Below, in pieces: positions 1-64,000 of a stretch of DNA of 64,000 nucleotides. The position numbers and the translations under genes are program-made. The DNA lies in NCBI GenBank assembly GCA_963664525.1, contig OY761535.1:3129242-3193241 (forward strand). Direction: 5' to 3'. The notes beneath the pieces were generated by a model. That model had not been told where the DNA came from and searched no databases. It saw nothing but the letters and a program-made list of their open reading frames with translations. This DNA is from Arenicellales bacterium (GTDB taxonomy: Bacteria; Pseudomonadota; Gammaproteobacteria; Arenicellales; JAJDZL01). Positions within the stretch are counted from its first letter, which is position 1. Each line of letters begins with the position of its first letter.

Positions 1-1
1 G

Positions 2-796
2 TCTGTTTATTGTTGCAATATCTGACAGTACGACATAGCGCCCATCGGAATCAGCGATGACAGGCACGTTTTCGAATGACAGTTCCGATCGCCGTTGATC
101 GACAATTCGCAACTCCCTTCCCGCGTCATTTCGTCCCAAAACGCCGATCGACGTATCGTACGAATGTGATCGAATTCGATTGCCGATCTGATCAAGTGAC
201 AAGCCAAGATCACGCAATGTTTGTCCTGGAACTTGAACCAGGATTTCTTCGTCCGGCAAGCCAATGATGCTGACTTTTCCGATACCGCGTTCGAGAAGTT
301 CGTCCTTGAATTGATTGCCCAGAATTCGTAGTTGCTCCTTTGAATTACCGCTCAAGATTAACTTGGCGATTCCTTCGTAATTGACAAGTTCAGATACGTT
401 AGGTCGCTCTGCATCTTCAGGCAAATCCGAAATAAGACGATCGACAGTGCTCTTTACATCGTCGGTCGCAGCGCTGATGTTAGTGCCTGGAAAGAATTCA
501 AGATAAATGATTGAAACGCCGTACGAAGACGAAGAGATCATATCTTTGAGATTGTCGGTGTTCTTGAGTTCGAGTTCCAATCGATTGGTAATGGATCGCT
601 CCACATCTTCTGCCGAGGCGCCGGGCCAGACGACCACGATTTTCGAAATATCCAGTGGTAGGTCGGGGAAGAATTGCACACTGATTCTCGAGATGACATA
701 GCCACCAACAACCACAAAAACCACCATGAGAATGTTCATGGCGACTGGATGCGAAGCAAATGTGAGAAGCAGATTCTTGCGTTCAGTGTCAGCCAT
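2..796 (-). CDS. RND (AcrB/HAE1-type) efflux permease, N-terminal 265 codons; gene continues past the left edge
   Basis: Absent from the ORF track because there is no stop in the window. Hand translation from ATG (796) gives MADTERKNLLLTFASHPVAMNILMVVFVVVGGYVISRISVQFFPDLP..VVWPGASAEDVERSITNRLE..DQRRSELSFE. This is a TM1 plus periplasmic porter N-terminus typical of AcrB-family pumps. The gene lies 24 nt downstream of a membrane-fusion-protein gene on the same strand. Confidence 0.85.
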   Translation of the reverse strand, partial: MADTERKNLLLTFASHPVAMNILMVVFVVVGGYVISRISVQFFPDLPLDISKIVVVWPGASAEDVERSITNRLELELKNTDNLKDMISSSSYGVSIIYLEFFPGTNISAATDDVKSTVDRLISDLPEDAERPNVSELVNYEGIAKLILSGNSKEQLRILGNQFKDELLERGIGKVSIIGLPDEEILVQVPGQTLRDLGLSLDQIGNRIRSHSYDTSIGVLGRNDAGRELRIVDQRRSELSFENVPVIADSDGRYVVLSDIATINR

Positions 797-820
797 GAGT
801 CAGTGAGATCAGTCAGCTCG

Positions 821-2080
821 TTAACGTGAATCCCATACTTTCACGGTCAGACCATCACTGGCATTGGTCAATTGAGTCGTCAGAACCAGATCACCATCTT
901 CCAGTTGATCGCTGGTTGCAACGATCATTGTTTCTTGGTCCTGATGAATCTGTCCAAATCGAATAATTTCTATACGCTGCAGTTGGTTTTCTTCAATTTT
1001 GAACACTTCGTTGGATCCATAAACTGCCTGGTAGGGTAGGGCTATGGAATCCGGAATTGGCGATAGCGACAAGTCGAGACTGACGGAACGCCCCAGTTCA
1101 GGATAGTTATCTTTGTTTGCCAAGTGAAAGTAGGCATCGATTCCACCTCGTCCCGGGTCCACCGTGGTTCCGAGTCGGTCCAGCTTCAGCTGCAGCATTT
1201 GGCCGTCGAGTTCCGCAACAGCTTCCAAAGTGCCGTGTTGTGCAATCGTATTTCTAACTTGAGCGATGAAACGATTGGGAATCAGGGTGCGAATTTCGAT
1301 GCGAGTTTGGTCATACATCTCCACCATGGGGGAACCATTTCGTACCCTGCTGCCAATTGCGACCTGGACGGCTGTGATGCGACCATCGTAAGGCGCCTGG
1401 ATGATCGTTTCTTCGAGATCCAGTCGAGCTTTGTCGACTGTTGCCTGGGCGCGTTGCAATTCGGCTTCCAGTACCCCAACGCGGCTGGAGTATTCCCTGA
1501 TTGCAGCTCGACGAGCGGTAACTGCCAATTGGGCTTGCTGTTCTGCTTGTTCAGCGGAATCAAATTCCGCCTGTGAGATGACGTTTCGACTTTTGAGTGT
1601 TTCATAGCGGTTCAGGGATTCCGTTGCCAGTGTGCGCAGTTTTTCTTCGTGCACCAATATTTCCCGATCAGTTTCAAGTCTTTGAGCTTCCCGATCAATG
1701 GATGCTTTTATTCTTGCTATATCCGCTTCGTATTGTCGAATTTGCGTTTCAATAGTCTGTGAATCAAGTTGAATCAATACGTCCGCCTTGGCTACAGCCT
1801 GGCCTGGCCGGACATTGACTGCAACCACTTCCGCATCAAGTATGGAACTTAGAATGGAACTCGATGGTGTAATAATGCGACCAAATAGGTTCGTCGTTGG
1901 AACCAGAGCCTGCTTGTTGACGACCAGTGCGTCGACGATCCACTGGCGCGCTTGGGGAATATCCGGAGTTGCATTGGGGGCATCGACTTTCAGCGCTCCA
2001 AAACCGACAATCGCAATCGCGATGATGCCAACCGGCAACAAGAAACGCAGTACTCGTTTAATCATGTCTATTGCTGCCAA
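821..2080 (-). CDS. RND/efflux periplasmic adaptor (membrane fusion protein, HlyD family)
   Basis: 419-aa ORF with an N-terminal TM anchor (LLPVGIIAIAIVGFGAL), a long coiled-coil (QIRQYEADIARIKASIDREAQRLE..) and a beta-barrel C-terminus. It sits immediately upstream of the RND permease. Codon 1 is TTG; ATG at 2065 is an alternative start. Confidence 0.85.
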   Translation of the reverse strand: MAAIDMIKRVLRFLLPVGIIAIAIVGFGALKVDAPNATPDIPQARQWIVDALVVNKQALVPTTNLFGRIITPSSSILSSILDAEVVAVNVRPGQAVAKADVLIQLDSQTIETQIRQYEADIARIKASIDREAQRLETDREILVHEEKLRTLATESLNRYETLKSRNVISQAEFDSAEQAEQQAQLAVTARRAAIREYSSRVGVLEAELQRAQATVDKARLDLEETIIQAPYDGRITAVQVAIGSRVRNGSPMVEMYDQTRIEIRTLIPNRFIAQVRNTIAQHGTLEAVAELDGQMLQLKLDRLGTTVDPGRGGIDAYFHLANKDNYPELGRSVSLDLSLSPIPDSIALPYQAVYGSNEVFKIEENQLQRIEIIRFGQIHQDQETMIVATSDQLEDGDLVLTTQLTNASDGLTVKVWDSR

Positions 2081-2649
2081 GCAAATTCGTTTTGTGCAAA
2101 ATCAAACAACTTAAAGCTGTCTGAGACATCATTTTCCTCAGTTTGTAGCGGTTTGGAATTGAATGAACGTGCAAAAATACCATATGTCCAATTTGGCCGA
2201 ATGTATTTGACAAGTCAAGAGATTTCTCGGATGTTTGGATACTCGATAAGGATACGGACGTCGAATGCGAATTGAATGCCTGGATTCTTGAATCGATTAT
2301 AGCGATGGAAGATTAAAGCTATCGTGCTTAAACCGGGGTTTGAAATTACGATAGAGCAAATTCCCTGAGCCTATCATTGACTACACCGGAACTACCCTAT
2401 AGTTCAGCACTAAGCTTGCCCAACATTCAATAATGGTATTGAACATCGTTGAGTGTTGATTCTCGGTCAAAAACCGTTCAAAATCCAAAATTACAATGCG
2501 CAACTTTCGACCGCGGTTTCAAGCGCGTGGGGCCACTGGCATCAAGGTTTGCAGCGGATGCTGCAAAGAACATCCAAAACTTGGCTCCAACGACGTACAC
2601 ATCATGATGGTACAAACATCGATTGGGCTAAGTTTCAAACCATAGACTA

Positions 2650-3525
2650 TCAACCGCTTGAGGCTCCCAGGGCCGTCAGTTCCTTGATAACTCGATCGTG
2701 AAGGATTTTCTCGTACGCATCCTTGATCGGTAAATCGGCTGCCTGCTGCAACAATTTGTGGGCTCTTTTTGAGTATTTATCTTGATCCAATTCGAGCAGA
2801 CCGATCGCGAGATCCAAATTATTTGCCTTGGACTGCTGATTCAATGCATAGGCCTGGTCGAAGTGTCGAAGCGCATCTTTCTTTCTCGCACCAAATAGTG
2901 TTCGCCCTAATAGCCGACCTATCCGGGCAATGATCCCAACATGCCACCGTCCCATACTCACATGGGCTGCAGACATTTGCGGATCAATTTGAAGCGCATT
3001 CTCAATCGCCTCGCGCGTTTGCTTAGCATAGTTCTCCTGGGTTGCTTGGGCTTTACTGATATGCCGAGAATGTCGCCCTATTGCTCGAGACAGCCAAAGA
3101 TACGCAGCAGCGTCATCGGGGTCCGACTCGATGGCTTTTCGTGCGAGTTCAATCGCATACTCCAGCAGTTGTTTCTTTTCGTGATCAGCAGCGATGTAGC
3201 GGGCGTGAATGACCATGGATTTTGCGGCGAGACCATAGCCTGATGAATGACCCAGAGTTTCTGCTATTTCTGCCGCTTCCATAAACCGGCCTTCGGAGTA
3301 AGCGTCAATTGCGTGATTGAAACTGTCAGCGCCTGCGAGGCGAGCGCCAATTGATAAATTAACTGTCGCAAGCAAAGCGATCGTCCATAGTACCACGAAC
3401 AAACGGTTTGAGAGGTGGACTTTAGAAATAAGTGGATATCTGCCCCGATCGAAACTGTACGACAAATCGCATACCCGATCGAATGATTTACGACAGTAAT
3501 TTACAGAATTGTTGAGAAGCTGCAC
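2650..3525 (-). CDS. Membrane-anchored/secreted TPR-like helical-repeat protein (TatT/RMD1-like)
   Basis: 291-aa ORF with a GTG start. It has a hydrophobic anchor (LFVVLWTIALLATVNL) followed by helical repeats rich in A/L/Y (AAAYLWLSRAIG.., ALRHFDQAYALN..). It starts 14 nt after the methyltransferase stop on the same strand. Function unknown. Confidence 0.5.
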   Translation of the reverse strand: MQLLNNSVNYCRKSFDRVCDLSYSFDRGRYPLISKVHLSNRLFVVLWTIALLATVNLSIGARLAGADSFNHAIDAYSEGRFMEAAEIAETLGHSSGYGLAAKSMVIHARYIAADHEKKQLLEYAIELARKAIESDPDDAAAYLWLSRAIGRHSRHISKAQATQENYAKQTREAIENALQIDPQMSAAHVSMGRWHVGIIARIGRLLGRTLFGARKKDALRHFDQAYALNQQSKANNLDLAIGLLELDQDKYSKRAHKLLQQAADLPIKDAYEKILHDRVIKELTALGASSG

Positions 3526-3538
3526 TGTTCGATCAAAA

Positions 3539-4549
3539 TCAAGATTCGGATTTCAAATCACAGGTGGAATGGACCAAGGCCATATTGTTCCAATCGAATA
3601 GACTGCTTTTATCGTCGAGTGCTTCATTGATAAAACATCGAGCAAGCCTGAAATCCATCCTTCTGCGATAATGACCATCCTTTCTGACCCCCTTGAAAGG
3701 GGTTAGAAAAAGATCATGTGTCTGCCTGCGAAACTCCTCTAACCTCCTGTTCAGCTTTTCGACCAATATGGGAATTTCTCCGAACTGTCCGCCGATTCTG
3801 GTAAAAAACCTGGAAGACACCTTGACGGGATATTTCTGGATCTCGTCAATTTCGCAAAATCGAATGGAAGATTCTCGAACATTGTCAAAAGAAATAAAGC
3901 CAAGCTGACCTTCCGGGTCATTAAATCGGACCCGCCTATTTTGAATCGGTGCAGGAATCATGTTTTCAAGGTCCTGTAGATATCCCACAAACTTGTTGTC
4001 GTAGTAGATTTTGGTTTGAGAGTTGATTTGCTCATTGAATAATGCCAGGCAAACTGGATTATCCGTATCATTGAACATTCCCTTGTCGTGGAGCAGTATG
4101 TATGAAGAAAGTCTTTCTCTAAAAAGGCCACTTTGAAAAAAACTGGCCGGAACCAGCGCCGCGACGTACTTGCAATTGATCAAACAAAGTTCAAGGCAAT
4201 GTTTGTAAAGATCGTCATGGCGAGTATCTGGATAGGGCAATCTCCTTCTTGTCGCGGAATTCCGAGCTAGCCATGGAGGATTCGTAACGCAGACATCAAA
4301 TCCTTTAGGAAATGAACGAATCGTGTCTTTATTTTCAACGCTCTTATCGGCTGGTGCTATGTCGTAGGAACTGAATTGTTCGCACAGTTTGTTTTCTTGC
4401 AATATCTTGATGATGTTATTTGATCCCGCGAACGGCTCAAGGATTCGCTTTGAAGGCAAATCGATATTATTAGACCACTCCAGAAAGGGACCAAGTGAGA
4501 AGGGATTTCCCAGCGTGTAGAATTGCCCCTTTGTTCTTTTTTCCGACAT
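3539..4549 (-). CDS. N6-adenine DNA methyltransferase (gamma-class motif order), orphan
   Basis: Motif X-like GQFYT (aa 8-12), SAM motif I LEPFAGSNN and catalytic motif IV TNPPW. About 200 aa of C-terminal sequence is unassigned and could be a target-recognition domain. No endonuclease-like ORF is adjacent. Confidence 0.75.
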   Translation of the reverse strand: MSEKRTKGQFYTLGNPFSLGPFLEWSNNIDLPSKRILEPFAGSNNIIKILQENKLCEQFSSYDIAPADKSVENKDTIRSFPKGFDVCVTNPPWLARNSATRRRLPYPDTRHDDLYKHCLELCLINCKYVAALVPASFFQSGLFRERLSSYILLHDKGMFNDTDNPVCLALFNEQINSQTKIYYDNKFVGYLQDLENMIPAPIQNRRVRFNDPEGQLGFISFDNVRESSIRFCEIDEIQKYPVKVSSRFFTRIGGQFGEIPILVEKLNRRLEEFRRQTHDLFLTPFKGVRKDGHYRRRMDFRLARCFINEALDDKSSLFDWNNMALVHSTCDLKSES

Positions 4550-4656
4550 CGATTCCAGTGTTTTATCAAGTTCTAGACTGAAACGACCCTAACCGACAAT
4601 TGATCGTTGACAGGACAATAGCTCATGAATTTGGAATGAAAACCCAGTCCAAGCAG

Positions 4657-5340
4657 TTACTCATAAAGTTTCGCATACCGGTGACAGGATACCAAATGAT
4701 CGTTTACCAATCCTGCAGCCTGTAGGAAAGAATAGCAAATGGTTGTGCCAACAAAGGAAAATCCACGCTGCTTTAAGTCCTTGCTGATGCTGTCCGACAA
4801 AGCGGTATTGCTGGGCACTTGGCCTTGGGAGTTCCATGCGTTTTGAACAGGTCTTCCGTCTACAAACCCCCAGAAATAGCGATCAAGCGTCATCCCTGCT
4901 TCGCGCATCTCCAAAACCGCTTGGGCGTTCTTAATGAATGCGTTGATCTTCAAACGATTTCGCACGATCCCAGGATCGGTAACTAGAGCGGATCTCTTTT
5001 GGTCTCCATAGCGGGCGATTAAGTCAGGATTAAAGCCGTCAAAAACCTTGATGTAATGTGGTCTTTTGCGCAAGATCGTGAGCCAACTCAAGCCTGCCTG
5101 AGCTCCTTCCAGACACAGCATTTCAAAAAGCTTTATATTGTCGTGCTCCGGTACTGCCCACTCTCGGTCGTGATATTCACAAATAAGCGGATCTTCACCG
5201 CACCACCAGCATCGGGTCAAACCATCCAAAACAAACAAACTCCAAGACAATTGAGGTTGATTAACGAGATTCAAACAACTGAAATCGCTTACTGATAGTG
5301 TACGCGTTTTGGCTAATCGTTGGAATCGAATTCTTGCCAT
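4657..5340 (-). CDS. tag: DNA-3-methyladenine glycosylase I
   Basis: RCWWCGEDPLICEYHDREWAVPEHD..LCLEGAQAGLSWLTILRKR..FVGTTICYSFLQAAGLVNDHLVSCHRY tracks E. coli Tag along its whole length. The ORF carries about 45 extra N-terminal codons, so the true start may be internal. Confidence 0.9.
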   Translation of the reverse strand: MARIRFQRLAKTRTLSVSDFSCLNLVNQPQLSWSLFVLDGLTRCWWCGEDPLICEYHDREWAVPEHDNIKLFEMLCLEGAQAGLSWLTILRKRPHYIKVFDGFNPDLIARYGDQKRSALVTDPGIVRNRLKINAFIKNAQAVLEMREAGMTLDRYFWGFVDGRPVQNAWNSQGQVPSNTALSDSISKDLKQRGFSFVGTTICYSFLQAAGLVNDHLVSCHRYAKLYE

Positions 5341-5740
5341 CAGTTGTTAGCTTTTGACGATCAACCAGCACCGTCCCTGATAGCAAACAACAAACAAGGA
5401 TGAGAAAAACATTAAACAGGATTAGAAATTCGTCATACTGCAGCTTTCAAATAAGAGCAGAACAAACGGTGTCCAGTTTCAGATAAACGTCCAAAATGTT
5501 ACCGGCTTGGTACCGTTTCAGTGAAGTATACGCGCGCTGATGCTACCCACTGTAATGATGATATTCTCGCGCGGTGGGTAATGCAATCGCTGTCATGGGG
5601 CGAAGTCTAGCCGCCTGTGGCCGGAATACAGACGCAATAATCATGGATACAAACATCGTTATTCTTGGATGTAAAATTCTATGTCGAATTTGAGATAAAG
5701 CAGTCAACAACAAACTTTCAAATTGAACAGGTATCGAAAC

Positions 5741-7027
5741 ATGACCGACCAATATACGATCGCTTTTTTCCCGGAAGGAGCATTTGGACCCGCGCTTAAC
5801 TCCGTTGGTATCGCACAAGCTTGTACGGAACTGGGACACCGTTGTGTCTTTTTGACCGATCCTGGATTTTCCGGTGTATTTTCCGGTTATGGATTTGAAG
5901 AGCGAATCGTTAGGTTGTCGGAAGAAATGCCACCCGAAGAAATGGCTAAATATTGGTCAAATTTTATTGATGGTCATATTCCGAATTTCAACCTGACACC
6001 ATATCAACAGATCGGGAACTACGTCAAGGAGTGTTGGGAAGCCATTGTTGACACTGCCAAGTGGGCAGAAAAGGATCTACCAACTGTGCTTGATGATCTT
6101 AAGCCTGATCTGATCTGTATTGATAACGTCATCCTGTTTCCTGCAGCGAAGCGTTTCGGTGTGCCTTGGATTCGTATCATTTCCTGTAGCGAAAATGAGA
6201 TAGAAGACCCGATGATCCCACCACACTTGTCCGGCTGCGGTGAAAATGATATTGAGTGTTTCGAAGCCTACCGAAACCGATTTAACGAAGTCGTCAAACC
6301 GGTCCATGAAGATTTCAACGAATTTCTAATTTCGTTTGGCGAATCTCCATATCCTTTGGGTCTGTTTTTTGAACCCTCTCCCTATATGAATCTTCTGCTT
6401 TACCCTGAGCCTTTGCAATACAAACGGCAACACTCGCTGGACCCTGATAAATTTCAGTATCTTGAAGGTTGTGTTCGAAGCGACGAGCACTACGAGGTGC
6501 CCGACTTTGAAAGAAACAACGAGGCACCACTGATTTACCTCAGTTTCGGATCACTGGGTTCTGGAGATACCGATTTGCTCAAACGAATGATTGATGTTCT
6601 CGGCAAACTGGAGTATCGAGTACTGGTCAATATCGGCGATTACGGCGATGCCTACGATTCGCTCCCGGACAATGTTCATGTGGCATCCTGGTATCCGCAG
6701 CCATCTGTCATTGAACAGTGTGATGCGGTGATCCATCATGGTGGCAACAACAGTTTTACCGAGTGCTTGTATTTTGGAAAACCTGCCCTGATCATGCCCT
6801 ATGTCTGGGACGGCCACGATAATTCCACGCGCGTGCAAGAAACCGGGCATGGCTTGAAAATGCACCGTTCTAACTGGACGGACGAGCAATTGGCCGAGGC
6901 TATCGAAACCCTGTTAAATGACAAGGATATGCACGATCGGCTCCAATCAACCAGCGCACACATGAAAAAGGCAAACGGACAGCAAAAAGCTGCCCAAATA
7001 ATTGATCAGCTATTGCGTGCGAAATAG
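5741..7027 (+). CDS. UDP-glycosyltransferase, GT1 (MGT/UGT-like) family
   Basis: C-terminal nucleotide-sugar signature: WYPQPSVIEQCDAVIHHGGNNSFTECLYFGKPALIMPYVWDGHDN. The start is set at ATG 5741 (MTDQYTIAFFPEGAFGP); the ORF track begins at TTG 5723. Confidence 0.8.
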   Translation: MTDQYTIAFFPEGAFGPALNSVGIAQACTELGHRCVFLTDPGFSGVFSGYGFEERIVRLSEEMPPEEMAKYWSNFIDGHIPNFNLTPYQQIGNYVKECWEAIVDTAKWAEKDLPTVLDDLKPDLICIDNVILFPAAKRFGVPWIRIISCSENEIEDPMIPPHLSGCGENDIECFEAYRNRFNEVVKPVHEDFNEFLISFGESPYPLGLFFEPSPYMNLLLYPEPLQYKRQHSLDPDKFQYLEGCVRSDEHYEVPDFERNNEAPLIYLSFGSLGSGDTDLLKRMIDVLGKLEYRVLVNIGDYGDAYDSLPDNVHVASWYPQPSVIEQCDAVIHHGGNNSFTECLYFGKPALIMPYVWDGHDNSTRVQETGHGLKMHRSNWTDEQLAEAIETLLNDKDMHDRLQSTSAHMKKANGQQKAAQIIDQLLRAK

Positions 7028-7078
7028 TTTGCCGGTGGCGACAACGGTGTTATTCGACGCCGCTGAAGTCAAATTGAT

Positions 7079-7399
7079 TCAGACTTTGACGTAGACCTGA
7101 TCGTCAACGACTCTCACTGCGTAGGTCTGTAAGTCATCTTCTGCGGGATCTTCAACGACTTTTCCGGTCGTAACACTAAATTCCGCGAGATGTAAGGGGC
7201 AGACGATGCGATCTTCCTCGATATAGCCATCAGAAAGGCAGGCATATTCGTGTGTACAAACATTACTGATTGCATAAATTTCGCTATCCATCATAACCAA
7301 TGCTATTTCTTCAGCACCGATGTCAACCGGGAAAGGGACCCGGTCTTCCAAATCTGATATCGAAGCAACTGCATGATAGTTTTCCAAACTCTCGTTCAT
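7079..7399 (-). CDS. Rieske [2Fe-2S] ferredoxin
   Basis: 106 aa with the CTHE..(17)..CPLH Rieske ligand pattern (CxH...CxxH). Confidence 0.85.
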   Translation of the reverse strand: MNESLENYHAVASISDLEDRVPFPVDIGAEEIALVMMDSEIYAISNVCTHEYACLSDGYIEEDRIVCPLHLAEFSVTTGKVVEDPAEDDLQTYAVRVVDDQVYVKV

Positions 7400-7830
7400 T
7401 TTTTATCGAGGCTCCATTGAATTGGGAACAATTAATGTCGTCGTTTGCAGTGTTTCGCCTCTAAACGGGCGGGTAGCTGCCACAAAGCAAATCATTATAG
7501 TGAGTTGAATTTATCCTGTAGTTTCGAAATCAAAACGCAATTGTTTCTTCATAGGAATAATTCAGTCCTCTTTGCTTTTGATCAGGCAGTGGAAAACTTT
7601 TGCTAAACCCTGTGTCTGAAATTAGACTGATGGGACGCCGTGGTTTTTGGGCTGAGCGATCAGTGGAAAAAAGTACGATATGGAGTCAATGTAAAATGCC
7701 CGCAAAACCAAGCTACAAAATTTCGATCCAAGTTTTTCTTAAATTTCCTGTTTTGCGATAGCATCTGACACAAAACCCTCTGTACCGACTTTATTCAGCT
7801 TGCAAGTATGGCACAACAGCGTTGAACCCG

Positions 7831-9927
7831 ATGATGCGGACGCACAATCCTGAAATAAGACTCGGTGCCGATATTGGCGGTACGTTCACTGACATTGCTC
7901 TGGCCATTGATGGTCAAATTCAGTCAATCAAAGTGCTGACGGATCACAATGCTCTAGAGGCTGCAGTCGTCGACGGAATCTTGAAAGTTACTTCTCTTGC
8001 GGCCATCGCCCCGCAGGAGATTGGCCAAATCATTCACGGTACGACGCTGGCGACCAACGCCTTAATAGAGCGGCGCGGTGCAAAAACTGCTTTGATTACC
8101 ACCGATGGCTTTCGGGATGTAATCGAGATGCGAACCGAAAGCCGATTTGACCAATATGACCTTAATCTTCAACTGAACCCGGCGCTGATTCCTCGCCAGC
8201 ACCGATACACGGTCAAAGGACGAATGGATGCCCACGGTAAAGAGTTGCAAGCACTCGATGAACCTGCAGTTGAGCATCTTGCAACGATAATTTCTACCCA
8301 AGAATTCGAGTCTGTTGCCATTGGATTGATTCATTCCTATGCGAATCCCACCCACGAATTACGGGTTCGTGAAATACTCGCTTCCAGGTTGCCAAATGTA
8401 TCGATATCGATCAGCGCAGAAATATCGCCACAAATGCGGGAATACCCGCGATTTTGCACAGTCTGTGCGAATGCCTACATACGTCCGAAAATTGAGCGCT
8501 ATCTGACGCAATTGCAAACGAAGCTTAATGCTCAAGGTGTAACGTGCCCTGTATACATGATTCATTCAGCGGGTGGCTTGATATCAGTTGACACCGCGAA
8601 AGATTTTCCAGTGCGTTTGGTTGAATCAGGCCCAGCGGGAGGCGCCATGTTTGCAGCAGACATGGCGGCGAAATTTGGACTGGATAAGGTCGTTTCATTT
8701 GACATGGGCGGAACGACCGCGAAGATATGCCTAATCGAAGACAGCCAGCCACGCACCAGTCGGGAATTTGAGGTGGCACGCAGCCAACGGTTTTGCAAAG
8801 GCTCTGGAATGCCTTTGTCAATCCCGGTGATTGATATGATCGAGATCGGTGCAGGTGGTGGTTCAATTGCTTGGATCGACTCGATGAAACGAATACAGAT
8901 CGGACCTCAGTCTGCCGGGTCTGACCCGGGTCCTGCATGCTACCAGCGAGGTGGACAGCAACCAACCGTGACCGATGCTGATCTTATTCTGGGCAAAATT
9001 GATCCGGACCGCTTCGCCGAAGGAACCATACAGTTGTCCGATTCAGCTGCAACTTTGGCAATCAGTGAAAGTTTGGGCAAAGCGCTTTCGTCTGACGTGA
9101 CGACAGCCGCTTTTGGTATTTGTGAAGTCGTGGATGAAAACATGGCCAATGCCGCGCGTGTTCATGCGGTAGAAAATGGCAGTGATATCTCAGACCACGT
9201 TATGATTGCTTTTGGCGGTGCCGCCCCGCTGCACGCGGCCAGAATCTGCGAAAAACTCAATATTGACAGTTGCCTGATACCGCGTGGAGCGGGCGTCGGT
9301 TCTGCAATTGGATTTCTAATTGCTCCATTCAGTTATGAAGCTGTCGAGTCCCGGGTAATGAGTCTGAATAAGTTTCAGGTCGAAACGGTGAACCAGAGGT
9401 TGGCGGATTTGATTGAAAAAGCTGAAAATTTCGTTCGCGCCGGGACTCAGGCAAAGGTAAGCCTTGAGGTTACCGCATTTATGCGATACCAGGGACAGGG
9501 TTGGGAAATTCCGGTTCCAATCACAATACACAAATTGACCTTGGATGATGTGCCAAGGCTCAAAGCACATTTCGAACAGTGTTATGAAGAATTCTTTGGT
9601 CGGAAAATCGACATCCTGGACGATCTGGATATTGAAGTTGTTTCCTGGTCTGTCAAGGTTTCAGAAGAAAAAAGTAAACCGTCGTCGGTGACAATGACTA
9701 AAGTCGGAAACAAGATGCATCCATTGGAATCTCGAACGGTATTTGATCCAGCGTCAGGGCAAATGAAAAAAAATGGTATCGTAGACCGAATGGATTTGGT
9801 GGTTGGCGAACGGATCATCGGTCCGGCGATTATCGTGGAGCAACAGACATCGACGGTTGTCACTTCAAGGTTCGACGCGGTTTTACAATCCGACGGATCA
9901 ATCTTGCTGATGAGAAAATCAGGATAA
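7831..9927 (+). CDS. Hydantoinase/oxoprolinase family protein, A (HyuA-like) subunit
   Basis: N-terminal ATPase fold motif RLGADIGGTFTDIAL, a second phosphate motif FDMGGTTAKICLIE, and about 700 aa in length. Its stop abuts the B-subunit start. The ORF opens at TTG 7822. Confidence 0.88.
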   Translation: MMRTHNPEIRLGADIGGTFTDIALAIDGQIQSIKVLTDHNALEAAVVDGILKVTSLAAIAPQEIGQIIHGTTLATNALIERRGAKTALITTDGFRDVIEMRTESRFDQYDLNLQLNPALIPRQHRYTVKGRMDAHGKELQALDEPAVEHLATIISTQEFESVAIGLIHSYANPTHELRVREILASRLPNVSISISAEISPQMREYPRFCTVCANAYIRPKIERYLTQLQTKLNAQGVTCPVYMIHSAGGLISVDTAKDFPVRLVESGPAGGAMFAADMAAKFGLDKVVSFDMGGTTAKICLIEDSQPRTSREFEVARSQRFCKGSGMPLSIPVIDMIEIGAGGGSIAWIDSMKRIQIGPQSAGSDPGPACYQRGGQQPTVTDADLILGKIDPDRFAEGTIQLSDSAATLAISESLGKALSSDVTTAAFGICEVVDENMANAARVHAVENGSDISDHVMIAFGGAAPLHAARICEKLNIDSCLIPRGAGVGSAIGFLIAPFSYEAVESRVMSLNKFQVETVNQRLADLIEKAENFVRAGTQAKVSLEVTAFMRYQGQGWEIPVPITIHKLTLDDVPRLKAHFEQCYEEFFGRKIDILDDLDIEVVSWSVKVSEEKSKPSSVTMTKVGNKMHPLESRTVFDPASGQMKKNGIVDRMDLVVGERIIGPAIIVEQQTSTVVTSRFDAVLQSDGSILLMRKSG

Positions 9928-11553
9928 ATGGTGAACAGCAGTGTAGAAATTCAAATGCAGGTCATGTGGAACCGGCTCATTTCGGTAGTTGAAGAACAAG
10001 CCATGACCTTGCTTCGTACCGCCTTTTCCACTTCTGTTCGCGAGGCTGGCGATCTTTCAGCGGGTGTGTATACCCCTGACGGGCGTATGCTGGCTCAAGC
10101 GATTACGGGTACACCCGGACATGTGAATACGATGTCAGAATCGGTTTTGCATTTTCTCAACGAGATTGAGAAAAACGAAATGTTCGAAGGCGACTGTTAC
10201 CTCACAAATGACCCCTGGAAAGGGACTGGACACCTGCACGACATTACGATGGTTGCCCCCACTTTCAAGGATGGCAAAATCGTGGCATTTTTCGCTTGCA
10301 CTGCACACGTTGTCGATATCGGCGGTCGGGGCTTTGGTGCCGACAGTCTATCGGTGTATGAAGAGGGACTGTTGATCCCAATTTTGAAATTTTCCGACCA
10401 AGGGCAAGTCAATCGTGATTTGATCAAGATTGTGCGAAACGCTGTGCGTGAGCCAGATAAAGTGATTGGTGATCTTTATTCGCTGGCTGCATGTAACGAA
10501 GTTGGACATCGTCGTTTGCTGGAAATGATGCGTGATGCTGGTTTAGACAGTCTGGATGCGCTGGGTGAATTTATTTTTTCCCGTTCACGTCGTGCAACCC
10601 AGGAACGAATATCAGCGTTGCTGCCAACTGGCAGCTGGCGAAACTCACTCGTTGTGGATGGCTATGATGAACCGATCAAGCTGGCTGTGAAGATTTCCCA
10701 TTCAGATGGGAAAGTGAATGTCGATTTCACAGGTACAGACCCGATCAGTCGCTTTGGCATAAACTGTCCGGTGAATTACTCCAAAGCATACGCCTGCTAT
10801 GCAATTAAGTGTGTTGTTGCGCCTGAAATACCAAATAATTTTGCATCTTTGGAACTGTTTGAAATTTACTCACCTGTCAACATACTCAATGCGAAACATC
10901 CAGCACCGGTGGCTTTACGACACGTTATGGGCCACATGATTCCTGATTTGCTCTTTGGTGCGCTGGCGAAAGCCTTGCCAGGTCAGATTCAGGCAGAAGG
11001 GGCCTCGGCACTTTGGAATGTTCATTTTTCAGTCCGTCCGGTCGATGGCAATGAAGGACAAAGTGCAGAAGTATTGATGTTCAATTCCGGTGGTGGCGGT
11101 GCCAGGCCGCAATTGGATGGAATGTCCGCGACAGCCTTTCCGTCCGGGGTTCAAACGATGCCGATCGAAGCTACAGAACATACCGGACCGATTGTAGTAT
11201 GGCGAAAGGAATTGCGCCCGGATAGCGGCGGTCTCGGAAGAACTCGCGGCGGTCTCGGACAGATTATCGAGATTGCACCAGCTAAGGGCTATGAGTTTGA
11301 TTTTTCTGCCATGTTTGATCGGGTGCACCACGCTGCCGCGGGTCGGGATGGAGGTGGCGCTGGCGCTGCCGGTGTTGTGCAGCTTGATGATGGCACCCGC
11401 CTTCGGCAAAAGGGCTGGCAACATGTCCCTGCAGGTAGTAGATTGATTCTCAAAGCGCCGGGTGGCGGTGGATTTGGACCGCCGCAAGAACGTTGTCCAA
11501 AAGCTGTCGAAAACGATTTGATTGCCGGTTACGTAAGCAAATCAGAAAACTAG
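9928..11553 (+). CDS. Hydantoinase B/oxoprolinase family protein (HyuB-like subunit)
   Basis: 541 aa: VMWNRLISVVEEQAMTLLRTAFSTSVREAGDLSAGVY..NDPW.GTGHLHD. This is the typical Hydantoinase_B N-terminus. The ATG directly follows the hyuA stop. Confidence 0.88.
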   Translation: MVNSSVEIQMQVMWNRLISVVEEQAMTLLRTAFSTSVREAGDLSAGVYTPDGRMLAQAITGTPGHVNTMSESVLHFLNEIEKNEMFEGDCYLTNDPWKGTGHLHDITMVAPTFKDGKIVAFFACTAHVVDIGGRGFGADSLSVYEEGLLIPILKFSDQGQVNRDLIKIVRNAVREPDKVIGDLYSLAACNEVGHRRLLEMMRDAGLDSLDALGEFIFSRSRRATQERISALLPTGSWRNSLVVDGYDEPIKLAVKISHSDGKVNVDFTGTDPISRFGINCPVNYSKAYACYAIKCVVAPEIPNNFASLELFEIYSPVNILNAKHPAPVALRHVMGHMIPDLLFGALAKALPGQIQAEGASALWNVHFSVRPVDGNEGQSAEVLMFNSGGGGARPQLDGMSATAFPSGVQTMPIEATEHTGPIVVWRKELRPDSGGLGRTRGGLGQIIEIAPAKGYEFDFSAMFDRVHHAAAGRDGGGAGAAGVVQLDDGTRLRQKGWQHVPAGSRLILKAPGGGGFGPPQERCPKAVENDLIAGYVSKSEN

Positions 11554-11606
11554 TGTCGAATATAGCATGTAGTGTTGGATAGGGCCGTCAAATTCTGATG
11601 TATGCA

Positions 11607-12542
11607 TCAAGTATTAGCAGTCTCCATTTGCCAATTCTTGATCCAAAATCGCCCGTTGCTACTCACAACAGACTTCGCTGCCGATCCCATTTCAAAGGCA
11701 ATTGTAGAAAGGTGATAGAGAGTCATCACCGCATCCTGTAGAATCTGATCGTTTTCCAGATCAATGACTTCAAGTTGCTGTGCCTTTGCTTCGTTGCGAT
11801 CGATTCGTCTACCGTGGCTTCCGTGTTGGTTGCCACCAAAGTGCCTCGCCACTTCTCTAGAAAGGGTTGCCGAGTCATTTTTTTCGGAAAACATGTGCTG
11901 CTCTAACCAACCTCGTATAAGCGTTTCACCATAGTCAATTGATTTTCTAGCTTCTTGAAGTAATGCGGGTCCAAAGGATCGTAATACCGGCACCCAAGCG
12001 TGAGCTAGGAGAGGATTCTCGGAAATTTGTTTTTTTGCTTCTTCGAATTGTTCGACAATGGAGTGCGCCGAAAAAGATCGAGCATTGATAATGAGTTGTG
12101 GGTCTGTTGGCCCCAACTGACTCTGACGACCCATCACGATTCTATCGCATCCCAGCGCAATCATCGTCCCTGCTGACATTGCATAGGTGGGAATCAGAAC
12201 GTCAATTGAGGAAAATTTACTTCGTAGATAATCTAGAATCGTCTGTGCAGACTCTGCCATACCGCCTGGTGTATGCAGAATCAAAAGGAGATTTTTACAG
12301 AAGTCATGACCATGAACTCCGGCCATAATGCCGTTAATGTCTTCCATGTTAATTGATGTGTAGAGCCCTGGGATATGAGGCTTTTGCAAAAAACTAGAAG
12401 CATAATACAAAACGTTGCGATCGTAGTGCTGTGCGATATGGTTTATCGATATCCGCATTTTCTCCGCGATATGCGTACCTCGTTGGCCCGGATCAACACG
12501 ATTTATTTCATCTTGAAGATCAGACCAACTTGGCATTTGCAT
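11607..12542 (-). CDS. SDH-family Clp-fold serine proteinase (ClpP/SppA-like)
   Basis: LLILHTPGGMAESAQTILDYLRSKF..LIPTYAMSAGTMIALGCDRIVMGRQSQLGPTDPQ is a ClpP/crotonase-fold serine-protease core with the nucleophile in AMSAG. The start is set at ATG 12542 (MQMPSWSDL..); the ORF track begins at TTG 12614. Confidence 0.7.
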   Translation of the reverse strand: MQMPSWSDLQDEINRVDPGQRGTHIAEKMRISINHIAQHYDRNVLYYASSFLQKPHIPGLYTSINMEDINGIMAGVHGHDFCKNLLLILHTPGGMAESAQTILDYLRSKFSSIDVLIPTYAMSAGTMIALGCDRIVMGRQSQLGPTDPQLIINARSFSAHSIVEQFEEAKKQISENPLLAHAWVPVLRSFGPALLQEARKSIDYGETLIRGWLEQHMFSEKNDSATLSREVARHFGGNQHGSHGRRIDRNEAKAQQLEVIDLENDQILQDAVMTLYHLSTIAFEMGSAAKSVVSSNGRFWIKNWQMETANT

Positions 12543-12744
12543 TACCTGTAATAACAAGTCCAATCGGATTATCCCAGCTGAATTTGGGGTGATTGAGTTT
12601 GTCCTGATCGGCAATGTCGGCTAAATCAGCAAGCCGGATGTATTCTTCGTACTGCTTAGCTGCTTTTCGGACAAGATCGGAAACTTCAGTTTCGCTGGGA
12701 TGAATTTTCACCTGCGAAGAATTTAAGTTCTCTTTGTCGTTCAT
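12520..12744 (-). CDS. Small hypothetical protein (74 aa) upstream of and overlapping the SDH protease gene
   Basis: A strong Shine-Dalgarno (GGAAGGA) lies 7 nt before the ATG. The 3' end overlaps the protease start by about 20 nt. No recognisable motif. Confidence 0.5.
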   Translation of the reverse strand: MNDKENLNSSQVKIHPSETEVSDLVRKAAKQYEEYIRLADLADIADQDKLNHPKFSWDNPIGLVITGNANAKLV

Positions 12745-13442
12745 ACAAATATCCTTCCGATTAAAATGGCTTGGTATGGTATCGAATCAAAAGCCCAATG
12801 CTTCCATTAAACTATAGGCAGAAGTCGATTTCAATCAAATTTGCGCTCATAAGCAGTGATGAACGAAAATTCGGTAAATTGACGCACGAACACCATTATC
12901 TTGGATTGAAGCGAATTACGAATTGAAGTTTTCGCAATTTGATTAAGTCTGAAAGGCGATAGCTATGTTTTTCTGGTTAGCACGCTGGATTTTTCAAATC
13001 AGCGACGCACGATTGATGGATCTCTTGATGAATGGAGTAGCAGACACATCGGATTATTTTATCAGTACAACTTTCCATGGGAAATTCGAATGAGTCAAAT
13101 CGAAACCATTCATAATGTTAGACTTACATGGCGAAGCAATTTCTATTGATCGGCTTTAACCGTATCTATCATTTGGTACGTGCTAACATTTTGCGTTGTC
13201 GCTTGAAATCAATTGGGTGATGGTGCGGCAGTAATGATGACACTGGGCTCCATACTACAGTACCTAGTTTCATTGGGAATCGTCTTCGCTTCAACACTTA
13301 GCGGATCATCGTCAACACTTGGTTGGCAGTCTGTTGATTTCGTGGCGGCCAATGCCCCAGATTTACACGGTAGATTGACTCGCAAAAGGACGTATAAATC
13401 AACGCGTTTTTCAATTTCTATCAGACATAGAGTTCGCAAATT

Positions 13443-14309
13443 ATGATTGCCAGTATGACCGGTTTCGCCCAGCGGACTGATAAAACCAATTGGGGTGAAA
13501 TAAACTGGAATCTTCGCTCATTGAATCACCGATCGCTCGACATCCATGTACAGCTCCCCGAAAAATTTCGGATCCTGGAAGCACAATGTCGTCGTAAACT
13601 TGTTGAAAGTTTCGATCGAGGAAGAGTCGACGCAAGCCTTACATTTACCCGGACTGAATCAGATTCGGACGCCTCGCTCCTTGATGACACAGTACTCCAA
13701 TCTTTGATTGCTTATGCCAGCAGCGTTCAACAGCATATGCCCGGTATCCGCGCGTTATCGGTTGCAGAAGTTCTCAGGTGGCCAGGCGTCATGCAAGCCG
13801 ATGCAAATCCTGAGCAGGAATTGACGGAGATTATTCTTCAATCACTGGGTGAAACCATCAATGATTTAGAACACGATCGCGCGAGGGAAGGCAAATTGGT
13901 CAAAGAAATTGTTGTTGAAAAGCTTGAACAATTCAAGGCCAGTTTAAGTGATGCAAGAAAATTAGTCCCCCAAGCGCAGCAGAGTCTTCACGATCGAATG
14001 GCGGAAAAGCTCGCAGAACTGAACATCGAAGTTGACCCAGGACGATGGGAGCAGGAAATTGGTTTGACCTTGGTAAAACTCGATGTAGCTGAGGAAGTCG
14101 ACAGGATCGACCTGCATGTTGCAGAATTTGAGCGCGCATTATCACAAGAATCTGTGGTCGGCAAGCGTTTGGGGTTTATTTTGCAGGAACTAGGCCGCGA
14201 AGTGAATACCCTGGGTTCCAAAACCATGCACTATCCCTTAAATGCCCTGGCCGTTGAGATGAAAGTTTCGCTTGAACAAATCCGGGAGCAAATTCAAAAT
14301 GTCGAATAA
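13443..14309 (+). CDS. yicC: YicC-family stress-induced protein
   Basis: MIASMTGFA...W..NHRSLDI. N-terminus and C-terminal GKRLGFILQELGREVNTLGSK motif are typical of YicC. The yicC-gmk neighbourhood is conserved. Confidence 0.9.
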   Translation: MIASMTGFAQRTDKTNWGEINWNLRSLNHRSLDIHVQLPEKFRILEAQCRRKLVESFDRGRVDASLTFTRTESDSDASLLDDTVLQSLIAYASSVQQHMPGIRALSVAEVLRWPGVMQADANPEQELTEIILQSLGETINDLEHDRAREGKLVKEIVVEKLEQFKASLSDARKLVPQAQQSLHDRMAEKLAELNIEVDPGRWEQEIGLTLVKLDVAEEVDRIDLHVAEFERALSQESVVGKRLGFILQELGREVNTLGSKTMHYPLNALAVEMKVSLEQIREQIQNVE

Positions 14310-14330
14310 AGCTGCTAATGGGTCGACATC

Positions 14331-14963
14331 TTGATTGAACGACACGTGTCGAAAACCCAAGCCATTGTTCTGGTCATTGCCGCAGCTTCTGGCACCGGAA
14401 AGTCGACTCTGACGCGAGCTTTGGTGGAAAGCGAAAAAAATGCGGTGCTTTCCATTTCACACACCACACGAGAGTTGAGAAACAAAGAAGTTGACGGTCA
14501 GGATTATTTTTTTGTCTCTGAGCAGTCCTTTCTGAAGATGGTCGAAGTTGGAAGCTTCGTAGAATACGCAAAAGTTTATGGCCACTACTATGGAACTTCA
14601 CGCAAGACTATTGAAGACTGTCTGAATTCAGGCTTGAGTGTTGTTTTGGATATCGATTGGCAAGGAGCAAACCAGATTGCCAGACAATTCGATTGCGCAC
14701 AACTGGTTTTTTTGTTGCCGCCATCGATCTCAGCTTTAAAGAAACGGCTGGTCAATCGAAAACGCGATTCCGATGCTGTGATTCAAAAAAGGTTGCAACT
14801 GGCAATCGATGACATGAAACACTGCCACGAGTTTGACCATATTATTTTGAACGACGACTTTAATTCAGCGCTCAAAGATCTTCAATCACTACTTCACGGC
14901 AATCGCGACAAGATTCGTTCATTGCCCGAAAATCTATTCGATAAGTTAGGTATTACTACCTGA
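14331..14963 (+). CDS. gmk: Guanylate kinase
   Basis: P-loop AASGTGKSTL, SHTTRELRNKEVDGQDYFFVS and YGTS motifs. TTG start. Confidence 0.92.
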   Translation: MIERHVSKTQAIVLVIAAASGTGKSTLTRALVESEKNAVLSISHTTRELRNKEVDGQDYFFVSEQSFLKMVEVGSFVEYAKVYGHYYGTSRKTIEDCLNSGLSVVLDIDWQGANQIARQFDCAQLVFLLPPSISALKKRLVNRKRDSDAVIQKRLQLAIDDMKHCHEFDHIILNDDFNSALKDLQSLLHGNRDKIRSLPENLFDKLGITT

Positions 14964-15145
14964 ATCATCCGGCGGGTATTTGCACCGCAAGCCTGCTTCA
15001 TGCATTTGAAGACCCTCTGCTCAGCACAAATTTAATGAGCGAATCACCCAATCTATACAAAATTTAATGTTTCTGAAATACTTCGGCAAGATTCATTTAT
15101 TTAGAATAGGCACATCAACAAATTAATAGTTAGAGGTAATCCTAC

Positions 15146-16708
15146 ATGGAAAATTTGCACATTAATCAGAAATTGCGCTTAGGCAAAATTTCGTTGTTTG
15201 CGACCATTGCTGTGGCATTTGTTGCAAGTGCCTTGTTTTTGCAAACCGAATCGATCGTTCACGCTGAGGATACATCAAAGCCCGTGAGTGCTGACCTGGG
15301 TGCGATCACTGTGAACAGTGGTTTTGCTGAAATGATTGAAGCAGTTACGCCAGCTGTGGTTTCACTGATGGTAACCAAAAAAACGCCAGCGACCTATGGC
15401 CGACAAAATCCTGGTTCGGATTTATTCAAGGATTTTCGTTGGGACGGCCCCGGGCAGCCGCCGAAATGGTTTTGGGACTTTTTTCAAAACAATCCCTTTC
15501 GCAATGGACCTCCGGGCAATGTTCCACGCAAGTTCTCTGGCGTTGGGGCCGGTGTCATATTTGATCCAAATGGTTTGATTGTTACCAATCAACATGTCAT
15601 CGAGCATGCGGCTGAAATACGAGTAAGTTTGCACGATGGACAAGTTTTTAATGCGCAAGTGATTGGAGTCGACAAGTGGACAGACCTTGCAGTATTGCAG
15701 ATTGAAAGTGATAAGCCAATGCCTTATGCGGCGTTTGGTGACACCGAACAGGTTCGAGTCGGTGACTGGGCTATTGCAATCGGTGACCCTTTTGGTCTGA
15801 GTAAGTCTGTTTCACTGGGTATTGTCTCTGCAATGGATCGCAACCTCAATGAAGATTCCCCCAAGGTACCTCTGTTGCAAATCGATGCCGCTGTCAATCG
15901 CGGAAATTCAGGTGGGCCACTGTTTAACTCAGCCGGCGAGGTCATTGGAATCAATACCATGATCATCTCGCCAAGTGGCGCATCAGCCGGGGTAGGATTT
16001 GCTGTTCCTTCATCCGTTGTTGAAGACATAGTTGACGCGATCGAAAGTGAAGGTCAGGTAACTCGGGGATGGCTTGGTGTCGGTATTCAAAGCGTTACAC
16101 CACAAATCGCCGGAGCACTGGATTTGAATGCTGAAACAGCGCACGGTGCTTTGGTTGCCAGTGTCGATCCTGGAAGTCCAGCGGACAATGCGGGAGTTAC
16201 AGTGGGCGACATCATTGTTGAGTTTGATGGCAAAAAGGTCGAAGATATTCGATCACTGTCAAAACTGGTCAAATTGACCACCCCCGGTTCAGAAGTTGCA
16301 ATCCTGGTCCTGCGTGACGGAAAAGAAATGGAGCTTCGAGGCACAGTCGAAACACTGATGTATGCAGATGCTGGAAATGAAGTCGAAGCGGTTCCTACCG
16401 AAGACCAAAACGAGGGCATGATCGGAGCTTCTGTTGCAACACTGACGCCCACAGAAAGAGAAAAATATCAAATCGCTCCATCAGTCAATGGCGTTGTCGT
16501 GACGGGTGTTCAAACTGACAGTCCGGCAGAAAAGGCAGGACTCAAAGAAGGCGATATCATCGTATCGATTAACAACAAATCAGTAAATTCCTCCCAGGAA
16601 GCCAGTGATGCTATTCAATCGGCAGCGGGAGCTGGAAATTCCAGCGCACTGTTGCTGGTTGCTGATGGTAAAGGCGAACAATTGTTCGTTGTTGTTGCAC
16701 TGTCTTGA
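15146..16708 (+). CDS. Periplasmic serine endoprotease, DegP/DegQ/HtrA family (two PDZ domains)
   Basis: Signal/anchor, catalytic triad context (TNQHVI, DLAVLQI, GNSGGPLF) and two PDZ-like segments (GALVASVDPGSPADNAG.., GVVVTGVQTDSPAEKAGL..). Confidence 0.92.
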   Translation: MENLHINQKLRLGKISLFATIAVAFVASALFLQTESIVHAEDTSKPVSADLGAITVNSGFAEMIEAVTPAVVSLMVTKKTPATYGRQNPGSDLFKDFRWDGPGQPPKWFWDFFQNNPFRNGPPGNVPRKFSGVGAGVIFDPNGLIVTNQHVIEHAAEIRVSLHDGQVFNAQVIGVDKWTDLAVLQIESDKPMPYAAFGDTEQVRVGDWAIAIGDPFGLSKSVSLGIVSAMDRNLNEDSPKVPLLQIDAAVNRGNSGGPLFNSAGEVIGINTMIISPSGASAGVGFAVPSSVVEDIVDAIESEGQVTRGWLGVGIQSVTPQIAGALDLNAETAHGALVASVDPGSPADNAGVTVGDIIVEFDGKKVEDIRSLSKLVKLTTPGSEVAILVLRDGKEMELRGTVETLMYADAGNEVEAVPTEDQNEGMIGASVATLTPTEREKYQIAPSVNGVVVTGVQTDSPAEKAGLKEGDIIVSINNKSVNSSQEASDAIQSAAGAGNSSALLLVADGKGEQLFVVVALS

Positions 16709-16749
16709 TCATTCGAAATCCTCCTCCTAAATCAGAGTGATCCAAGTTT

Positions 16750-16783
16750 GCCGGGTGTCTTCGTGATACCCGGCTATTTTTAT
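16750..16783 (+). terminator. Rho-independent terminator after the HtrA-family gene
   Basis: GCCGGGT (16750-16756) pairs with ACCCGGC (16768-16774) across an 11-nt loop. TATTTTTAT follows. Confidence 0.75.
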
Positions 16784-16857
16784 GGTCTGAAAGTACAATT
16801 TCAGTATGATTAAAGGAAGACTGAACAAGTACACGGTTGAATCAAACAAGGTGCTTC

Positions 16858-17544
16858 ATGCGAATACTGGTTGTTGAAGATGACGAACACACCCGGCGAT
16901 TTATTGTCAAGGGGTTGAAAGAATCCGGGCACCTGGCCGAAGAGGCTGAAACAGGGATTGATGGACTGCATCGAGCACGCACTGAGGAGTTCGATGCCTT
17001 GATCGTTGATCGTATGTTGCCCCAACTGGGTGGTCTTGAACTGGTTCGTCAACTACGAGAGGACAATGTTGTAACGCCTATACTCATCCTGAGTGCATTG
17101 GGCGAAGTAAACCAGCGAGTTGAAGGCCTCAAATCCGGTAGTGACGATTACCTGCAAAAACCTTTCTCGTTTGCCGAATTGTTGGCTCGAATTGAATCCA
17201 TCGTTCGGCGGGTGAATAAAAAGGAGATTGAAACGCGATTGATGGTTGGCGAATTGCACATGGATCTCATTAAAAGAGAAGTCCGCATGCGAGGCAAAAA
17301 GATTGACATCAGGCCGATTGAATTTAGAATTCTTGAAGTATTGATGCGCTCCAGTGGTCAGTTGGTTACCCGCACGATGCTTTTGGAAAGAGTCTGGAAT
17401 TACAGTTTTGATCCGCAGACCAACGTCGTTGATACGCATATTTCCCGGCTAAGATCCAAAATTGATGTCCCATTTGAGTATCCCCTGATCCATACGATTC
17501 GCGGCTCTGGCTATCGAATGAGTCCGCCAAACGAAGACGAATGA
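16858..17544 (+). CDS. OmpR-family two-component response regulator
   Basis: MRILVVEDDE receiver domain (D..DRMLP) and a winged-helix C-terminus (VDTHISRLRSKI..IHTIRGSGYRM). Confidence 0.92.
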   Translation: MRILVVEDDEHTRRFIVKGLKESGHLAEEAETGIDGLHRARTEEFDALIVDRMLPQLGGLELVRQLREDNVVTPILILSALGEVNQRVEGLKSGSDDYLQKPFSFAELLARIESIVRRVNKKEIETRLMVGELHMDLIKREVRMRGKKIDIRPIEFRILEVLMRSSGQLVTRTMLLERVWNYSFDPQTNVVDTHISRLRSKIDVPFEYPLIHTIRGSGYRMSPPNEDE

Positions 17545-17566
17545 CACCACCAAAATTGAACTTGTA

Positions 17567-19030
17567 ATGTTCAGGGGGCGTCAAGTAGCACGTTTCCTTC
17601 CAAATATTTTCAGACGTTACACATTTGTTTTGTCTGTGATTTATGCATCTTTATTTTGTGCATCGATCATCGTGGTTCTTACGATTTTGTATTTTTCGTC
17701 GTTTCAGTTTTTACGCGAGCAGACTGATCAGCGTATTGATGAAGATGTATTCAGAATAGTTGCCGGAACGGATTGGCCGAGTACCGGAACAGTTAATACT
17801 CGCGAAATAAAAGACTACCTGGATAATCGCAGGCGTATTCATTCAAGAAGCGATCCGTCGGTTTACCTGCTGGTTGATCAGAACAATCGTTTCGTTGCTG
17901 GAAATCTACACCGGTGGCCATCCGAACTCTTGCATGTCGATGGACAGCGTCTGGAGTTTATCTCGCAAGTCTACCATGAGGATGACACCATCGTTAACCA
18001 CCCGATCCGCGCCGTTGTTGTTGTGGTGGCCAATACCGGGTTCAAATTACTGGTTGGACGCGACATTTTGGAAATTGAAGCTCTCAAGCGAGGTTATTTG
18101 CGTTTATTGTGGTGGAGCGTCGTGGCAACGTTTCTGTTGGCGATTCTCGGTGCTTACTGGGTATCAAAAATAGCTTCGAATCGTCTGAAAAAAGTCAATG
18201 CCCTCAGTCGCACCGTGATGGAAGGTGACCTCACGCAGCGGATTGAAATCAACGCCAGCGGTGATCAATTTGATGATCTGTCTGACAATATCAACCAGAT
18301 GCTCGAAAGAATTCAAACGCTGGTTGAAGCGATTCGCAGTGTTTCAAACAATATCGCCCATGATTTAAGAACACCATTGACGCGTTTGCGAAACAATTTG
18401 GATGAACTGGCACGAAGTTTGGCAGATCGTTCAGATTTCGAGCTTGCACAAGCGCGCGAGGCAACCGAAAAGTCAATTTATGAAGCCGATTCACTATTGC
18501 GTACATTCGAAGCCGTGCTCAGAATTGCGAGACTCGAAAACAGCCCCGATAGTGCTAGCATAGACGAGGTGTCGGCAACCGAACTGATCGAAGAGTTGAC
18601 CGAGCTATATGGACCGATCGCTGAAGAAAGATCGATTACCCTCAATACTCTCGTCGACCCGCATTCGACACGAATTCTTGTGGATCGGGATGCGCTTTCC
18701 CAGGCTCTGGCTAATTTGCTTGATAATGCCTTAAAGTACACGCCAGAAGGTGGCACCATCTCTGTTCAAGGTCAGTACCTGGAACATCAGTTTGAAATTG
18801 CCGTTTCGGATGGTGGCCCGGGAATACCGACTGAGTATCATCAGGAAGTGATGAAGCGATTTGTCCGTCTGGGCGATGCCAGTCGAACAACTCCCGGAAA
18901 CGGCTTGGGTCTGAGTTTGGTTGCTGCGGTTGCGCGTATGCACAAACTCGAAGTTGTACTGGAAAATACCACTCCAGGTCTGACCGTGCGACTAAAAAAA
19001 TTCAAGACTGTTGATCCGAAAGTCGGGTGA
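17567..19030 (+). CDS. Sensor histidine kinase (2 TM, HAMP, HisKA, HATPase_c)
   Basis: H-box SNNIAHDLRTPLTRL, N-box LLDNALKYTP and G-box GNGLGLSLV. It follows the regulator by 22 nt. Confidence 0.9.
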   Translation: MFRGRQVARFLPNIFRRYTFVLSVIYASLFCASIIVVLTILYFSSFQFLREQTDQRIDEDVFRIVAGTDWPSTGTVNTREIKDYLDNRRRIHSRSDPSVYLLVDQNNRFVAGNLHRWPSELLHVDGQRLEFISQVYHEDDTIVNHPIRAVVVVVANTGFKLLVGRDILEIEALKRGYLRLLWWSVVATFLLAILGAYWVSKIASNRLKKVNALSRTVMEGDLTQRIEINASGDQFDDLSDNINQMLERIQTLVEAIRSVSNNIAHDLRTPLTRLRNNLDELARSLADRSDFELAQAREATEKSIYEADSLLRTFEAVLRIARLENSPDSASIDEVSATELIEELTELYGPIAEERSITLNTLVDPHSTRILVDRDALSQALANLLDNALKYTPEGGTISVQGQYLEHQFEIAVSDGGPGIPTEYHQEVMKRFVRLGDASRTTPGNGLGLSLVAAVARMHKLEVVLENTTPGLTVRLKKFKTVDPKVG

Positions 19031-19561
19031 GAATCTACTCCTGCCTAAATTAGTCGCTTCCAACTGGCTATGAAAGTTGCTGTAGAAAAATCTGTATTTC
19101 AAGATTCGAATCAGTGCTTTATCAAATCCAATCCCGATCATTTGGCTTGACTTTATTGGCGAGCCTGTTTGAGTGAACTCAATGCTCTCAAACCTGGCAA
19201 CATACACTGCTATGGCGGAAGGCACGGAATGCGCGTGGAGCACTTTCTTCAAATCGCGTTTGTTTCAGCTTCTTTGATTACCGATGCCAATCTCAGCTTG
19301 GGTGAACACAAACTTCGGCACAATTCTTTTGTGTGCGCCGCTGGCGGCTGCGAATGCCTACCGTTCCAACCCCTGCAAATTTCGACGAAGCAACTGTGGA
19401 TTACTGATGGCTAACGGGCTTTCTCAAACACCTACGAGACAGTCTCAGTACTGAATTGTCGCATCCTGACTTACACGCCGATATGATGGCATAATGATTC
19501 CCCGAAGTGAAGTGTGGGCAAATGAAAGGTCTGGAACAGTTAATTCAACTAACGGAGTAGC

Positions 19562-19957
19562 ATGATGGCGGAAGAAAAATCTGATCGCAAGGAAGAGAAA
19601 ACATTCGACCAGGAGATGATTGAACGAAGATTGTCGCAAGAGCTACCCAATTGGTACTATGAAAGCGGCTGGATTTGTCGCAAGTATCGTACCATGGGCT
19701 GGAAAGGAACATTGATGGTGATTAATGCAGTTGGACATCTTGCCGAAGCAGCTTGGCATCACCCCGATATTTCTGCATCCTACGCCTTCGTCATCGTGAA
19801 ACTGATGAATCATGCTGCAAAAGGTGTAACCGAAAAGGATTTCGAACTCGCAAAAAAGATAGAAGAGGTTGTGCACTGGCAGCCGGGGCTCGAAGGTGGC
19901 GCACTGGAAGGGACGCCGACCGACCAACGTTTCCGTTACATTCGCTACGACAGCTGA
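19562..19957 (+). CDS. Pterin-4-alpha-carbinolamine dehydratase (PCD/DCoH, COG2154) family protein
   Basis: LPNWYYE..L.RKY....W....INAVGHLAEAAWHHPDI...Y..V.V.L.NH is the PCD signature, including HHPD. Confidence 0.8.
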   Translation: MMAEEKSDRKEEKTFDQEMIERRLSQELPNWYYESGWICRKYRTMGWKGTLMVINAVGHLAEAAWHHPDISASYAFVIVKLMNHAAKGVTEKDFELAKKIEEVVHWQPGLEGGALEGTPTDQRFRYIRYDS

Positions 19958-19986
19958 TCCCAACCCGTGTGTGAGTTTGCTGATTG

Positions 19987-21291
19987 ATGCAACCGCGTAC
20001 GGAAGTAGTACTCAGTCTGGGTTCAAATCTCGGCGATTGCCGGGCCAATCTTCGCGCGGGACTGACAAGATTAAGCCAGTCTGGATTTTCGATTCTAAGG
20101 GTTTCACCGACCGTGGAATCTCCCGCACAATTACCTGCTGAATCATATTCACGTTGGAACAGACCTTTCTTAAATCTGATTGCAATCGGTGAAACCCGTA
20201 AGGAGCGCTCTTCATTTGTTCAAGACACCAAGTCGATTCAAACAGCCATCGGTAAGCCTAGCGACAGTAAATGGGCTCCACGACAGTTGGACATTGATGT
20301 TGTCGCCTGGGGTCGGTGCCAGTTCTCGTCCAAAGCTGAGCAAACAATAGCGCCTATTTTCAAACGGCCCTATGTGTTGTCTCCGCTGGTACATATTGCA
20401 CCCGGATGGCCTGTATCAAGCGATGGTCGCGTGACGGCACTCGAACTGAGTGCGACTGGCAATATTGACTTTCATATTCCCGAGTGGATGGGAATTTTGA
20501 ACATTACGCCAGATTCATTTTCTGATGGCGGTCACTATCGGAATCTGGACGATGTGACCACTGAGATCAACCAGATGATTCGAGCAGGCGTCAATATTAT
20601 CGATATTGGTGCTGAATCCACTCGCCCCAATGCCACCCCCCTGACAGACGAAGAGGAGTGGCAGCGACTTGCGCCGGTTTTGGAACGGGTGATGGAAATT
20701 TGTTCTGAACCTTATCTTTCACCAAAGATCAGTATCGACACCTATCACCCGCTGACTGCTGAACGAGCACTCGAAGCCGGTGTAGATATCATCAACGATG
20801 TCAGTGGTTTGCGTAATCAAGCAATGCTGGGAGTTGCTAGAGACAGTGGCAAAACATTCATTGCCATGCACAGTGTCACTGTACCGGTCGATCCGAAAAT
20901 CAGTATTGGTGAGCGGGAAAATGTCAGGGCGTTGTTTACAAGTTGGGTCGAAGAAGGACTCAGAATATGGGAATCCAATGGCATTGATCTTAACAATGTT
21001 GTTATTGATCCTGGCATTGGTTTTGGTAAGAGCAGCCTTCAGGCGCTGGAGTTGATGCGCGTTATTCAACCAATGCGAAGACTCGGTCAGCGGGTGCTGA
21101 TTGGGCATTCGAGGAAGCGATTTCTAAAATCGTTTTCAAATGTTGACAGCTCACAACTTGATCCTGAAACAATTGGTGCATCTTTGAACATGTGTGCGCA
21201 ATCGGTTGATATTTTGCGCATACACAATGTGGCGGCACATGTTCGAGCTTATCTTAGTTGGGCGCATCTATTGGACAATAGGGCTGATTAG
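19987..21291 (+). CDS. folKP: Bifunctional HPPK (FolK) / dihydropteroate synthase (FolP) fusion
   Basis: The N-terminal part VVLSLGSNLGD...WAPRQLDIDVV is HPPK. The C-terminal part GILNITPDSFSDGG...DIGAESTRP...IINDVSG..HSRKRF is DHPS. Both lie in one uninterrupted ORF. Confidence 0.88.
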   Translation: MQPRTEVVLSLGSNLGDCRANLRAGLTRLSQSGFSILRVSPTVESPAQLPAESYSRWNRPFLNLIAIGETRKERSSFVQDTKSIQTAIGKPSDSKWAPRQLDIDVVAWGRCQFSSKAEQTIAPIFKRPYVLSPLVHIAPGWPVSSDGRVTALELSATGNIDFHIPEWMGILNITPDSFSDGGHYRNLDDVTTEINQMIRAGVNIIDIGAESTRPNATPLTDEEEWQRLAPVLERVMEICSEPYLSPKISIDTYHPLTAERALEAGVDIINDVSGLRNQAMLGVARDSGKTFIAMHSVTVPVDPKISIGERENVRALFTSWVEEGLRIWESNGIDLNNVVIDPGIGFGKSSLQALELMRVIQPMRRLGQRVLIGHSRKRFLKSFSNVDSSQLDPETIGASLNMCAQSVDILRIHNVAAHVRAYLSWAHLLDNRAD

Positions 21292-21318
21292 AATTTGATT
21301 TGAATGCAACCTTCCAGA

Positions 21319-22821
21319 TTAACGATTTCTCCACGCGATTTCTTCGCTGATGCGTCGAATTTTTTCACGTGCGATGGACACGGTATAAAAATCGCCTGTA
21401 TTGAGTTCTGCGTGCTTTAGCTGATTGAGGGCTACTTTGAGGTCGCCGATTTTGAAGTGATAGTCTGCATCTGCCAAGTAGGCTTCCCCGACAGCGCCTG
21501 ACTGGTTTGCGACTTGAGCATTGAGTTTAAGAAGTTGAATGTGTTCTACATTTGCGGGTAGATGTTTTCTGACGTATCGATTCGCTTGTTCAGCATCATT
21601 GATTTGCAACATGGCAAGGGCGACCATTTCGACGACAGCCGGGTGCGAACTATCGCTTTCAATCCAAGGTTTCAGCAAAGAAAGGACCGCTGCCGGCTTG
21701 TGTTGGTCCAAATCCAATTTGGCCAAGGCAAGAACGAACCAAAGGTTGTTTGGCTGCAGGGCAAGAAGTTCACCGAATTTCTGTCTCGCCTGAACCACAT
21801 CGCCATCTTTTGCCAGTGCTAACGCGTAACCATACTGATTGGCCAAGTGCTCGTTTCCTTCGCTGTCAGGCAACTGTTTTTCGAAAAATTGATAAGTTTT
21901 TTTCGGTTCCCAGTGAAACAACACTCGATTTCTGGCCTTAAAATACAAAAATTCGGGTGAAAGTTCTGAAAATCTACGATTTTGAAATTGTCGCAGTCTT
22001 GCATCGATGCTGGCGATTCGTTCCGGGGTAACGGGGTGAGTGTTATGGATATTGGACTGAACAATGCCTCGTTCGCGAATTTGTCTTTCGAGTTCCAACA
22101 TGAAGTCTTTGGCGTATTTCGGATCATAACCGGAGGCCACCATAATTTGGATCCCAACATTGTCTGCTTCTCGTTCATAGGCAAGTGTGTAGTCGATCAC
22201 GGACTCTACACGTGCTGCCTGAGACCCGACAATTGCAGCGATCCCAACATCGCCACCAATAAGAAGACCCGCCAAAGCCGCCAAAAGGGCCGGTGTTTGT
22301 GTCTCTTTATGCGTTCTTAAAAGCCGCGCCAAGTGGTCCTGTTTGAAATGGGCGAGTTCGTGTGCCATGACTGACACCAGCTCTACTTCATTTTTGGTCA
22401 GTTCAATCAGGCCGGAGTTGATAAAAAAAGTTGCGCCAGGTCCAGCGAATGCGTTGACGCTTGGGTCTTGGATCACGTAATAGTGAAGTGGATCAATCTC
22501 CATTTGGGCACCTGCGACCAATCGTTTTGCCAGTTGAATGACAAAATGGTTGATTTGCAGATCATCTGAGAATTGCTTGGTGTGACGCACGACACTGATA
22601 AACTGACGTGCCTGACGTTGTAAATTCTTGGTTGCAACTGGATTGTTGATTTGTGCGGACGCAATGCGTTCAAAACCCGGTGCCGTCATTAGGCACAGAG
22701 TCATCGCGCAAAGCAATCCAATCGCTTTTGGATTTGCAAGTTTAGTTATTCTGACGACAGAACGGGTGGTCATCAGCTTGGCATGGCATCGTGGTGAAAT
22801 ACTTAGAGAAGGTGAAGTCAA
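21319..22821 (-). CDS. M48-family metalloprotease with C-terminal TPR domain (BepA/YfgC-like)
   Basis: Zinc motif MAHELAHFKQDH (HExxH) and a downstream EREAD. The TPR-like C-terminal half carries ALAKDGDVVQARQKF.. and an N-terminal signal region. Confidence 0.85.
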   Translation of the reverse strand: MTSPSLSISPRCHAKLMTTRSVVRITKLANPKAIGLLCAMTLCLMTAPGFERIASAQINNPVATKNLQRQARQFISVVRHTKQFSDDLQINHFVIQLAKRLVAGAQMEIDPLHYYVIQDPSVNAFAGPGATFFINSGLIELTKNEVELVSVMAHELAHFKQDHLARLLRTHKETQTPALLAALAGLLIGGDVGIAAIVGSQAARVESVIDYTLAYEREADNVGIQIMVASGYDPKYAKDFMLELERQIRERGIVQSNIHNTHPVTPERIASIDARLRQFQNRRFSELSPEFLYFKARNRVLFHWEPKKTYQFFEKQLPDSEGNEHLANQYGYALALAKDGDVVQARQKFGELLALQPNNLWFVLALAKLDLDQHKPAAVLSLLKPWIESDSSHPAVVEMVALAMLQINDAEQANRYVRKHLPANVEHIQLLKLNAQVANQSGAVGEAYLADADYHFKIGDLKVALNQLKHAELNTGDFYTVSIAREKIRRISEEIAWRNR

Positions 22822-22959
22822 ATTTTACAGCAAGCACACTTTTTCGGTTCAAGTCTTCGAAGCGTGATACGAAAATGTTCACCTTCGACAGACTGTCAGT
22901 GCTTGGGGAATTCGGTAAAATGAATTGACCCGCTAATTCAAAACAAATCAATCGAACCG

Positions 22960-23352
22960 ATGAAATTTAATATTCTGGTCAATGAAGGCCCCTACACGCA
23001 TCAGGCATCGGATACTGCCTATCATTTTGCCAAGGCGGCAATTGATTGTGGGCACGAAGTGATTCGGGTGTTTTTCTATCACGATGGCGTCAACAATGCC
23101 ACGCGATTTGCTTCACCACCCGTTGACGATCGCGATGTTATCGTGCGCTGGACGCAATTGGCTGAAAGTTACGACATTGATCTGGCAGTCTGTGTTGCGG
23201 CTTCGTTGCGCCGAGGGGTACTGGGTGAAGATTCGGCGCACCAATTAGGCATTGCTGAGGTCAATTTGGACGATCACTTCAGGGTAGCTGGATTCGGGCA
23301 CTTTATTGAAGGGGCGATCGTCGCGGATCGGACCTTGGTATTTGGCGACTGA
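22960..23352 (+). CDS. dsrE: Sulfurtransferase DsrE (TusD homologue)
   Basis: 130 aa with MKFNILVNEGPY..; the conserved active-site Cys sits exactly at position 78 (LAVC78VAAS). It is the first gene of an E-F-H-C series. Confidence 0.85.
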   Translation: MKFNILVNEGPYTHQASDTAYHFAKAAIDCGHEVIRVFFYHDGVNNATRFASPPVDDRDVIVRWTQLAESYDIDLAVCVAASLRRGVLGEDSAHQLGIAEVNLDDHFRVAGFGHFIEGAIVADRTLVFGD

Positions 23353-23375
23353 AGACGATCGCGAAACGACAGTGC

Positions 23376-23759
23376 ATGACTAAACGTTTGATGTTCGTTA
23401 ATCGCAGGGCCCCTTATGGCACTGTCTATGGAATGGAAGCGCTTGATGCAACGCTTGCTGCATCCGCGTTTGGACAAGATCTGAGCATGGCGTTTGTGGA
23501 CGATGGGGTGTACCAGCTCAAACGGAATCAGAATCCGTCAGTACTGGGGATCAAACACTACACAAGGACATTTGCTGCGCTGGATGATTTTGGAGTTGAT
23601 CATATATTTGTAGAACAAGAATCGATGATGGAAAGAGGATTGAAACAGGAAGACTTGATGGAAATATTCCGTGAAGATGGCAGCGATGCGTTGACAATTG
23701 TTTCGTCTAGCGAACTTTCTGAAATCATGGAAACGCAGGACGTAATCTTTCAATTTTAG
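23376..23759 (+). CDS. dsrF: Sulfurtransferase DsrF (TusC homologue)
   Basis: 127 aa of the DsrE/F fold (LMFVNRRAPYGTVYGMEALDA), in position between dsrE and dsrH. Confidence 0.8.
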   Translation: MTKRLMFVNRRAPYGTVYGMEALDATLAASAFGQDLSMAFVDDGVYQLKRNQNPSVLGIKHYTRTFAALDDFGVDHIFVEQESMMERGLKQEDLMEIFREDGSDALTIVSSSELSEIMETQDVIFQF

Positions 23760-23767
23760 ATACGGCA

Positions 23768-24070
23768 ATGTTGCACACGATCAACAAATCTCCGACTGAA
23801 CGCCCCAGTTTGCTCAGCTGCCTGAGACTGGCGAAAGCAGGAAGTGACATTTTGCTGATTGAAGACGCGGTCTATGCAGCGCTTAGCGGGACGAAATTTG
23901 CCGAAATTATTGAAAATTCGCTAAACCACCATCAGTTTTTTGTGTTAGAAGCAGACTTGGATTGTCGCGGTTTTGGTCAATCTGAACTGATTGACGGCAT
24001 CACAATGGTTGATTACACGGGTTTCGTATCGCTGGCGGTGAAAAATGATAAGGTTCAGGCTTGGCTTTAG
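23768..24070 (+). CDS. dsrH: Sulfurtransferase DsrH (TusB homologue)
   Basis: 100 aa: MLHTINKSP....LSCLRLA..GSDILLIEDAVYAA. This is the typical DsrH/TusB N-terminus with a conserved Cys. Confidence 0.8.
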   Translation: MLHTINKSPTERPSLLSCLRLAKAGSDILLIEDAVYAALSGTKFAEIIENSLNHHQFFVLEADLDCRGFGQSELIDGITMVDYTGFVSLAVKNDKVQAWL

Positions 24071-24081
24071 GTGCGACAATA

Positions 24082-24414
24082 ATGACACTTGAGTTTGACG
24101 GAAAAGTTTATGAAACGGATACCGAAGGGTTTCTCACGAATCCAGAGGAGTGGTCGGCGCAATTGGCAGAAAAGATGGCGGCCGACGACGGATTTCAATT
24201 GGGCCCTGATCATTGGGAAGCGATCAATATACTGAGGGACTACTATGCGCAGTTCGCCATCGCTCCTCCCATTCGAATTCTTATCCGACACATGGGCAAG
24301 CGTCTGGGCAAAGAAAAAGCGAACAGCCCATACCTTTACGAACTGTTTCCGTTTGGGCCCGCCAAGCAGGCCTGCCGATACGCGGGGTTGCCCAAGCCGA
24401 CTGGCTGCATCTAA
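24082..24414 (+). CDS. dsrC: DsrC (two-cysteine C-terminal arm; TusE/DsrC family)
   Basis: The C-terminus PAKQACRYAGLPKPTGCI carries both the penultimate Cys and the Cys ten residues upstream. That pattern distinguishes DsrC from single-Cys TusE. Start set at ATG 24082 (MTLEFDGKVYETDTEGF). Confidence 0.85.
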   Translation: MTLEFDGKVYETDTEGFLTNPEEWSAQLAEKMAADDGFQLGPDHWEAINILRDYYAQFAIAPPIRILIRHMGKRLGKEKANSPYLYELFPFGPAKQACRYAGLPKPTGCI

Positions 24415-25000
24415 TCGGCTTCCAACCAGGCTGAAATAGGGCGCTGGACCACAACAGGATACAGTTTCAATGTCGAACGTTTTTGCGATTCTGTTTTATC
24501 TGGCCCTGTTGGTTCTCACTTGTGGAATTGTGTGGAAAGTCATCAGCTATGCGAGGACACCGATGCACAGTGTATTGCCAATCTCACCAGCACCTCGATC
24601 ATATTCTGGAGTGATTTTGAGAATTGCGCGCGAAGTTATTTTCTTTGAGAGCTTGTTTAGAGCAAGCAAATGGACGTGGCTTTTTGGCTGGGTCTTTCAC
24701 TATGCGCTCGCAGTCGTGTTGCTTCGTCATCTGTTTTTTGTTATCGACCCAATCCAACCATGGGTGATTGCTTTTTTTGTTCCAGGTGATATCGCAGCAT
24801 GGTTCATGGTGGCGTCATTGCTCGGGCTTTTGGCTCGACGAATTTTTGTGGAGCGGATTCGATATGTTTCGACGCCTTCTGATTACGCTATGCTGGGGCT
24901 GATATTGCTGATTGTTGCGTCGGGTCTGGCATTACGCTACAGCACACCAGTGGATATTATGGCGACTCGGGATTTCATGCTGGGATTAATTGGACTGTCT

Positions 25001-27016
25001 CGAGGGATTTGCGCTGTCAAAAAATCTAGACGAGGCAATGGTTTAGAGAAGGGTCGAAAAAACTTTCCCCCAACAAACGGCTGATTAGAGGGCTTTGAGT
25101 CGATTCAGCATTGATTTTGGCGAATTTCACCCCAACGTCAATTACCCGCCTGCTGGTGCAACGAGGTTTCCCCAAAACCTCTACTATACAGTAATAATGT
25201 CTTTATTAACATATACATAGAGTTGACATTGGCGCCACCATGGTGTATCATTCATGAGCATAAACAACCACATCCATGACCCAATGGAAATCAAACACCA
25301 TGGCGACAAAAATAGAAACCAGCCTTTTTTCCTGGAATAATCCGCAACAACTGCCAAGACTGCAAACACTGGCCCGTGTGCTGGAGATTTTACCGTATCA
25401 AGCGTTGGTTGAGGCCCTGTGTGAAAAACGCGGCCGCGGCCGAAACGATTTCCCGGTCGAAGCGATGTTTCGTCTGGTGATTGCCGGTGTGGTGCTGCAA
25501 TATCCTTCTGCGGCAGCCTTGCTGCGCAACCTGGAAACCAACCTGAGTCTGGCCCAGATCTGTGGCTTCAACCCGTTGCCAAGACAGCAACAGTCCAAAA
25601 CGGTGGTGCATGAGTCGTCGCAAGGACCGGTGACGTTCGAGACCATTGACTACCCACAGCGCATCACGTTGCCGGATGACTGGGCCTTCAGTCGTTTCCT
25701 GACCAGTATGCTGGAGCTGTTGGCCCAGCGAGATTATCTCAAAGAGATGTTTGAGCAACTGCGCGAACAATTGCGGGTGGTGGTGCCCGATTTTGGATGC
25801 TACCTGGCCTACGACGGAAAAGCAATCCAGAGTCATTCCACCGGTCGGGTGAAGCACAAAAGCGGTTACAGTTCAGACCCGGATGCCACCTGGGGCAAAC
25901 ATGAGAGCAAAGGGGTTGACAAAAAGGGTCGTGCCTGGAGCAAAGTCAAAGAATGGTTTGGATTTCGCTTGCACGCCATTGTGGATTCAGTGAACGAGTT
26001 GCCGGTGGATTATCGTGTGACGACGGCGAGCGATGGTGAGGCGGTGGTGCTGTCACAGATGCTCAAAGAGATGGACGAAACCCATCCGCAGATTCTCGAA
26101 CGCACAGAGCAGTTAAGTGCCGATCGCGGGTTGGATGTCAAGGAGTTGTACCGGGCGCTGTTCGACGATTACCAGATCGAGCCGGTAATTGATAACCGTG
26201 ATCTTTGGCGTCAGGAAAAAGACGAGGGCAACTATGATCCACAAAAGCCGATCTTGAGAATGCTCAACGGTGGCAAGCGCATTGATAACATTGTCTATGC
26301 GGAAGATGGGACGCTCATGTGCCGGTGTCCGCACACTGACACGGAGCGCGAGATGTATTTTATGGGCTATGAGAAAGATCGGGGGACCTTAAAGTATCGC
26401 TGTCCTGCCAAAGCCGGTGGTTATCAGTGTGCTGGTACGCAACAGTGTCTGCGATACGGCCGCTCGAAGGCGCACCGGTATGGTCGCACGGTGCGAATCA
26501 AACTGGATCAGGCCAATCGCAGGATATTTACGCCGACACCGCGCAACACGTACAAATGGAAGCGCAGTTATGCGCGGCGCACGGCGGCTGAGCGGTTTTT
26601 CTCTCGCATCGCTCAGGGCTACAATTTTGATCACCACTATGTACGTGGACTGGTCAAGATGCAGGCCAAAGCGTCGCTGGCCATGGTGGTTGGACTGGCG
26701 ATGGCGATTTTGCACATTCAAGCCGGTCAGGCGAACAACATGCGCTCACTGATCCGACCGATTGCGTTGCTTGATACTGGCTAAGGGTCGCGTTGTATTG
26801 TGAATTGACTTATCGTAGCGTGGCTGCGAGGGCTGGGCGCGTCTTGATACCAGTAAAATTGACACAAATATGAACAAACCGCATTTCAGACAAAATATTC
26901 GACGCGATTGGCTTGGTCGACGGTCTGTGGAAGATGATTATTGCCCCGTCAGTGCCCTGGCGGGCCAACGAGTCGGCGTGGCCGGACGCGAAAATGGCTA
27001 CAACGCAAATCCCTCG
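25001..27016 (+). mobile_element. Insertion sequence (2,016 bp), IS4/IS5-superfamily (IS1182-like) with one DDE transposase gene
   Basis: IRL at 25001-25017, CGAGGGATTTGCGCTGT, matches the reverse complement of 27000-27016 at 16/17 positions. There is a 3-bp direct repeat, TCT, at 24998-25000 and 27017-27019. By eye the interior is GC-richer than the flanks. Confidence 0.88.
25276..26784 (+). CDS. DDE transposase (InsH-N/DUF772-type N-terminus, IS4/IS5 superfamily)
   Basis: 502 aa. The N-terminus RGRNDFPVEAMFRLVIAGVVLQ resembles the transposase DUF772 region. A Cys-rich insert (CRCPHTD..YRCPAKAGGYQCAGTQQC) is present. The C-terminal RRTAAERFFSRIAQGYNFDHHYVRGL motif is typical of IS5/IS1182-type enzymes. 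Confidence 0.85.
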   Translation: MTQWKSNTMATKIETSLFSWNNPQQLPRLQTLARVLEILPYQALVEALCEKRGRGRNDFPVEAMFRLVIAGVVLQYPSAAALLRNLETNLSLAQICGFNPLPRQQQSKTVVHESSQGPVTFETIDYPQRITLPDDWAFSRFLTSMLELLAQRDYLKEMFEQLREQLRVVVPDFGCYLAYDGKAIQSHSTGRVKHKSGYSSDPDATWGKHESKGVDKKGRAWSKVKEWFGFRLHAIVDSVNELPVDYRVTTASDGEAVVLSQMLKEMDETHPQILERTEQLSADRGLDVKELYRALFDDYQIEPVIDNRDLWRQEKDEGNYDPQKPILRMLNGGKRIDNIVYAEDGTLMCRCPHTDTEREMYFMGYEKDRGTLKYRCPAKAGGYQCAGTQQCLRYGRSKAHRYGRTVRIKLDQANRRIFTPTPRNTYKWKRSYARRTAAERFFSRIAQGYNFDHHYVRGLVKMQAKASLAMVVGLAMAILHIQAGQANNMRSLIRPIALLDTG

Positions 27017-27209
27017 TCTCCGACAATACTTCCAAGTCACGCAATGCTATATTTACATCTGGCAAGTGTGTCAATTTTGGCATTGATTTTTCCATTTAGC
27101 AAACTGATTCATTTTCCTGGATACTTTTTCAGTCCTGCGCACAATCAGAAATATTCAGCCTCGAAAATCAAGATCGGTGGCCGATAGACCGCGTCGGTGC
27201 GTTCTTTAC

Positions 27210-27716
27210 ATGACTATGATTAGACACTGTACACCAGACGATTTCGATCGCATACTTGCTATCATCAACAAGGCTGCACAAGCCTATAGGGGCATTATTC
27301 CAAACGATCGGTGGAAAGAGCCATACATGCCCGCTGAGGAACTCGCGGACGAAATTACTGCTGGAGTCACTTTCGACGGCTACGAAATGACCGAAGTGGG
27401 GCTGGTAGGTGTGATGGGTGTTCAGCTTGTCAAGGATGTAGCATTGATCCGCCATGCTTATGTTGCTCCTGAAAATCAGCGTTCAGGAATTGGATCTACT
27501 CTGCTGAACGAGCAATGTGCAAATCTGGATTGTCCGATCCTGGTCGGTACCTGGGCCGCTGCCGATTGGGCAATTGCCTTTTACCAGCGCCATGGTTTCA
27601 AGCAGGTATCGATGACGGAGAAGTCAACATTGTTGAGACGGTACTGGACCATACCAGAACGCCAGATCGAGACTTCTGTTGTGCTTGCTAATGAACGATG
27701 GCGCCTCTCACCATGA
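27210..27716 (+). CDS. GNAT-family N-acetyltransferase
   Basis: Acetyl-CoA motif A, PENQRSGIGSTLL, plus AIAFYQRHGF. ATG 27210 was chosen so that the gene starts after the dsrM stop. Confidence 0.8.
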   Translation: MTMIRHCTPDDFDRILAIINKAAQAYRGIIPNDRWKEPYMPAEELADEITAGVTFDGYEMTEVGLVGVMGVQLVKDVALIRHAYVAPENQRSGIGSTLLNEQCANLDCPILVGTWAAADWAIAFYQRHGFKQVSMTEKSTLLRRYWTIPERQIETSVVLANERWRLSP

Positions 27717-28384
27717 GCGAATTCTCCTTGAATAAAGATACGATACAGGCGCAAGAGGTGTCGGCAGCTACGATTGAGAACTATAACCGTATAGCGCTTG
27801 CTTTTTGTAAAGGCACGGAGAATCATGATGTCAGTCAGAACATCGCTGCCTTACTTGACGCGATCAAGGATGACGGTCCACACGTCATTCTCGATTTTGG
27901 CTGCGGGCCCGGTCGGGATCTTTGCCAATTTAAAGCACTCGGCCACGAGGTGGTCGGTCTGGATGGTTCAAGCGAGTTTGTCGAAATGGCCCGAGCTAAA
28001 TCGGGATGTGAGGTGCTCCATCAAGATTTTCTCAACCTAGATTTACCATTCGCTCGCTTCGATGGGATATTCGCGAACGCTTCTCTTTTTCACATTCCGA
28101 TCAGTCAACTCGACCGAGTCCTGGGCAACCTCGCTGCGACGCTCAAATCTGAGGGCGTATTGTTAAGCTCAAACCCGAGAGGCAACAACGAGCAAGGTTG
28201 GGTCGATGGGCGATACGGTTGTTTCCATGATTTGGAAACATGGCGTGCCCACGTTCGCGCCGCGGGTTTTCGCGAATTGCATCACTACTATCGACCGACT
28301 GGGCGACCGCGAGTGCAACAACCATGGCTTGTCACAGTCTGGCGTAAAAATACTGAAGTCAGTTCGATTAGCATCTCGGCGTAG
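27713..28384 (+). CDS. Class I SAM-dependent methyltransferase
   Basis: Motif I VILDFGCGPGRD, then an acidic residue at GLDGS. ATG 27713 overlaps the GNAT stop in an ATGA arrangement; ATG 27698 is an alternative start. Confidence 0.8.
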   Translation: MSEFSLNKDTIQAQEVSAATIENYNRIALAFCKGTENHDVSQNIAALLDAIKDDGPHVILDFGCGPGRDLCQFKALGHEVVGLDGSSEFVEMARAKSGCEVLHQDFLNLDLPFARFDGIFANASLFHIPISQLDRVLGNLAATLKSEGVLLSSNPRGNNEQGWVDGRYGCFHDLETWRAHVRAAGFRELHHYYRPTGRPRVQQPWLVTVWRKNTEVSSISISA

Positions 28385-28549
28385 GCATTCTCGACCATAA
28401 GTTCCCATGGGTTTAATACCCTGGAATTTCATTGATGCAGATGAACATAGCCTTTCATCTAGAAATTTATACACGTATGGTAAAACCGATCCGGGTATAA
28501 AATCAATAAATAACAATAGGATGACGTCAGTTCAACGGTAAATCTCTGG

Positions 28550-30010
28550 ATGAAGAACCAGCGAAAAACAGGTCGCTTGCGAAACATGGAAAATCTTAAA
28601 AAATCAGTGGTTAAACCGCATTTTCGCTCAGATACCAGCGAATCGGGTCAACTGGCTGATAACTGGCAGGAAATTGCGATCGAAAAGCTCGGTGAACAAG
28701 TTCGATCAAACCGGGCACTTAAGGTTTTCTTGGACAGTTGTGTGAACTGTGGTGCTTGCACTGACAAGTGCCATTATTTTTTAGGTGACGGTGACCCGTT
28801 GAATATGCCAGTTGCCCGCCAAGACTTGATTAGAGGAGTTTATCGCCGGCACTTCACGGTGGCAGGAAAATATTTTCCGAAATTGGTTGGAGCAAGAGAA
28901 TTGACTGAAGAATTACTTGAGGACTGGGGAAAGTATTACTATCAGTGCTCACAGTGTCGCCGTTGCTCCGTGTATTGTCCCTTCGGTATTGACACAGCAG
29001 AAATTACCATGGCTGGTCGCTCAATTCTCGACGCCATCGGGATGAAGCAGCAATACATTCATTCGGTGCTTGACAATGTTGACAGGGCCGGAAACAACCT
29101 GGGCATGATAGGGCCCGCCATCAAAGATACGTTGAATGGTTTGGAGGAAGACGTTTTCGAGGAAACTGGGGTGCATGTGAAGTTCCCGCTTGACGAAGTT
29201 GGTGCTGATGTATTGCTGCTGGTGCCGTCGGCAGATTTATTTGCTGAACCTCATGTTGACGGTTTAATTGGCTGTGCCAAAATTTTTCACCAGCAGGGTA
29301 TCCATTGGACGCTGTCTACCTCAGCGTCGGAAGCGGCCAATTTTGCACTGTTCGTGGGGGACACTGAAAAAATGCAGGCAATGGCTGAACGAGTCAAAGA
29401 CGTGGCGTTAGAGCTTGGTGTGAGAAAGGTTGTTGTTGGTGAGTGCGGCCACGCGTGGCGAGTTGCAAGCAGTTATTGGCCGCAGTTGCTGGCATCGGCT
29501 ACTTCGAACCAATCTGCCGGATTCGAAGTATTGCATATTTGCGAGTTGACTTATGACTTACTTTGCCAACAATCACTGCAGCTTGACAAGTCCGTGCACC
29601 GAGACAAGGTCATCACGTATCACGATTCGTGCAATGTGGCACGCGGTTCACGTATGGGCGAACATCCGCAGGATGTGTACGACATTCCGCGTGCATTGCT
29701 GAAGGCGGCTTGCGAAAACTTCGTTGACATGGCTCCAGAATCGATTCGCGAGCGTACCTATTGCTGCGGCGGAGGCGGCGGTCTTTTAACCGATGAGTTG
29801 ATGGAGATTCGGGTCAGTGGTGCTTTGCCCCGTGTCAGTGCATTGGAGGAGGTTATCACCAATCAGGGCGTCACACATATGGCAGCAATCTGCGCGATCT
29901 GCAAGAGTCAGTTCAGTTCCGTTTTACCTCGCTACGGATTGGACATGAGAATGATCGTCAGTTTACATCAGATTGTTGGAGATGCTGTGGTGTTGAGTGC
30001 GGACAAGTGA
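28550..30010 (+). CDS. dsrK: DsrK (HdrD-like Fe-S / CCG-domain catalytic subunit)
   Basis: Two ferredoxin-type clusters (CVNCGACTDKC, CSQCRRCSVYCP) and CCG-domain cysteines (HDSCN.., YCCGGGGG). Confidence 0.85.
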   Translation: MKNQRKTGRLRNMENLKKSVVKPHFRSDTSESGQLADNWQEIAIEKLGEQVRSNRALKVFLDSCVNCGACTDKCHYFLGDGDPLNMPVARQDLIRGVYRRHFTVAGKYFPKLVGARELTEELLEDWGKYYYQCSQCRRCSVYCPFGIDTAEITMAGRSILDAIGMKQQYIHSVLDNVDRAGNNLGMIGPAIKDTLNGLEEDVFEETGVHVKFPLDEVGADVLLLVPSADLFAEPHVDGLIGCAKIFHQQGIHWTLSTSASEAANFALFVGDTEKMQAMAERVKDVALELGVRKVVVGECGHAWRVASSYWPQLLASATSNQSAGFEVLHICELTYDLLCQQSLQLDKSVHRDKVITYHDSCNVARGSRMGEHPQDVYDIPRALLKAACENFVDMAPESIRERTYCCGGGGGLLTDELMEIRVSGALPRVSALEEVITNQGVTHMAAICAICKSQFSSVLPRYGLDMRMIVSLHQIVGDAVVLSADK

Positions 30011-30545
30011 TCCAGTTGCTGCCCAATATCTTTTGCATCGTACGGAATAGTTGATCATGGAAAATCAATCCGATTTCTTGGAGGGTTCAGATCAATTTTG
30101 CTTCGAGATTATCGGCCTAGGCTTTGGAAGTAGGGTCTTCCCTAATTTTCGTGGGTAGCGGAATTATTGAGTGAGTTCAATGTTGTTTTCGGGCGCGGTT
30201 CATTGCGTGTGTTATTCTTCGAATTAACTCCTCTGCAACACGCCGAACATGCGCACGCGCATTTGAGCCCGTTCTTGTCCTTGGAGAATTTGTTAGTTCT
30301 CCATTGGCCCCGACCGGCCAGGTCAACTTAGCGCTATTGCTGTTGGTACGATTCGGTTTGCTTCTGTGATATCGGTGTTATCCTCATCTACTTACTATCT
30401 GGCTTCTCGAAAAAGTGCTTGGTAACTACAGAATATTATTGCTAATATCCCAATTGCTTTAGTATTTGTGTTGGATGAGTAATTCTTGGTTAGCGTTAGA
30501 CCTCAGCCTACCTTGGGGCAATTATTACCAAAATATTCGCTTAAA

Positions 30546-30605
30546 CGTATATATTGATATTATACGGAGAATAGTATATTTAGTTTTTATACGCTAGATC
30601 GTATA
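30546..30605 (+). promoter_or_regulatory. Candidate HipB operator pair in the hipBA promoter region
   Basis: Two inverted repeats built from the same hexamer: CGTATA-N9-TATACG (30546-30566) and TATACG-N6-CGTATA (30588-30605). They end 17 nt before the hipB ATG. Function is inferred by analogy with HipB autoregulation. Confidence 0.45.
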
Positions 30606-30621
30606 TAGAGAGGCGGTAAGG

Positions 30622-30867
30622 ATGAGAAATATCATACGTAGTAATAAAGATCTTGGTGAATCAATCCGCCGTGCACGCAAGAATAAAGGTTTACGGCAGG
30701 TTGATGTCGCTCGAAAAGCCTCAGTACGCCAGGCACTGGTATCTGACCTTGAGAACGGTATGACTACGGCAAGGTACGACACCGTGATCAAGGTGCTGGC
30801 CGCTCTGGATATGGACTTGTCTATCGTCCCGCGCCGCAAAGCCGGATTCGATCCAACGGAGTATTAA
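30622..30867 (+). CDS. hipB: HipB-type XRE-family antitoxin
   Basis: 81 aa with an HTH (IRRARKNKGLRQVDVARKASVRQALVSDLENG). Its stop abuts the hipA start. Confidence 0.85.
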   Translation: MRNIIRSNKDLGESIRRARKNKGLRQVDVARKASVRQALVSDLENGMTTARYDTVIKVLAALDMDLSIVPRRKAGFDPTEY

Positions 30868-32166
30868 GTGGGACGTAAACGCCACAGACGCATTCTTGAT
30901 GTGTATGTCGGCTCGAGTAAAGTTGGCATGTATTCCCGTGAGCCTAGCGGTGCTATATCGTTTCGTTATGATCCGGACTGGTTGTCATCCGATAAGGCAT
31001 TTCCTATTTCCGTGTCCATGCCGCTGACTGATCGTGTCTGGTCAGGGGAAAGTGCGGCCAACTACATTGACGGGTTGTTGCCAGATGATCGTACCGTAAG
31101 AGAAAAAATTGCTGCCCGTGAGCAGGCAGACAGTTCTGGAATATTTGATCTCCTTGCAGTTCTCGGACGTGATTGTGTAGGAGCACTGCGTTTTATCCCT
31201 GAGGGACTTGATCCTGGTGACCCAACGAATATGGAATATAGACCGGTAAGCGATGATGAAATTGCTGCTCGGATCGCTTCCCTCGCCATCACGCCACTCG
31301 GTGTCCATCTCGATGAAGATGATTTTCGTATCTCCATTGCAGGCATGCAAGAAAAAACGGCCTTTCTCCGGATCAACAATCAATGGCATTTACCACTTGG
31401 GCCTACACCCACCTCTCACATCTTCAAGCCTGCGATGAAAAAAGGCCCGGCAGGCGTCGATTTTTCTGATACTCCCTGGAATGAGTGGCTCTGTCTCGAA
31501 CTGTGCCGTGCCTTGGGTCTTGAGTCGACAAAGGCCGATGTGTTGGTATTCAATGATAAACCCGTAATCGCCATTGAGCGATTCGATCGGGTCTGGAGGG
31601 AAAGGGTACTATACCGGAAACCGCAGGAAGATATGTGTCAGGCCTTAGGGGTTCCACCAGTGCGGAAGTACCAAAGTGATGGTGGTCCGGGCATTGTCGA
31701 CGTACTGAAGTTCCTGAACGGTGCGATTGTCCCATATGAAGACCGCATGGCCTTTATGAAGACACAGGTCGTGTTCTGGTTGTTGGCAGCCATTGACGGC
31801 CATGCCAAAAACTTCTCAATATTTCTCTCACCAGATGGCTACCGACTCACGCCTCTATACGATGTGGTTTCAGCCGCTCCCTGGCCGGAATTTCCGGATC
31901 AGAAGATTAAGCTTGCAATGGCCTTGGGGAGCAAAAACTATTATCGCTTACATCAAATTCAACTCCGACACTTCTATCAGACAGGTCAAAAAGCAGGGTT
32001 ACGTGAGCAGGATATGGATCTTATCTTTTCTAGCCTGCTCGCGAAGATGGATGATGCAATAGCACAAACGGCTGCTTTGGCTTCCAATGCCGGAGTGCCA
32101 GCATCAACAACAGAATTAATTTTGGCTAGTGTGAGTAAACGCGCCAAGATAATAGGAAAGGAGTGA
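30868..32166 (+). CDS. hipA: HipA-family serine/threonine kinase toxin
   Basis: 432 aa. HipA N-terminal coupling region (LDVYVGSSKVGMYSREPSGAISFRYDPDWL, LLPD), SIAGMQEK and catalytic DGHAKNFS motifs. GTG start directly after the hipB TAA. Confidence 0.9.
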   Translation: MGRKRHRRILDVYVGSSKVGMYSREPSGAISFRYDPDWLSSDKAFPISVSMPLTDRVWSGESAANYIDGLLPDDRTVREKIAAREQADSSGIFDLLAVLGRDCVGALRFIPEGLDPGDPTNMEYRPVSDDEIAARIASLAITPLGVHLDEDDFRISIAGMQEKTAFLRINNQWHLPLGPTPTSHIFKPAMKKGPAGVDFSDTPWNEWLCLELCRALGLESTKADVLVFNDKPVIAIERFDRVWRERVLYRKPQEDMCQALGVPPVRKYQSDGGPGIVDVLKFLNGAIVPYEDRMAFMKTQVVFWLLAAIDGHAKNFSIFLSPDGYRLTPLYDVVSAAPWPEFPDQKIKLAMALGSKNYYRLHQIQLRHFYQTGQKAGLREQDMDLIFSSLLAKMDDAIAQTAALASNAGVPASTTELILASVSKRAKIIGKE

Positions 32167-32279
32167 TACACTTCAATGGATTACAAGGGCGGGAGAAATG
32201 CTGCAGCTTGTATAAATTGAAACCGTCGAGGCTGACTCGTTTTCGTTGACCGATGCACTTTCACACTTTTGCCCGCTCA

Positions 32280-32939
32280 CTAATCCCCATATTTATCTGT
32301 ATGCGTTTCATATCCGACGATCAGAACATCTGCTGGTCGCAGGGCAAAAATTCCATTACAAACGACCCCAGCTTGATTATTGAGTATTGACTCAATTGAT
32401 ACTGCATCTTTGAGGTCAAGGTTGCGTGCATCAATGATGATGTTGCCATTATCTGTGGTAAACCCGATACGCAGTTCAGGCAAACCACCCAGTTTGATGA
32501 TTGCGCGACTCACCAAACTTTGTGCGAGCGGGATGACTTCAATTGCAAGCGGAAAATCCCCGAGTACATCCACGACCTTGGTTTCATCGACGATACAGAT
32601 AAATTTTTCACTTGCAGTTGCAACAATTTTCTCACGGGTTAGAGCACCGCCGCCACCCTTGATGAGATGCTTGTTGCGGGTGGCTTCATCAGCACCGTCA
32701 ACATAAATCGGTAAAGTTCCGGTTCGGTTCAAGTCCAGTATTGGAATTCCATGTCCGCGCAAGCGATCTTCAGTAGCTTTGGAACTTGCAACAGCACCAT
32801 CAATCTTGCCTTTGATTTTGGGTAGCAAATCAATAAATTCATTGGCCGTAGAGCCGGTTCCGACACCGACAACATCGCCGATATCGATAAAGTCGAGTGC
32901 CGCTTGTGCCGCGTTTTTCTTCATTCGTTCGAAATTCAT
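32280..32939 (-). CDS. rpiA: Ribose-5-phosphate isomerase A
   Basis: [19 protein letters not shown] and [12 protein letters not shown] motifs; 219 aa. Confidence 0.93.
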
Positions 32940-33065
32940 TGGGTGGCATCCTCTGAAACACTTCGTAAGTGGTTTTTCAATGAATCAATTTTGCAGCAAT
33001 CCGGCCGTTGAATTCGCTCAATTTTTTGATTTGAATAGATATCGGCGCAACAAATCCAAAAGTTT

Positions 33066-34724
33066 TCATTTGTCATCAACCACTTCAACTATTTTGAGAA
33101 TGTGTTTCGCTCGTGAGCACGCGACGTAGTTGAGTCTTCGAGCCCTGTGGTTCGAACCGACCACGGGTGATGTCAGCATGATCACTGCGTCTGCTTCCAA
33201 GCCTTTGAATCGGGCGTGAGATTCGATCAAGATTCCTTCATTATTTCGCCAGGCATCAAGATTACGAGTCACCTTGCTGCGCTTGAACTTCTCTGGCCAG
33301 TCATCAACAGGAAATCCTGGCACCAAAACGGCGATCTGGGACGGACTGAGTCCACCTGTCGTGGGTTTTGATAAATCGCTCACCAGACCCGCAATTTTCT
33401 CAAAGCCCGCTTTTCGAGAATGAACTTGGTAAACATCCAGTGAGTGGGTCAGGACATCAGAATCCTCGTCAATTAAATTGTCACAATAATTTGCGATTTC
33501 GGGCGAATTCCTGCAATTCTTGTAGAGCATAAATGGATCACCCAACTCGCGTGGCAAACGCAATTCTTCTTTAAGATAAAGAATTTGATTGGGATCGAAA
33601 AAGACATAAAAGCAACGTTTGTTGTCCGGATCTTTGAAAATTGAATCCAGACTGTGCCACCAAAGTTCCAGAAAATCCTGACCTTCGTCGACAATGACTG
33701 CATCGTATTTTTCCGACTCGGGTATCAAGTCACAGGCCTGCATCAAAAGATCAGGTGCTATTTCATTCCAAAACTCTCGCCGGTCATCGTGTTGGTTGGG
33801 ATCAAATTCCAGCTTGGTCAACTGACAAAGATCGTGCACGAGTTCGTGATAGGTTTTGATCGTTAACTCCTGTTCAAAGTTTACCTGTGCGGTATGGATG
33901 AGCCAATCTCTCAAGGGACGGTTGTAACACAAAAGTAGTGTTCGCATGTTGGACTGGGCAGACTGCTGTGCTTTTGCGAGAGCCAGTAGCGTTTTTCCAG
34001 TTCCAGCACCACCTTGAATTGACGCTGTTGACTGGTGGGTAAGGATTGTCAACAGTTGTTTTTGTTCCTCGGTCAGCCGATGAAGTCGCTCTTCTTGATC
34101 TTCAATCTCTCGCCATATGACGGGAACAACGTCAAACTTTGGAAACAGTGCGAATTCAATTTTTCTGATCTGTTCTTTACTGAGCGGTTTGTTGGCATTT
34201 CGGCGAAACAGGTTGAAAATGTTGGCGAGTCGGGTTTCCAGTTTAACAAGATCACCAGCATCCATAATTTGTGTTCGAGTAATTCCAGGCGGCACCTGAC
34301 CTTGAAAACTTCCATCAGGAAAAACAACCGCGAAACCATAAGTGAAGTCAAGTTGGGCAAGGTTAAGCCGTTCCTGAATGTGCTTCAAAATCGCGTACAA
34401 ATTGGTTTGTACCTGTTTGAACGGATCCTTATTGAGTGGAATTTTGCTTTTATAGTTGGAAAGTCGCCACCACTGTTCCGTCTCGGGATCAAATCCCAGG
34501 ATTCCACCCTTAACCTCGATGAAAAGCAACCCGTTTTTCGGATCGAGAACAATAAAGTCGCATTCACCTTCGACTAGGGGTCGCTTATTGTGCTTTTCTA
34601 CCCAATTGAAGCTATGAATAATGTTGATTTGATCGGAAAGGTGGCTTGCCAATACATTTGCCACTTTCCTCTCGCTTGAATTTTCGATGGTGGTAGGGTC
34701 AATTGTTGGAATGAATCGTGCCAT
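33066..34724 (-). CDS. NERD-domain nuclease fused to an SF1 (UvrD-like) P-loop helicase/ATPase
   Basis: The N-terminus has a PD-(D/E)xK-like NERD signature (EGECDFIVLDPKNGLLFIEVKGG). It is followed by Walker A GGAGTGKT, Walker B VIVDEGQDF and a UvrD_C-like end (KGLEADAVIM..YVACSRAKHIL). Confidence 0.75.
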   Translation of the reverse strand: MARFIPTIDPTTIENSSERKVANVLASHLSDQINIIHSFNWVEKHNKRPLVEGECDFIVLDPKNGLLFIEVKGGILGFDPETEQWWRLSNYKSKIPLNKDPFKQVQTNLYAILKHIQERLNLAQLDFTYGFAVVFPDGSFQGQVPPGITRTQIMDAGDLVKLETRLANIFNLFRRNANKPLSKEQIRKIEFALFPKFDVVPVIWREIEDQEERLHRLTEEQKQLLTILTHQSTASIQGGAGTGKTLLALAKAQQSAQSNMRTLLLCYNRPLRDWLIHTAQVNFEQELTIKTYHELVHDLCQLTKLEFDPNQHDDRREFWNEIAPDLLMQACDLIPESEKYDAVIVDEGQDFLELWWHSLDSIFKDPDNKRCFYVFFDPNQILYLKEELRLPRELGDPFMLYKNCRNSPEIANYCDNLIDEDSDVLTHSLDVYQVHSRKAGFEKIAGLVSDLSKPTTGGLSPSQIAVLVPGFPVDDWPEKFKRSKVTRNLDAWRNNEGILIESHARFKGLEADAVIMLTSPVVGSNHRARRLNYVACSRAKHILKIVEVVDDK

Positions 34725-35015
34725 CAGTTTTCAAGGAACCTCCTCAATAGGTTTGTGCCAATCAATTGGCCCGGCAAAAGTAGAATGCATCTGTAATGTA
34801 TTTTCACACCGAGTCAAATTCGCAAGTTATTTTGAATCTTGCAAAACGCAGCAAATAATATCAACATTCAGTGAAAATGAGACAAAAGGCGCAGGGCAGG
34901 ATTTGACTAAACTACATTCCTGCAAATCGGACCGGTGAATTCGCTTGGGTTGACATTGGCTGAACCTTTTTGACAAGCAATTGTCAAATTAAACTACACA
35001 GCCAAGTTCTGTAAA

Positions 35016-36416
35016 ATGGACCATAAGTTGTTTCCGAGTCTAAAAACTTTTTCTAAGTCAATAAAGCACCACTTGATGTTTCGCCTCATTCAAATTATTG
35101 TAGTTTTGCAGATTACTCCGAGGGCGGCGCTCGCCCAAGAGCAGGCTGATACAGTGCATGTGTTATCGACACTCGATTGGTGGGTAATGGTCGTTGGGCT
35201 CTTGACGGGAGCGCTGATTTCGTTATTTTGGGTGATTCGTTCAAAGGCATTGCAAACACTGCCTGAATCCGCTAAATCAAGTGAGACAGCGGCTTCGATC
35301 GAGGTAACTGATCCGCTTCCTTCACCAGGACGACGCAGATTGGAAATTTACTCGTTCATTGGTCTTGCTCTCGGTCTGTCGCTAGCCTTAGCACCGCAAT
35401 TCCCTTACGTTTGCACCTTCGGTACTGTCGCAATTATCCTGTTTTGTCTTGCATTACCTTTGTTTGGAATCTTTCAATTTGGCGATGGGAAAGGATTTTT
35501 CATCAACTGGGTCAGGGATAGAACGCTCGCCGTGATCGTCATGCTGGTCTCTGCAACGGTAGCGCTCGCTGTCATAAACAGTCTTTTCGAAGTTCGGTTG
35601 ATCGGTAGCGAATTGCAATTGGTTGCAGGAATTCTTGCTGCAATCGCAATCGGATTTATTGGCGCGGACTTGTTTTTCAGATGGTTTGGTACGAACTCTT
35701 TTGCTGGCGACGAGGGAAACAAGGTTGGGCGCTTGGCTGGCGGCGCCATGGTTGCACTTTCCATTTTTGTCGCAAGTCAAATTCCACAAGTTCCAGCGAT
35801 GTTTCTTTGGGCAGTTTACCTGATTGTTGTGGCTGTATATTGCGGTGCGACTACAAAAGTGAGTCAACCCGCCAATGGTCACCAGCAATTGCTTAAAGGC
35901 GCCGGGCTCGTGATCATGATTTTCGGGGTCGTTGGTCTAGTCAGCGCGTCGTTCGGTTTTCGAAATTTCAGCCAACCGTTCACCCAAGTTTCGACATTGA
36001 TCGCTACTGGAGGTTCAATACCAACCCAACAAATCACAAACTCTTCGACTGAGGTTTTCACCTATGCCAAGTCTATGGATGAGTTTGAGCGGATACTCGG
36101 CGATGCCAGGCAGGAGAATAAACCGGTGGCTATCGATTTTTTCGCGGACTGGTGCCTTGACTGCAAACGAATGGAACGCACGACGCTGAAAGATCCGACC
36201 ATTGTGACAGCACTCACCGAAACTTTCGCCAGCATAAAGATTGATGTGACAGACCCCAATGAACAATTCAGCCGTGAAATTCGAAAGCGATACAAAGTGT
36301 TTGGGCCACCCGCGTTGCTGTTTCTTGATCGGCTCGGGAACCTGACGTCATTCTCACCAACCTACGGTTACCTGGACGTCGACGAACTCACCGACTTACT
36401 GGCAAAAGTACAGTAA
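35016..36416 (+). CDS. Polytopic membrane protein with a C-terminal DsbD-gamma-like thioredoxin domain
   Basis: The last ~130 aa resemble the DsbD gamma domain (KPVAIDFFADWCLDCKRME..VFGPPALLFLD). The upstream ~330 aa are multi-TM but lack the (T/S)PC motifs of the DsbD/CcdA core. Confidence 0.6.
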   Translation: MDHKLFPSLKTFSKSIKHHLMFRLIQIIVVLQITPRAALAQEQADTVHVLSTLDWWVMVVGLLTGALISLFWVIRSKALQTLPESAKSSETAASIEVTDPLPSPGRRRLEIYSFIGLALGLSLALAPQFPYVCTFGTVAIILFCLALPLFGIFQFGDGKGFFINWVRDRTLAVIVMLVSATVALAVINSLFEVRLIGSELQLVAGILAAIAIGFIGADLFFRWFGTNSFAGDEGNKVGRLAGGAMVALSIFVASQIPQVPAMFLWAVYLIVVAVYCGATTKVSQPANGHQQLLKGAGLVIMIFGVVGLVSASFGFRNFSQPFTQVSTLIATGGSIPTQQITNSSTEVFTYAKSMDEFERILGDARQENKPVAIDFFADWCLDCKRMERTTLKDPTIVTALTETFASIKIDVTDPNEQFSREIRKRYKVFGPPALLFLDRLGNLTSFSPTYGYLDVDELTDLLAKVQ

Positions 36417-36605
36417 TCGCATACGCTTTGGGCTTTACTGCAAGGCGCAAATGCAGCGTACCATTACGAAGGTTTGATCCGGGTATGAAGTCAGCGAGTC
36501 ATTTGCTGGACTGGTATAATTTCAAACAATTCATTTGCCAAGACCCAGATTGCATATCCCACTGAATTCAATGCATCTCGTAAATCTGATTTCTCGCTAG
36601 ATATT

Positions 36606-38138
36606 TTGGAATCAGAGTATCTTCAACGCATATTGCTCGCGCGAGTCTATGACATCGCTCAAGACACTCCGCTGGACTACGCCACAAATCTTTCGCGTAA
36701 GCTCAAGCGCGATGTTTGGCTCAAGCGCGAAGACCAACAGCCAATCTTTTCATTCAAGATCCGCGGCGCTTACAACAAAATGTCTCGGCTGTCACCGGAC
36801 GTATTGAAACAAGGTGTTGTCGCCGCCTCAGCTGGAAATCATGCTCAGGGCGTTGCGCTTGCGGGAAAGACGCTAAATTGCCCGGTCACCATTTTTATGC
36901 CATTAACCAGCCCAGAAATCAAGGTTAAGTCCGTCAAGGGATTTGGAGCGACAGTGAAATTGATCGGTGACAGTTATGCTGAAGCCGGCGCTGCTGCAAG
37001 TGAGTTCTGCCAACAAAATGGTCTTTCTCTAATACCACCTTATGATGACCCCGATATCATCGCTGGAAACGGGACAGTGGGCCTTGAAATCATGCGCTCA
37101 GCACATGGAAAAATTGAAGCGATTTTTGTGCCCGTTGGCGGTGGTGGTCTGATCGCGGGAATTGCTGCCTACGTCAAGAGCATCGATAGCAATGTCAAAG
37201 TGATTGGTGTAGAACCGAAAGACTCTGATGCCATGGCAAGGTCCGTCGAGGCTGGAAAAAGAATCATGCTCAAAGATGTCGGAATTTTTGCAGATGGTGT
37301 GGCCGTTAAACAGGTTGGTGAAGAAACATTTCGTCTCGTTCGAAAATATGTTGACGAGATTGTTCGGGTTGATACCGACGAGATTTGTGCAGCAATCAAG
37401 GATATTTTCGAAGACACCCGTTCGATCGTTGAACCGTCTGGCGCTCTGGCAGTCGCCGGAGTGAAGCACTACAGCGCCAAGTTCAACCAAAATGGCAAGG
37501 GATTGGTGGCGGTTAACTCTGGCGCCAACATGAATTTCGACCGTTTGCGCCATGTTTCAGAACGAGCTGAAATCGGTGAACGGCGCGAGGCGATTCTCGC
37601 AGTCACTATTCCCGAACGACCTGGAAGCTTCAGGGAGTTTTGCTCAACCGTCGGCGAGCGAAACATTACCGAATTCAATTATCGTTTTTCGAATACGAAA
37701 AATGCCCATGTCTACGCGGGGATACAGATCAGCAGTCGCGATGAAGTAAACTGTTTGATTGAAGATCTTGAAAAACGTGATTATCCCGTACTGGATTTGA
37801 CAGACAATGAAATGGCTAAAATTCATGTTCGGCACATGGTTGGAGGACCCGCCCCAAAGGCGACTAATGAAAAAGTCTACCGTTTCGAATTTCCTGAACG
37901 TCGCGGAGCACTTTTGGGGTTTCTTGAGAAGATGGGCAGTTCCTGGAACATCAGCATGTTCCACTATCGAAACCATGGTACTGATTTTGGCCGCGTGCTG
38001 TGCGGCATTCAAGTTCCAGCGGATGAAATGCCACAATTTAAGGCATTTTTGAAATTGGTCGGGTACAGTTATATGGAAGAAACTGATAACCCTGTGTACA
38101 GGATGTTTCTGACTGAAAACCCAGAACAAGAGGTGTAA
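36606..38138 (+). CDS. ilvA: Biosynthetic threonine dehydratase (threonine ammonia-lyase)
   Basis: PLP lysine motif FSFKIRGAYN, GGGGLIAG, and two C-terminal ACT-like regulatory repeats; 510 aa; TTG start. Confidence 0.93.
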   Translation: MESEYLQRILLARVYDIAQDTPLDYATNLSRKLKRDVWLKREDQQPIFSFKIRGAYNKMSRLSPDVLKQGVVAASAGNHAQGVALAGKTLNCPVTIFMPLTSPEIKVKSVKGFGATVKLIGDSYAEAGAAASEFCQQNGLSLIPPYDDPDIIAGNGTVGLEIMRSAHGKIEAIFVPVGGGGLIAGIAAYVKSIDSNVKVIGVEPKDSDAMARSVEAGKRIMLKDVGIFADGVAVKQVGEETFRLVRKYVDEIVRVDTDEICAAIKDIFEDTRSIVEPSGALAVAGVKHYSAKFNQNGKGLVAVNSGANMNFDRLRHVSERAEIGERREAILAVTIPERPGSFREFCSTVGERNITEFNYRFSNTKNAHVYAGIQISSRDEVNCLIEDLEKRDYPVLDLTDNEMAKIHVRHMVGGPAPKATNEKVYRFEFPERRGALLGFLEKMGSSWNISMFHYRNHGTDFGRVLCGIQVPADEMPQFKAFLKLVGYSYMEETDNPVYRMFLTENPEQEV

Positions 38139-38139
38139 T

Positions 38140-38361
38140 ATGAGTGATGCGAACGGTGTGGAATTTATTGGACTATACGTTATTCCAGGTGAGGGTACTG
38201 TCGCAGCACTGAGACAATCCGTCGAAACCCAGTTGTTTGATAAACAGGGACTGGAATGGAAAATTGTTGAAAAAAAGAAAAACGGCGAAGATACCAGCGT
38301 TGAAGAACAAGCGCTGGCGCAAGTCAAACACAACGACGTTTCGGGGAACGGATTTTACTGA
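38140..38361 (+). CDS. Hypothetical small protein (73 aa)
   Basis: The ATG comes one nt after the ilvA stop. No recognisable motif; coding status uncertain. Confidence 0.3.
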   Translation: MSDANGVEFIGLYVIPGEGTVAALRQSVETQLFDKQGLEWKIVEKKKNGEDTSVEEQALAQVKHNDVSGNGFY

Positions 38362-38375
38362 TTCTCACCTAAACG

Positions 38376-39134
38376 ATGGTTTGCGCTGCACTTTGGCCGC
38401 TGTCCAGTAGCGCGCCACCCCTGCCTCCCGGAGAGGTGCACCTTTGGTCTGCCTCTTTGTTGTGTTCCAAACTGATGCTGAGCGAGTACGAACACTTGCT
38501 GGACGAGCGCGAAATGGCGAGAGCCAATCGATATGCGCTGGAGATTTCGCGAACCCGTTTTATTTGCGCTAGAGCTATTCTTAAAACGTTGCTCGCCATG
38601 TATACGGAACAGGACCTACAGAGCATTCGTTTTCGCTTGGGCTCACTGGGTAAACCCTATCTGCCGTCAGGGGACGGACCCGAGCTTAAATTCAACTCGA
38701 CAGATACCGCAGATGAAGCACTCATTGCCATTTGCCGCGATGCAGAAATTGGTGTCGATATTGAGTACAAATCGCGCCAGGTGAATCATGCCATTATCGC
38801 CAAACGAAAGTTTACGACTGAAGAATACAAGCAGTACCTTACTTGTTCTCAAAGACAAAGAAGAGAATTTTTCCTGTCAATGTGGACACGTAAGGAAGCT
38901 TACGGCAAGGCCATCGGCGTTGGGATAAAGTATCGATTAAACGAAATTAATCTGACCGATGACGACCGATCGCCTAGCGTCGCAGTTTGCGATACCGCCG
39001 GTGTGGAATGGGAAATCAATCAGATTGAACCGACTTCCGAACTAATAGCCTGTGTCGTTACCGAAGGCAAAGGATGGCGATTTCGATGCCAGCGACTTTT
39101 TCCTCATGGTGAAGTGCCCGTTATTTCGACCTAA
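38376..39134 (+). CDS. 4'-phosphopantetheinyl transferase (Sfp/EntD-type)
   Basis: GKPYL, FNSTDTADEALIAI..IGVDIE and WTRKEAYGKAIGVG (W/F-x-x-KEA-x-x-K) motifs. Confidence 0.8.
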   Translation: MVCAALWPLSSSAPPLPPGEVHLWSASLLCSKLMLSEYEHLLDEREMARANRYALEISRTRFICARAILKTLLAMYTEQDLQSIRFRLGSLGKPYLPSGDGPELKFNSTDTADEALIAICRDAEIGVDIEYKSRQVNHAIIAKRKFTTEEYKQYLTCSQRQRREFFLSMWTRKEAYGKAIGVGIKYRLNEINLTDDDRSPSVAVCDTAGVEWEINQIEPTSELIACVVTEGKGWRFRCQRLFPHGEVPVIST

Positions 39135-39154
39135 ACTGCCCAGTGTTTTGATGG

Positions 39155-39619
39155 CTACTCATATGCCATCGCGTGAATATATTCCCATTCCTCTGGGTTA
39201 ACTGGCGTAACAGAAAGTCTGTTACCGCGTTGTAGAACTCGCATGCCAGATAGTGCAGGTTCTGCTCGTAACTGGGCCAGCGATACGATTTTCGGAAACT
39301 TGCTTTTGAGTTTCACATCGACCATGAGCCAGCGCGGATTGTCTGGATCACTTTTCGGGTCATAGTAGTGCTCAGTCGGATCAAACGCGGTCGGGTCGAT
39401 ATATGCGCCGCGTACGATGGACATCGTTCCTACAATCCCGGGCACTTTGCACCGGGAGTGATAGAAAAATGCCTGATCACCAACTTTGAAATCGTCACGA
39501 AAAAAATTTCGCACCTGGTAATTTCGAATGCCATCCCAGTAATCTGTCTGATCGGGCTCTGCGGCCAAATCATCGATCGAGTAGACATCCGGTTCACTTT
39601 TCATTAGCCAATACATCAT
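39155..39619 (-). CDS. EVE (PUA-like) domain protein
   Basis: 154 aa: YWLMKSEPDVYSIDDL......WDGIRNYQVRNF...GDQAFFYHS is the canonical stand-alone EVE domain. Confidence 0.85.
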   Translation of the reverse strand: MMYWLMKSEPDVYSIDDLAAEPDQTDYWDGIRNYQVRNFFRDDFKVGDQAFFYHSRCKVPGIVGTMSIVRGAYIDPTAFDPTEHYYDPKSDPDNPRWLMVDVKLKSKFPKIVSLAQLRAEPALSGMRVLQRGNRLSVTPVNPEEWEYIHAMAYE

Positions 39620-39628
39620 TGCTCATAC

Positions 39629-40225
39629 TTAATGGGTGAAGTTGTAAATATTTTTTTCTGTGATTGCGCCGCGCAAAGGAATGTCCCAGGCATTGCGGCC
39701 TATCGCCTCAACATGTTGAAATTCATGTGCGAGTCCAATAACGTATGGTCGTTGCCAGTTACGGCCGTGACGCAATTGTCCGAGTGAACGGTCATAATAG
39801 CCGCCCCCCATGCCAATACGATTGCCCTGACTATCAAATGCCACCAACGGTGCGAGAATAAGGTCAAGTTGATTGGCGAAAACCCAGCCGTGTTTCGCGA
39901 ATTTAGGCTCCAGGATTCCAAATCGATTCAAGGTCATATCATCCAAAGACGGCGTTCGTCCGAATAGCAGGCGATTTTCTCCTCCTCGGTACAACACCGG
40001 CAGATAACAGCATTTGTGACGTCGAAGCGCCTGAACAAGGACCTGCGTTGGATCGATCTCGCCGTCGTTTGGCAGGTAAAGTGCAATGGTGCGGCATTTG
40101 AGGTAAAGCGGGTGTTTCTGTACTTGGCTCAAAAGACCGCGCGCTGCCTCGCGCTGTTGATTGGATGTCAAGGCTCGGCGCGCTGCTCGCATGTTCTTGC
40201 GAAGTGTGGTTTGGTATGATGACAT
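39629..40225 (-). CDS. ygfA: 5-formyltetrahydrofolate cyclo-ligase
   Basis: LYLPNDGEIDP and LILAPLVAFDSQGNRIGMGGGYYDR motifs, in position downstream of zapA/6S RNA as in enterobacteria. Confidence 0.9.
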   Translation of the reverse strand: MSSYQTTLRKNMRAARRALTSNQQREAARGLLSQVQKHPLYLKCRTIALYLPNDGEIDPTQVLVQALRRHKCCYLPVLYRGGENRLLFGRTPSLDDMTLNRFGILEPKFAKHGWVFANQLDLILAPLVAFDSQGNRIGMGGGYYDRSLGQLRHGRNWQRPYVIGLAHEFQHVEAIGRNAWDIPLRGAITEKNIYNFTH

Positions 40226-40235
40226 CGCACATGCG

Positions 40236-40431
40236 CCAGATATTCAGATGCCGCCCGCACGTGCCGTACCAGCCCCCATAGCCTTGAACCGCCATGTTCA
40301 AGTGGGCAACTGGTGAGACAGCTTCAGGTGCTTTGCAACACGGCAAGCTCACAACAGCTGGCTCAGTTTGTTCCCTGGTAAAGTCTTTAGGTTCGAAGGA
40401 AATTAGACCGGTTCAAACACTACAGGCGGCG
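40236..40431 (-). ncRNA. ssrS: 6S RNA (ssrS); ends approximate
   Basis: The gap between zapA and the cyclo-ligase gene has no plausible ORF. On the minus strand it reads ..CACUUGAACAUGGCGGUUCAAGGCUAUGG..GCGGGCGGCAUCUGAAUAUCUGGCG. This matches the E. coli 6S 3' half (..CCUUGAACCAAGGGUUCAAGGGUUACAGCCUGCGGCGGCAUCUCGG..). A 5' CGCC / 3' GGCG closing stem is possible. Synteny with zapA-ssrS-ygfA supports the call. Confidence 0.65.
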
Positions 40432-40454
40432 TTCAAACGGTGAAAATTATAAAT

Positions 40455-40754
40455 TTATTCTGCAAGAACAGAATCGATTTTGTCAACCAAATGGGTGATT
40501 TTGGGACTGAAGTCTTCACCGGAAACACTGGAGTTCCCGCGTTGCAATTCTGCAGCGAAATTAAGCGCCGCCAAAACTGCACAGCTTTCAAGAGATATAC
40601 GAGATGAACCTGTGTCATCTTGCAGGCTGGCAATTTCTGAATTGAGCATTTCGGCTGCCGCCCGCAAGTTATCCTGTTCTTCAGGATCACAACCAATATG
40701 GAAGTCTCGACCGCCGATTTGGACAGTCATTGTTGAAGCAGAAACGTCGCTCAC
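40455..40754 (-). CDS. zapA: Cell division protein ZapA
   Basis: 99 aa: TVQIGGRDFHIGCDPEEQDNLRAAAEMLNSEI is the typical ZapA core. Confidence 0.88.
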   Translation of the reverse strand: MSDVSASTMTVQIGGRDFHIGCDPEEQDNLRAAAEMLNSEIASLQDDTGSSRISLESCAVLAALNFAAELQRGNSSVSGEDFSPKITHLVDKIDSVLAE

Positions 40755-40771
40755 GATTATTTACTTACCAT

Positions 40772-40990
40772 TCAGTTCAGTTTGCCGATTGCTTCGAGAT
40801 CGGCAATCGCTTGGCGCACCTGTTCAGAGGCTCCCGCATACACCGACAGCAACTGCGTGTGCTGCACTTCAGCATCGGCAATCGCTTGCTTGAGTTTTGC
40901 GTTTTCGTCCTTTAAAGTTTGACAGTATTCAACCAATTCGGAAATCCTTTTCTCAAGTAAATCGAGTGAATCTTGAGTTTTATTTGCCAT
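40772..40990 (-). CDS. Coiled-coil protein upstream of zapA (ZapB-like/TIGR02449-like)
   Basis: 72 aa, entirely heptad-like (LLEKRISELVEYCQTLKDENAKLKQAIADAE). It sits 17 nt upstream of zapA. Confidence 0.6.
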   Translation of the reverse strand: MANKTQDSLDLLEKRISELVEYCQTLKDENAKLKQAIADAEVQHTQLLSVYAGASEQVRQAIADLEAIGKLN

Positions 40991-41144
40991 CGAAGTTAGA
41001 AAATGATGTCAAGTCAGAATATCAGAATAAGCATTTACCAAGAATTTGTCAAATAGAATATATTTCACTTAGCTGGAAACTGCTTGTACACTGCGCGCAG
41101 TACAGTCCCTCAGTTGACTGGAAAACTTGTGATATCAGTGCATT

Positions 41145-41603
41145 ATGGTCATAAATGTTTACCATAAGCTACCGCCGATGATCGCGGGTATCACCTGTGC
41201 GAAATTCGTCGGATTTTTAATTGGATTCCTGGTCTTTTGCCAACTGATTTTTTTTGCCCCGGAGTTGGACCTTATAAAACGCGTGGCGTTGCTTTTTTGG
41301 TATCCGACGATTGCTGGCGTCGCGGCAGCTTCCAATTTAGCCGACGCGATAGATTTGAAGTGGATACCTTGGACTTGGTGGCAACGGACTGTATTGATGG
41401 GGGCTTGGCTCAATTTAATGATCGTGTTGTTGGCATCTGGCAGCGTTCAGGAGTTTTCTGTGATCGTACAATGGAGTCTCGGTCACTTGACCTCAAAATA
41501 CTGGTTTGTCGTCGATGGGGCTGTCATTGGACTGATCGCTGGATTCGTTTCAGCCAAAGCGCAAAAACGTGCTGAGCTGCGCCATAGTCAAGCCGCATGT
41601 TAA
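41145..41603 (+). CDS. Hypothetical integral membrane protein (about 4 TM)
   Basis: 152-aa ORF with four hydrophobic spans; no motif recognised. Confidence 0.45.
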   Translation: MVINVYHKLPPMIAGITCAKFVGFLIGFLVFCQLIFFAPELDLIKRVALLFWYPTIAGVAAASNLADAIDLKWIPWTWWQRTVLMGAWLNLMIVLLASGSVQEFSVIVQWSLGHLTSKYWFVVDGAVIGLIAGFVSAKAQKRAELRHSQAAC

Positions 41604-41969
41604 GACATTTCTCTCAAACGAGTATGAGTTGGATTAATCACTTGAATCATCGTTGTGCGATTGTAGAAAAACGATCAGCCTTATCGGTTCGAAGTTTTTG
41701 TAGCGCGGGCTACCTTGAAAGTCGTTGACGAAGTGAGGGAAGTTACCAGCAAATTTTCCAAGTGAATGCACTTGAAATTCAATATCGAATCCAAAATAGA
41801 TGAACCCCTTCATTTGGGCTCAATGGCAAATATGAGCCGCAAAACTTTGGCTGTAAGAGGCTTTACAAAGTATGATGAACAACTTCGGTATTATTGATCG
41901 ATTGAACGTCGCTTAATTTCACCATCCCCGAATATGGGCTTCGACCAACGATAAACGTCACGGGTTGAT

Positions 41970-42512
41970 ATGGAACTTCATTTCGTACAAATTGAACAAA
42001 TACTCGATCAATATGAGTTGGAAATTGACGCAGCTTATTTCCACGGAATGCTATCGGGTCTTGTTTGTGCAGGAATCGAAGACGACGATATTGATGACTG
42101 GTTGCCTGCTTTAATCCGCAATCGATTCATGGCGCAGGATGATTATCAGCAGTTTTCAGATACTGTACTGGGCACCTTTCAATCGATAAAATCAGAATTG
42201 AATCAGGATGGCTTTGGTTTTCAAATTCTGCTGCCTGACGATGAAACGTCGCTGAACCACCGCGTTGACATGATGGGATCTTGGTGTCGCGGCTACCTGG
42301 TGGCTCTAATTGACTATGCAGAGACTGTACTGGAGGCTTTGCCCGACGACTGTGCTGAATTTGTTAACGATGTTTCTGACATCGTTGAATTAGAGGTCGA
42401 AGACGACGAGCCGCAAGACATTCTCGACGAATCATTCATGATGCTGGAAGAGCATCTCAGGGTTGGCGTTCAATTGATTTATGAACACATGAACCCACTG
42501 CAGCCGAGCTGA
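41970..42512 (+). CDS. ygfB: UPF0149 family protein YgfB
   Basis: EIDAAYFHGMLSGLVCAG and SWCRGYLVAL motifs with an acidic C-terminus. It lies upstream of pepP as in E. coli. Confidence 0.82.
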   Translation: MELHFVQIEQILDQYELEIDAAYFHGMLSGLVCAGIEDDDIDDWLPALIRNRFMAQDDYQQFSDTVLGTFQSIKSELNQDGFGFQILLPDDETSLNHRVDMMGSWCRGYLVALIDYAETVLEALPDDCAEFVNDVSDIVELEVEDDEPQDILDESFMMLEEHLRVGVQLIYEHMNPLQPS

Positions 42513-42533
42513 TTAATCGAAAAGAGAATCACA

Positions 42534-43826
42534 ATGATGATGCACCGTGAACGTCGCGCCCAGGTATTGGACAACATTGCCGATGGTATTGCCATCATTC
42601 CAACCGCCCCACACCAGCGCCGAAATTCGGATGTTTTGTATCCTTTCCGTCCAGACAGCGACTTTTACTATCTGACACACTTTCCAGAGCCGGAAGCTGT
42701 TGCGGTTTTGGTGCCAGGCAGTGATTTTGGCGACTATCTGCTTTTTTGCAGAGAACGAGACCCTAAAATGGAAATATGGGATGGCCGCCGCGCTGGCATT
42801 ACAGGTGCGATCGACGAGTACTTCGCTGACGATGCCTTTCCGATTTCGAAACTCGATGAGATGGTACCAGAGCTGATGCAGAATCGAGAACGGGTGTTTT
42901 GTCCTCTAGGTCGCTACGCAGACTTCGATGAAAGGATGCTCAAATGGTTGAACAGCGCCCGTCGTCATATTCGATCAGGTCAGCGTGCCCCTGGAGAAAT
43001 TGTTGACATCAGTCAGATGATTCACGAAATGCGACTGGCCAAACAACCAGATGAAATCGAACTGATTTTGCAGGCTGCAAATATTTCTGCCACGGCACAC
43101 AGTAGAGCAATGCAGACTTGCAAGCCTGGGATGCATGAGTATGAGGTGCAAGCAGAAGTTGAATACCAATTCAAAAGGCACGGCTGTGAGCCCGCCTATC
43201 CCAGTATTGTAGCGTCGGGTGAAAATGCTTGCACCTTGCACTACATTGAAAATTCCGCTCAGTTAAACGACGGTGATTTGCTCCTCATCGATGCTGGTGC
43301 TGAGCTAGATGGCTATGCAAGCGATATTACCCGTACTTTCCCTGTCAATGGTCGTTTCAGTGACTGTCAGCGCGCTGTATACGAGGTGGTCCTTGAAGCA
43401 CAGTTACGCTCAATTGCGGCCGTCAAGCCTGGCGCACGCTACAACGACGTTGTCGATACAGCAATCGAGGCCATTACTGAAGGATTGATTGATCTTGGCC
43501 TATTGAATTGCGACAAAGACCAAGCCTTGGAAACGCAGGCCTACATGCCTTTTTATATGCACAAGATTGGACATTGGCTGGGTCTTGATGTACATGATGT
43601 TGGTACCTACAAGGATGCCGACGGGTGGCGGATACTCAAGCCCAATATGTACATGACGATCGAGCCTGGCATATATCTTGCACCCTCGGATCTGATCGAT
43701 GAAAAATGGCACGGCATCGGCATTCGAATCGAAGATGATGTTTTGATCACTGAAAACGCCTGTCAGGTGACCACTTCAGGTGTACCCAAAGAGGTTGATG
43801 AAATCGAGAAACTGATGTCTGGATAG
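42534..43826 (+). CDS. pepP: Xaa-Pro aminopeptidase (aminopeptidase P)
   Basis: M24B metal ligands in context: LLLIDAGAELDGYASDITRTF, HKIGHWLGLDVHD, MTIEPGIY and GIRIEDD. Confidence 0.93.
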   Translation: MMMHRERRAQVLDNIADGIAIIPTAPHQRRNSDVLYPFRPDSDFYYLTHFPEPEAVAVLVPGSDFGDYLLFCRERDPKMEIWDGRRAGITGAIDEYFADDAFPISKLDEMVPELMQNRERVFCPLGRYADFDERMLKWLNSARRHIRSGQRAPGEIVDISQMIHEMRLAKQPDEIELILQAANISATAHSRAMQTCKPGMHEYEVQAEVEYQFKRHGCEPAYPSIVASGENACTLHYIENSAQLNDGDLLLIDAGAELDGYASDITRTFPVNGRFSDCQRAVYEVVLEAQLRSIAAVKPGARYNDVVDTAIEAITEGLIDLGLLNCDKDQALETQAYMPFYMHKIGHWLGLDVHDVGTYKDADGWRILKPNMYMTIEPGIYLAPSDLIDEKWHGIGIRIEDDVLITENACQVTTSGVPKEVDEIEKLMSG

Positions 43827-43856
43827 ACCATTTTCTCAATTGGAATTTCCCGCCTA

Positions 43857-45098
43857 ATGAAAACCGAACCCTATGATCTGATAATCAGCGGTGGCGGAAT
43901 GGTTGGCGCAAGTCTTGCCTGCGCAATGGCCGCTTATCAATTTCGGGTTGCGTTGATCGAAGCCATCGACTATGGCAGTACCAAGCAGCCAAGTTTCGAC
44001 AACCGTGCGTTGGCACTGACTTATAGTTCCGGGCAGATCTTTCGCAACCTCGGTGTTTGGACAAATCTAAGCAACGCACAAGCGACACCGATTCGATATA
44101 TCGAAGTCAGTGACGAGGCAGCTGGTGGATGTGTAAGACTTCAATGCCAAGATGTCGGACAAGAAGCGTTAGGCTGGAATGTTGCAGCGCGTGCAATGGG
44201 CAATCAATTATTCAATAGACTCGACGCGTCCGAGAACATTTTTGTTTTCAGTCCCATGGTGCTGCAAAACATTAAGATTAATCGCGATGGCGTCAGGGCC
44301 GATGTTGCACGATCAGATGGGCAATTGGCAGCGCAGCTTTACGCGAAATTATTGATTGTCGCGGATGGTTCTAATTCTTCGCTGAGCGAACGATTTGATT
44401 TTCACCCCACCCGTATCCGCTATCGACAAAGTGCACTGGTTTGCCGGGTGGAAACCGAACGGGCAAATCGAGGGGGTGCATTTGAACACTTCACGCGTTC
44501 GGGCCCCTTGGCACTGCTTCCCTTTGGCGAGACCGGCTATTCGGTTGTTTGGACCCAAGAACCGGACGAACTGAAAAAAACCATGCAGCAATCGAGACAA
44601 GAATTCATACAACACCTACAGCAACGAATGGGACATTTTGCAGGACCATTTCAAATGCTTGTTGGAGAACGAAAGACCTATCCTTTGACGCTCGGTCACC
44701 TGAAGAAGTTCGTTCGTCCCCGGATTGTTGTCGTCGGTAATGCCTCACATACGGTACACCCGGTTGCGGGGCAAGGCTTTAATTTGGCATTGCGAGATGT
44801 CGCGGCGCTGGCACAGCTGCTCAAAGATCACCGAAAGCGAGGTTGGGATATTGGCAACTATGATGTTCTGGTCAAATATGAGCGCTGGAGAATTCGAGAA
44901 AGCAATTCCGTCACGGGATTCACCGATTCGATGATCCGAATATTTGCCAATGATAGACCAGGCTTGACACATGCCCGCAGTTGGGGGCTCGATCTGCTAC
45001 GGACACTGCCACCTGTGAAACGCAGAATCTTGCAGCGTACGATGGGTCTTTATGGTAAACAACCGCAACTCGCAACCGATGATCCAGATACGAAATGA
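43857..45098 (+). CDS. ubiH: 2-octaprenyl-6-methoxyphenol hydroxylase (FAD monooxygenase, UbiH)
   Basis: FAD fingerprint DLIISGGGMVGAS, ADGSNS and GNASHTVHPVAGQGFNL. In the pepP-ubiH-ubiI order. Confidence 0.88.
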   Translation: MKTEPYDLIISGGGMVGASLACAMAAYQFRVALIEAIDYGSTKQPSFDNRALALTYSSGQIFRNLGVWTNLSNAQATPIRYIEVSDEAAGGCVRLQCQDVGQEALGWNVAARAMGNQLFNRLDASENIFVFSPMVLQNIKINRDGVRADVARSDGQLAAQLYAKLLIVADGSNSSLSERFDFHPTRIRYRQSALVCRVETERANRGGAFEHFTRSGPLALLPFGETGYSVVWTQEPDELKKTMQQSRQEFIQHLQQRMGHFAGPFQMLVGERKTYPLTLGHLKKFVRPRIVVVGNASHTVHPVAGQGFNLALRDVAALAQLLKDHRKRGWDIGNYDVLVKYERWRIRESNSVTGFTDSMIRIFANDRPGLTHARSWGLDLLRTLPPVKRRILQRTMGLYGKQPQLATDDPDTK

Positions 45099-46315
45099 GT
45101 CGTGTGATGCAGATTGACTTCGACATCGTGATCGTAGGGGCAGGAGGCGTTGGTCTGGCCATTGCCGCAGCGATGAAGTCTTCCAATTACCGGATTTTAA
45201 TTTTAGAATCCAAGGAAGTGCCAACATTTGACCCGACACATTATGACTTGCGAGTCAACACACTGAATCTTGCCTCTGAAACCTTTCTCAATGCCATCGG
45301 CGCTTGGTCCAAGATGAAAGAAATGCGAGTCAGTTCCTTTAACTGTATCAAGGTTTGGGATTCAGCAGGTGGACGAATCCAGTTTCAGGCCGACGAGATT
45401 GGCGAAACACATCTGGGCCATGTGGTCGAGTCAAGCGTATTGACATCATCGCTTCTCAAAACGATCGAAAGTCCAGGCGGTATTACCTTAATGCCCAACG
45501 TGCAGCTTAAATCCATACGACAGGGCGAAACCGCATCGCATTTGTTTCTTACTAATGATGAGCAGATCAGCTGTCGTCTAGTGATCGGCGCAGATGGCGG
45601 AAACTCAACGGTGCGCCAAACAGCTGGAATCAAGTGTACGGAATCAAAATATGACCAGATTGCGCTGGTGGCGCAAATTGAAAGTTCTGAACCGCGAGAT
45701 CAAACTGCCTTGCAGGCATTCTTGCCAACTGGACCTTTGGCTTTTTTGCCGCTGGCAGATGGCAGTTTCTCGATTGTCTGGAGTGTGGAAAAATCTTACG
45801 GTGAGCGATTGCTGAGTCTGTCAGAAAAAGAATTCGAGCAATGCTTGGCCGAATCAATCGATTATCAATTGGGTAACACACGTTTGCTGAGCCGCATGGT
45901 TTCATTTCATTTGCGTAAACTTGAAGCTGCATCGTATCTGTCCGGACGTACGGTGCTGGCAGGTGATGCGGCCCACATCATCCATCCCCTCGCGGGAATG
46001 GGCGTCAATCTTGGCCTGATGGATGCAGCGGTGCTTAAAGAGGTGCTGACAACAGATCTGGCTGATCCGACATGCGATTCAATGTTATACGCGAATTTGC
46101 GAAAGTATGAGCGATGGCGAAAATCAACCAACGTCCCCACTGCATTGGTCATGGATGGATTTGACTGGGGGTTTCGACATCCGTCGCCGCTGGTTCAGGG
46201 AATGCTGGGGATGGGCTTGACGCTGACCAACCGATTGAATATTGCAAAACATGAGATCATGCGTCTGGCCTGTGGTTTAGCCGGTGACTTACCAGAAATA
46301 GCCAGACGCCGGTAA
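45095..46315 (+). CDS. ubiI: UbiH/UbiF/VisC-family ubiquinone biosynthesis hydroxylase (UbiI-like)
   Basis: IVIVGAGGVGLA, GADGGNS and GDAAHIIHPLAGMGVNLG. It overlaps the ubiH stop by 4 nt. Confidence 0.82.
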   Translation: MSRVMQIDFDIVIVGAGGVGLAIAAAMKSSNYRILILESKEVPTFDPTHYDLRVNTLNLASETFLNAIGAWSKMKEMRVSSFNCIKVWDSAGGRIQFQADEIGETHLGHVVESSVLTSSLLKTIESPGGITLMPNVQLKSIRQGETASHLFLTNDEQISCRLVIGADGGNSTVRQTAGIKCTESKYDQIALVAQIESSEPRDQTALQAFLPTGPLAFLPLADGSFSIVWSVEKSYGERLLSLSEKEFEQCLAESIDYQLGNTRLLSRMVSFHLRKLEAASYLSGRTVLAGDAAHIIHPLAGMGVNLGLMDAAVLKEVLTTDLADPTCDSMLYANLRKYERWRKSTNVPTALVMDGFDWGFRHPSPLVQGMLGMGLTLTNRLNIAKHEIMRLACGLAGDLPEIARRR

Positions 46316-46345
46316 TTTCGAATTGATATTTCTTTCGGCGATTGA

Positions 46346-46873
46346 CTAGATCTCATCTTCTCGAAAAGAAACCAAACTGTGAAGCGGTATGGGCGAGATC
46401 TGTTGACGACCGTCCAAATCTGTCAGCTCGACAACGACAGCGCAACCGACAACGGACCCTCCGAGTTGATGGATGACCTTGGCAGTGGCCAGGATCGATC
46501 CGCCGGTCGCGATCAGGTCGTCAATAATGACGACCTGAGACCCGGGTTCAAAGGCATCGGTGTGTATTTCGAGCCGACTGGTGCCATACTCCAACTCGTA
46601 ATTTGCGCCGATGGTTTGCCCTGGAAGTTTGCCCTGCTTTCGCACCAAAAATAATGGGACATGAAGCTGGTACGCAAGTGCGGAGGCAAACAAAAACCCA
46701 CGTGAGTCAATGGCGACCAAACCATGAAGCTCGGTATATTGATAGTGCTGGTACAGTAAATCGATGCTGTAGCGAAACGCTTCCGGGTAACGTAGCAAGG
46801 AAGTGATATCGCGAAATCGGACCCCAGGTTTTGGATAGTCAACTATCGTTCTGATACTGGATTTGAGGTCCAT
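46346..46873 (-). CDS. apt: Adenine phosphoribosyltransferase
   Basis: PKPGVRFRDITSLL and PRPP motif VVIIDDLIATGGS; 175 aa. Confidence 0.93.
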   Translation of the reverse strand: MDLKSSIRTIVDYPKPGVRFRDITSLLRYPEAFRYSIDLLYQHYQYTELHGLVAIDSRGFLFASALAYQLHVPLFLVRKQGKLPGQTIGANYELEYGTSRLEIHTDAFEPGSQVVIIDDLIATGGSILATAKVIHQLGGSVVGCAVVVELTDLDGRQQISPIPLHSLVSFREDEI

Positions 46874-46975
46874 AACACAAACGGCGAATCAATTCACTCG
46901 TATGGCTTGCAATGGGTTCGAATGAACGCAGCGAATCCTTGTCGTCACCTAGCCCTGCGGTACCAAAGTTTCCAG

Positions 46976-48322
46976 TTAGGTACCCAGCACGTCAATTGTC
47001 GCTGCACGCAAAATAGCGGCCAAACGATCGATTTCAGAATTTTCAATGACAATCGGTGGTGCGATGCAAAAAACATCACCTCGCACCCGGCTAAAAAGAC
47101 CGCGGTCAATCGCTGCATTTAAAATCCTGTCGCCAATTTTTTCAGCCGGGTCAAATGCCTGTTTGCTCGCTTTGTCTTTTACATATTCGACGCCATATAG
47201 CAGACCCAAACCTCGAATCTCACCGACGTGTGGATGGTCACCCAAGGCACTGACCAGGTTATCCCGTAATCGCTCACCTTTTTCAGTCGCTTGACCCGCA
47301 AAATCCTCTCGCTCAATCAGTTCGATCATTGCACAGGCAATCGCGCTGCCAATCGGATGGGCGCTGTAGGTATAGGCATGCATAAAGGGCTGTGTACTGG
47401 TTTCCATAGCGTCGGCTATTTCGTCACTGACACCAATACCGCCAAACGGAAAGTACCCGGAAGTGATCGCCTTTGCGAACTGCACAATGTCCGGTTGAAC
47501 ATCCCAGTGCTCCAGTGCAAACATTTTGCCCGTTCTGCCGAATCCGGTAATGACTTCATCGGCGACCAGCAAGACTTCGTACTGATCGCAGATTTCGCGG
47601 ATACGCGGGAAATAATCGTCTTGAGGCGGGATCACACCACCAGACCCTTGTACAGGTTCAGCGATGAACATGGCAACGGTATCTGGGCCTTCTTCAAGAA
47701 TCTTTTTTTCCAATTCGTTTGCCGCTGCGACACCTTGACTCACACTGGAGTCGTTTGACTCGTAACGGTAAGGATAAGGTGATGGAATATGTGAAAATCC
47801 AGGAATTCTCGGCTCAAACATCGGCCAGTAAACAGGCATCCCCGTCGCGCACATGGCGGCAAAGGTGACGCCGTGATAACCAAGCATTCGCGAAATAACT
47901 TTTGTTTTTTCCGGTTTGCCTTTCAGTTTCCAGTAATACCGGGACATCTTGATCGACGAATCGGTGGCCTCTCCGCCGCCTGATGTCAGGTAGAAACGAT
48001 TGATTTGTGGATACGAAATTCGTGCCAGATGACTCGCCAATTCGATGGCTTTTTTGTTGGAACTGCCGATATAGCCGGATGCATACGGCAGTTTCGCATA
48101 TTGTGCGGCAGCCGCATCGATCAAATCCTGCGCACTGTGTCCTGCAGTATTGTTCCACAGCCCGGCCAGACCATCGATAAACTCGTTGCCATCGGTATCA
48201 ACGAGTGTTGAACCGTAGCCTTCGGCCCAGATGCGGGCATTATCGTGAGCGCCACGTACGTGCAAAGGGTGAATCAGGTGGTTCTGATCCATTGCCAGTA
48301 ATTCTGCACTCATACTATTCAT
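46976..48322 (-). CDS. Class-III (omega) aminotransferase
   Basis: SGGGEATD, EPVQGSGGVIPP, LLVADEVITGFGRTGKMFA and the PLP lysine context FAKAITSGY. Confidence 0.88.
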   Translation of the reverse strand: MNSMSAELLAMDQNHLIHPLHVRGAHDNARIWAEGYGSTLVDTDGNEFIDGLAGLWNNTAGHSAQDLIDAAAAQYAKLPYASGYIGSSNKKAIELASHLARISYPQINRFYLTSGGGEATDSSIKMSRYYWKLKGKPEKTKVISRMLGYHGVTFAAMCATGMPVYWPMFEPRIPGFSHIPSPYPYRYESNDSSVSQGVAAANELEKKILEEGPDTVAMFIAEPVQGSGGVIPPQDDYFPRIREICDQYEVLLVADEVITGFGRTGKMFALEHWDVQPDIVQFAKAITSGYFPFGGIGVSDEIADAMETSTQPFMHAYTYSAHPIGSAIACAMIELIEREDFAGQATEKGERLRDNLVSALGDHPHVGEIRGLGLLYGVEYVKDKASKQAFDPAEKIGDRILNAAIDRGLFSRVRGDVFCIAPPIVIENSEIDRLAAILRAATIDVLGT

Positions 48323-48407
48323 TCCAATCTTCTCCTATGTAGTAAAAAGAATAAGGCACCACCGAAAGCAGTGGCGCCGATTTTTTTGTGAATCAAAACA
48401 GATTGAA

Positions 48408-49133
48408 TCACATGGAAACTTCAACGGAGGCTATTGCTCCATTCCAGCCATGAACATCCGCGTCAAGAGCGGATCCTTCACCTGCACTGATTCCCGGGTG
48501 TCGGTCAACGCTGCCTTCCGCTGAAACTCCGGAGATTCCCGGGGCTTCCATATTTGCGGTACCACTGGGGTCGGCAGGAATGCCAGGCGTATTCGGTGCG
48601 CCTCCACCTGTGATTCTTTCATCATTGGCTTCGGTGCCTGCATCAATGGCGTACAGAAATTGCGCGCCGGCGTGCAAGTTGGCATTGTCCAGGGCGACAA
48701 ATCCGTCGTTGGTCGGTAAAATCATCGCAATGATGGAAATTCGGGTGTTTTCCTTTGAAAGTTTAAATGTCGTCAATTCGCCTGGTCCCAACAAGTCTCC
48801 TGCAGGATTCTTGATCACTTGCGCACCTGCGCTTTCAAACTGTGCGGCGAGTGGTTCGAAGTCACCGCCCTCGGCGAGTGCTTGCAGTTCGGGTGATGCC
48901 GCCTTGTCGTATGCAAACATTCTGGTTTGAAGGTTATTGTGCCCAACTGCAAGAATGGGCGTGAGATAAGAACCGGATGAAATGTTAGTAACGGTGATCG
49001 TGTATTGATCGGAATCTTTGTCCCAGAATTTAATCTTGGCAACCGTGCTTTTGAAGGAGTCTTTATTGATGGTTTGGCATCCGACCAAAGTGGCACTGAG
49101 CAAAATGGTCAGGAGGAGTACAAATTTTTTCAT
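48408..49133 (-). CDS. Spondin_N-domain lipoprotein
   Basis: Start set at ATG 49133 (MKKFVLLLTILLSATLVGC, a lipobox). The body (TITVTNISSGSYLTPILAVGHN..ILPTNDGFVALD) resembles bacterial spondin-N domain proteins. The longer track ORF adds 45 unlikely codons. Confidence 0.65.
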   Translation of the reverse strand: MKKFVLLLTILLSATLVGCQTINKDSFKSTVAKIKFWDKDSDQYTITVTNISSGSYLTPILAVGHNNLQTRMFAYDKAASPELQALAEGGDFEPLAAQFESAGAQVIKNPAGDLLGPGELTTFKLSKENTRISIIAMILPTNDGFVALDNANLHAGAQFLYAIDAGTEANDERITGGGAPNTPGIPADPSGTANMEAPGISGVSAEGSVDRHPGISAGEGSALDADVHGWNGAIASVEVSM

Positions 49134-49480
49134 GGCTGTCTCCCAAATTTCAGCGATAACGCGTTGAATCAGCAGATTCAAATAATATAACACGGCGAGG
49201 ACGAGTGTTCGCAACAGAATGAACGATCTATCGAGATTCGATTCACTCGTGAGCGCACGAAAAAACACAGTCTAGACTTTGACTGCCCAAAAGCAGTGAC
49301 ACATTGATTTTGCGCAAATCGTAACAATCGCTGACGAAAAATGTCACTGATGAGACAGACAATTTGGGATTCAATTGCTGTATGATAAAAAAATGACGTA
49401 GAGTTCACGTTAAACTTCAATTTGTTGTACGCAACAAATGGTACTCTTGGCATTAAATTTTTAGAATAAGGGAGAAATTA

Positions 49481-50866
49481 ATGAAAAAAATTGTTGCTTT
49501 TGCATTGGCTTTTGCATTGCCGATGTTTGCTATGGCACCTGTTCAAGCCGATGAAACTTGCATGTCGCCTTATATTGCGAAAATTACAGGGCAAGAAGAT
49601 TATGTCTATGTTTGGACACTCGGTGTAGAAGGTATCGGAGACGAGCAAGATAAACTCGTAACGATTGGCGCCAATCCAGCGGCCGACAACTATGGTAAAG
49701 TTGTCCATGTTCTTTCAGTAGGCGGTCGCAACGAAGCGCATCACTCGGGTCTGAGTGATGACCGAAGGTTTCTTTGGGCTGGTGGACTGGATACGAACAA
49801 AATCTTTATTTTCGATATCCACAGCGATCCTGCCGCCCCCACAATATCCAAAGTGATCACTGATTTTGCAGATGCAACGGGTGGTCTCGTTGGACCTCAC
49901 ACATTTTATGCCTTACCGGGTCGAATGATGGTTACCGCGCTGTCCAACAATATTGATGGCGGCGGACGAACAGGAATGGCCGAATACAACAATGAAGGCG
50001 AGTACATTTCGACACACTGGATTCCGACTGACGAGGACCTGCGCGGTGCAACGAAGTCCGGTCAGTTCGCTGATGGATATGGTTATGACGTTCGCGTGAA
50101 AGCAGACAGCAACATTATGCTGACCTCCTCATTCACGGGTTGGTCAAATTACATGATGGATTTTGGTGCCATGCTCAGTTCTCCAGAAGCCATGCAGCGT
50201 TTTGGCAATACCATGGTCGTCTGGGACATGCATGCGCGCACACCGCTCAAAGTACTCGACGTGCCAGGCGTGCCGCTGGAAATTCGCTGTGCCTGGGACC
50301 CGGCGAATAAATACTGTTTCACCAGTACCGCTCTGACTTCGCAAATTTGGCTGATCTATGAAGACGATTCTGGCGAGTGGCAGGCCAAAGCTGTTGCAGA
50401 CATTGGCAATCCCGCTGACGTTCCACTGCCGGTTGATATTTCCATTACCGCAGACGACAAAGGTCTTTGGGTAGATACGTTCCTGGAAGGAAAAGCGCGT
50501 TATTTTGACATTTCTGACCCGCATGCACCCAAACAGGTTTACGAGGAAGTGATTGGTAGTCAGATCAACATGGTCTCACAAAGTTGGGATGGCGAGCGCG
50601 TGTACTTTTCAAGTTCTCTGCTAGGAAACTGGGACAAGACGGGCGATGCTGATGAGCAGTACGTCAAACTTTACCATTGGGATGGCGAGAAACTCGAACA
50701 TCAATGGTCCATTGATTTTTACGAACATGGTCTTGGGCGTGCGCATCAGATGCGTTTTGGCGCTTATGCCATGTACGGCAAGCTCAATCCATATATCGAA
50801 GGCGTTCAATCAGTGGAAAAACAAGGCACCGATGAACCCGCACTTCTCGTTCAGTCGGACGGTTAA
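49481..50866 (+). CDS. mtoX: Selenium-binding protein (SBP56) family; putative methanethiol oxidase
   Basis: Signal peptide (..MFAMAPVQA), then DYVYVWTLG..DKLVTIGANPAADNYGKVVHVLSVGGRNEAHHSG..IFIFDIHSDPAAP, which is typical of SBP56. SCO1 and MauG-like genes follow. Confidence 0.82.
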   Translation: MKKIVAFALAFALPMFAMAPVQADETCMSPYIAKITGQEDYVYVWTLGVEGIGDEQDKLVTIGANPAADNYGKVVHVLSVGGRNEAHHSGLSDDRRFLWAGGLDTNKIFIFDIHSDPAAPTISKVITDFADATGGLVGPHTFYALPGRMMVTALSNNIDGGGRTGMAEYNNEGEYISTHWIPTDEDLRGATKSGQFADGYGYDVRVKADSNIMLTSSFTGWSNYMMDFGAMLSSPEAMQRFGNTMVVWDMHARTPLKVLDVPGVPLEIRCAWDPANKYCFTSTALTSQIWLIYEDDSGEWQAKAVADIGNPADVPLPVDISITADDKGLWVDTFLEGKARYFDISDPHAPKQVYEEVIGSQINMVSQSWDGERVYFSSSLLGNWDKTGDADEQYVKLYHWDGEKLEHQWSIDFYEHGLGRAHQMRFGAYAMYGKLNPYIEGVQSVEKQGTDEPALLVQSDG

Positions 50867-50884
50867 TTTGCTCTGACTTCCAAA

Positions 50885-51634
50885 GTGGATTCTGAACTGG
50901 CGCAGCCAAAGGTGAAAAACGTAGTAAGTTCATTTTTTGCCCGGCTTTGTCCTACGTTCGTGGCTGTGGTGGCTGCAGTGTGCTTTTGCGCTGTAGTTTC
51001 GGCCAACGCGTCGGCAAAAAGCCAGTTCAGGGCACCGGGTTGGGGTGAACTCTCATACGAACCACCAGCGCCCGGAACATACGAGTTGCCCACAATCAAG
51101 CTGGCTGTTGACGGAGAGGTGTTGACCAGCGACAACTCTCCGTCTCGCCTTTTTGATTTAATGTCGGATCGATTCGTACTGTTGAGTTTCATTTTCACAC
51201 GTTGTACCGACGGCAATGGCTGTCCACTGGCCAACGCAGTGTTGCATAAAGTACAGGCTCGCCTGAACAAGCGTTCAGATCTGGCCGATAAAGTCTCGTT
51301 GCTGACCATTTCCTTTGATCCAGAGTTTGATGTTCCCGAAAGGCTCGCTACGCTTAAGGATATCTATAGTTCTGGACCCGTCAATTGGAACTTCTTAACG
51401 ACGAAGGATCAGCAATCCTTGCAGCCGCTTCTTGATGGTTATGGACAATTTCCAGTACGCTTCGAACATGAAGGTGCCCATGGTGAGGGGGTTGTCGAGT
51501 ACATTCATTTGCTGCGTGTCTACCTCATTGACCTCAACAAACAGATTCGAAATATTTACAGCGTTGCTTTTTTACATCCGGATATTTTGATGAATGATCT
51601 TGAGACTTTAATTTTGGAGTTGCCTGCAAAGTAG
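50885..51634 (+). CDS. SCO1/SenC-family copper chaperone-like protein
   Basis: Thioredoxin-fold SCO pattern FVLLSFIFTRCTDGNGCP...ISFDPEFD...H(L)LRVYLID. The Cys spacing is Cx5CP rather than the usual Cx3CP. GTG start with an N-terminal signal/anchor. Confidence 0.75.
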   Translation: MDSELAQPKVKNVVSSFFARLCPTFVAVVAAVCFCAVVSANASAKSQFRAPGWGELSYEPPAPGTYELPTIKLAVDGEVLTSDNSPSRLFDLMSDRFVLLSFIFTRCTDGNGCPLANAVLHKVQARLNKRSDLADKVSLLTISFDPEFDVPERLATLKDIYSSGPVNWNFLTTKDQQSLQPLLDGYGQFPVRFEHEGAHGEGVVEYIHLLRVYLIDLNKQIRNIYSVAFLHPDILMNDLETLILELPAK

Positions 51635-51643
51635 CAGTTGTCT

Positions 51644-53011
51644 ATGTGGCACCTGTCACGAGTCTTCAATGCTGTTGCCATGTTCGGCTGGCTGGCCGTC
51701 CTGGTTTTTGGAACGCCTGCATTCGGGCAAACCAGTGGTGCTCTCGGAGCGGGCGAGAGTTTTGATGTCAGCCAGGCATACGGTCCTGGAGATGTCAAGG
51801 AAGGCTATGAGAGCGCAGACTACCAGACACAGTCGCGAAGTTTGCTTAGCCGTAGAGGCACCAAGCAAGATTTAATTCAATTTGTTGAAAACCCGCCAAT
51901 GGGATTACCGCCGGTATCCACCCCTGCCGACAACCCCATAACCCGCGCCAAGATTGATCTTGGCCGCCAGTTGTTCTTTGATCGACGTCTGTCGATCAAT
52001 AACACGGTGTCGTGCGCAAGCTGTCATATACCGGAACAGGGCTTTACGAATAACGAAATCAGTACAGCAGTCGGTGTTGAAGGTCGATTGGTGATCCGCA
52101 ATGCCCCCACGCTCTACAACGTGGCTTTTTTGCAGCATATTTTCCTGGATGGGCGAGAAACCAGTCTTGAAAACCAGGTCTGGCAGCCCATCACCGCACG
52201 CAACGAAATGGCCGCACCTTCAATTGGATATGTGATCAACAAGATCAAACGCATCCGCGATTATGATGGCCTGTTTGAAGCTGCGTTTGACGGCCGCTCA
52301 GCAGACATCGCCACGATTGGATATGCACTGGCCAGCTACCAGCGAACCTTGCTGTCTGCAGACTCGCCATTTGATCAATGGTATTTTGGGAAAAATGATC
52401 ACGCAATCAGCGAGTCAGCCAAACGCGGTTTTAAGGTTTTCGTTGGTAAGGGACAATGTGCGATTTGCCACCGAATCAATCAGGGACATGCCCTTTTCCT
52501 TGACCATCAGTTTCATAACACCGGCATTGGGTACGCAGTTTCTTCCGGGAAGACGCCTTCTCAAATCAGGAAAAAAACACGTGTCCAGCTTGCCCCCGGG
52601 GTATTTGTTGACGTGCCCAATCAAGTTATTCAATCGGTGTCAAGAATTGACAGTTTTAACGACCTTGGCTTGTATCGAATTACGGAAAACCCGGCCGACC
52701 GGTGGAAGTTTCGCACGCCGAGCCTACGCAATGTTGCCCTGACAGCGCCTTATATGCACAACGGCCAACTCGCAAAGCTGCGTGATGTGATTGAGTTCTA
52801 CGATCAAGGCGGTGTGCCCAATGAACTGTTGTCGCCGTTTATTCGACCTCTTGGGCTGACGGAGAAGGAGAAGTTAGATCTGCAGGAATTTCTAGAATCA
52901 TTGACCGGAGACAATGTGCCGGACATCGTCGCTGATTCATTTGCCGCACAGATCGGAGAACTCGGTGTTGAGGACCCCAATTGGGCCCATCAGAATACAT
53001 TGGGTTATTGA
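51644..53011 (+). CDS. Di-haem cytochrome c peroxidase / MauG-family protein
   Basis: Two haem c sites (CASCH, CAICH), a signal peptide (..VFGTPAFGQ), and FRTPSLRNVALTAPYMHNG, typical of CCP/MauG. Confidence 0.88.
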   Translation: MWHLSRVFNAVAMFGWLAVLVFGTPAFGQTSGALGAGESFDVSQAYGPGDVKEGYESADYQTQSRSLLSRRGTKQDLIQFVENPPMGLPPVSTPADNPITRAKIDLGRQLFFDRRLSINNTVSCASCHIPEQGFTNNEISTAVGVEGRLVIRNAPTLYNVAFLQHIFLDGRETSLENQVWQPITARNEMAAPSIGYVINKIKRIRDYDGLFEAAFDGRSADIATIGYALASYQRTLLSADSPFDQWYFGKNDHAISESAKRGFKVFVGKGQCAICHRINQGHALFLDHQFHNTGIGYAVSSGKTPSQIRKKTRVQLAPGVFVDVPNQVIQSVSRIDSFNDLGLYRITENPADRWKFRTPSLRNVALTAPYMHNGQLAKLRDVIEFYDQGGVPNELLSPFIRPLGLTEKEKLDLQEFLESLTGDNVPDIVADSFAAQIGELGVEDPNWAHQNTLGY

Positions 53012-53280
53012 TGATTTCACCCAATTTCGAGCACAAATATGATTTTGCCGCTCAGAATTTTTTTGTTTTTGCCAAGTATCACTTTCCAAGTCGATTTTGT
53101 GTGGAAATCGTATTCAAAAAATGGTAATATTTCACCCAACATGATCGATTTGGGTGCACAATACCGTGTTGCATTCTCCAAGGGCATTTTCAAGAGGCAC
53201 TGGAGTTAATGCAACTTTTTTTGTGTAAACGCACCTAAACCTACAATCCAATTGGGATACTTTCCCTGGGACTCAAATAT

Positions 53281-53487
53281 ATGTACGAGAATCAATCAGA
53301 GGATATTCAACAAAAAATAGAAAAACTAAAAACCGAACATCGGGACCTTGACGATGTTCTGCAACGGCTGGCGGACGATCGCAGCACGGATGAACTGCAA
53401 ATTCGCCGCTTAAAGAAACGGAAATTGCAACTCAAGGACTCCATCGCATTGCTGGAAAGCCAGGCATTACCGGACATTTCTGCCTGA
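53281..53487 (+). CDS. DUF465 (YdcH-like) small coiled-coil protein
   Basis: 68 aa: KLKTEHRDLDD.......D..IRRLKKRKLQLKD is the DUF465 signature. Confidence 0.7.
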   Translation: MYENQSEDIQQKIEKLKTEHRDLDDVLQRLADDRSTDELQIRRLKKRKLQLKDSIALLESQALPDISA

Positions 53488-53506
53488 ACAAACGATTCAA
53501 TCGCTT

Positions 53507-53529
53507 CCACTCGTGCCTCGGCACGGTGG
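53507..53529. terminator. GC-rich hairpin between convergent DUF465 gene and ahcY (possible bidirectional terminator)
   Basis: CCAC(T)CGTG / CACGGTGG stem, 8-9 bp with a one-nt bulge and a short loop. Neither side has a clear U-tract, so function is uncertain. Confidence 0.35.
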
Positions 53530-53545
53530 AATCCGAGTTTATGAA

Positions 53546-54856
53546 TCAGTACCGATAGTAATCCGGTTTAAATGGCCCTGCGACGGGTACGCCAATGTAT
53601 TTAGCCTGTTCTTCGGTCAAGCGAGTCAATTTTGCGCCGACTTTCTCCAAGTGCAATTGCGCCACTTCTTCATCTAGAGTTTTTGGCAAAACGTACACTT
53701 CGTGGCGATAATTATCTGAATGATTCCACAACTCAATTTGCGCGAGCACCTGGTTGGTGAATGAGTTTGACATGACAAAACTCGGATGCCCCGTGGCGCA
53801 TCCTAGATTCACGAGGCGTCCTTCCGCGAGCAGTATCAGCCGTTTGCCGTCTGGAAAGATGACATGATCGACCTGTGGCTTGATATTCTCCCACTCCAGT
53901 TTGCGCAATGATTCGACATCAATTTCACCGTCAAAGTGTCCAATGTTACAAACGATGGCCTGATCTTTCATCGATCGCATATGGTCCATCGTGATGACGT
54001 GCCAGTTGCCGGTTGCTGTGACAAAGATATCTGCGACAGGCGCTGCTTCTTCCATGGTTGTGACTCGATAGCCTTCCATTGATGCCTGCAAAGCGCAAAT
54101 CGGATCGATCTCCGTAACCAGCACATTCGCTCCCTGGCCGCGCAGTGACTGGGCACAGCCCTTACCGACATCACCATAGCCACACACCACTGCGACCTTG
54201 CCGGCGATCATCACATCGGTCGCGCGTTTGATGCCATCGAGCAAGGATTCCCGGCAGCCGTACAGGTTGTCGAATTTACTTTTGGTTACCGAATCATTGA
54301 CATTGAATGCCGGGCATAGCAATAGTCCTTGTGCCATCATCTCGTAAAGTCGATGAACGCCCGTTGTTGTCTCCTCAGTCAGTCCTTTCACTTCATTCAT
54401 AAGATCCGGGTACTTTTCGTGTAACACCACTGTAAGGTCTCCACCATCATCCAGCAGCATGTTTGGTCGCCAGTTATCGGGACCGAAAATCGTTTGGTCA
54501 ATGCACCACCAATATTCTTGCTCTGTTTCGCCTTTCCATGCAAATACCGGCGTGCCAGCCGCGGCAACAGCCGCAGCTGCATGATCTTGTGTTGAAAAAA
54601 TATTGCATGATGACCAGCGTACCTCAGCACCAAGTTCCTGTAAAGTTTCAATCAGCACGGCCGTTTGAATCGTCATGTGCAGACAGCCTGCAATGCGAGC
54701 ACCTGCGAGCGGCTTTTCGGCGGAATACTTACGACGCAGAGCCATCAGTCCTGGCATTTCGGTTTCGGCAATGGCAATCTCCTTGCGGCCCCAAGTGGCC
54801 AGGTCCATATCGGCAACTTTGTAGTTGCAGCTTACGGTTTTCAGTGCTGTCGGCAT
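53546..54856 (-). CDS. ahcY: Adenosylhomocysteinase
   Basis: [26 protein letters not shown] and NAD site [13 protein letters not shown]; 436 aa. Confidence 0.95.
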
Positions 54857-54901
54857 TTTGTCTGACCCATGTAGTAAAAGAACTTAAATGTGAGATGGGT
54901 T

Positions 54902-56101
54902 TTAAGTTGCCGCATCAAGCAGGGCGTCAACTTTGTCGGTGCGTTCCCACGAGAAACTGTCCTCGGTGCGTCCGAAGTGCCCGTAGGCGGCAGTCGCCTT
55001 GTAAATGGGCTGCAGTAGTTTGAGACTGTCAATGATGTGCTTTGGCTGCAAATCGAACACTTTGTCGACAATTTGGGCGAGTCTGCCATCATCAAGTCCG
55101 GATTTAGCGGTACCGAAACTGTTAACCATCATCGAGACTGGTTTCGCCACCCCGATCGCATAAGCGATCTGAATTTCACAGCGTTTGGCGAGCCCGGCTT
55201 TGACCAGGTTTTTAGCCACGTGACGTGCAGCATAGGTGGCGGAACGATCGACTTTTGACGGATCCTTTCCGGAAAATGCACCACCACCGTGTCGCGCCAT
55301 CCCACCGTAGGTGTCGACAATGATTTTACGGCCAGTGAGTCCACAATCAGCTTTTGGACCGCCTTCGATGAATTGACCTGTCGGATTGATCAATATGTTC
55401 TCCCTTTGCGCAGGCATCAAGCTTTCTCCGATAACGGGTTTGATGATTTCTTCGATGACACCTTCCTCGATGGTGCTGCGACCAACAGCTTCATCGTGCT
55501 GAGTTGAGACAACGATTTTGGAGATGGAGACAGGCTTGTCATCTTGGTAAACCACGCTGACTTGTGCTTTTGCATCCGGCCCTAGCCAGTTCAGTATTCC
55601 GTCTTTTCGCATCTTTGCCTGGCGTTGCATCAAGCGATGGGCGTATGTGATGGGCCATGGCATCAGCACATCGGTTTCGTCGCAGGCGTAACCAAACATC
55701 AGACCCTGGTCGCCGGCCCCCTGTTCTTTGTCTTCTCCCTCGCCTTCATTGACACCTTGGGCAATATCAGGCGACTGTTCGTTGAGCAGGTTGGTGAAGT
55801 TGATGGTATTCCAGTTAAATCCGCGTGCATCGCTGTCATAGCCAATCTCCCGGATGGTCTCTCGTACGAGATCCTCGTAATCGATGTTGCTGGCCTGGGT
55901 ACTAATTTCACCCGCGATCAGTGCATGATGGACCGGCTTCGCGTTGCTTTGTACCGACTTTACCATCGTTTCGCAGCCCGCTCGGCTGTTGGGGTCTTTT
56001 TTTATGAGTGCATCCAGAATGGCATCAGAAATTTGATCAGCCATTTTGTCAGGGTGTCCCTCCGAAACAGACTCAGAGGTAAAAATATAACTACTCGACA
56101 T
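54902..56101 (-). CDS. metK: S-adenosylmethionine synthetase
   Basis: [25 protein letters not shown] and [16 protein letters not shown]. Start set at ATG 56101 (MSSSYIF..). Confidence 0.95.
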
Positions 56102-56471
56102 TTGAACAAATCCGTTCGGCAAATTGAGGGTATATATGGGAAATTCGCGACTTATTTTACCAGTTTCAATAAGTTCTGTGCTTCAATGGCAAATCAAATG
56201 ATGATCGGTTCGAATTGATGGACTGTTATCCATGGTGTAGGCTCTTCGGTATCGAATTTGATCTCGTTTCAGTCGGTGCGCCATTGCTCGTTGTTTTGAT
56301 AGAACGGGTCGCTCACCACAACAATCTTTCACTCCAATTTGCACCGCATGGCAATGTAGTTGTCGCTTTTGTACAAAGCAGCATTGAATTTGCCCTAAAT
56401 TAATCGACCAGGCTTAGCAGTAAAGAAGCTGTCGCCATTGCATCATTGGCGATGGCACCATGAATCGGAAG

Positions 56472-57464
56472 CTAACCATTTTGGGTTTTTGCCGTGATGT
56501 CGGCACCGTGTTTGATCAGTAGTATTGTGATTTCGACTTGATCATACCAGGCAGCCAAGTGCAGCGGGGTAGAGTCATTCTCGCTTATTGCGTTCACATC
56601 AGCACCGTATTGGATCAACACTTCAGCAGAATCGATTGCGTTGGTCAGTGCGGCCCAATGCAGTGGGGTGGCCTTGTATCGCTCTGTCGCACTGATGTCA
56701 GCGCCGCGTTTGATTAGCAACTGTACCATTGCTGTGCTGTCGTTTGCCACCGCCCAGTGCAATGATGTTTCCCCGTTGTCGGACTTGGCGTCAATGTCGG
56801 CTCCACTATCAATCAAGAGCGTTGCGACCTGCAGTGCGTCGGAGTATGCCGCCAGGTGTAAGGGCGTTAGTCTTGCTGAAGTTCTGGTATGAATGTCAGC
56901 GCCTTTGGCAATGGCCAGTTCTGCAGCAGCTTTCGAATGACTCAAAGCCGCCCAGTGCAGCGCAGTGTAGTTGGCTCTCGTATAGGTCTCACTATTGTCC
57001 GGTAAAGGCAAAGCCAGTTGTTCCTTTGTCTCAAGTAGCTTTACCATCAACTGATCGGAAAACTGTGCCCCGTCATTCTTGGTCCTGACATCAATATCCA
57101 AGCCTTGATCCAATAAATGCCCTAGCAATTCCGGGAGGTTTAAAACTGCTGCCCAGTGCAAATCGGTCCAACCGTTTTCATCGCCAGCATTGGCATCAGG
57201 ACAGCGTCCGATCAACTGAACAAACGTCGCAAGCGTTGCTTGCGTCATTCCGGCATTTTCAATCGAGTCTGGACACAGATTCGAGGAATTTGCGGTATCT
57301 GCCTGGGTGAGCGAACCTGTGAAAAATGCGAAAAGGAAAATCGCCCAGTGCAGGCAATGGAATTTTGCGTTTGACTGTTGGATTTCAGGTACCGCCATAG
57401 AAGCCTTTAGCGATTGCGTTTTAGCTAACTGCAAATGTGTAATTCTTATCAAGCTTTTGAGCAT
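56472..57464 (-). CDS. Ankyrin-repeat protein with a probable signal peptide
   Basis: At least six ANK repeats (TALHWAA..GADI.., TPLHLAA..GADIDA.., TSLHWAV.., TPLHWAA.., TPLHLAA..). A hydrophobic leader (HWAIFLFAFFTGSLTQA) follows M at 57398. The track ORF start (57620) overlaps ntrC and was trimmed to ATG 57464; 57398 is an alternative. Confidence 0.75.
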   Translation of the reverse strand: MLKSLIRITHLQLAKTQSLKASMAVPEIQQSNAKFHCLHWAIFLFAFFTGSLTQADTANSSNLCPDSIENAGMTQATLATFVQLIGRCPDANAGDENGWTDLHWAAVLNLPELLGHLLDQGLDIDVRTKNDGAQFSDQLMVKLLETKEQLALPLPDNSETYTRANYTALHWAALSHSKAAAELAIAKGADIHTRTSARLTPLHLAAYSDALQVATLLIDSGADIDAKSDNGETSLHWAVANDSTAMVQLLIKRGADISATERYKATPLHWAALTNAIDSAEVLIQYGADVNAISENDSTPLHLAAWYDQVEITILLIKHGADITAKTQNG

Positions 57465-57486
57465 TTTGTCGGCACAGGCCACGTAC

Positions 57487-58881
57487 TTAAAGCTCTTTGC
57501 TTTTGCGTGCAATCGTATTTCGTCCCCAACCCAGAATTTGAGCGGCTTTTTGTTTCGACCCGCTGGTATGTTCAAGTGTTGCTCGCAGCAGCGCTCGCTC
57601 AGTAATTTCTCTAAGCTCACCGTTATTGAGATCGTTGGACTGATTCAGCAGTTGTCTGATTGCCCCTTGTAACGTAGTTTCAGGATCAAGCGCTGTGTCA
57701 TCGGTTTTTTCATAGTGACCAAATACTTGTGGTAAATCGTCGAGCAAAACTGAATTCGAGGGAGTCATGGCAGTAACGGAACGGCAAAAGTTTTCAATTT
57801 CTCGCACATTGCCTGGCCAAGCATAAGAATCAAGGTATTGTGCGACTTGTTGAGACAGAGTCTTTGGACTGGTATCCAATTGTGTGGCCGCCTGTTTCAA
57901 AAAGTGGTCGATCAGCAAGGAAATATCTTCGCGTCGCGAACGAATTGGCATCAGCGCGATTCGAACGACATTCAAGCGATGATAAAGGTCAACTCGAAAC
58001 TTGTTCGCTTTGACAAGCTGTTCCAGGTCTTGATTGGTGGCGGCAATGATGCGAACATCGACTGTAATTTCGATGGTACCACCCACCCGGTAGAATTTCC
58101 CTTCAGACATGACCCGAAGCAATCGGCTTTGCAAATCATGTGGCATGTCTCCGATCTCGTCGAGAAACAAAGTGCCTTTATCTGCTTGTTCGAATCGACC
58201 GATCCGTCGTTGATTGGCACCGGTAAATGCTCCTTTTTCGTGTCCAAAAAGTTCAGATTCAAGCAGATCCGCGGGTATGGCGGCCGCGTTAATCGCGACG
58301 AAAATTCGGTCGCGACGAACGCTGTTTTCGTAAAGCGCCCGTGCGACCAGTTCTTTGCCGGTACCCGACTCGCCGGTAACAAGCACGTTAAGATCAGAGT
58401 TTGCCAGTCGCCCAATGGCGCGAAATAAGTCCTGCATCGCCGTTGAACGACCAATCATACGACTTGTTTGAATATTGTCCTGTGGCGTAATTTGGGGATA
58501 GTCGTTTGTCTCAGCGAGAACTCTTTGAACCAGGCAGATCGCATCATCGATGTCAAATGGTTTTGCAAGATGTTCTCTCGCACCGCGCTGGAAGGACTCC
58601 ACTGTTGTATCGAGATCAGAATACGCAGTCATCACGACCACTGGAAGATTTGGATTATCCTTGTGCACCACTTCAAGAAAATCGAATCCGCTTTGGCCAT
58701 TCATACGAATATCGGTGATAATCACCGCTGGCTTTTCATGCATGAATAATTCAAGCGCGTCTTCAGCACTGGCAAATTGTCGGGTATTGAGCCCCTCGTG
58801 CTTGAGTGCCTGCGCCAGCACCCAGCGTATCGACTCATCGTCGTCGACAACCCAGACAATCGCACCGTTTTGCTTGCTCAT
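57487..58881 (-). CDS. ntrC: Nitrogen regulation protein NtrC (sigma-54-dependent response regulator)
   Basis: Receiver (VWVVDDD..DIRM), AAA+ ([36 protein letters not shown]) and a Fis-type HTH ([15 protein letters not shown]). Confidence 0.93.
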
Positions 58882-58896
58882 TGGTCCTCGCGTGCA

Positions 58897-60009
58897 CTAC
58901 TGGCTGACGCCATTTAAATTGGCGAATTGAAAGTAAGTGGTGAATACGGTTTTCCCAGGCTGGCTCTCACAACTGACATGACCACCATGACGGGTCATGA
59001 TTTGATGAACGATTGAAAGCCCGAGACCTTCGCCTTGGGGCTTGCCTGAAATCATCGGATAAAAGATACGGTCAGCCAGTTGCGGCGAAATTCCGCAGCC
59101 GTTATCTTCAATGTCAACCCTTGCTGCACTCATATGTCTAGTTTTACCAAGAGTGACTTGTCGCTGTACCCGGGTGCGCAACGTAATCAATCCTAAATCG
59201 GGGCACGCTTCAATTGAGTTGCGCACCATGTTGACAAAGGCTTGAATTAACTGCTCGCGATCACCCAGCACGGATGGAAGACTGGGGTCATAATCGCGTG
59301 AAAAATTACAATTGCCTGAGTCTTCTGCAAGGGCGAGATGGTAGACATGTTCGAGCACTTCGTGAATATTGATCGGTTCGAGTTGGGTCGGTGTTTGCGG
59401 GTGAGACATGCTGTCAACCAGTCCGCAAAGTCGGTCGGTTTCCCGCACGATAATGTCGGTGTACATCTTCAGGTCGGAATGAGCGTCAAGTTCGCGTTCC
59501 AGTAATTGCGCTGCGCCACGCAAGCCACCCAAAGGGTTCTTTATTTCATGTGCGATCGCCCGAATCACGGCAGAGTTTGCATATTGACCGATTTCCATGC
59601 TATCTTCTTCGAGTTGCCTGACAGTTTGATTGACTTCGTTGATCTCAAGTATCAGTCGATTGCAGTTTCCGGCCTGTAGCGCTGTCACAATACAGTCCAC
59701 CAGTTTTGCCTGTCGGCCGGAGGGTCTGATTTCGATGCGACGAAGCGTGGTTGCGTGCAATGAATCCAGACATTTTTTCAGGACGCTTTCTATTTCTTCG
59801 TGCTGAAGAAAATCAAGCACACTGGACCCGAGCGCTTGTGAGTCACTGAACTCAAACAGCGACTGTGCCGCGGTGTTGGTTAGTTCAATTTCAAAATCGC
59901 TGTTGCAGCAAACGATGGCAGTACTTAAGTGTTGCAGCAAATCAAGATCGATGTCCAAAGAATCACTGCGCAAGGACCATTCTGAACGAGTGAGATGTTC
60001 TAAGTCCAT
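58897..60009 (-). CDS. ntrB: Nitrogen regulation sensor kinase NtrB
   Basis: PAS-like N-terminus, H-box AHEIKNPLGGLRGAAQLL and G-boxes DNGCGI, GEGLGLSIV. It lies between glnA and ntrC. Confidence 0.92.
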   Translation of the reverse strand: MDLEHLTRSEWSLRSDSLDIDLDLLQHLSTAIVCCNSDFEIELTNTAAQSLFEFSDSQALGSSVLDFLQHEEIESVLKKCLDSLHATTLRRIEIRPSGRQAKLVDCIVTALQAGNCNRLILEINEVNQTVRQLEEDSMEIGQYANSAVIRAIAHEIKNPLGGLRGAAQLLERELDAHSDLKMYTDIIVRETDRLCGLVDSMSHPQTPTQLEPINIHEVLEHVYHLALAEDSGNCNFSRDYDPSLPSVLGDREQLIQAFVNMVRNSIEACPDLGLITLRTRVQRQVTLGKTRHMSAARVDIEDNGCGISPQLADRIFYPMISGKPQGEGLGLSIVHQIMTRHGGHVSCESQPGKTVFTTYFQFANLNGVSQ

Positions 60010-60069
60010 AGGACGCGACGGTCTAACGAAAGCGTCTTACCAAGCTAGTGTTCTTGCGGATATTGAGGA

Positions 60070-60101
60070 CAAACCAGGCGGATCTATATCCACCTGGTTT
60101 G
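60070..60101 (-). terminator. Hairpin in the glnA-ntrB intergenic region (possible attenuating terminator)
   Basis: CAAACCAGG (60070-60078) pairs perfectly with CCTGGTTTG (60093-60101). No U-tract follows on the minus strand, so a terminator role is only inferred from position downstream of glnA. Confidence 0.3.
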
Positions 60102-60191
60102 GCCCCTGTCGGCAGGATGTCACAATCTGCGTACGCCGATACGAACACTGGCATGAAGTCTGTCTGGCGTTGAGCCGCAGTTTGATGGCTG

Positions 60192-61640
60192 TTACCTGCT
60201 GTAGTACATTTCAAATTCAAGGGGGTGAGTTACGAGTCGCATCGCCTTGACATCGTCATCTAATAGATCAATGTAAGCATCAATGGCGTTGTCGGTGAAC
60301 ACTCCGCCTTCCTTGAGAAAGTCCCGGTCGTTGTCCAGTGCAATCAATGCCTGATTCAGTGATGGTGCAACGTGTGGAATCAACTTTTCTTCTGCCGCAG
60401 TCAGTTCATACAAGTCTCCCTCAGCCGGTAGGCCAGGGTCGATTTGATTTCTGATACCATCCAGTCCTGCCATCATCATCGCTGAGAAAGCCAGGTATGG
60501 ATTTGCAGTGGGGTCCGGAAATCTGATCTCGACCCGCCTGGCTGCATCCGGGGTGAACGGTATTCGACATGACGCCGAGCGGTTATACGCCGAATATTGC
60601 AGCAATACCGGTGCTTCGTAACCTGGTACCAAGCGTTTATAGCTGTTGGTTGTCGGGTTGGTAAAAGCATTGAGCGCCTTGGCATGTTTGAAAATTCCAC
60701 CAATGTACCAGAGTGCTTCCTGGCTTAGACCGCAGTGACCATCACCGGCAAACAGGGACTTTCCGTCCTTGACCAGCGACTGGTGAACGTGCATTCCCGA
60801 ACCGTTATCTCCAACTAGGGGTTTTGGCATAAACGTTGCAGTATAGCCGTGTGCATTGGCCACATTTTTGACGCAATATTTGTAAAGCTGCGTGCGATCT
60901 GCCATTTTGACCAGCGTGTTATAGCGAATGCCAATCTCGGCCTGTCCGGCGGTTCCGACTTCGTGGTGGTGCTTTTCGACATCAACGCCCATGTCAAGCA
61001 TCGCCTGGCACATGGCAGATCGAACATCCGTAAAAGAATCAACGGGCGGAACTGGAAAATACCCGCCTTTGACGCGCGGTCGATGTCCCAAATTGGGACC
61101 GGCGTCATAATCCTGGTTGCTGTTCCATGCACCTTCATAAGAGTTGATTTCATAGAACACGCTTTCCATGTGGGTGCTCCACCGCACTCCGTCAAAAATA
61201 AAAAATTCTGGTTCCGGACCAAAGTACGCGGTGTCGGCAATTCCTGAGGTCGTAAGGTAGTCCTCGGCTTTCTGTCCGATGCTGCGCGGGTCTTTTTCAT
61301 ACCATTCGTCTGCGCCCGGATTGTAGATGCTGCAACGAATCGTAACCGTTGTTTCCTGCAAAAATGGATCAATTACGCAGGCACTGGGGTCCAGAATCAT
61401 GCACATGTCTGATTCATTAATGGGCTGCCAACCCTGAATGGACGAACCGTCAAACATGACCGGTTCATCAAACATTTCTTCCGAAAAGTTGGAAATCGGC
61501 CAACTTAGATGCTGAACAGTGCCAAGAGTATCCGTAAATCGAAAACTCACCCACTTAGCATCACAATCCTTGATCAAGCGCATCGCGCTCTCAACGGCCT
61601 TGGGATCTCGAATCGAATTTATAGCCTTTTCGACTGACAT
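60192..61640 (-). CDS. glnA: Glutamine synthetase, type I
   Basis: [26 protein letters not shown] and [16 protein letters not shown], plus the adenylylation-loop Tyr context ([11 protein letters not shown]). Confidence 0.95.
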
Positions 61641-61684
61641 TGAAATTTACCTCCAAAAATAAAATATGTACTACACCTGATATA

Positions 61685-61700
61685 CAGCAATTATCATGCC
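61685..61700 (-). promoter_or_regulatory. Sigma-54 (-24/-12) promoter of glnA
   Basis: The minus strand reads TGGCAT-GATAA-TTGCT, which has exact consensus spacing (TGGCAC-N5-TTGCW). It lies about 45 nt upstream of the glnA ATG, which has a GGAGG RBS. Confidence 0.8.
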
Positions 61701-61739
61701 AACGAAATCAGTCGAGTTTAGAGTTCTAAGCGAATAAAA

Positions 61740-61787
61740 CGCACAATTATAGTGCGTATATTCGCTAATATGCACCATAATGGTGCA
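61740..61787. promoter_or_regulatory. Two NtrC enhancer-type palindromes upstream of the glnA sigma-54 promoter
   Basis: TGCACCATAATGGTGCA (61771-61787) is a perfect match to TGCACC-N5-GGTGCA. CGCACAATTATAGTGCG (61740-61756) is a weaker second dyad. They lie 40-90 nt upstream of the -24 element. Confidence 0.8.
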
Positions 61788-62669
61788 TTGAATCGCTTCA
61801 GTTGAATCTAATGTATTGACGTTAGGCGTCAAGGCCGAAGTCTGAAAAAATGCTTACCGAAAAAATCACTCGAATATTGCGTTTTGCGACATTTGAAGTT
61901 AGAAAAAACGCGAAATTCTGTCCCATTTGAAACCACCTTTGCGCGGCAGCGAACTTTACCGTGCAACTGAACAAACCCGAACAGGTTCGCTCGCTGGTGC
62001 TATCTTTGAAAACCTGATTTCGCCTCTTTGCAGGGGCTTTCATTCCAAATCATCTGAATGTTGCAGTTGCGACTATTTCCGCGCGGGTGATTTTCAAAAG
62101 AAAATTGCAGTGAAGCGGTTGTTTCGGGGGTGAGACGCTCAATAGGCTCAATTCACCAATAAATTCACGAGATTCCGACATGATTGTTTTTATTGTGATA
62201 AATGTTCGACATTCGATTTTTCGAAACATGGCTCCAACGCAAAAGCCTGAAGAATGAAGTTGTCGTGGTCTCTGGTCGAGGAGATCTGGAAATATTTTTT
62301 ATTTTCAATAAATACTCCTTCACAGTGTTCAACGAATGTATATAACATTGCAAATTATTTGCGGACAAGGCAATGTATTGCTTAATCACATAGAAAGCTC
62401 GAATTCTGAGGATGTTTTGTGGCGGTTGGTTTCGAAAGTCAAAGGAGTGAACTAATTCGGCGCAATCGATTAGACAGAGTTGGTGTTTGTTACAGGGAGA
62501 GAACAAGATGCTTATTGAAAATGGAATATCCTTTTTGCAGGTTAGGATCAAGCGTAGTATCGGAGCAATTTTATCGGTCTTAATAAAGGCAAAGATGACG
62601 GGTTGTGGAGGTGATGAAGTAATTCAATCATCGTTCGCCGGATCGCCCCACCTGCGTCCGGGCGCCGGC

Positions 62670-63998
62670 ATGAGCGTTACCGCATGGCTGAGGAGCGGTT
62701 TCGCCGCGGCGCTGCTGCTGGCCGCGCTCCCGTCCGGGGCTGCCGCGCAGACGATCTCGGCGAACACGATCTACGAGGGCCAGACCCGGACCTTCACCGT
62801 CACAGGCATCCCCAACAGTTGGACCGGCGGGGTGGATGCGATATTGGGGGGCAACCCTGCAACTGCCGAACGTCTGGCTGCACAAACTTGCGTGGCGGGC
62901 CTTACAGATAACTACAACACCGCCAACTTCGACATCTGTGTAAACCAGATCGTCTGGGACAGTGTCAACAGAGTAGCAAGGATTCAGGTGACCGCTGCCA
63001 AGGACACGCATGCGGAGGGGGATGATCCCTTCCGGTTGGTCGTTCAGGATCCGACCGACAGGACCAACAGGACTAGCTCTTTCCCCATCACCATCACCGA
63101 GCATCCGGCCACCTGGGAGGAACGCCGCACCCATGATGATGGCAAGGGCGACGGATTCTATTGCGAAGGACCGATGCCGACGGTCGATGATGTCTTCCCC
63201 GGCAGGTCCTATTCGGACCTCACTGATGCCGAAAAGGTGGAATACGTCAAGGCGACGGCGGTGGGGCAGGTCTTCCCGCCGCCGAACGGCCTGGTGGTGG
63301 ACTGGGACCGTAGCGGCGGCTACAACGCCGACGACACCGCGAAAATCAAGATCCGCACGTCGGACAACAAGAAACTCTGCGGCGGCGTGCTCCTCGATAT
63401 CCTGGTCAGCTCGCTGCACATATCGGAAGACGGGCCGATTCCCGAAGGCGGGCCGATGCCGATCCCCCTGACCCACAGGTTCGTGACCATGGCGAAGGGC
63501 GAATCGGAGAAGGAGATTTCGTTCAGGCTGACCTCGGAGAAAGGGCCGGCCAGGGTGTACTTCAGCGTCCTGGGCGTCAAAGGCGGCCCGACGCCGGTGA
63601 CGGCTGGAACGGAAGGAAAAACGCTGCATCCCGCCACCAAGGTGAAGAGGAACGTCAACTGCTCCAGCCAGTGCCGGAGCGCGTTCTTCCAGTTTAGATC
63701 GACATGGGTGCGGGAGGATTTAACGCCGACGGTTAACCTGACGGTGCGTGTCGATCCGGCACCAACCTCGAACTTGACGCTCGAATACACCTTGTCCGGA
63801 ACGGCGGATCGGGGCGCCGACTACACTATTTCCGGCGTGACCAGCAACAGCGGCACCGTCACGGTGCCCGCGAACGCCACCAGCGCGACCATTCCGGTGA
63901 TGATCCTGGACGACAACATCGAAGACAGTGGCGAGACAATCGTGGTCAGTCTGGAGACGAGCGGCGGTTATCGGGCGATCGCGCCCGAGAGCGTGACG
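62670..63998 (+). CDS. Secreted Calx-beta-repeat protein (partial; continues past the right edge)
   Basis: Absent from the ORF track because there is no stop in the window. Hand translation from ATG 62670 gives MSVTAWLRSGFAAALLLAALPSGAAAQ (signal peptide)...LEYTLSGTADRGADYTISGVTSNSGTVTVPANATSATIPVMILDDNIEDSGETIVVSLE, a Calx-beta motif. The frame stays open for 443 codons in about 62% GC DNA. Confidence 0.75.
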   Translation, partial: MSVTAWLRSGFAAALLLAALPSGAAAQTISANTIYEGQTRTFTVTGIPNSWTGGVDAILGGNPATAERLAAQTCVAGLTDNYNTANFDICVNQIVWDSVNRVARIQVTAAKDTHAEGDDPFRLVVQDPTDRTNRTSSFPITITEHPATWEERRTHDDGKGDGFYCEGPMPTVDDVFPGRSYSDLTDAEKVEYVKATAVGQVFPPPNGLVVDWDRSGGYNADDTAKIKIRTSDNKKLCGGVLLDILVSSLHISEDGPIPEGGPMPIPLTHRFVTMAKGESEKEISFRLTSEKGPARVYFSVLGVKGGPTPVTAGTEGKTLHPATKVKRNVNCSSQCRSAFFQFRSTWVREDLTPTVNLTVRVDPAPTSNLTLEYTLSGTADRGADYTISGVTSNSGTVTVPANATSATIPVMILDDNIEDSGETIVVSLETSGGYRAIAPESVT

Positions 63999-64000
63999 CT

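Follow-up and report, generated by a model that had tools for sequence, protein, structure and literature searches.

We lean towards reading the locus described here as one member of a clade-wide stand-alone DsrEFH-DsrC-DsrMK module that came from oxidative Dsr and has been maintained by selection. The dsrEFH-dsrC-dsrMK cassette is normally part of a larger sulfur-oxidation operon. The absence of dsrAB from its surroundings rests on the window (the whole 64-kb stretch of DNA analysed) and on 10 kb either side of the module in relatives.

Gene content of the locus

The first-pass annotation had proposed a six-gene arrangement, dsrEFH-dsrC-dsrM...dsrK, at 22960-30010, and this was confirmed with NCBIfam models (Table 1). 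The dsrC reading frame opens with a TTG at 24061, upstream of the ATG at 24082. Both C-terminal cysteines that had been ascribed to DsrC were present at the end CRYAGLPKPTGCI (also given as ...QACRYAGLPKPTGCI), as was Cys78 of DsrE. The start of dsrK is probably the ATG at 28586, and the dsrK product is 100% identical to database protein P0001 (474 aa).

DsrA, B, L, O, P and N of Allochromatium palmeri served as tblastn queries (E<1e-8) and had no match anywhere in the window, which reaches 23 kb upstream and 34 kb downstream of the module, in agreement with the earlier statement that dsrAB is missing upstream and dsrL, O, P and N downstream. In relatives, none of the genes called from dsrK to the next conserved neighbour matched dsrJ. 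The flanks were likewise as first described. The gene upstream of dsrE is a divergent BepA-like M48 protease on the opposite strand, with BepA as its top match below the cut-off, and dsrK is followed by 611 bp without a significant ORF (about 0.6 kb in the earlier description) and then by hipBA.

Table 1. Features of the locus and its flanks (window coordinates)
Feature	Position	Strand	Evidence and remarks
M48 (BepA-like) protease	21319..22821	-	Pfam Peptidase_M48; top NCBIfam match BepA, 239 bits (< 570-bit cut-off)
dsrE	22960..23352	+	TIGR03012, 143.9 bits; sulfur-binding subunit with Cys78
dsrF	23376..23759	+	TIGR03010, 113.6 bits
dsrH	23768..24070	+	TIGR03011, 98.9 bits; cysteine equivalent to A. 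vinosum DsrH-Cys20
dsrC	24082..24414	+	TIGR03342, 143.5 bits; 110 aa counted from ATG
dsrM 5' part	24470..25001	+	top NCBIfam match DsrM; codons 1-177 plus one base; His77, His87
Insertion sequence (IS)	25002..27015	+	inverted repeats, exact boundaries, 5-bp direct repeat
DDE transposase	25276..26784	+	Pfam DDE_Tnp_1, DUF772, DDE_Tnp_1_6
Right target-site copy and dsrM 3' part	27016..27187	+	GTCTC 27016-27020; dsrM 27021-27187 with His190, His208 and native stop codon
GNAT acetyltransferase	27177..27716	+	Pfam Acetyltransf_7/10/1
SAM-dependent methyltransferase	27698..28384	+	Pfam Methyltransf_25/11; same insertion as GNAT
dsrK	28550..30010	+	NF045796, 534.7 bits (above 400-bit cut-off); CCG-domain iron-sulfur catalytic subunit
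Lineage-specific block, dsrK to rpiA	30011..32279	+	611 bp non-coding, then hipB, hipA
hipB	30622..30867	+	Pfam HTH_3
hipA	30868..32166	+	Pfam HipA_C and Couple_hipA
rpiA	32280..32939	-	Pfam Rib_5-P_isom_A

Distribution and origin of the short layout

The bare layout, dsrEFHCMK behind a minus-strand M48 gene, was found in the window and in 12 other Arenicellales genomes (L001-L010, L084, L085/86), with intact genes in the relatives. Counting the sister lineage L012, which carries dsrEFHCMK without the M48 neighbour, the stand-alone cassette occurs in at least 13 related genomes; the comparison of synteny called for in the first-pass annotation thus showed the E-F-H-C-M-K arrangement to be common in the clade. 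We found no published description of this layout. In 13 of 13 short-module genomes the M48 gene is the immediate upstream neighbour, read from the other strand; this linkage most likely reflects plain synteny rather than function. In the nearest relatives rpiA follows dsrK at a distance of about 30-90 bp (360 bp in L004); the copies adjoining dsrK in L001-L004 are 78-86% identical, and rpiA is the ancestral downstream neighbour within the window's subclade. The short clade comprises about 37 database clusters at 90% identity and is set off by a gap in DsrC identity from 71% to 65%. About 70 more distant loci (DsrK identity 54-65%) have the order dsrAB-EFHC-MKLJOPN, among them L087 from a pelagic member of the Arenicellales (64% identity), and full dsr operons have been reported in other Arenicellales that are sponge symbionts (PMC12625764).

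In neighbour-joining trees (Kimura distances, with E. coli Tus as the sole outgroup) the short clade was monophyletic for each of the six proteins (bootstrap 0.90-1.00) and in the concatenated tree (1.00), with L012 as its sister (0.94). Within the Arenicellales (Gammaproteobacteria) the clade forms a lineage of its own. Its six proteins share a long common branch, the mean concatenated distance being 0.71 to the full-type proteins versus 0.41 inside each group. DsrK Cys230 was present in 92% and DsrM His218 in 100% of the short clade, whereas neither occurred in the full type (0% for both). Among strongly conserved sites there were 7 at which the full type agreed with E. coli Tus and the short clade differed, and 0 showing the reverse. 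Because of this pattern, together with the trees, the module looks derived from a full oxidative-type dsr operon.

The host might instead be an ordinary reverse-Dsr oxidiser with a split gene set, dsrEFHCMK being one half and dsrAB, dsrL, dsrJOP and dsrN lying elsewhere on the chromosome. Split arrangements do exist among the compared loci, since L075 and L066 have no dsrL/JOP(N) after dsrK and L014 has no dsrEFH in the usual place between dsrB and dsrC. The full operons of other Arenicellales (L087; PMC12625764) also fit this explanation, as does a report that the second DsrC cysteine is almost confined to DsrAB-bearing organisms (PMC3397948). However, dsrA, B, L, O, P and N were absent within 10 kb of the module in 14 of 14 bare-layout genomes (L012 having no dsrAB within 10 kb upstream and no dsrL within 1.9 kb downstream), as well as from the far longer flanks searched in the window. 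The long common branch of the six proteins also argues against it, as do changes peculiar to the clade at positions where Dsr and Tus proteins are otherwise conserved, which suggest a changed partner set. We therefore regard a split gene set as unlikely, although it deserves serious consideration.

Dsr and Tus relationships

The six genes have the order and orientation of dsrE-F-H-C-M-K in the oxidative (reverse) Dsr system of Allochromatium vinosum (dsrABEFHCMKLJOPNRS). Their products are 40-60% identical to the Dsr proteins of A. palmeri, and they keep the equivalents of A. vinosum DsrE Cys78, DsrH Cys20, DsrC Cys100 and Cys111, the DsrK ferredoxin/CCG cysteines and the DsrM haem histidines. 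Unlike that system, the module lacks dsrAB upstream and dsrL, dsrO, dsrP and dsrN downstream, and its proteins form a separate derived clade marked by the DsrK Cys230 and DsrM His218 signatures. In phmmer searches of the PDB, A. vinosum Dsr proteins outscored Tus proteins: DsrE reached 170.8 bits with A. vinosum DsrE but 99.5 with E. coli TusD, and DsrH reached 98.3 with DsrH but 50.6 with TusB. For DsrC the scores were 146.5 bits with A. vinosum DsrC and 43.5 with 7syb, which is deposited only as 'Sulfurtransferase' and which we take to be TusE-like. With the E. coli TusE equivalog model DsrC reached 125.8 bits, below the 191-bit cut-off and comparable to the 129 bits of canonical A. palmeri DsrC. 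These comparisons support the assignment of the six proteins as Dsr-type and not Tus-type, as the first-pass annotation had argued.

A housekeeping role would have DsrEFH and DsrC act as TusBCD and TusE in a tRNA 2-thiouridine relay feeding MnmA, with DsrMK only reducing the two-cysteine DsrC. The families are homologous and share Cys78 of the D/E subunit, the E-F-H-C order equals tusD-C-B-E, no dsrAB is nearby, and the surrounding genes (folKP, rpiA, M48) belong to the stable core genome. In L012, mnmC (654.7 bits, cut-off 540) is located some 4.4 kb upstream of dsrE beside a SufS-like desulfurase gene (below cut-off), but this linkage was seen in L012 only and three unrelated genes intervene. 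Identity to the E. coli proteins is only 36-48%, with bit scores far below those to Dsr, and the differences of the short clade from the full type lead away from E. coli Tus. E. coli TusE has one cysteine (…QATKIAGLPKPVKCI) where DsrC has two, and E. coli TusB lacks the DsrH cysteine (aligned region SLLSCLRLA / SLESCLKFA / FAALLRLL); the DsrH cysteine and DsrC CysB, which Tus-type sulfur transfer does not need, are strictly conserved here. Moreover, DsrMK is absent from Tus systems, and a strongly selected, quinone-linked membrane complex fits nowhere in the known Tus pathway. A tRNA relay is thus improbable.

Two other known systems resemble parts of the module. DsrMK-only complexes without DsrJOP occur in Gram-positive sulfate reducers and archaea (PMC10504309); these are likewise two-subunit membrane complexes without the periplasm-facing DsrJOP and encoded beside dsrC, but their partner is a reductive DsrAB, whereas the module here belongs to an oxidative proteobacterial lineage, is linked to dsrEFH and has no dsrAB nearby. 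DsrC/TusE homologues with both C-terminal cysteines have been noted as exceptions in the DsrAB-less Methylococcaceae, Marinobacter and Lawsonia (Stockdreher et al. 2012, PMC3397948), where linked dsrEFH or dsrMK are not mentioned, in contrast to the linkage seen here. The top 80 DsrK loci and the top 120 DsrC matches included none of these three groups.

Selection, insertions and proposed function

All six ORFs were intact in 13 other genomes, whose six proteins were 52-91% identical to those of the window. In unsaturated pairs dN/dS was 0.015-0.15 (0.09-0.15 for dsrF, which was intact in every relative), and in the remaining pairs pN was far below pS. DsrE Cys78 and the DsrH cysteine were invariant in 11 of 11 aligned short-clade sequences (window and L001-L010), the DsrC C-terminal arm including CysA and CysB was invariant in the clade, and all 14 universally conserved cysteines of DsrK and the 4 haem histidines of DsrM were kept. 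The sequences thus point to purifying selection on the six-gene module across the clade. Of 457 sites invariant in the clade, only 2 carried a private change in the window's copy, a lower number than in most relatives. Low dN/dS, kept residues and recurrence therefore indicate a conserved stand-alone module and not a decaying relic, and the earlier proposal of a stand-alone module held for the locus and for the clade.

An insertion sequence in dsrM and foreign genes between dsrM and dsrK had been noted before, and the IS could be given exact boundaries. The IS is 2,014 bp long, ends in 16-bp inverted repeats (GAGGGATTTGCGCTGT) with one mismatch, and is flanked by a 5-bp target duplication, GTCTC, at 24997-25001 and 27016-27020. 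Its transposase is of the IS5/IS1182 type (NCBIfam IS1182, 102 bits, below the model's cut-off), its GC content is 0.54 versus about 0.48 in the surroundings, and it occurs once in the window, with no counterpart at the relatives' loci. The insertion is recent, since the transposase is intact, the inverted repeats are near-perfect and the target duplication is perfect. Excision in silico, joining 24470-25001 to 27021-27187 (the latter within an ORF at 26870-27187), restored an uninterrupted 232-aa DsrM ORF. The C-terminus of this protein agreed with the relatives, and its score with the DsrM model was 124 bits, where L001, a relative, reached 112 and A. palmeri 169. The cut after codon 177 places His77/His87 and His190/His208 on separate fragments, and the membrane anchor is therefore predicted to be knocked out in this genome; transcription downstream of the IS is probably lost as well.

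Both the dsrM 3' end and the dsrK 5' end are complete, so the GNAT-methyltransferase pair entered the tiny dsrM-dsrK spacer cleanly. Neither gene had a homologue at any relative's locus, and the hipBA block had no similarity to these loci. The three insertions are specific to this lineage and one is disruptive; the remaining five genes of this copy are pristine. The GNAT-methyltransferase and hipBA insertions show that erosion of operon integrity is confined to this lineage, and three insertions in one 7-kb operon could mean that the module is dispensable in this genome. That the genes are a non-functional leftover of a dsr operon, drifting to deletion after loss of dsrAB with these insertions as symptoms, is very unlikely: the data support descent from a full operon, but the reading is already contradicted at clade level by the intact ORFs, low dN/dS and full set of cofactor and active-site residues, and here by the youth of the IS and the lack of excess substitutions at invariant sites. 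Of the first-pass suggestion of a decaying remnant, the origin from a full oxidative operon and the insertions stood, and decay did not.

For the conserved stand-alone module, we propose that an oxidative-type (sulfur-oxidiser) dsr operon lost its adjacent dsrAB, dsrL, dsrJOP and dsrN, after which the six proteins would have diverged jointly. In published work, DsrE-Cys78 passes sulfur to DsrC-Cys111 and DsrH-Cys20 is required in vivo (PMC3397948). By homology, DsrE-Cys78 in a DsrE2F2H2 hexamer would be loaded with persulfide sulfur and hand it to the penultimate cysteine of DsrC, CysA. The CysA/CysB pair would then be the substrate of DsrK at its CCG-domain iron-sulfur site, and DsrK would trade two electrons with the quinone pool via the two haems b of DsrM. 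We favour the oxidising direction, in which DsrC persulfide/dithiol would become trisulfide/disulfide and electrons would pass to quinone, because the host appears to make ubiquinone (a pepP-ubiH-ubiI-like block is present in the window) and the module seems to descend from the oxidative type. To our knowledge the DsrC trisulfide has no outlet without DsrAB, so the chemistry beyond DsrMK is speculative. From the ankyrin-repeat and Spondin_N proteins encoded in the window, and since other Arenicellales are sponge symbionts, we would guess that the bacterium has a host-associated (animal-associated) lifestyle.

Gene content of the dsr locus and of its counterparts in relatives

Genes at the locus were called from the ORF list together with profile searches (Pfam and NCBIfam), and the positions are listed in the table. 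The gene content and layout reported in the first-pass annotation, dsrEFH-dsrC-dsrM...dsrK with a divergent BepA-like protease upstream and hipBA downstream, were reproduced almost verbatim by the ORFs and profiles. According to the profile searches DsrE, DsrF and DsrH are three paralogous subunits in tandem, as expected of a DsrEFH sulfurtransferase. The dsrK ORF encodes 486 aa, and its 100% identical database counterpart (P0001) has 474 aa. On the 3' side of dsrK, 611 bp without a meaningful ORF are followed by hipB, hipA and then rpiA on the minus strand. No homologue of dsrA, dsrB, dsrL, dsrO, dsrP or dsrN was found in the 64-kb window by tblastn with Allochromatium palmeri queries. The Rfam scan gave nothing within the dsr locus, its sole match in the window being a 6S RNA elsewhere, which adjoins a 5-formyltetrahydrofolate cyclo-ligase gene in the usual ssrS-ygfA arrangement. 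A promoter scan at the locus performed no better than shuffled sequences, and the promoter/terminator scan gave nothing decisive.

Features of the dsr locus and other features of the window
Feature	Position	Strand	Evidence or remark
Hydantoinase/oxoprolinase A and B subunit gene pair	7822-11553	+	
M48 protease	upstream of dsrE	-	best match BepA
dsrE	22960-23352	+	TIGR03012 above cut-off, Pfam DsrE
dsrF	23376-23759	+	TIGR03010 above cut-off, Pfam DsrE
dsrH	23768-24070	+	TIGR03011 above cut-off, Pfam DsrH
dsrC	ORF from 24061, probable ATG 24082, to 24414	+	protein ends QACRYAGLPKPTGCI
dsrM 5' piece	from 24470	+	truncated
IS in dsrM	25002-27015		2,014 bp; inverted-repeat pair and direct inspection
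DDE transposase	25276-26784	+	Pfam DDE_Tnp_1, DUF772, DDE_Tnp_1_6
dsrM 3' piece	inside ORF 26870-27187	+	short remainder of split gene
GNAT-methyltransferase pair	27177-28384	+	19-base overlap between the two genes
GNAT acetyltransferase	27177-27716	+	profile search
SAM methyltransferase	27698-28384	+	profile search
dsrK	28550-30010	+	NF045796 (NCBIfam DsrK) 534.7 bits, cut-off 400
Non-coding stretch	30011-30621		611 bp; no ORF of note, no Rfam match, no similarity elsewhere in window
6S RNA	40248-40431	-	Rfam RF00013, 61.3 bits, gathering score 46.4
ygfB (UPF0149), pepP, two FAD monooxygenase genes	41970-46315	+	monooxygenases ubiH/ubiI-like
Spondin_N-domain protein	48408-49268	-	
Methanethiol oxidase cluster	49481-53011	+	mtoX, SCO1/SenC, MauG-like gene
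mtoX	49481-50866	+	NF052453 738 bits, cut-off 650 (methanethiol oxidase)
SCO1/SenC	50885-51634	+	
MauG-like di-haem peroxidase	51638-53011	+	
Ankyrin-repeat protein	56472-57620	-	Ank_2, 209 bits

The loci of relatives, all labelled Arenicellales, were obtained from DsrK matches and from a species-representative genome collection. The DsrK search found an identical (100%) protein encoded on a 3.46-Mb contig and then graded matches of 82-65% identity on megabase contigs. In the relatives' loci L001-L010, L084 and L085/86 the layout was throughout a minus-strand M48 gene followed by dsrE, F, H, C, M and K, with all six genes intact and no DsrA, B, L, O, P or N within 10 kb on either side. Their core-genome flanks were syntenic with the window (htrA, a two-component pair, pterin-4a dehydratase, a folK-folP fusion, rpiA and a NERD helicase). 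L012, the locus of a sister lineage, also carries dsrEFHCMK; the 10 kb upstream contain no dsrAB and the 1.9 kb downstream no dsrL. All other recovered loci (about 70, DsrK identity 54-65%) had dsrAB directly upstream and nearly all of them dsrL-O-P-N downstream; the closest DsrK of this full type was of a pelagic Arenicellales type with 64% identity. Sponge-symbiont Arenicellales other than the clade with this short module have been reported to possess full dsr operons (PMC12625764).

We considered the M48 protease as a member of the module and found no support for it. The adjacency looks like plain synteny, because the folK-folP fusion and pterin-4a dehydratase genes farther upstream are also conserved. 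At L012 the M48 gene is missing as a neighbour. In L085/L086 the M48-dsr block is bordered on one side by genes for DUF447, DUF6513/pterin-binding and flavoprotein products (3415-5926, minus strand) and on the other by PhyH and panB (12402-14224, plus strand). The flanks of L012 also include PhyH and a pan gene, which hints at a common ancestry of these neighbourhoods. The dsrM of L086 (9307-9999, plus strand) is intact with a TTG start and was missed by the source's gene caller, so that an automated survey would record dsrM as missing here.

One rival explanation is that these organisms run an ordinary rDsr pathway from a split gene set, the remaining dsr genes being located elsewhere in the genome. 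Split dsr clusters do exist, as seen at loci L066, L075 and L014; dsrAB was found neither within 10 kb in the 13 relatives nor in the 64-kb window.

Dsr-type or Tus-type proteins

In comparisons with solved structures, for which E. coli was the sole Tus reference for DsrEFH, the window proteins scored higher with Allochromatium vinosum than with Tus entries. DsrC gave 146.5 bits to A. vinosum DsrC and 43.5 bits to the Tus-type match 7syb (deposited as 'Sulfurtransferase'); DsrE gave 170.8 bits to A. vinosum DsrE and 99.5 bits to E. coli TusD; and DsrH gave 98.3 bits to A. vinosum DsrH and 50.6 bits to E. coli TusB. The identity of DsrE was 0.57 to the full type versus 0.40 to TusD. Against NF008562, the TusE equivalog model with a cut-off of 191 bits, the window DsrC reached 125.8 bits, close to A. 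palmeri DsrC (129), while E. coli TusE scored 243.7; the window protein is therefore not a TusE equivalog by this model. For DsrC, DiSCo asks for a C-terminal arm with two conserved cysteines and for an AGLPKPTG-C motif (PMC8477390), and the window protein carries both, with a terminal QACRYAGLPKPTGCI that is invariant in the clade.

The equivalents of DsrE-Cys78 and DsrH-Cys20 aligned with those of A. vinosum and were, like both DsrC cysteines, invariant in the 11 short-clade sequences (window and L001-L010). E. coli TusB has no cysteine equivalent to A. vinosum DsrH-Cys20, whereas the window DsrH has one. In A. vinosum, DsrE-Cys78 and DsrH-Cys20 are both required in vivo, and Stockdreher et al. 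described DsrH-Cys20 and DsrC-Cys100 as dispensable for mere sulfur transfer (PMC3397948). That the equivalents of these last two residues are strictly retained speaks for Dsr-type chemistry and against a plain relay. The window DsrK has each of the 14 cysteines that are universal in 86 sequences, namely those of two CX2CX2CX3C ferredoxin motifs and of the CCG domain, and the four histidine ligands of DsrM were conserved in the window sequence and in relatives. Some positions separated the short clade from the full type. Cysteine at DsrK residue 230 occurred in 92% of the short clade versus 0% of the full type, DsrM His218 in 100% versus 0%, and a histidine at DsrM 229 in none of the short clade versus 92% of the full type (window numbering).

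A second rival is a Tus-like housekeeping role of the module. In L012 a bifunctional mnmC gene (1283-4824, plus strand; 654.7 bits, cut-off 540) lies upstream of dsrE at a distance of about 4.4 kb and adjoins a SufS-like class-V aminotransferase gene that scored below its cut-off. This linkage is the sole positive hint and the sole connection to tRNA xm5s2U34 metabolism that was observed, and the two-cysteine DsrC, the attached DsrMK and the score below the TusE cut-off all depart from the sequence features of TusBCDE.

Origin, selection and recent insertions

Trees were constructed by neighbour-joining, and those of DsrM and DsrK were unrooted; a PDB search for a DsrK or DsrM structure as outgroup returned only a 28-bit match. 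The short-module genomes formed one group for each protein (bootstrap 0.90-1.00). In a concatenation of 1,182 columns this group had a bootstrap of 1.00, with L012 as its sister at 0.94. The mean concatenated distance was 0.41 inside each of the two groups, short and full, and 0.71 from one to the other, thus placing the short group on a long stem. Diagnostic sites were polarised with the E. coli Tus proteins. At seven of them the full type agreed with E. coli and the short clade differed, no site showed the opposite direction, and L012 mostly retained the full-type state. On these alignments the simplest reading would be that the module descends from a canonical oxidative dsr operon, which lost the neighbouring genes before its six proteins diverged together.

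For all six genes dN/dS was 0.015-0.15, as calculated from two pairs with unsaturated synonymous sites, and in saturated pairs pN was far below pS. Of 457 clade-invariant sites, only two had a private change in the window copy, both of them conservative; most relatives had more. The low dN/dS and the few private changes argue that the module of the clade is functional and that the damage in the present genome is recent; this damage is confined to insertions. A dead relic of a dsr operon is contradicted by the selection data (dN/dS and pN versus pS). Of the two readings offered in the first-pass annotation, the stand-alone DsrEFH-DsrC-DsrMK module therefore holds at the level of the locus and of the clade, given the bare layout in relatives and the purifying selection, while decay of a larger operon applies to this one genome only, as fresh insertions, and does not extend to the clade's module, which is under purifying selection.

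The IS in dsrM has 16-bp terminal inverted repeats with one mismatch and is flanked on both sides by a perfect 5-bp duplication, GTCTC. Together with the DDE transposase these are all features of the IS5/IS1182 type; the exact family is tentative, as the family-level equivalog cut-offs were missed (IS1182, 102 bits versus 270). Joining 24470-25001 to 27021-27187 in silico restored an open DsrM of 232 aa. With the DsrM model the restored protein reached 124 bits, much like the relatives' DsrM (L001, 112 bits), and A. palmeri DsrM reached 169. As even this canonical protein stays below the NCBIfam cut-off of 300 bits, the threshold is uninformative for oxidative types. The four histidines of a NarI-like di-haem b DsrM were present in the restored sequence and in all 13 relatives. 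In the gene as it stands the IS, at codon 177/178, parts His77/87 from His190/208. Because the cut falls between these two conserved histidine pairs, the split dsrM is predicted to be unable to yield a di-haem protein, and it constitutes a natural dsrM knock-out beside intact relatives.

The GNAT-methyltransferase pair is a clean 1.4-kb insertion into the dsrM-dsrK spacer, since it is flanked by the native stop of dsrM and the native start of dsrK and in relatives the two genes are a few bases apart or overlapping. No recognisable mobile-element ends were found on this insert. The third insertion, a 2.27-kb block of non-coding sequence and hipBA, separates dsrK from rpiA, a gap that measures about 30-90 bp in the nearest relatives (360 bp in L004). 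The inserted genes had no homologue in any relative's locus, and in nucleotide and tblastx comparisons the 611-bp gap, the dsrM-dsrK insert and the M48-dsrE spacer showed no similarity to relatives. The 611-bp stretch probably arrived together with hipBA.

A possible role without adjacent dsrAB

Judged from characterised homologues, a persulfide would be loaded onto DsrE-Cys78 and its sulfur handed to CysA of DsrC, the CysA/CysB pair would be acted on by DsrK, and the haems of DsrM would carry electrons to or from quinone. The block of ygfB, pepP and ubiH/ubiI-like genes suggests ubiquinone synthesis, and together with the O2-dependent methanethiol oxidase it makes an aerobic, ubiquinone-based organism likely. 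Reduction of sulfane sulfur by ubiquinol is uphill, so the oxidising direction is favoured for the module. The H2S released by methanethiol oxidase, encoded 19.5 kb downstream of the dsr module, is a possible sulfur source.

We tentatively propose, at somewhat less than an even chance, a DsrAB-independent pathway in which DsrEFH-DsrC-DsrMK is self-contained and couples the cysteine pair of DsrC directly to the quinone pool in this clade of ubiquinone-making, presumably heterotrophic Arenicellales. In such a pathway the module would take protein-bound persulfide sulfur and act in effect as a protein-persulfide:quinone oxidoreductase. Its weak point is the fate of oxidised (trisulfide) DsrC without DsrAB. 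If correct, the proposal would go against the rule that DsrMK and a two-cysteine DsrC act only with DsrAB, and a fragment of an energy pathway would have been retained for a new role after loss of the core enzyme.

The literature search found no description of a dsrEFH-dsrC-dsrMK unit retained without dsrAB, only generic or unrelated statements. The DiSCo authors treated the DsrEFH of ten genomes without DsrAB as false positives (PMC8477390). The second DsrC cysteine reportedly occurs almost exclusively in organisms with DsrAB, and Stockdreher et al. noted DsrC/TusE homologues with two cysteines in Methylococcaceae, Marinobacter and Lawsonia, which lack DsrAB (PMC3397948). Neukirchen et al. 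(2023) mentioned that the root of their DsrE tree includes DsrE-like proteins from Gammaproteobacteria that have no Dsr proteins (PMC10504309). Halomonas was rejected as a precedent, as its entries reflect KEGG-style naming of Tus genes. The dsr genes are not mentioned in the 'Ca. Taurinisymbion' papers and their supplements.

Eukaryote-like proteins such as the ankyrin-repeat and Spondin_N types are often reported in sponge symbionts, and the two such proteins encoded here are the only hints of a host-associated lifestyle within the window.

Two-cysteine DsrC, DsrMK and DsrEFH serve today as markers of DsrAB-dependent sulfur metabolism. At the scope of the locus, a whole clade, of which several complete chromosomes exist, keeps the six genes apart from dsrAB under strong purifying selection. 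The significance for specialists in sulfur metabolism would be lower if dsrAB were elsewhere in the genome. Either DsrC and DsrMK have a DsrAB-independent job, or rDsr genes can be stably split and would then be misread by marker-based surveys, and both outcomes bear on how sulfur cycling is read from metagenomes, especially for host-associated Arenicellales.

Follow-up and report, generated by a model that had tools for sequence, protein, structure and literature searches.

DsrM is a NarI-type dihaem cytochrome b which acts as the membrane anchor of DsrK and couples the thiol/disulfide chemistry of DsrC to the quinone pool. Its counterparts in Allochromatium vinosum and Thioalkalivibrio are NarI-like proteins of about 230-260 residues with four conserved histidines, encoded between dsrEFH-dsrC and dsrK. 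The nitrate reductase gamma subunit of E. coli (NarI, PDB 1Q16 chain C) shares with DsrM the Pfam family PF02665 as well as the motifs FH..(9)..H in helix II and LH..(17)..H in helix V, although the sequence kinship is distant (E about 0.003) and the partner of NarI is NarGH, whereas that of DsrM is the HdrD-like DsrK. Helix V of NarI carries two histidines, each of which ligates one haem. As for mobile elements, the IS1182 and IS5 families are characterized by a single transposase ORF with DDE_Tnp_1, DUF772 and DDE_Tnp_1_6 domains, by short terminal inverted repeats, by a small target duplication of fixed length, by a size of ~2 kb and by multiple copies per genome, features also encountered here, the multiple copies in the form of further transposase ORFs on the same contig. 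In contrast to the uninterrupted dsrM of canonical sulfur oxidisers, the dsrM of the present Arenicellales genome is interrupted. We propose, with a probability of about 0.9, that a 2014-bp DDE-type insertion sequence (IS) has transposed into this chromosomal gene and duplicated GTCTC, that this event is recent, and that the gene has been inactivated.

The whole stretch of DNA analysed, hereafter the window, is 64 kb long. Its dsrM-like ORF starts at ATG 24470 and proceeds to ..MLGLIGLS (TCT 24998-25000), after which 27 unrelated codons lead to a stop at 25082-25084; as read, it encodes 204 residues and is identical to the database protein P0003. The 5' part of the gene (24470..25001, + strand) comprises codons 1-177 and the first base of codon 178, and accounts for transmembrane helices 1-4, including His77 and His87. 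The 3' part (27021..27187, + strand) begins with the remaining two bases of codon 178, ends with the stop codon 27185-27187 and contains transmembrane helix 5, including His190 and His208. In the hydropathy profile, the break indeed falls between hydrophobic segments four and five, corresponding to these transmembrane helices 4 and 5. Excision of the IS together with one repeat copy (2019 bp, 673 codons) yields a 232-codon dsrM ORF, and the empty site would read ...GGACTGTCTCCGACAATAC....

The preliminary description of this locus had set the break at codon 177 (TCT 24998-25000), had matched 25001-25017 to the reverse complement of 27000-27016 at 16/17 positions, and had deleted 25001-27019 to obtain a 232-codon ORF of the expected size; all of this was reproduced. 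The recurrence of TCT at 27017-27019 was also found again, but not the 3-bp target duplication deduced from it, since the comparison of related copies gives a length of 5 bp. In this revised parse, the IS occupies 25002..27015 (2014 bp, + strand; GC 52% vs 48% for the window) and is bounded by 16-bp inverted repeats, IRL at 25002-25017 and IRR at 27000-27015 (GAGGGATTTGCGCTGT / ACAACGCAAATCCCTC), which match at 15/16 positions. The two copies of the GTCTC duplication lie at 24997..25001 and 27016..27020.

This assignment relies on the family to which the element belongs. Two independent relatives, L081 and L082 (70-71% DNA identity), have their termini at the same positions, L081 reading GAGGC...CCCTC between two copies of ATTTA. 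Eight other related copies (L083-L090) all end in GAGGCATGTGCGCTGT...ACAGCGCACATTCCTC, each with a different 5-bp duplication. Duplications of 5 bp are seen in about ten related copies (9-10; L081, L082 and L083-L090), the family termini being GAGG...CCTC. A 3-bp TCT duplication combined with 17-bp inverted repeats gave way to the 5-bp reading once these ten family copies had been compared; the additional inverted-repeat base of the 3-bp parse is due to a chance C/G pairing between the innermost bases of the two 5-bp copies. The repaired dsrM is identical under both parses, each of which removes 2019 bp. In the 64-kb window, the motif CGAGGGATTTGCGYTGT (up to 2 mismatches) is found only at the two IS ends, with 0.02 occurrences expected by chance, and no further copy of the element is present. 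The insertion in dsrM is thus confirmed as real, and the split of the gene by a genuine IS, as first described, is borne out by the DDE transposase, the inverted repeats, the target duplication, the conservation of the ends in independent relatives and the further transposase ORFs in the same genome.

The IS carries a transposase gene (25300..26784, + strand) encoding 494 residues; over 100 homologues are likewise about 494 residues long. Its three Pfam domains are above their cut-offs: DDE_Tnp_1 (PF01609, 47.6 bits, cut-off 23), DUF772 (PF05598, 30.3 bits, 23.1) and DDE_Tnp_1_6 (PF13751, 28.9 bits, 25.1). The start at ATG 25300 fits the usual length of the family, an alternative start at 25276 being possible. 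A sigma-70-like promoter (TTGACA-17-TATCAT, 11/12), proposed from its match to the consensus only, lies upstream of the transposase gene at 25223..25251 (+ strand), co-oriented with dsr, and no terminator is predicted after that gene. With one intact 494-residue transposase gene and a promoter of its own, the element would be autonomous. The transposase differs from its family at 11/132 conserved columns, positions at which the members of its own subclade (P0124-P0128) deviate from the family consensus as well. Decay of the transposase was considered and rejected, since these 11 columns vary within the subclade and hence do not represent lesions.

Assignment to a named family is more delicate. 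The best NCBIfam model is that of IS1182 (NF033551), which covers only the C-terminal half and scores 102.2 bits vs a cut-off of 270, and the IS5 models follow with 39.4 vs 140 (NF033581), 37.4 vs 110 (NF033580) and 35.4 vs 140 (NF033579). The dsrM element differs in this respect from the IS1182 and IS5 families (102 vs 270 for IS1182; at most 39 vs 110-140 for the IS5 types), and none of the named IS models of NCBIfam is matched by its transposase at the curated cut-off. The homologues in public sources are labelled 'transposase' or 'hypothetical', with no family name; a tblastn search of annotated plasmids gave weak partial matches only (26-41% identity, at most 59% of the transposase), with the same two labels. 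Judged by its Pfam and NCBIfam profiles, the IS is a relative of IS1182 and IS5 (DDE_Tnp_1) that carries no name of its own.

More insight into the gene itself is obtained once the reading frame is restored. The repaired DsrM aligns without gaps over residues 1-232 with three proteins of the same 232-residue length from Arenicellales genomes (P0001, P0002 and P0004; 73-75% identity), so that the end-to-end alignment on which its identification depended is indeed found. The residues at the junction, S/P, are conserved in the homologues. Among 117 homologues, 60 columns reach a conservation of 95% or more, and the repaired protein retains all 60, of which 42 precede the junction and 18 follow it. 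The protein is also 51% identical to the DsrM of Thioalkalivibrio sp. HK1, which belongs to a canonical dsrABEFHCMKLJO cluster. The profile comparison had a mixed outcome: the NarI-like family PF02665 is recognized (39.8 bits, cut-off 22.9) and NarI chains in the PDB are matched, but the score under the NCBIfam DsrM equivalog NF038037 (124.1 bits) is below the cut-off of 300. This latter model appears to be geared to DsrM from sulfate reducers, since the canonical Thioalkalivibrio sp. HK1 protein (L034) fails as well, with 150.3 bits.

His77, His87, His190 and His208 of DsrM align with His56, His66, His187 and His205 of E. coli NarI, which would place them as one pair in helix II (His77, His87) and one pair in helix V (His190, His208). 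DsrM binds two haems in its helix bundle through conserved histidines (PMC10504309). An insertion in the loop between helices 4 and 5 would lead to a product made of 177 DsrM residues followed by 27 IS-derived residues. Because the break lies between these two helices, the truncated protein is predicted to lack both His190 and His208; deprived of helix 5 and of its two histidines, it should bind neither haem. We infer from this expected defect that DsrM is inactivated.

Further transposase ORFs are found on the same 3.46-Mb contig (3,458,003 bp), namely P0122 (439 residues), P0123 (142 residues) and P0129 (315 residues). P0122 is 100% identical to the transposase of the dsrM element over 439 residues at the protein level. 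P0129, which is 83% identical, and P0123 appear to be older, degraded copies of the element. The insertion itself is probably young, since neither half of dsrM shows decay, no damage is seen in the duplication, the IS ends or the transposase, and a second copy encodes an identical transposase stretch. The recency put forward in the preliminary description thus has indirect support, from the preservation of both gene halves and from the identical second copy; it relies on the lack of decay and not on a direct allele comparison, because the nearest DsrM is only 75% identical. A search of protein and genome collections for an uninterrupted conspecific allele gave a best DsrM at this 75% identity. 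The 36-nt empty-site sequence and the 27-nt dsrM stretch left of the junction had zero matches in a metagenome collection, a result which is silent about the allele because the species is absent from that collection. Orthologous dsrM loci are uninterrupted in 80 relatives, with the transposase in 0/80.

The dsr genes around dsrM are all on the + strand and were described at the outset as free of lesions. This holds for dsrE, dsrF, dsrH, dsrC and dsrK, which are full length relative to their orthologues. dsrE (22960..23352, 130 residues, aligned over 1-130) is intact, matches Pfam DsrE and scores 143.9 bits vs 89 with the NCBIfam TusD/DsrE model, and dsrF (23376..23759, 127 residues, aligned over 1-127) is likewise intact, with 113.6 bits vs 94 for TusC/DsrF. 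dsrH (23768..24070, 100 residues, aligned over 1-100), intact too, has 93.6 bits with Pfam DsrH. The dsrC ORF as listed spans 24061..24414 and probably starts in fact at ATG 24082; its product (138 bits with Pfam DsrC) is 77-89% identical to the orthologues of the 16 closest loci (L001-L016), and its C-terminus ..CRYAGLPKPTGCI bears both conserved cysteines, spaced by 11 residues, the roles of which have been detailed elsewhere (PMC3397948). On the other side of the insertion, dsrK (28550..30010, 486 residues) is intact, reaches 534.7 bits vs 400 with the NCBIfam DsrK model and is 80-82% identical to the orthologues of L001 and L002. These two loci have folKP, an M48 peptidase gene and dsrEFHCMK in common with the present one. 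The relatives of this locus are metagenome-assembled genomes (MAGs) labelled Arenicellales. The clade differs from the canonical cluster by an isolated dsrEFHCMK set between the M48 peptidase gene and rpiA, with no dsrAB upstream and no dsrLJOP downstream. No dsrAB homologue is found in the 64-kb window, and dsrL and dsrJOP are also absent from it and from the surroundings of the cluster in the clade. Elsewhere in the genome, dsrM may have a paralogue. An Rfam scan of the window retrieved 6S RNA only, far from the dsr locus.

Whereas dsrK directly follows dsrM in 74/77 related loci, the immediate downstream neighbour of dsrM is here a 1.36-kb cassette which is not part of the IS and which the preliminary description did not mention. 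It consists of a GNAT acetyltransferase gene (27210-27716, + strand) and a class I SAM methyltransferase gene (27698-28384, + strand), both assigned by Pfam. This cassette is absent from all the related loci compared (77-80), and the same two genes also lie side by side in L091 and L092. Repeats at the borders of this pair or of hipBA were searched for, and only short repeats at chance level were seen. In relatives, a group II intron and a restriction-modification-like gene are found as insertions in the dsrEFHCMK locus. A polar effect of the IS on dsrK is plausible from the gene arrangement: expression of the co-oriented GNAT, methyltransferase and dsrK genes is probably disturbed, and read-through from the predicted IS promoter could partly substitute for operon transcription.

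The insertion could also be real and yet old or inconsequential, if dsrEFHCMK had already become dispensable or redundant, for instance because a different DsrMK/Hdr-like module or sulfur-oxidation route took its place, and were gathering mobile DNA. Compared with L001 and L002, 8 kb of the locus have gained the IS, the GNAT-methyltransferase pair and hipBA; these three insertions point in this direction, as do the missing dsrAB, dsrL and dsrJOP and the older degraded IS copies in the genome (P0129, P0123). Such a history nevertheless appears rather unlikely: apart from the insertion, none of the six dsr reading frames is damaged or shortened, every conserved DsrM column being retained, DsrK scores above its curated equivalog threshold, and an IS whose transposase, ends and duplication are intact and which has a 100%-identical twin is not what long neutral decay would leave.

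Misplacement of the IS by mis-joining at a repeat, or its presence as a minority allele in a sampled population with an intact dominant allele, is quite improbable. The sequence appears to be metagenome-derived, like its close relatives, which are all MAGs, and the element is multi-copy in the genome, a situation in which assemblers do err. The flanks nevertheless make up a single gene, each contributing one half in the correct order, orientation and frame, and the junctions match the conserved termini of the family to the base within the 5-bp repeat typical of it. A target duplication is not produced by a mis-join, and a multi-megabase contig suggests reads spanning 2 kb.

That the split is tolerated or exploited, either by reassembly of the four-helix N-terminal fragment with a C-terminal one (ORF 26870-27187) or by precise excision acting as a reversible Dsr on/off switch, is most improbable, for although an in-frame ATG at 26870 in the right IS end opens a 105-residue ORF with all of helix 5, the predicted IS promoter faces this ORF and the 2019 bp of IS plus duplication are a multiple of three, no Shine-Dalgarno-like sequence is seen by eye ahead of 26870, the fragment would bear 49 foreign N-terminal residues, we know of no precedent for a split NarI-type cytochrome, DDE elements seldom excise precisely, and no sign of selection for such excision is seen here.

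A recent inactivating insertion thus remains the preferred reading, and several broader ones built upon it are rather doubtful. The insertion might mark the start of losing the DsrMK electron outlet, or its switch-off in part of the population; the locus might be an insertion hot spot; the IS might be a standing presence/absence variation tuning symbiont sulfur metabolism, and might stand for a widespread unnamed IS family with GAGG ends and 5-bp duplications. Arenicellales MAGs have been reported from sponges in published work. As in the IS expansions of host-associated or symbiotic bacteria, identical and degraded IS copies coexist in one genome and a metabolic gene is disrupted; unlike in these, a single IS copy lies in the 64-kb window and the other genes inspected look intact, hence there is no sign of genome-wide pseudogenisation.

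This is an ordinary IS knockout, which leaves current views of IS elements and of the Dsr pathway unchanged. For the family, a common group of ~494-residue transposases with no public name can be tied, through the element and its relatives, to well-defined termini (GAGG..TGCGCTGT) and to a duplication of 5 bp. As regards the organism, the 204-residue database protein combines a truncated DsrM with an IS-derived tail, and a pseudogene flag is warranted for the locus. Its potential for Dsr-dependent sulfur oxidation would be overrated if dsrM were counted as present in this genome.

From ATG 24470, the dsrM open reading frame (ORF) is that of a NarI-like membrane protein as far as ..MLGLIGLS (TCT at 24998-25000), which is followed by 27 unrelated codons and a stop at 25082-25084. 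The preliminary description, which ascribed this split to an insertion sequence (IS) whose excision restores the frame, is correct, with a minor correction (a 5-bp duplication, the IS lying at 25002-27015) and one omission, a cassette between dsrM and dsrK. Reading of 24300-27400 together with the ORF listing bears out the break, and deletion of 25001-27019 does restore the frame, yielding an ORF of 232 codons. The excised length, 2019 bp (673 codons), and the repaired gene are the same whether a 3-bp or a 5-bp duplication is assumed.

The repaired 232-residue protein matches Pfam Nitrate_red_gam. Its top NCBIfam match is cytob_DsrM (124 bits, under the cut-off of 300), a low score that is not specific to it: DsrM of Thioalkalivibrio sp. 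HK1 (L034) reaches 150 bits, likewise under 300, in a canonical cluster with dsrA, dsrB and dsrO above their cut-offs and dsrL-like and dsrJ-like genes downstream. The top matches in a large protein database (P0001, P0002 and P0004) are also 232 residues long, with 100% query coverage and 73-75% identity, and the third match, P0003, is exactly the truncated 204-residue ORF of the window. The repair thus aligns end to end with its homologues. Alignment with 117 of them is gap-free at the junction, which reads ..SPTILP.. in the repaired protein and ..SPTELP.., ..SPTVLP.. or ..SPVALP.. in relatives. All 60 columns with at least 95% conservation are kept (42 before and 18 after the junction), the homologues themselves missing 0.6 of these on average.

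The ends of the element were re-examined by comparison with its relatives. As previously described, 25001-25017 and 27000-27016 form a 17-bp inverted repeat matching at 16/17 positions; with up to two mismatches, this motif has no third occurrence in the 64-kb window (0.02 expected by chance). Two independent relatives, L081 and L082 (transposases 76 and 70% identical), are about 70% identical to the IS at the DNA level from its second base onward and have the same termini. A further relative is more distant (transposase P0157, 48% identical); its eight copies, L083-L090, all span GAGGCATGTGCGCTGT to ACAGCGCACATTCCTC, each bounded by its own, different 5-bp direct repeat, such as GTGCT, GGGTG, TACGA or AGTCT. 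In L081, GAGGC...CCCTC is flanked on both sides by ATTTA; by the same rule, the window element reads GAGGG...CCCTC between two copies of GTCTC. This puts the IS at 25002-27015 (2014 bp, with 16-bp inverted repeats matching at 15/16) and its 5-bp target duplication, GTCTC, at 24997-25001 and 27016-27020. The duplication itself thus stands, its proposed 3-bp length does not; TCT with a 17-bp repeat is an alternative parse of the same bases, dropped in favour of the relatives' 5-bp rule.

The sole long ORF between the IS ends (25276 or 25300 to 26784) encodes the transposase. Starting at ATG 25300, it has a family-typical length of 494 residues, and the database contains an identical protein (P0121). 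Upstream, at 25223-25251, is a sigma-70-like promoter, TTGACA-17-TATCAT, as judged by consensus match. The protein carries the Pfam domains DDE_Tnp_1, DUF772 and DDE_Tnp_1_6; since its top NCBIfam model, IS1182, scores 102 bits, well under its cut-off (270), and IS5 models give even lower scores, it is labelled IS1182/IS5-like, with no family assignment. More than 100 homologues of about 494 residues were found in metagenomes, many on contigs of about 2 kb, named only "transposase" or "hypothetical" by their sources. The transposase looks intact, because it is identical at 121 of 132 columns highly conserved among 116 homologues, and each of the other 11 is also non-consensus in members of its own subclade (P0124-P0128). 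Outside the window, the same 3,458,003-bp contig encodes three related ORFs: P0122 (439 residues, 100% identical), the fragment P0123 (142 residues) and the degraded P0129 (315 residues, 83% identical, many substitutions). Young and decayed copies are therefore found in one genome, which indicates repeated waves of IS activity.

The context was compared by tblastn of the window proteins against 80 related loci, none of which has the transposase. The 16 closest (L001-L016), mostly MAGs labelled Arenicellales, share a conserved block of M48 peptidase, dsrE, dsrF, dsrH, dsrC, dsrM and dsrK; in the closest of them folKP is also upstream, as in the window. The dsr neighbours are lesion-free, as first reported, since alignment of window DsrE, F, H, C and K with these loci covers essentially their full length (63-89% identity), DsrC keeps both C-terminal cysteines and DsrK exceeds its curated threshold. 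In this clade and in the window (22960-30010), dsrEFHCMK forms a stand-alone block between the M48 peptidase gene and rpiA. Unlike the canonical dsrABEFHCMKLJO order of L034, it has no dsrAB upstream or dsrLJOP downstream, and no dsrAB, dsrL or dsrJOP was found in the 64-kb window. In published work, sponge-associated Arenicellales MAGs carry reverse-Dsr genes and are described as sulfur-oxidising (PMC12625764, PMC12481749).

dsrK directly follows dsrM in 74 of 77 loci, starting 2-4 bp after it in the two closest relatives, L001 and L002. In the window, a cassette (27188-28549) of a GNAT acetyltransferase gene (27210-27716) and a class I SAM methyltransferase gene (27698-28384) separates them; it occurs in 0/80 related loci, and no border repeats were found around it. 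L091 and L092 also have this overlapping pair (methyltransferase 75-77% identical), which in L091 lies among toxin-antitoxin and Abi genes. A HipBA toxin-antitoxin module (hipB 30622-30867, hipA 30868-32166) lies between dsrK and rpiA (30011-32279); as rpiA follows the block within a few bases of dsrK in L001 and L002, hipBA is a third insertion relative to them. Foreign genes also separate dsrM and dsrK in two sulfur-oxidiser MAGs, L044 (6690-11890; a 1652-residue ORF resembling, by eye, a helicase fused to an NPPY-motif methyltransferase) and L063 (1935-3315; a 394-residue ORF with no NCBIfam match), and this junction seems repeatedly tolerant of insertions. Between dsrF and dsrH, one Arenicellales MAG (L011, 3020-5289) has a 2.2-kb insert encoding a group II intron reverse transcriptase/maturase (NCBIfam 313 bits, cut-off 300), and about 270 bp of additional sequence lies there in L009 and L014. 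Elsewhere in the window, the sole Rfam match is a 6S RNA at 40248-40431 on the minus strand (RF00013, 61.3 bits, gathering score 46.4), and two adjacent minus-strand ORFs, 2650-3525 and 3539-4549 (291 and 336 residues), lack any Pfam match at E <= 1e-5.

If the insertion were old and the locus dispensable, three insertions within 8 kb would be in keeping, but the absence of any decay would not. Recency is supported by the lack of decay in both gene halves, by a duplication, termini and transposase that are all intact, and by the identical second copy in the genome, short of proof because no conspecific genome or empty site was found. The consensus may also have captured a minority allele. Mis-assembly is unlikely, as the two halves of a single gene flank the element, each junction coincides exactly with a terminus conserved in the family, and the duplication has the family-typical 5-bp length. 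Nothing speaks positively for a split protein that still functions, or for a reversible switch.

In NarGHI, a histidine from helix II and another from helix V ligate each of the two b haems. In a search of solved structures, His77/His87 of the repaired protein align with E. coli NarI His56/His66, and His190/His208 with His187/His205. Highly conserved histidines bind the two haems of DsrM (PMC10504309). Hydropathy reveals five hydrophobic segments (about 4-27, 71-93, 97-125, 138-158 and 185-207), so that residue 177, the last one before the break, falls in the loop preceding the fifth. The truncated protein keeps helices 1-4 and lacks both helix-V histidines; it would be unable to bind haem or function. 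A chimeric 105-residue ORF (26870-27187) starts in the IS right end and runs in frame into the dsrM 3' part with helix 5, the IS promoter being directed towards it. No ribosome-binding site is seen before its ATG, and it is probably incidental and not expressed.

Polarity on downstream genes is plausible: a single transcript covers the dsr genes of A. vinosum (PMC3368242), and a simple scan of 27188-28549 found no promoter-like site. Two features complicate it, namely that the immediate downstream genes are the acetyltransferase and methyltransferase rather than dsrK, and that the IS is co-oriented with the dsr genes and has its own strong promoter-like site. With no terminator predicted between the transposase stop and the IS right end, read-through is therefore possible, and could drive the downstream genes. 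The event is ordinary and unsurprising, an unnamed IS of a known kind having knocked out a metabolic gene, but the finding is useful for annotation of the source genome and for metabolic inference on it.

Follow-up and report, generated by a model that had tools for sequence, protein, structure and literature searches.

The gene at positions 33066 to 34724 of the window (the whole 64-kb stretch of DNA analyzed here) is probably an autonomous, ATP-driven nuclease-helicase immunity gene that resides in the core genome. The complete reading, in which an active protein would work on its own as a resident single-gene innate defense, has been given a probability of about 0.5. An earlier note, made from the sequence alone, described a NERD domain of the PD-(D/E)xK type and a UvrD-like SF1 ATPase in one polypeptide; this architecture was confirmed with Pfam, and every motif quoted in that note was found again.

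Domain organization and conservation of the NERD-helicase protein

A single open reading frame, with an ATG start codon preceded by a Shine-Dalgarno-like sequence (GAGGAGG), was found in the ORF listing at 33066..34724 on the minus strand and codes for 552 amino acids. It is a genuine gene and not a chance frame, because 1559 homologs were found in a 90%-identity collection (E ≤ 1e-5) and 3701 clusters at 50% identity (E ≤ 1e-30). Nearly all of the best 150 among these clusters are 530-600 amino acids long. The elements of the gene and the encoded protein are the following:

33066..34724, minus strand: complete NERD-helicase gene, 552 aa, stop codon at 33066-33068 (basis: ORF, Pfam, PADLOC, AlphaFold2)
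34140..34724, minus strand: N-terminal NERD (PD-(D/E)xK) nuclease domain, residues 1-195
34671-34673, 34557-34571 and 34503-34517, minus strand: NERD catalytic residues E18, EGECD (residues 52-56) and EVKGG (residues 70-74), respectively
34077..34139, minus strand: inter-domain linker KFDVVPVIWREIEDQEERLHR, residues 196-216
33069..34076, minus strand: compact UvrD-like SF1 helicase/translocase core, residues 217-552
33990-34013, minus strand: Walker A GGAGTGKT, residues 238-245 (from the translation)
33675-33689, minus strand: motif II DEGQD, residues 346-350 (from the translation)
33585-33596, minus strand: motif III DPNQ
33507-33518, minus strand: motif IV NCRN
33195-33209, minus strand: motif V FKGLE
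33102-33128, minus strand: motif VI YVACSRAKH, residues 533-541 (from the translation)

The Pfam model NERD (PF08378) matched residues 16-118 with 36 bits (cut-off 22.1). In the C-terminal part, SLFN-g3_helicase (residues 235-388, 31.5 bits, cut-off 24) and AAA_19 (residues 226-383, 26.5 bits, cut-off 25.1) were above their thresholds, UvrD_C_2 (residues 505-543) was slightly below its own with 26.9 bits against 27.4, and UvrD-helicase reached 18.1 bits for a cut-off of 23. The helicase core has about 335 amino acids, and the large accessory domains 1B and 2B of UvrD would not fit in it. The AlphaFold2 model of the protein showed a mean pLDDT of 86.5, with the NERD domain modelled as a mixed alpha/beta fold mostly above 90. 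The linker fell below 50 although its sequence is conserved, with E211 and R216 invariant and P201 and E208 nearly invariant among close homologs.

Conservation was analyzed in an alignment of 71 sequences, 61 of them distant homologs at 26-39% identity. The NERD catalytic residues D56, E70 and K72 were invariant in the complete set, and E18 was present in every sequence aligning at that position. E54, Walker A, DEGQD, Q380, R405, FKGLE and the Y..SR of motif VI were invariant or nearly so. The catalytic motifs are thus kept across 68-71 homologs down to 26% identity, which indicates, together with the confident structure model, that the enzyme is intact. The spacing of the NERD catalytic residues resembles that of E535/D567/E580/K582 in ZwsA (10.64898/2026.04.06.716636). 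An Fe-S or Zn cluster built from conserved cysteines was also considered and rejected, since C55, C300, C331, C371 and C414 are replaced by alanine, isoleucine, valine or leucine in distant homologs, and only C266 and C404 are widely conserved.

Relatives of the protein inside defense operons

The NERD-helicase family is large, has a uniform architecture and is flagged computationally. Its distribution is patchy and extends over many phyla. No experiment on any of its members was found in the literature searched, and NERD is unmentioned in the modularity-network preprint. The protein encoded in the window matched the PADLOC model RTasNERD-Hel (PDLC03813) with an E value of 1e-64 and 217.6 bits, residues 1-550 aligning with positions 1-514 of the 519 in the model. 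Both this model and the PADLOC model C3a187 ('NERD+UvrD') matched all of the 68 members tested, whatever their genomic context.

A survey of gene neighborhoods, which the earlier note had recommended, revealed that the wider family is tightly and recurrently linked to defense genes: at least 29 of the 67 loci that hold homologs outside the syntenic group of the window gene carry DISARM, Druantia, BREX, Tiamat, Dpd-like or Mokosh-like genes at a distance of three genes or less. Most of these relatives directly adjoin the partner gene in the same direction, with gaps of -47 to +31 nt, and translational coupling to a DrmC, DruE, BrxC or TmtA gene occurs in relatives of 26-39% identity. The NERD-helicase gene follows DrmA-DrmB-DrmC (L008, L010, L011) or DrmA-DrmB (L054, L077) in DISARM loci, DruE in Druantia loci (L014, L016, L026, L035, L036, L063) and TmtA in Tiamat loci (L046, L047, L065, L066, L073), and it precedes BrxC-PglX in BREX loci (L045, L051, L058, L074). 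The partner is DpdF-like in L029 and MkoA-like in L004 and L006, and a sister clade pairs with a protein bearing an MkoA/Upf1-like helicase domain. Plasmid-borne relatives adjoin Druantia-like and DISARM-like genes. In neighbor-joining trees calculated without bootstrap, the sister clades and every deeper branch were tied to defense operons.

Because the family pairs with six or more unrelated systems, its members are regarded as autonomous modules and not as dedicated subunits. The same 'guilt-by-embedding' logic has led to the validation of 7 of 9 embedded candidates (10.1101/2024.01.29.577857). The idea of a defense function, advanced in the earlier note by analogy, is now backed by homology, through dedicated PADLOC models and through relatives embedded in defense operons.

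Proposed mode of action

In the mechanism proposed, the UvrD-like SF1 motor would translocate along nucleic acid, most likely DNA, and would feed or position it for cleavage by the N-terminal NERD nuclease, all without a dedicated partner protein. To judge from Nhi, Hna and DruE as analogues, the protein would probably act on free ends or on ssDNA/dsDNA junctions of the replication type; Nhi, Hna and DruE-DruH are one- or two-protein helicase-nucleases reported to act on replication-type DNA structures. The family would represent a self-contained immune module that has joined unrelated anti-phage operons time and again, by insertion or as an addition. One copy, in the lineage of the window (probably Arenicellales, Gammaproteobacteria), would have settled between a dsbD-like gene and rpiA and would have been inherited vertically afterwards, serving as a resident innate defense against phage or plasmid DNA. 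We infer DNA as the substrate, a structure-based recognition of foreign DNA and the defense role itself. A free-standing nuclease-helicase without a modification partner has no evident self/non-self discrimination, an observation that counts against defense.

A conserved chromosomal slot and its inheritance

The gene is flanked by the following elements:

34725..35015, intergenic: divergent intergenic region, common to the dsbD-like gene, with the GAGGAGG ribosome-binding site just before the ATG
35016..36416, plus strand: gene for a DsbD-like thioredoxin-domain membrane protein (Pfam Thioredoxin_7/Thioredoxin_2), divergent upstream neighbor
32280..32939, minus strand: rpiA (Pfam Rib_5-P_isom_A, E 4e-51), co-directional, downstream of the NERD-helicase gene after a 126-nt gap

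The slot, in which EVE-ACPS-ilvA-dsbD diverges from the NERD-helicase gene and this is followed by rpiA, is kept in 10 genomes down to 43% identity. The named genomes among them are Arenicellales, and the orthologs in the Arenicellales slot have diverged to 43-46% identity. The rpiA gene lies directly downstream of the ortholog in L001, L002, L083, L085, L089 and L090; in L081 one gene intervenes, and in L023 it follows about 3 kb downstream. The dsbD-like orthologs adjoin the NERD-helicase gene or are one gene away from it in L002, L023, L081, L082, L083, L085, L089 and L090. No conserved partner gene was found in the 10 slot genomes. The earlier description of a stand-alone gene therefore holds: 291 nt separate it from its upstream neighbor and 126 nt from the downstream one, and its own clade lacks a conserved partner.

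The slot copy is vertically inherited. The dN values were 0.17 for the NERD-helicase gene, 0.08 for rpiA and ilvA and 0.37 for dsbD, of which the ranks alone are usable, dS being saturated already in the comparison with the closest ortholog (74% identity). The divergence of the gene tracks that of its neighbors under purifying selection, and the gene is better conserved than the dsbD-like gene. The ortholog in L023 is split by a DDE transposase (IS), and for this reason the gene is considered dispensable; another clade member, L086, has been relocated away from the slot. As regards defense, the single core slot held by this clade in 10 genomes, which is atypical of defense genes, the divergence in step with housekeeping neighbors and the possible co-transcription with rpiA count against it, and the patchy distribution, the dispensability and the variable mobile or defense cargo beside the slot in the window, L082 and L090 count in its favor.

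The intergenic region 34725..35015 presumably holds the NERD-helicase promoter; sigma-70-like matches in it were weak and no more frequent than expected by chance, and in both promoter and terminator scans the matches did not exceed those in shuffled controls. No terminator-like site was predicted on the minus strand between 32940 and 33065, and the gene may be co-transcribed with rpiA. Regulation by the SOS response was rejected, as the window gene has no gammaproteobacterial LexA box (CTGT-N8-ACAG) upstream and the orthologs share none. Upstream of the gene in L002 and L083 and, in a weaker form, in L082 and L085, there is a GAAC-N4-GTTC palindrome; because neither the window nor L001 or L081 contains it, it was given no evidential weight. 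No upstream motif is conserved among the NERD-helicase orthologs.

These data also bear on an alternative considered unlikely, that of a housekeeping enzyme derived from a defense protein, which would have lost its immune function and been repurposed for chromosome maintenance, for example in end resection or in the processing of stalled forks or flaps, like Dna2 or AddAB. It would agree with the fixed position among housekeeping genes, seen in 10 genomes and down to 43% identity, with a divergence proportional to that of the neighbors, strong purifying selection and a conservation better than that of the dsbD-like gene, with the lack of a partner gene in the clade, with the co-directional rpiA without a predicted terminator between, and with the nuclease-helicase Dna2, UvrD and RecD2 among the fold matches. 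However, one ortholog is split by an IS (L023) and one clade member is relocated (L086), the upstream regions share no SOS/LexA box, the distribution over the bacteria is patchy and not universal, and the sister clades and all deeper branches are tied to defense operons. Moreover, the NCBIfam repair-helicase models were all far below their cut-offs.

Membership in the known repair helicases (RecD2, HelD, AddA/RecB, UvrD, Rep) was rejected on the same scores, with no such model near its cut-off (10.8 bits against 500 for RecD2 and 20.8 against 419 for HelD). The earlier note had stated that assignment to a known repair helicase family would speak against its defense idea, and NCBIfam assigns none.

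Comparison with known helicases and nucleases

The resident immunity gene proposed here was compared with known proteins by sequence and fold. The best Foldseek matches (E 6e-16 to 1e-9) were SLFN11/14, Upf1 and Dna2, with UvrD and RecD2 also found, so that the best matches mix the SF1A (UvrD-like) and SF1B (RecD/Upf1-like) subgroups. Sequence matches among solved structures were the helicase cores of HelD, SLFN11 and GajB. No solved structure with the NERD plus SF1 architecture was found by sequence or fold search, and the viral fold library gave generic SF1 helicases only. Schlafen 11/14 and Dna2 resemble the protein in that a nuclease is joined to an SF1 helicase, but TM-scores to SLFN11/14, Upf1 and Dna2 were 0.35-0.45 with 11-17% identity, and the nuclease folds and the domain order differ. 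As RNA helicases (SLFN11/14, Upf1) are among the best fold matches, DNA can only be called the likely substrate.

An RNA-directed surveillance protein, in which an Upf1/Schlafen-like RNA helicase would present phage transcripts or RNA phage genomes to the NERD domain for cleavage, would account for SLFN11, SLFN14 and Upf1 as top fold matches, for the SLFN-g3_helicase match above cut-off and for the sister clade paired with an MkoA/Upf1-like helicase-domain protein; in addition, the NERD domain of ZwsA has been reported to cleave RNA phage genomes (10.64898/2026.04.06.716636). This function is nevertheless improbable, considering that the TM-scores to the SLFN/Upf1 structures were only 0.35-0.43, that the UvrD-like cores of HelD and GajB are among the solved-structure sequence matches, and that the host systems of the relatives (DISARM, Druantia, BREX) target DNA. 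Motifs IV-VI (NCRN, FKGLE, YVAxSRAK) also argue against it, being similar to those of the DNA helicases UvrD/Rep/PcrA.

Among the nuclease-helicases of defense systems, Nhi (Staphylococcus) and AbiO share with the protein the stand-alone gene and the union of an N-terminal nuclease with an SF1 helicase in one polypeptide, and Nhi, which degrades phage replication intermediates, may plausibly serve as a working analogue. The Nhi-type analogy of the earlier note fails, however, as a family assignment: Nhi and AbiO reached 43.6 and 47.7 bits, in residues 217-266 only, against the 217.6 bits of the full-length RTasNERD-Hel match. Membership in either family was rejected, as the match covers about 50 residues around Walker A and an E value of 1e-10 was reached by 1 of 68 members for Nhi and 5 of 68 for AbiO. 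In GajB and HelD, the compact helicase core and the UvrD-like motifs V and VI match the chains of both proteins; GajB, in contrast, has no nuclease domain and requires GajA, and HelD is an RNA-polymerase recycling factor. Membership in Gabija was also rejected, the GajB matches being at motif level (E 6e-7 or weaker) and no GajA-like gene being a neighbor of the NERD-helicase gene. ArmD of ARMADA differs in bearing a RelE-like RNase instead of NERD. NERD effectors experimentally tied to defense are known in HEC-02 (an ABC ATPase with a separate NERD protein) and in ZwsA (VHS-DUF647-NERD-S4), which targets RNA, and in TALON a NERD endonuclease is paired with a YprA-family helicase. In these three systems, however, the motor is different or belongs to a separate protein, and none is a NERD-SF1 fusion.

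The RTasNERD-Hel model and the question of a partner in trans

RTasNERD-Hel corresponds to cluster 485 of Mestre et al. 2022, which was co-located with 7 of 17 UG34 reverse transcriptases and whose function in that paper is a prediction only (PMC9226505). The homology is full-length, and in both proteins NERD is N-terminal and the helicase C-terminal; the window gene differs in being alone in a core slot, with no reverse transcriptase gene in the window, and the family is found far more often beside DISARM, Druantia, BREX or Tiamat than the name of the model implies. The label is not diagnostic, because the model matches 68/68 members whatever their context. For the same reason, and with none among the window genes, a reverse-transcriptase partner was rejected; no recurrent RT-like neighbor cluster was found in 71 loci.

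The protein could, with little probability, depend on a multi-gene system whose genes lie elsewhere in the genome (a UG34 reverse transcriptase, or a DISARM or Druantia core) and serve it in trans as a non-autonomous component, as suggested by the origin of its best PADLOC model (PMC9226505) and by the translational coupling of relatives at 26-39% identity to DrmC, DruE, BrxC and TmtA. The 64-kb window, however, contains no reverse transcriptase, DISARM, Druantia, BREX or Tiamat gene, partner conservation is absent in the 10 slot genomes, the RTasNERD-Hel label matches every member tested, and a specific subunit role is difficult to square with partners from six or more unrelated systems.

The hipBA genes and the context of the window

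Two further genes lie near the NERD-helicase gene:

30622-30867, plus strand: hipB
30868-32166, plus strand: hipA (the hipBA pair is 0.9 kb from the NERD-helicase gene)

The 0.9-kb distance to hipBA and the rpiA neighbor are as the earlier note described them, but the defense patch drawn from them was not upheld, since hipBA is missing from 9 of 9 syntenic relatives. The hipBA genes occupy 2.27 kb, with a 4Fe-4S protein gene on one side and rpiA on the other; in L081 and L090 these two flanking genes are only 2-64 nt apart. Thus, hipBA is an insertion specific to this genome and its link to the NERD-helicase gene is coincidental. No convincing flanking repeats or att sites were found around hipBA, and there is no tRNA gene in the window. 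A defense-patch setting must also be abandoned for the gene itself, which lies in a conserved core slot and is vertically inherited; the rest of the 64-kb window is housekeeping, with no defense island.

One part of the context idea survived, in that the slot flanks take up variable mobile or defense cargo in several genomes (hipBA in the window; a type IIG restriction-modification gene and a PLD-SNF2 gene in L090; an integrase, transposases, helicases and a gene with a DruA match in L082), even if the association with hipBA is not conserved. A functionally linked mini defense island of the NERD-helicase gene and hipBA around rpiA, for which the 0.9-kb distance and the cargo in L082 and L090 could be invoked, is very improbable and has been largely refuted by the synteny comparison, hipBA being a 2.27-kb insertion between otherwise adjacent genes, absent from all nine syntenic relatives and located beyond rpiA on the opposite strand.

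Biological significance

Tentatively, the core genome of the Arenicellales may have captured a mobile immune module, which elsewhere moves between DISARM, Druantia, BREX, Tiamat and Mokosh-like operons, and may have kept it in one chromosomal slot over a very long period. Its role there would be permanent innate immunity without a partner or, alternatively, genome maintenance by a repurposed enzyme. A defense-type gene that behaves like a core gene bears on the domestication of immune modules, and its residence in a housekeeping slot means that defense predictors based only on context would miss it. The window gene is also a practical test case, compact, alone and with its active site intact, with natural comparators such as the IS-disrupted ortholog. 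If it were a repair enzyme, a function would be defined for thousands of proteins annotated merely as 'NERD domain-containing protein'.

With Nhi, Hna and DruE, nuclease-helicases are emerging as sensors or effectors of replication-type DNA structures, and the NERD-helicase family sits inside at least six different defense systems. If autonomous single-gene defenses made up the entire family (about 3700 clusters at 50% identity), the family would rank among the more widespread untested systems, and its frequent embedding would imply that many genes now called 'accessory' in classical systems are systems in their own right.

Domain architecture and active sites of the NERD-helicase

The gene at 33066-34724 (-) is one open reading frame of 552 amino acids, with an ATG start preceded by a GAGGAGG ribosome-binding site. 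The combination of a NERD domain and a UvrD-like P-loop ATPase in a single protein, proposed in an earlier note, was confirmed by Pfam matches and by an AlphaFold2 model for which 118 homologs were used as input (mean pLDDT 86.5, confident), and all the motifs quoted in that note were found in place when the translation was checked.

Domains and regions of the window protein
Residues 16-118: Pfam NERD, 36 bits (cut-off 22.1)
Residues 235-388: Pfam SLFN-g3_helicase, 31.5 bits (cut-off 24)
Residues 226-383: Pfam AAA_19, 26.5 bits (cut-off 25.1)
Residues 505-543: Pfam UvrD_C_2, 26.9 bits (below the cut-off of 27.4)
Residues 1-195: alpha/beta nuclease domain (AlphaFold2 model)
Residues 196-216, window 34077-34139 (-): inter-domain linker KFDVVPVIWREIEDQEERLHR, pLDDT <50
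After the linker: compact helicase core with two lobes, about 335 residues (AlphaFold2 model)

The modelled helicase core leaves no room for the large accessory domains that UvrD has. Conservation was complete in 28 close homologs for the nuclease residues E18, E54, D56, E70 and K72 and for the helicase motifs I, II, III, IV, V and VI, and these residues varied little or not at all in 61 distant ones (26-39% identity); judged by these conserved residues, the enzyme looks active. Motifs IV-VI (NCRN, FKGLE, YVAxSRAK) are similar to those in UvrD, Rep and PcrA. Sequence matches to solved structures were confined to the helicase cores of HelD, SLFN11 and GajB, the top fold matches were SLFN11/14, Upf1, UvrD, RecD2 and Dna2 (TM-scores 0.35-0.45), and neither search found the NERD + SF1 architecture among solved structures. 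The linker is among the best-conserved stretches in close homologs, with E211 and R216 invariant and P201 and E208 nearly so, and may be an interface for DNA, oligomerisation or a partner.

Family membership

The best PADLOC match was the RTasNERD-Hel model, over the full length (E 1e-64), followed by C3a187 NERD+UvrD (E 6e-35). The first model derives from a cluster adjoining 7 of 17 UG34 reverse transcriptases, with a predicted function only (Mestre et al. 2022, PMC9226505). Both models matched all 68 family members tested, whatever their genomic context, and therefore "RT-associated" is a family label, uninformative on the window gene. The PADLOC models for Nhi, AbiO and GajB were matched only along short helicase motifs, so that the Nhi-type likeness suggested earlier does not hold as homology. 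Membership of a known repair helicase family, which the earlier note had considered, received no support from the NCBIfam repair-helicase models, all of them far below cut-off.

A 90%-identity collection yielded 1559 matches (E<=1e-5). Clustered at 50% identity, homologs with E<=1e-30 formed 3701 clusters, and among the top 150 almost every one is 530-600 amino acids long. The family is thus large and uniform, and in NCBI its members go under generic names, for example "NERD domain-containing protein/DEAD/DEAH box helicase". Single-polypeptide nuclease-helicase defence candidates are already known as a kind, and this family has PADLOC models; literature searches turned up no experiments on the NERD-SF1 fusion family.

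Defence-operon neighbours of the family

Neighbourhoods were surveyed in 80 genome loci (L numbers) by crude gene calling, clustering of neighbours and annotation of representatives. These loci belong to Pseudomonadota, Planctomycetota, Chloroflexota, Acidobacteriota, Cyanobacteriota, Actinomycetota and other phyla. Homologs at 26-39% identity were usually co-directional and tightly coupled with known defence genes (gaps of -47 to +31 nt).

Defence genes in the neighbourhood of NERD-helicase homologs
DrmA-DrmB-DrmC (DISARM), then NERD-helicase: L008, L010, L011
DrmA-DrmB, then NERD-helicase: L054, L077
Other DISARM-type neighbours: L012, L017, L070, L078
DruE (Druantia), then NERD-helicase: L014, L016, L026, L035, L036, L063
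NERD-helicase, then BrxC-PglX (BREX): L045, L051, L058, L074
TmtA (Tiamat), then NERD-helicase: L046, L047, L065, L066, L073
DpdF-like partner: L029; L068 and L076 by clustering
MkoA-like (Mokosh) partner: L004, L006

Defence-gene neighbours were present in at least 29 of the 67 loci outside the syntenic group of the window gene. Recurrent linkage to defence genes was found for the family, but not in the window's own surroundings, which hold no defence island. Relatives were also found on plasmids (15 records) and in a phage (1 record). A mobilizable Leisingera plasmid carries a 2094-aa DEAD/DEAH helicase gene followed by the NERD-helicase, with a DUF4338 protein in the same locus, and on a Burkholderia plasmid the relative adjoins DUF1998 (DrmB-type), helicase and methyltransferase genes. 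The NERD-helicase is not among the named components of Druantia type IV, defined by DruE, DruF and DruL (PMC8565338), or of ARMADA type II, whose last protein is the RelE-UvrD fusion ArmD (PMC12458937). Partners drawn from six or more unrelated systems would be the pattern expected of an autonomous module repeatedly embedded elsewhere; this embedding pattern was used by Payne et al., who validated 7 of 9 embedded candidates (10.1101/2024.01.29.577857).

A clade fixed in one chromosomal slot

The same chromosomal slot was occupied in 10 genomes, including that of the window: EVE, ACPS, ilvA and dsbD-like genes lie on one side, the NERD-helicase is divergent from dsbD, and rpiA follows downstream in the same direction. 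L001, L002 and L023 are recorded as Arenicellales.

Slot orthologs and identity to the window protein
Window: 100% (reference)
L081: 74%; periplasmic-binding-protein gene between NERD-helicase and rpiA
L001: 67%; rpiA side confirmed, dsbD-like match about 6 kb upstream
L090: 65%
L082: 64%; dsbD side only retained
L002: 46%
L083: 45%
L089: 45%
L085: 43%
L023: about 42-45%; split by an IS element

No conserved partner accompanies the slot clade, in agreement with the stand-alone gene described earlier; an intact PD-(D/E)xK nuclease is joined to an intact UvrD-like ATPase motor. In neighbour-joining trees without bootstrap, the slot proteins grouped together, with one relocated member (L086) among them, and this clade was nested within the defence-embedded family, with the DISARM-linked and DruE-linked branches coming after a sister clade whose partners are MkoA-like or phosphatase-ADP-ribosylglycohydrolase proteins.

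Against L081, identity was 74% for the NERD-helicase, 86% for rpiA, 87% for ilvA and 50% for the dsbD-like gene; against L002/L083 the values were 45-46%, 69%, 76% and about 50%. The dN values against L081 (0.17 for the NERD-helicase, 0.08 for rpiA/ilvA, 0.37 for dsbD; dS saturated) place the gene between its neighbours, whose divergence it tracks; its inheritance has therefore long been vertical and under purifying selection. The L023 ortholog (Arenicellales MAG OX638343.1, 5487-8948) is broken at about residue 250 into N-terminal (5487-6251) and C-terminal (8097-8948) parts, between which a DDE_Tnp_1_4 transposase gene lies on the opposite strand (6479-7906; PF13701, E 6e-152). This split ortholog is a natural knockout, and the NERD-helicase is not essential.

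Two arrangements were observed in the sister clade (L006 9688-14643; L004 9692-12929; L084 7901-10805). The NERD-helicase is followed either by a 1651-aa polyvalent protein (RNase H-like, Upf1/MkoA-like helicase, DSP-phosphatase and ADP-ribosylglycohydrolase) or by a separate unknown protein and a phosphatase-ADP-ribosylglycohydrolase protein, and may form with them a conflict system of two or three genes that is as yet undescribed. At L086 (7825-9621) the relocated member P0021 precedes a protein of 598 aa that carries methyltransferase domains, matches HNH_4 weakly and resembles a fused restriction-modification enzyme. A GAAC-N4-GTTC palindrome lies 58 nt before the start of the ortholog in L002 (about 7942-7953, perfect) and L083 (about 6942-6953, one mismatch), with weaker copies in L082 and L085; the window, L001 and L081 lack it. 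The palindrome may be bound by a regulator in that sub-lineage only.

hipBA and the surroundings of the gene

30011-32279: inserted stretch, hipBA plus a 0.6-kb non-coding leader
30622-30867: hipB (HTH_3)
30868-32166: hipA (HipA N- and C-terminal domains)
39629-40225 (-): 5-formyltetrahydrofolate cyclo-ligase gene
40248-40431 (-): 6S RNA gene (RF00013, 61 bits), directly 5' of the cyclo-ligase gene

Both hip genes are genuine, but hipBA was absent from all syntenic relatives of the slot, and only 2-64 nt lie between rpiA and the convergent gene for the 4Fe-4S protein in L081 and L090, against 2.27 kb, with hipBA, in the window. hipBA is thus a lineage-specific insertion, and the defence patch with hipBA around rpiA proposed earlier is not upheld. 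The context idea survives in a weaker form, without a conserved hipBA link, in the variable cargo of the slot flanks: a PLD-SNF2 helicase and a type IIG Eco57I-like restriction-modification gene in L090 (1-4234), and in L082 (1-5351, 8838-15686) an integrase, transposases, DUF6088, a pair of 1042-aa UvrD-like and 676-aa DEAD helicases, and one gene with DruA and transposase DNA-binding matches. The slot locus seems to be a small integration hotspot.

Around the insertion, no flanking repeats or tRNA gene showing the arrival route of hipBA were found. Just 5' of hipB (30534-30607) lie two TATACG-N6-CGTATA-type palindromes, TATTCGCTTAAACGTATATA and TATACGCTAGATCGTATATA, 54 nt apart, which look like putative HipB operator sites. 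The stretch 30011-30500 has no ORF >=60 aa and no Rfam or tRNA match. Its AT skew is strongly negative (-0.25 in the bin 30000-30499), and it may be a remnant of the hipBA-carrying element.

The other window genes are housekeeping, including those for glutamine synthetase, AdoHcy hydrolase, SAM synthetase, guanylate kinase, DsrE and DsrC; the 64 kb contain no reverse transcriptase, and the 6S RNA and cyclo-ligase genes form the classic ssrS-ygfA arrangement, which confirms a core-chromosome context. The remaining 44 proteins of the window (outside 27698-40225) were scanned with PADLOC; models of RtcR/PspF-type sigma-54 activators, RT-Protease_XI (E 1e-15) and PDC-S12 (E 6e-9) received single matches, which probably reflect generic AAA+ or protease domains and not defence genes. 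DsrE-family and DsrC sulfur-oxidation genes lie at approximately 22960-24414, and DsrE, DsrH and DsrC near the slot in L081 and L090 (downstream of rpiA); the source is probably a gammaproteobacterium that oxidises sulfur.

Proposed role

The NERD-helicase would be an autonomous defence enzyme, a nuclease-motor acting on foreign DNA, a reading to which a probability of about 0.5 is given. The UvrD-like motor would load on DNA, translocate and present it to the NERD nuclease. Ends, or ssDNA/dsDNA junctions in replication intermediates, and not sequence or modification, would mark DNA as foreign, on the model of the recognition of replication-type DNA structures by Nhi, Hna and DruE-DruH.

The main rival, recruitment of the window gene to genome maintenance, is unlikely although it deserves weight: the fixed slot, purifying selection and possible co-transcription with rpiA (no predicted terminator in the 126-nt gap) are consistent with it, but the IS-disrupted ortholog, the sister clades embedded in defence operons and the failure to find a conserved SOS box upstream of slot orthologs speak against it. 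An RNA-directed role, to which the SLFN/Upf1 fold matches and RNA cleavage by the NERD domain of ZwsA would point, is improbable. Action in trans within a system whose genes lie elsewhere in the genome, of which 64 kb were in view, is just as doubtful.

As an autonomous defence enzyme, the window NERD-helicase makes a sound candidate for testing and a neat evolutionary case, and would be no surprise to a specialist. Two results go beyond the known kind: the breadth of embedding of the family, across six or more defence systems, and the long-term fixation of one of its clades in a core-genome slot.

Follow-up and report, generated by a model that had tools for sequence, protein, structure and literature searches.

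Analysis of a 64,000-nucleotide stretch of a contig from an Arenicellales bacterium (hereafter the window) led us to a gene at its end that was likely acquired recently by horizontal transfer. Its 5′ third would make up the final 1.37 kb of the window, and the whole gene is about 5 kb long. The recipient, with a GC content of 48%, belongs to the Arenicellales and is probably a sponge associate. Base composition breaks at about 62.63 kb, the reading frame beyond the break is identical to the start of a recorded 1692-aa product, relatives of the gene lie in mobile, high-GC contexts, synteny with related genomes is lost, and a repeat remnant sits at the break; the direction and recency of the transfer are what we infer.

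The GC content rises from 0.478 (positions 1-62630) to 0.624 (62631-64000), which, judged against all 1370-nt windows (mean 0.478, s.d. 0.022), corresponds to z = 6.7 and lies outside the whole background (maximum 0.549). The maximum-likelihood change point falls at 62631-62635 with a log-likelihood gain of 55 nats, and a three-segment fit yields GC 0.497 up to 61610, 0.395 for the non-coding stretch 61611-62635 and 0.625 thereafter. Consistently, the tetranucleotide distance between the tail and the window profile is 0.575 (z = 11.5), compared to 0.255 ± 0.028 (maximum 0.338) for background windows, and codon usage is shifted as well. The abrupt break at about 62.63 kb described in the original prediction was thus confirmed by sliding-window statistics. 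Its hand counts of G+C (17/60, 37/60 and 30/60) were exact on recount, but the low-GC line that it used for contrast is intergenic DNA, host-like for non-coding sequence, so that the fair comparison is between 0.62 for the open reading frame (ORF) and 0.486 for the coding DNA of the window, which still gives z = 6.2. Of the Arg-rich antisense ORFs that it had pointed out, the one at 62628-63629 contains 14.7% Arg.

The window ORF (443 codons, plus strand) is 100% identical to the start of the 1692-aa product P0004, and the gene is predicted to end at about 67586, some 3.6 kb past the window. In P0004 a Sec signal peptide and a family-specific N-terminal region precede Calx-beta and other beta-sandwich modules, and a predicted outer-membrane beta-barrel forms the C-terminus; within the passenger, a 211-aa unit is duplicated. 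The start codon conserved in the family and a 26-residue signal peptide with an AAA|Q cleavage motif, recognized by inspection of the translation, occupy 62670-62747. This peptide (MSVTAWLRSGFAAALLLAALPSGAAA|Q) has a positively charged n-region (R8) and the hydrophobic core FAAALLLAAL, and is also conserved in P0005, while its beginning, MSVTAWLR, resembles MSVFVWLRR (L140), MSLSGAWRR (L081) and MTLSGAWRR (L123) at three related loci. It is followed by 313 aa of family-specific N-terminal passenger region (62748-63686) that match no Pfam or NCBIfam family, and by a Calx-beta domain (63687-64000) cut by the window end. The latter matches PF03160 at aa 340-430 of the window ORF (E = 2e-8, 34.6 bits, gathering cut-off 27) and at residues 394-504 of P0004 (E = 3e-13, 50.2 bits). 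For the window fragment, AlphaFold2 run on the single sequence gave no usable fold (pLDDT 44).

Part of what had been predicted of the product agrees with these data. Translation and sequence bear out an ATG at 62670 with a classic signal peptide and no Shine-Dalgarno sequence. The proposed "secreted Calx-beta repeat protein" is right as to secretion and the Calx-beta domain but says too much about repeats, since the window part has one Pfam-detectable domain (aa 340-430). The suggestion of a large adhesin fits the 1692-aa product, whose C-terminal barrel has homologues above the cut-off of Pfam PF03797 (Autotransporter); for the passenger, a role as calcium-dependent adhesin or in host interaction is the most likely. 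An RTX-like locus finds no support: the RTX nonapeptide motif (GGxGxDxxx, searched as GG.G.D) occurs nowhere in P0004, and there is no RTX family among its Pfam matches.

Acquisition itself is an ordinary kind of event; the junction is unusually informative. In the relatives, a consensus sigma-70 promoter is followed, 2-5 nt past the -10 box, by a perfect (CCGGATCG)n tract of 8-24 units (14.0 in L081, 24.4 in L082 and 8-15 in nine sponge-metagenome loci), which is kept across diverged paralogues between promoter and start codon and is probably entirely 5′UTR. In the window, a plus-strand remnant of 1.5 units (CGCCGGATCGCC, 62636-62647) lies at the GC change point, and the long perfect tract that characterizes contingency loci is not present. 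Next to it, the leader alignment places the family 5′ leader (62648-62669, plus strand), of which CCACCTGCGTC (62648-62658) is common to the relatives. An exact 24-nt match between window positions 62635-62658 and L082 positions 9691-9714 starts at the break, and the motif CCGGATCG occurs once in the window, with no copy on the AT-rich side. Upstream of the tract the relatives remain GC-rich, whereas the window does not, and the window copy has neither the family consensus promoter nor about 150 nt of leader and N-terminal extension. The GC-rich DNA starts where the sigma-70 promoter of the relatives ends and their (CCGGATCG)n tract begins. Promoter and leader have been lost, and expression, if any, would have to use signals of the AT-rich spacer upstream, possibly the ATG at 62508 with its good Shine-Dalgarno sequence.

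Further candidate features around the tract were considered and rejected. A degenerate promoter of the family type, TTGTGG-17 nt-AATCAT (62603-62631, aligned to the family promoter with MAFFT), was too weak to claim. A regulatory hairpin in the repeat RNA was dropped, as this RNA folds worse than shuffled sequence (z +2.6), and so was phase variation of the frameshift type: the tract can be read through in each of the three frames, yet no start codon lies between promoter and tract.

A start of translation at ATG 62508 would be a variant of acquisition rather than an exclusive rival. The foreign gene would then be fused to a new host-derived 5′ end, and a 54-residue extension would replace the Arg-rich stretch, some 50 residues long, by which the signal-peptide core is preceded in family members. 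This alternative 5′ extension (62495-62669, plus strand) comprises the Shine-Dalgarno-like GGGAGAG (62495-62501), 6 nt of spacing and the in-frame ATG; the frame is open back to 62451, for which the chance in spacer-like sequence is about 0.015. ATG 62670 is without a Shine-Dalgarno sequence, but so are the start codons of the family, and it is ATG 62670 and the peptide following it that are conserved. Extensions of similar length do exist in family members (57 residues in L081), but the 54 codons here are AT-rich and without homologue, with no counterpart in any family member. The public gene call of P0004, which begins MLIENG..., does start at ATG 62508, although gene callers prefer the longest ORF. 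Taken together, we consider the upstream start possible but the less likely of the two; as publicly annotated, the product is probably 54 codons too long at its 5′ end.

We attribute the gene to a family whose relatives point to its source. An exhaustive phmmer search with the N-terminal region found only 17 representatives at E ≤ 1e-3, and identity to the window N-terminal region was 100% for P0004, 61% for P0005, 36% for P0006 and 38% for P0007. A word-indexed protein search returned only three Calx-beta matches with the whole fragment and none with the N-terminal region; the 443-aa fragment had no match in scans of genome contigs and metagenome contigs, and no relative of the N-terminal region was found among plasmid records. 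Family genes have a GC of 0.63-0.70 inside flanks of 0.62-0.73 and occur in metagenome-assembled genomes (MAGs) labelled Alpha-, Gamma- and Deltaproteobacteria, Spirochaetaceae and Gemmatimonadota, some of the relatives coming from sponge metagenome; no two of the fetched loci are the same locus. L081, to which the window tail is 79.8% identical at the DNA level, holds IS1595, IS21, Tn3 and Mu-like elements, serine recombinases and a group II intron, and L082 holds an F-type tra operon and IS66. The donor pool would accordingly lie among replicons of 63-73% GC that carry many IS elements, recombinases and conjugation genes. A second GC-discordant copy was found in a gammaproteobacterial MAG (gene 0.71, flank 0.56). 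Drift of the window copy towards AT, relative to L081, is absent (117 versus 96 sites, p = 0.17). A limited literature search found no report of the repeat tract or the gene family.

On the host side, window GlnA is 89-94% identical to GlnA of Arenicellales MAGs, and the order ahcY-metK-ank-ntrC-ntrB-glnA is conserved with relatives; the ankyrin gene is thus close by. The last host gene with conserved synteny is glnA (type I glutamine synthetase, 60192-61640, minus strand; TIGR00653, E = 7e-188; 94% identical to an Arenicellales MAG GlnA), which also shows DNA homology to the relatives. Its control region (61638-61789, minus strand) is aligned and invariant in the window and four relatives; besides a Shine-Dalgarno sequence it contains, on the minus strand and by known consensus, a putative sigma-54-type promoter (TGGCATGATAATTGCT, 61686-61701) and two palindromes that may be NtrC sites (61740-61756 and 61771-61786). 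DNA homology to the relatives ends at 61704-61788 and synteny at about 61790. Six relatives (L001, L003, L004, L006, L151 and L152) have the order PP-loop gene-tusA-glnA; both of these upstream genes are missing at this position in the window, no PP-loop gene or remnant of one is present in the whole 64 kb, and a homologue of the GC-rich gene was found in 0/80 glnA loci. The insertion site would thus lie directly upstream of the glnA control region, where relatives hold tusA and the PP-loop gene. Further upstream the region is variable among relatives, and mobile genes occur near their glnA: TnpB in L001, a toxin-antitoxin pair in L004 and an IS of GC 0.60 in L006.

In place of tusA and the PP-loop/NFACT-R genes of the relatives, the window has an AT-rich (GC 0.41), non-coding and non-syntenic spacer (61790-62635). 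Its GC of 0.408 is within the host range (0.442 pooled over 25 intergenic gaps). The spacer has no similarity to any fetched locus, the rest of the window or plasmids, and contains no Rfam family, no convincing ORF and no notable repeats. Matches to promoters and terminators are no commoner than in shuffled sequence, and because no promoter is evident the GC-rich gene may be silent.

The original proposal of a recent acquisition fits these data: composition is donor-like without AT-ward drift, relatives reside on mobile high-GC DNA, and synteny with at least six genomes is lost. As for an island edge, what we see is the 5′ edge of foreign DNA of atypical composition, absent in relatives, but with one gene visible, no tRNA in the window and no repeat at the junction, which makes an island no more than a candidate. 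Of the foreign DNA only this edge lies within the window, and it is not marked by an integrase, an IS element, a tRNA or a direct repeat.

The same junction could instead be an artefact, with an Arenicellales chromosome joined at about 62.63 kb to DNA from another source, a co-resident organism or plasmid of high GC. Composition switches with extreme sharpness, the switch occurs without a mobility gene or repeat, and the foreign part is near sequences from similar metagenome assemblies, L081 included. The relatives moreover have a low-complexity repeat at this very position, a sequence that assemblers can handle badly, but the two sides of the junction share no repeat able to mislead an assembler, the AT-rich side being free of CCGGATCG. 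No independent assembly of the species confirms the join, none being closer than 92-94% GlnA identity, and NtrB, NtrC and AhcY are each a single-member cluster at 90% identity, the species of the window being represented by this one assembly. Against this, P0004, GlnA, NtrB, NtrC, AhcY and methanethiol oxidase are each recorded on one contig of 3,458,003 bp (3.46 Mb), and related records bear contig names in long-read style, suggestive of long-read assembly. The copy is also structurally unique rather than a typical family locus: it has 1.5 units and a leader shortened by about 150 nt, and its frame continues open into the spacer. An independent GC-discordant copy exists in the other gammaproteobacterial MAG. 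Since the contig is chromosome-scale and the junction falls at a biologically defined point, we regard a chimeric join as improbable.

Codon-level composition bears on the remaining explanation, a native, long-resident gene whose composition stems from its repetitive Gly/Ala/Thr/Val/Asp-rich sequence or from local mutation bias. The GC3 of the ORF is 0.795, compared to 0.491 ± 0.039 in 45 window genes (z = 7.8), whereas GC1 is normal and GC2 elevated (z 3.1). Back-translation of the 443 residues with host codons reaches a GC of only 0.519 ± 0.008 (maximum 0.545), against 0.619 observed, so the shift is not due to amino-acid content; it is mainly synonymous, for about three quarters of the total. 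Amino-acid content does lift the expected GC slightly (from 0.486 to 0.519) and GC2 is high, but with a largely synonymous shift, no homologue at the glnA loci, other genes at this position in the relatives and a family found in high-GC contexts, a native origin is very hard to credit.

Returning to horizontal acquisition and the product that it would have brought, the Sec signal peptide would direct passage across the inner membrane, and the helix-preceded C-terminal beta-barrel insertion into the outer membrane. There the barrel is predicted to export or display the passenger, that is, the family-specific N-terminal region, the Calx-beta/beta-sandwich modules and the 211-aa duplication. The C-terminal 511 aa of P0004 have no match to PF03797 or TIGR01414, even at E 10; the C-terminus matched no Pfam or NCBIfam family and no PDB sequence, and a profile built from the barrel alignment found no PDB sequence either. 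The barrel has at least 600 homologues, three of which carry NCBI autotransporter-barrel names. Ten of the 53 homologues that were aligned, sharing 44-59% identity with the P0004 C-terminus, are matched by PF03797, and six that were checked (45-53% identity) exceed its 26-bit cut-off with 28-49 bits, the match being confined to the initial 200-225 residues of the roughly 400-residue barrel region. An AlphaFold2 model of the barrel (pLDDT 80.7) has a helix followed by about 18 strands, and Foldseek matched it to outer-membrane barrels including BrkA and EspP; the protein ends in an aromatic residue (...FEAVARW). Because the C-terminus of P0004 itself matches nothing in these databases and its barrel, judging from the model, looks larger than the classical 12 strands, it is through the homologues that we assign P0004 to the type V (autotransporter-like) surface proteins. 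For annotation, its C-terminal domain would be an autotransporter-type barrel overlooked by standard profiles.

These results make the window a clean, well-bounded case in which a host-associated gammaproteobacterium would recently have imported a gene. They also draw attention to a family whose members are carried beside conjugation and transposition genes and, in a sponge metagenome, regularly have a perfect octanucleotide tract ahead of them. If the tract tunes expression, this would be contingency-type regulation outside pathogens, in animal symbionts, attached to proteins that share a domain type with the host aggregation factor. In demosponges the aggregation factors, too, consist of Calx-beta domains (PMC5400394), and for this reason the passengers could mimic or bind the sponge adhesion and self-recognition system. 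One might go further and picture the window gene as a "disarmed" member of an undescribed family of autotransporters with enlarged barrel and Calx-beta passenger, which travels from phylum to phylum within the microbiomes of sponges by way of plasmids, integrative conjugative elements and IS-rich DNA, and whose expression is normally tuned by (CCGGATCG)n slippage downstream of the -10 box and ahead of the start codon. Having lost tract and promoter, the Arenicellales copy would on this view be locked or re-wired. Such a reading, with the mimicry included, is speculative and, as a whole, rather doubtful.

Among known systems, type Va autotransporters such as BrkA, EspP and AIDA-I have the same order of parts: Sec signal peptide, large modular passenger, helix and C-terminal barrel. 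The likeness extends to the barrel homologues that pass PF03797, to the Foldseek matches and to the long signal peptides of the window-gene family; many autotransporters have long signal peptides. P0004 differs in that it scores nothing itself for PF03797, NCBIfam or PDB sequences, in its modelled barrel of about 18 rather than 12 strands, and in a passenger of Calx-beta/beta-sandwich modules instead of a beta-helix.

The tract of the relatives resembles repeat-tuned adhesin promoters, in that 8-24 perfect units of a non-triplet repeat separate the promoter of a large type V adhesin gene from its start codon. In Moraxella, uspA2 has AGAT repeats in its 5′UTR. Upstream of hmw1A/hmw2A of Haemophilus influenzae there are 7-bp repeats in non-typeable strains, and 12-15 copies of the octanucleotide GCATCATC in biogroup aegyptius (PMC3309571). 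The unit CCGGATCG and the organisms differ, and the family comparison is one of distinct loci only, with no length variation observed at a single locus. The window copy is unlike these promoters and cannot switch in that way, because it has 1.5 units only and no consensus promoter.

Finally, genomic islands and the "eukaryote-like" surface proteins that sponge symbionts gain by lateral transfer offer a third comparison; symbionts are enriched in Calx-beta, cadherin, fn3 and ankyrin domains (PMC11706023). The window differs from genomic islands in having no integrase, tRNA or flanking repeat, with one gene and one boundary visible. What it shares with the symbiont islands is an abrupt foreign composition, a surface protein as cargo, a variable neighbourhood, a nearby ankyrin gene and, for the window gene itself, relatives from sponge metagenome.

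The composition of the window changes abruptly at about 62.63 kb, as the original prediction had claimed from three hand counts of G+C, all of which proved exact on recount. GC content was 0.478 over 1-62630 versus 0.624 over 62631-64000 (the tail), with z = 6.7 for the tail and 1370-nt background windows never above 0.549, and a two-segment likelihood fit placed the break at 62631-62635. A three-segment fit separated host coding DNA (0.497), non-coding DNA at 61611-62635 (0.395) and the tail (0.625). Given that the AT-rich side (0.408) is ordinary beside the pooled intergenic DNA of this genome (0.442), the visual contrast is in part one of intergenic versus coding DNA; even so, the tail lies far beyond the host coding range. 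The codon and tetranucleotide profiles proposed at the outset gave the same picture: GC3 was 0.795 (versus 0.491 ± 0.039) with normal GC1, the shift being mostly synonymous, and the tetranucleotide distance of the tail had z = 11.5. Re-coding the 443 residues of the GC-rich ORF with host codon usage gave an expected GC of 0.519 ± 0.008 versus 0.619 observed. The sole other compositional outlier among the window genes, at 25276-26784 (+; GC 0.539, GC3 0.626), encodes a DDE transposase (PF01609, DUF772) and is thus another imported element.

The break lies beyond a conserved host locus. GlnA is 94, 93, 92 and 89% identical to its counterparts in Arenicellales MAGs, and the gene order ahcY-metK-(ankyrin)-ntrC-ntrB-glnA is kept in relatives. 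DNA similarity extends across the glnA control region and ends at 61704-61788. Upstream of glnA, on the minus strand, this region holds a sigma-54-type promoter, TGGCATGATAATTGCT (61686-61701), and two palindromes, GCACCATTATGGTGCA and CGCACTATAATTGTGCG (within 61740-61786), all (nearly) invariant in four relatives; by their sequence, the palindromes look like NtrC enhancer sites. The relatives' loci L001, L003, L004, L006, L151 and L152 continue upstream of glnA with a TusA-family gene and a PP-loop/NFACT-R gene of 347 aa. Neither is present in the window, and no homologue of the GC-rich ORF is encoded at any of 80 glnA loci. Further upstream, past the PP-loop gene, the relatives differ and carry mobile or selfish genes, namely an IS transposase of GC 0.60 in a 0.48 genome (L006, 5208-7049), a TnpB gene (L001, 6704-7927) and a toxin-antitoxin pair, with an Xre-type antitoxin alongside a retropepsin-like gene (L004, 6199-7677). 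Between ntrC and metK, the window has an ankyrin-repeat protein gene (56472-57620, minus strand). L151 also has an ankyrin gene at this position, although in L001 and L004 the DNA could not be aligned. As listed, the ORF shares 134 nt with ntrC, and it probably begins at a more internal start. In a separate stretch, 49481-53011 (+), the gene of a methanethiol oxidase (NF052453, E 2e-222) precedes a 249-aa ORF and the gene of an MbnH/MauG-like di-haem enzyme; together they may form a sulfur- or copper-linked operon.

Residues 27-339 of the GC-rich ORF, used as the query of an exhaustive search, returned a 100% identical database protein of 1692 aa (P0004) and only 16 other representatives. The window encodes P0004 residues 1-497, and the gene end is therefore expected near 67586. 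Instead of the predicted Calx-beta repeats, the window part contains just one such domain (aa 340-430, Pfam); residues 1-339 matched no Pfam family, and the window ORF had no match in NCBIfam. Beyond the window, P0004 carries a near-perfect 211-aa tandem duplication (residues 512-933, ~64.0-65.3 kb), whose unit joins a module without Pfam match (LPAAHPV...AEQYFAG) to a beta-sandwich repeat, and further beta-sandwich modules with a weak LapA-like match; it has no RTX motif, and the suggested RTX-like character found no support. No profile directly matched its C-terminal 511 aa. This region has at least 600 homologues at 41-58% identity, some named autotransporter outer-membrane beta-barrel proteins by NCBI. 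PF03797 matched 10 of 53 aligned homologues and passed the gathering score in the six checked, spanning the N-terminal 200-225 residues of the barrel region. An alignment-based AlphaFold2 model showed a long helix followed by ~18 strands (pLDDT 80.7, pTM 0.77), for which Foldseek retrieved, with modest TM-scores, barrels of the outer membrane, the beta-domains of BrkA and EspP among them. Taken together, these homologue names, profile matches and structural hits point to an autotransporter-like (type V) surface protein whose barrel is atypically large.

Where translation starts is a separate question. ATG 62670 is the family-conserved start, yields a canonical signal peptide and opens a frame that runs through the window end. 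The frame is also open upstream to 62451 (chance P about 0.015), and GGGAGAG stands 6 nt before ATG 62508, at which the public gene call begins. Since family members have a ~50-residue extension before the hydrophobic core, a replacement extension in the window copy is conceivable but rather unlikely.

Relatives of the gene are found in mobile surroundings. The closest, P0005 (67% identical in amino acids and 79.8% in DNA across the part inside the window), is on a 74-kb contig with IS1595, IS21, Tn3-type and Mu-type elements, serine recombinases and a group II intron; the P0006 gene adjoins an F-type tra operon and IS66, and the P0007 gene, on a 1.3-Mb contig, a HigB/HigA-type toxin-antitoxin pair. 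These three genes (GC 0.63-0.70, GC3 0.80-0.90) all match their own flanks (0.62-0.73). A second GC-discordant copy occurs in a gammaproteobacterial MAG (L148, 1-2170; GCA_026708925.1, JAPOTX010000039.1), at the end of a contig (GC 0.71 vs 0.56 for the rest) otherwise carrying CitMHS, SCO1, PSD and NADH dehydrogenase subunit genes. Between the window copy and L081, the P0005 locus, differing sites had no significant AT-ward bias (117 vs 96, p 0.17), and no amelioration was seen.

At L081 and L082 (the P0006 locus), a consensus promoter (cacTTGACAag, 17-18 nt, CATAAT or TACAAT) stands before the family gene, with a perfect octanucleotide tract, (CCGGATCG)n, of 14.0 and 24.4 units, respectively, directly after the promoter. 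The window retains CGCCGGATCGCC (62636-62647) and then CCACCTGCGTC; these 24 nt are identical to L082 and start precisely at the change point, and the window copy lacks both the consensus promoter and ~150 nt of the family leader. Because DNA upstream of the tract is GC-rich in the relatives versus 0.37-0.41 in the window, the break truly joins family DNA to unrelated AT-rich DNA; the same observation rules out a mere promoter dip. We find it probable that a mobile autotransporter-type adhesin gene was recently acquired horizontally, losing its native promoter and tract at the recombination point. A chimeric assembly at the GC break is improbable: the contig is chromosome-scale (database records place P0004 and five host proteins of the window each on a single 3,458,003-bp contig), no repeat is common to both sides and the window copy is structurally unique. 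Least credible is a native gene of odd composition. The feature is real and well explained, and belongs to a known type: adhesin DNA of foreign origin where synteny breaks.

The eukaryote-like domains that are enriched in sponge-symbiotic Actinobacteriota include Calx-beta (PMC11706023), and Calx-beta domains build demosponge aggregation factors (PMC5400394). Sponges are reported to harbour Arenicellales, and a putative role of the passenger in host adhesion is plausible.

The part meriting further attention is the family-level repeat architecture. A metagenome scan for four repeat units gave 64 loci, 14 with perfect tracts of at least 8 units. Nine of these (8-15 units each) are in LXNI01, a Sarcotragus foetidus sponge metagenome according to a preprint. 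The other five (L088, L098, L100, L117 and L137) are from non-sponge metagenomes and have 8-12 units with neither the family promoter nor the gene, so a tract by itself does not identify the family; some sit within imperfect CCGGGCCG or CCGGACCG arrays. In each of the five LXNI01 loci whose downstream DNA is visible, the family gene lay directly 3' in the same orientation; in 9/9 loci with visible upstream DNA (L081 and L082 included), the promoter was the same and ended 2-5 nt ahead of the tract. The start codon follows the tract by 5-20 nt, and the first residues are conserved. On the minus strand of L138, (CCGGATCG)x11 is followed directly, downstream of 486-573, by a variant-unit tract, (CCGGAACG)x4. 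At L082 (9700-10000), the post-tract ATG (9722) is shifted by 1 nt relative to the frame of the signal-peptide ORF. That frame lacks a canonical start, and the gene caller set the gene start after the signal peptide; the copy may be in an 'off' state or a pseudogene, or the sequence may contain an error. In the relatives, the tract is not translated, and its RNA showed no unusual structure. Repeats, an octanucleotide version among them, also lie upstream of hmw1A and hmw2A (PMC3309571), and by analogy with these genes the tract would most likely serve graded expression control in the relatives.
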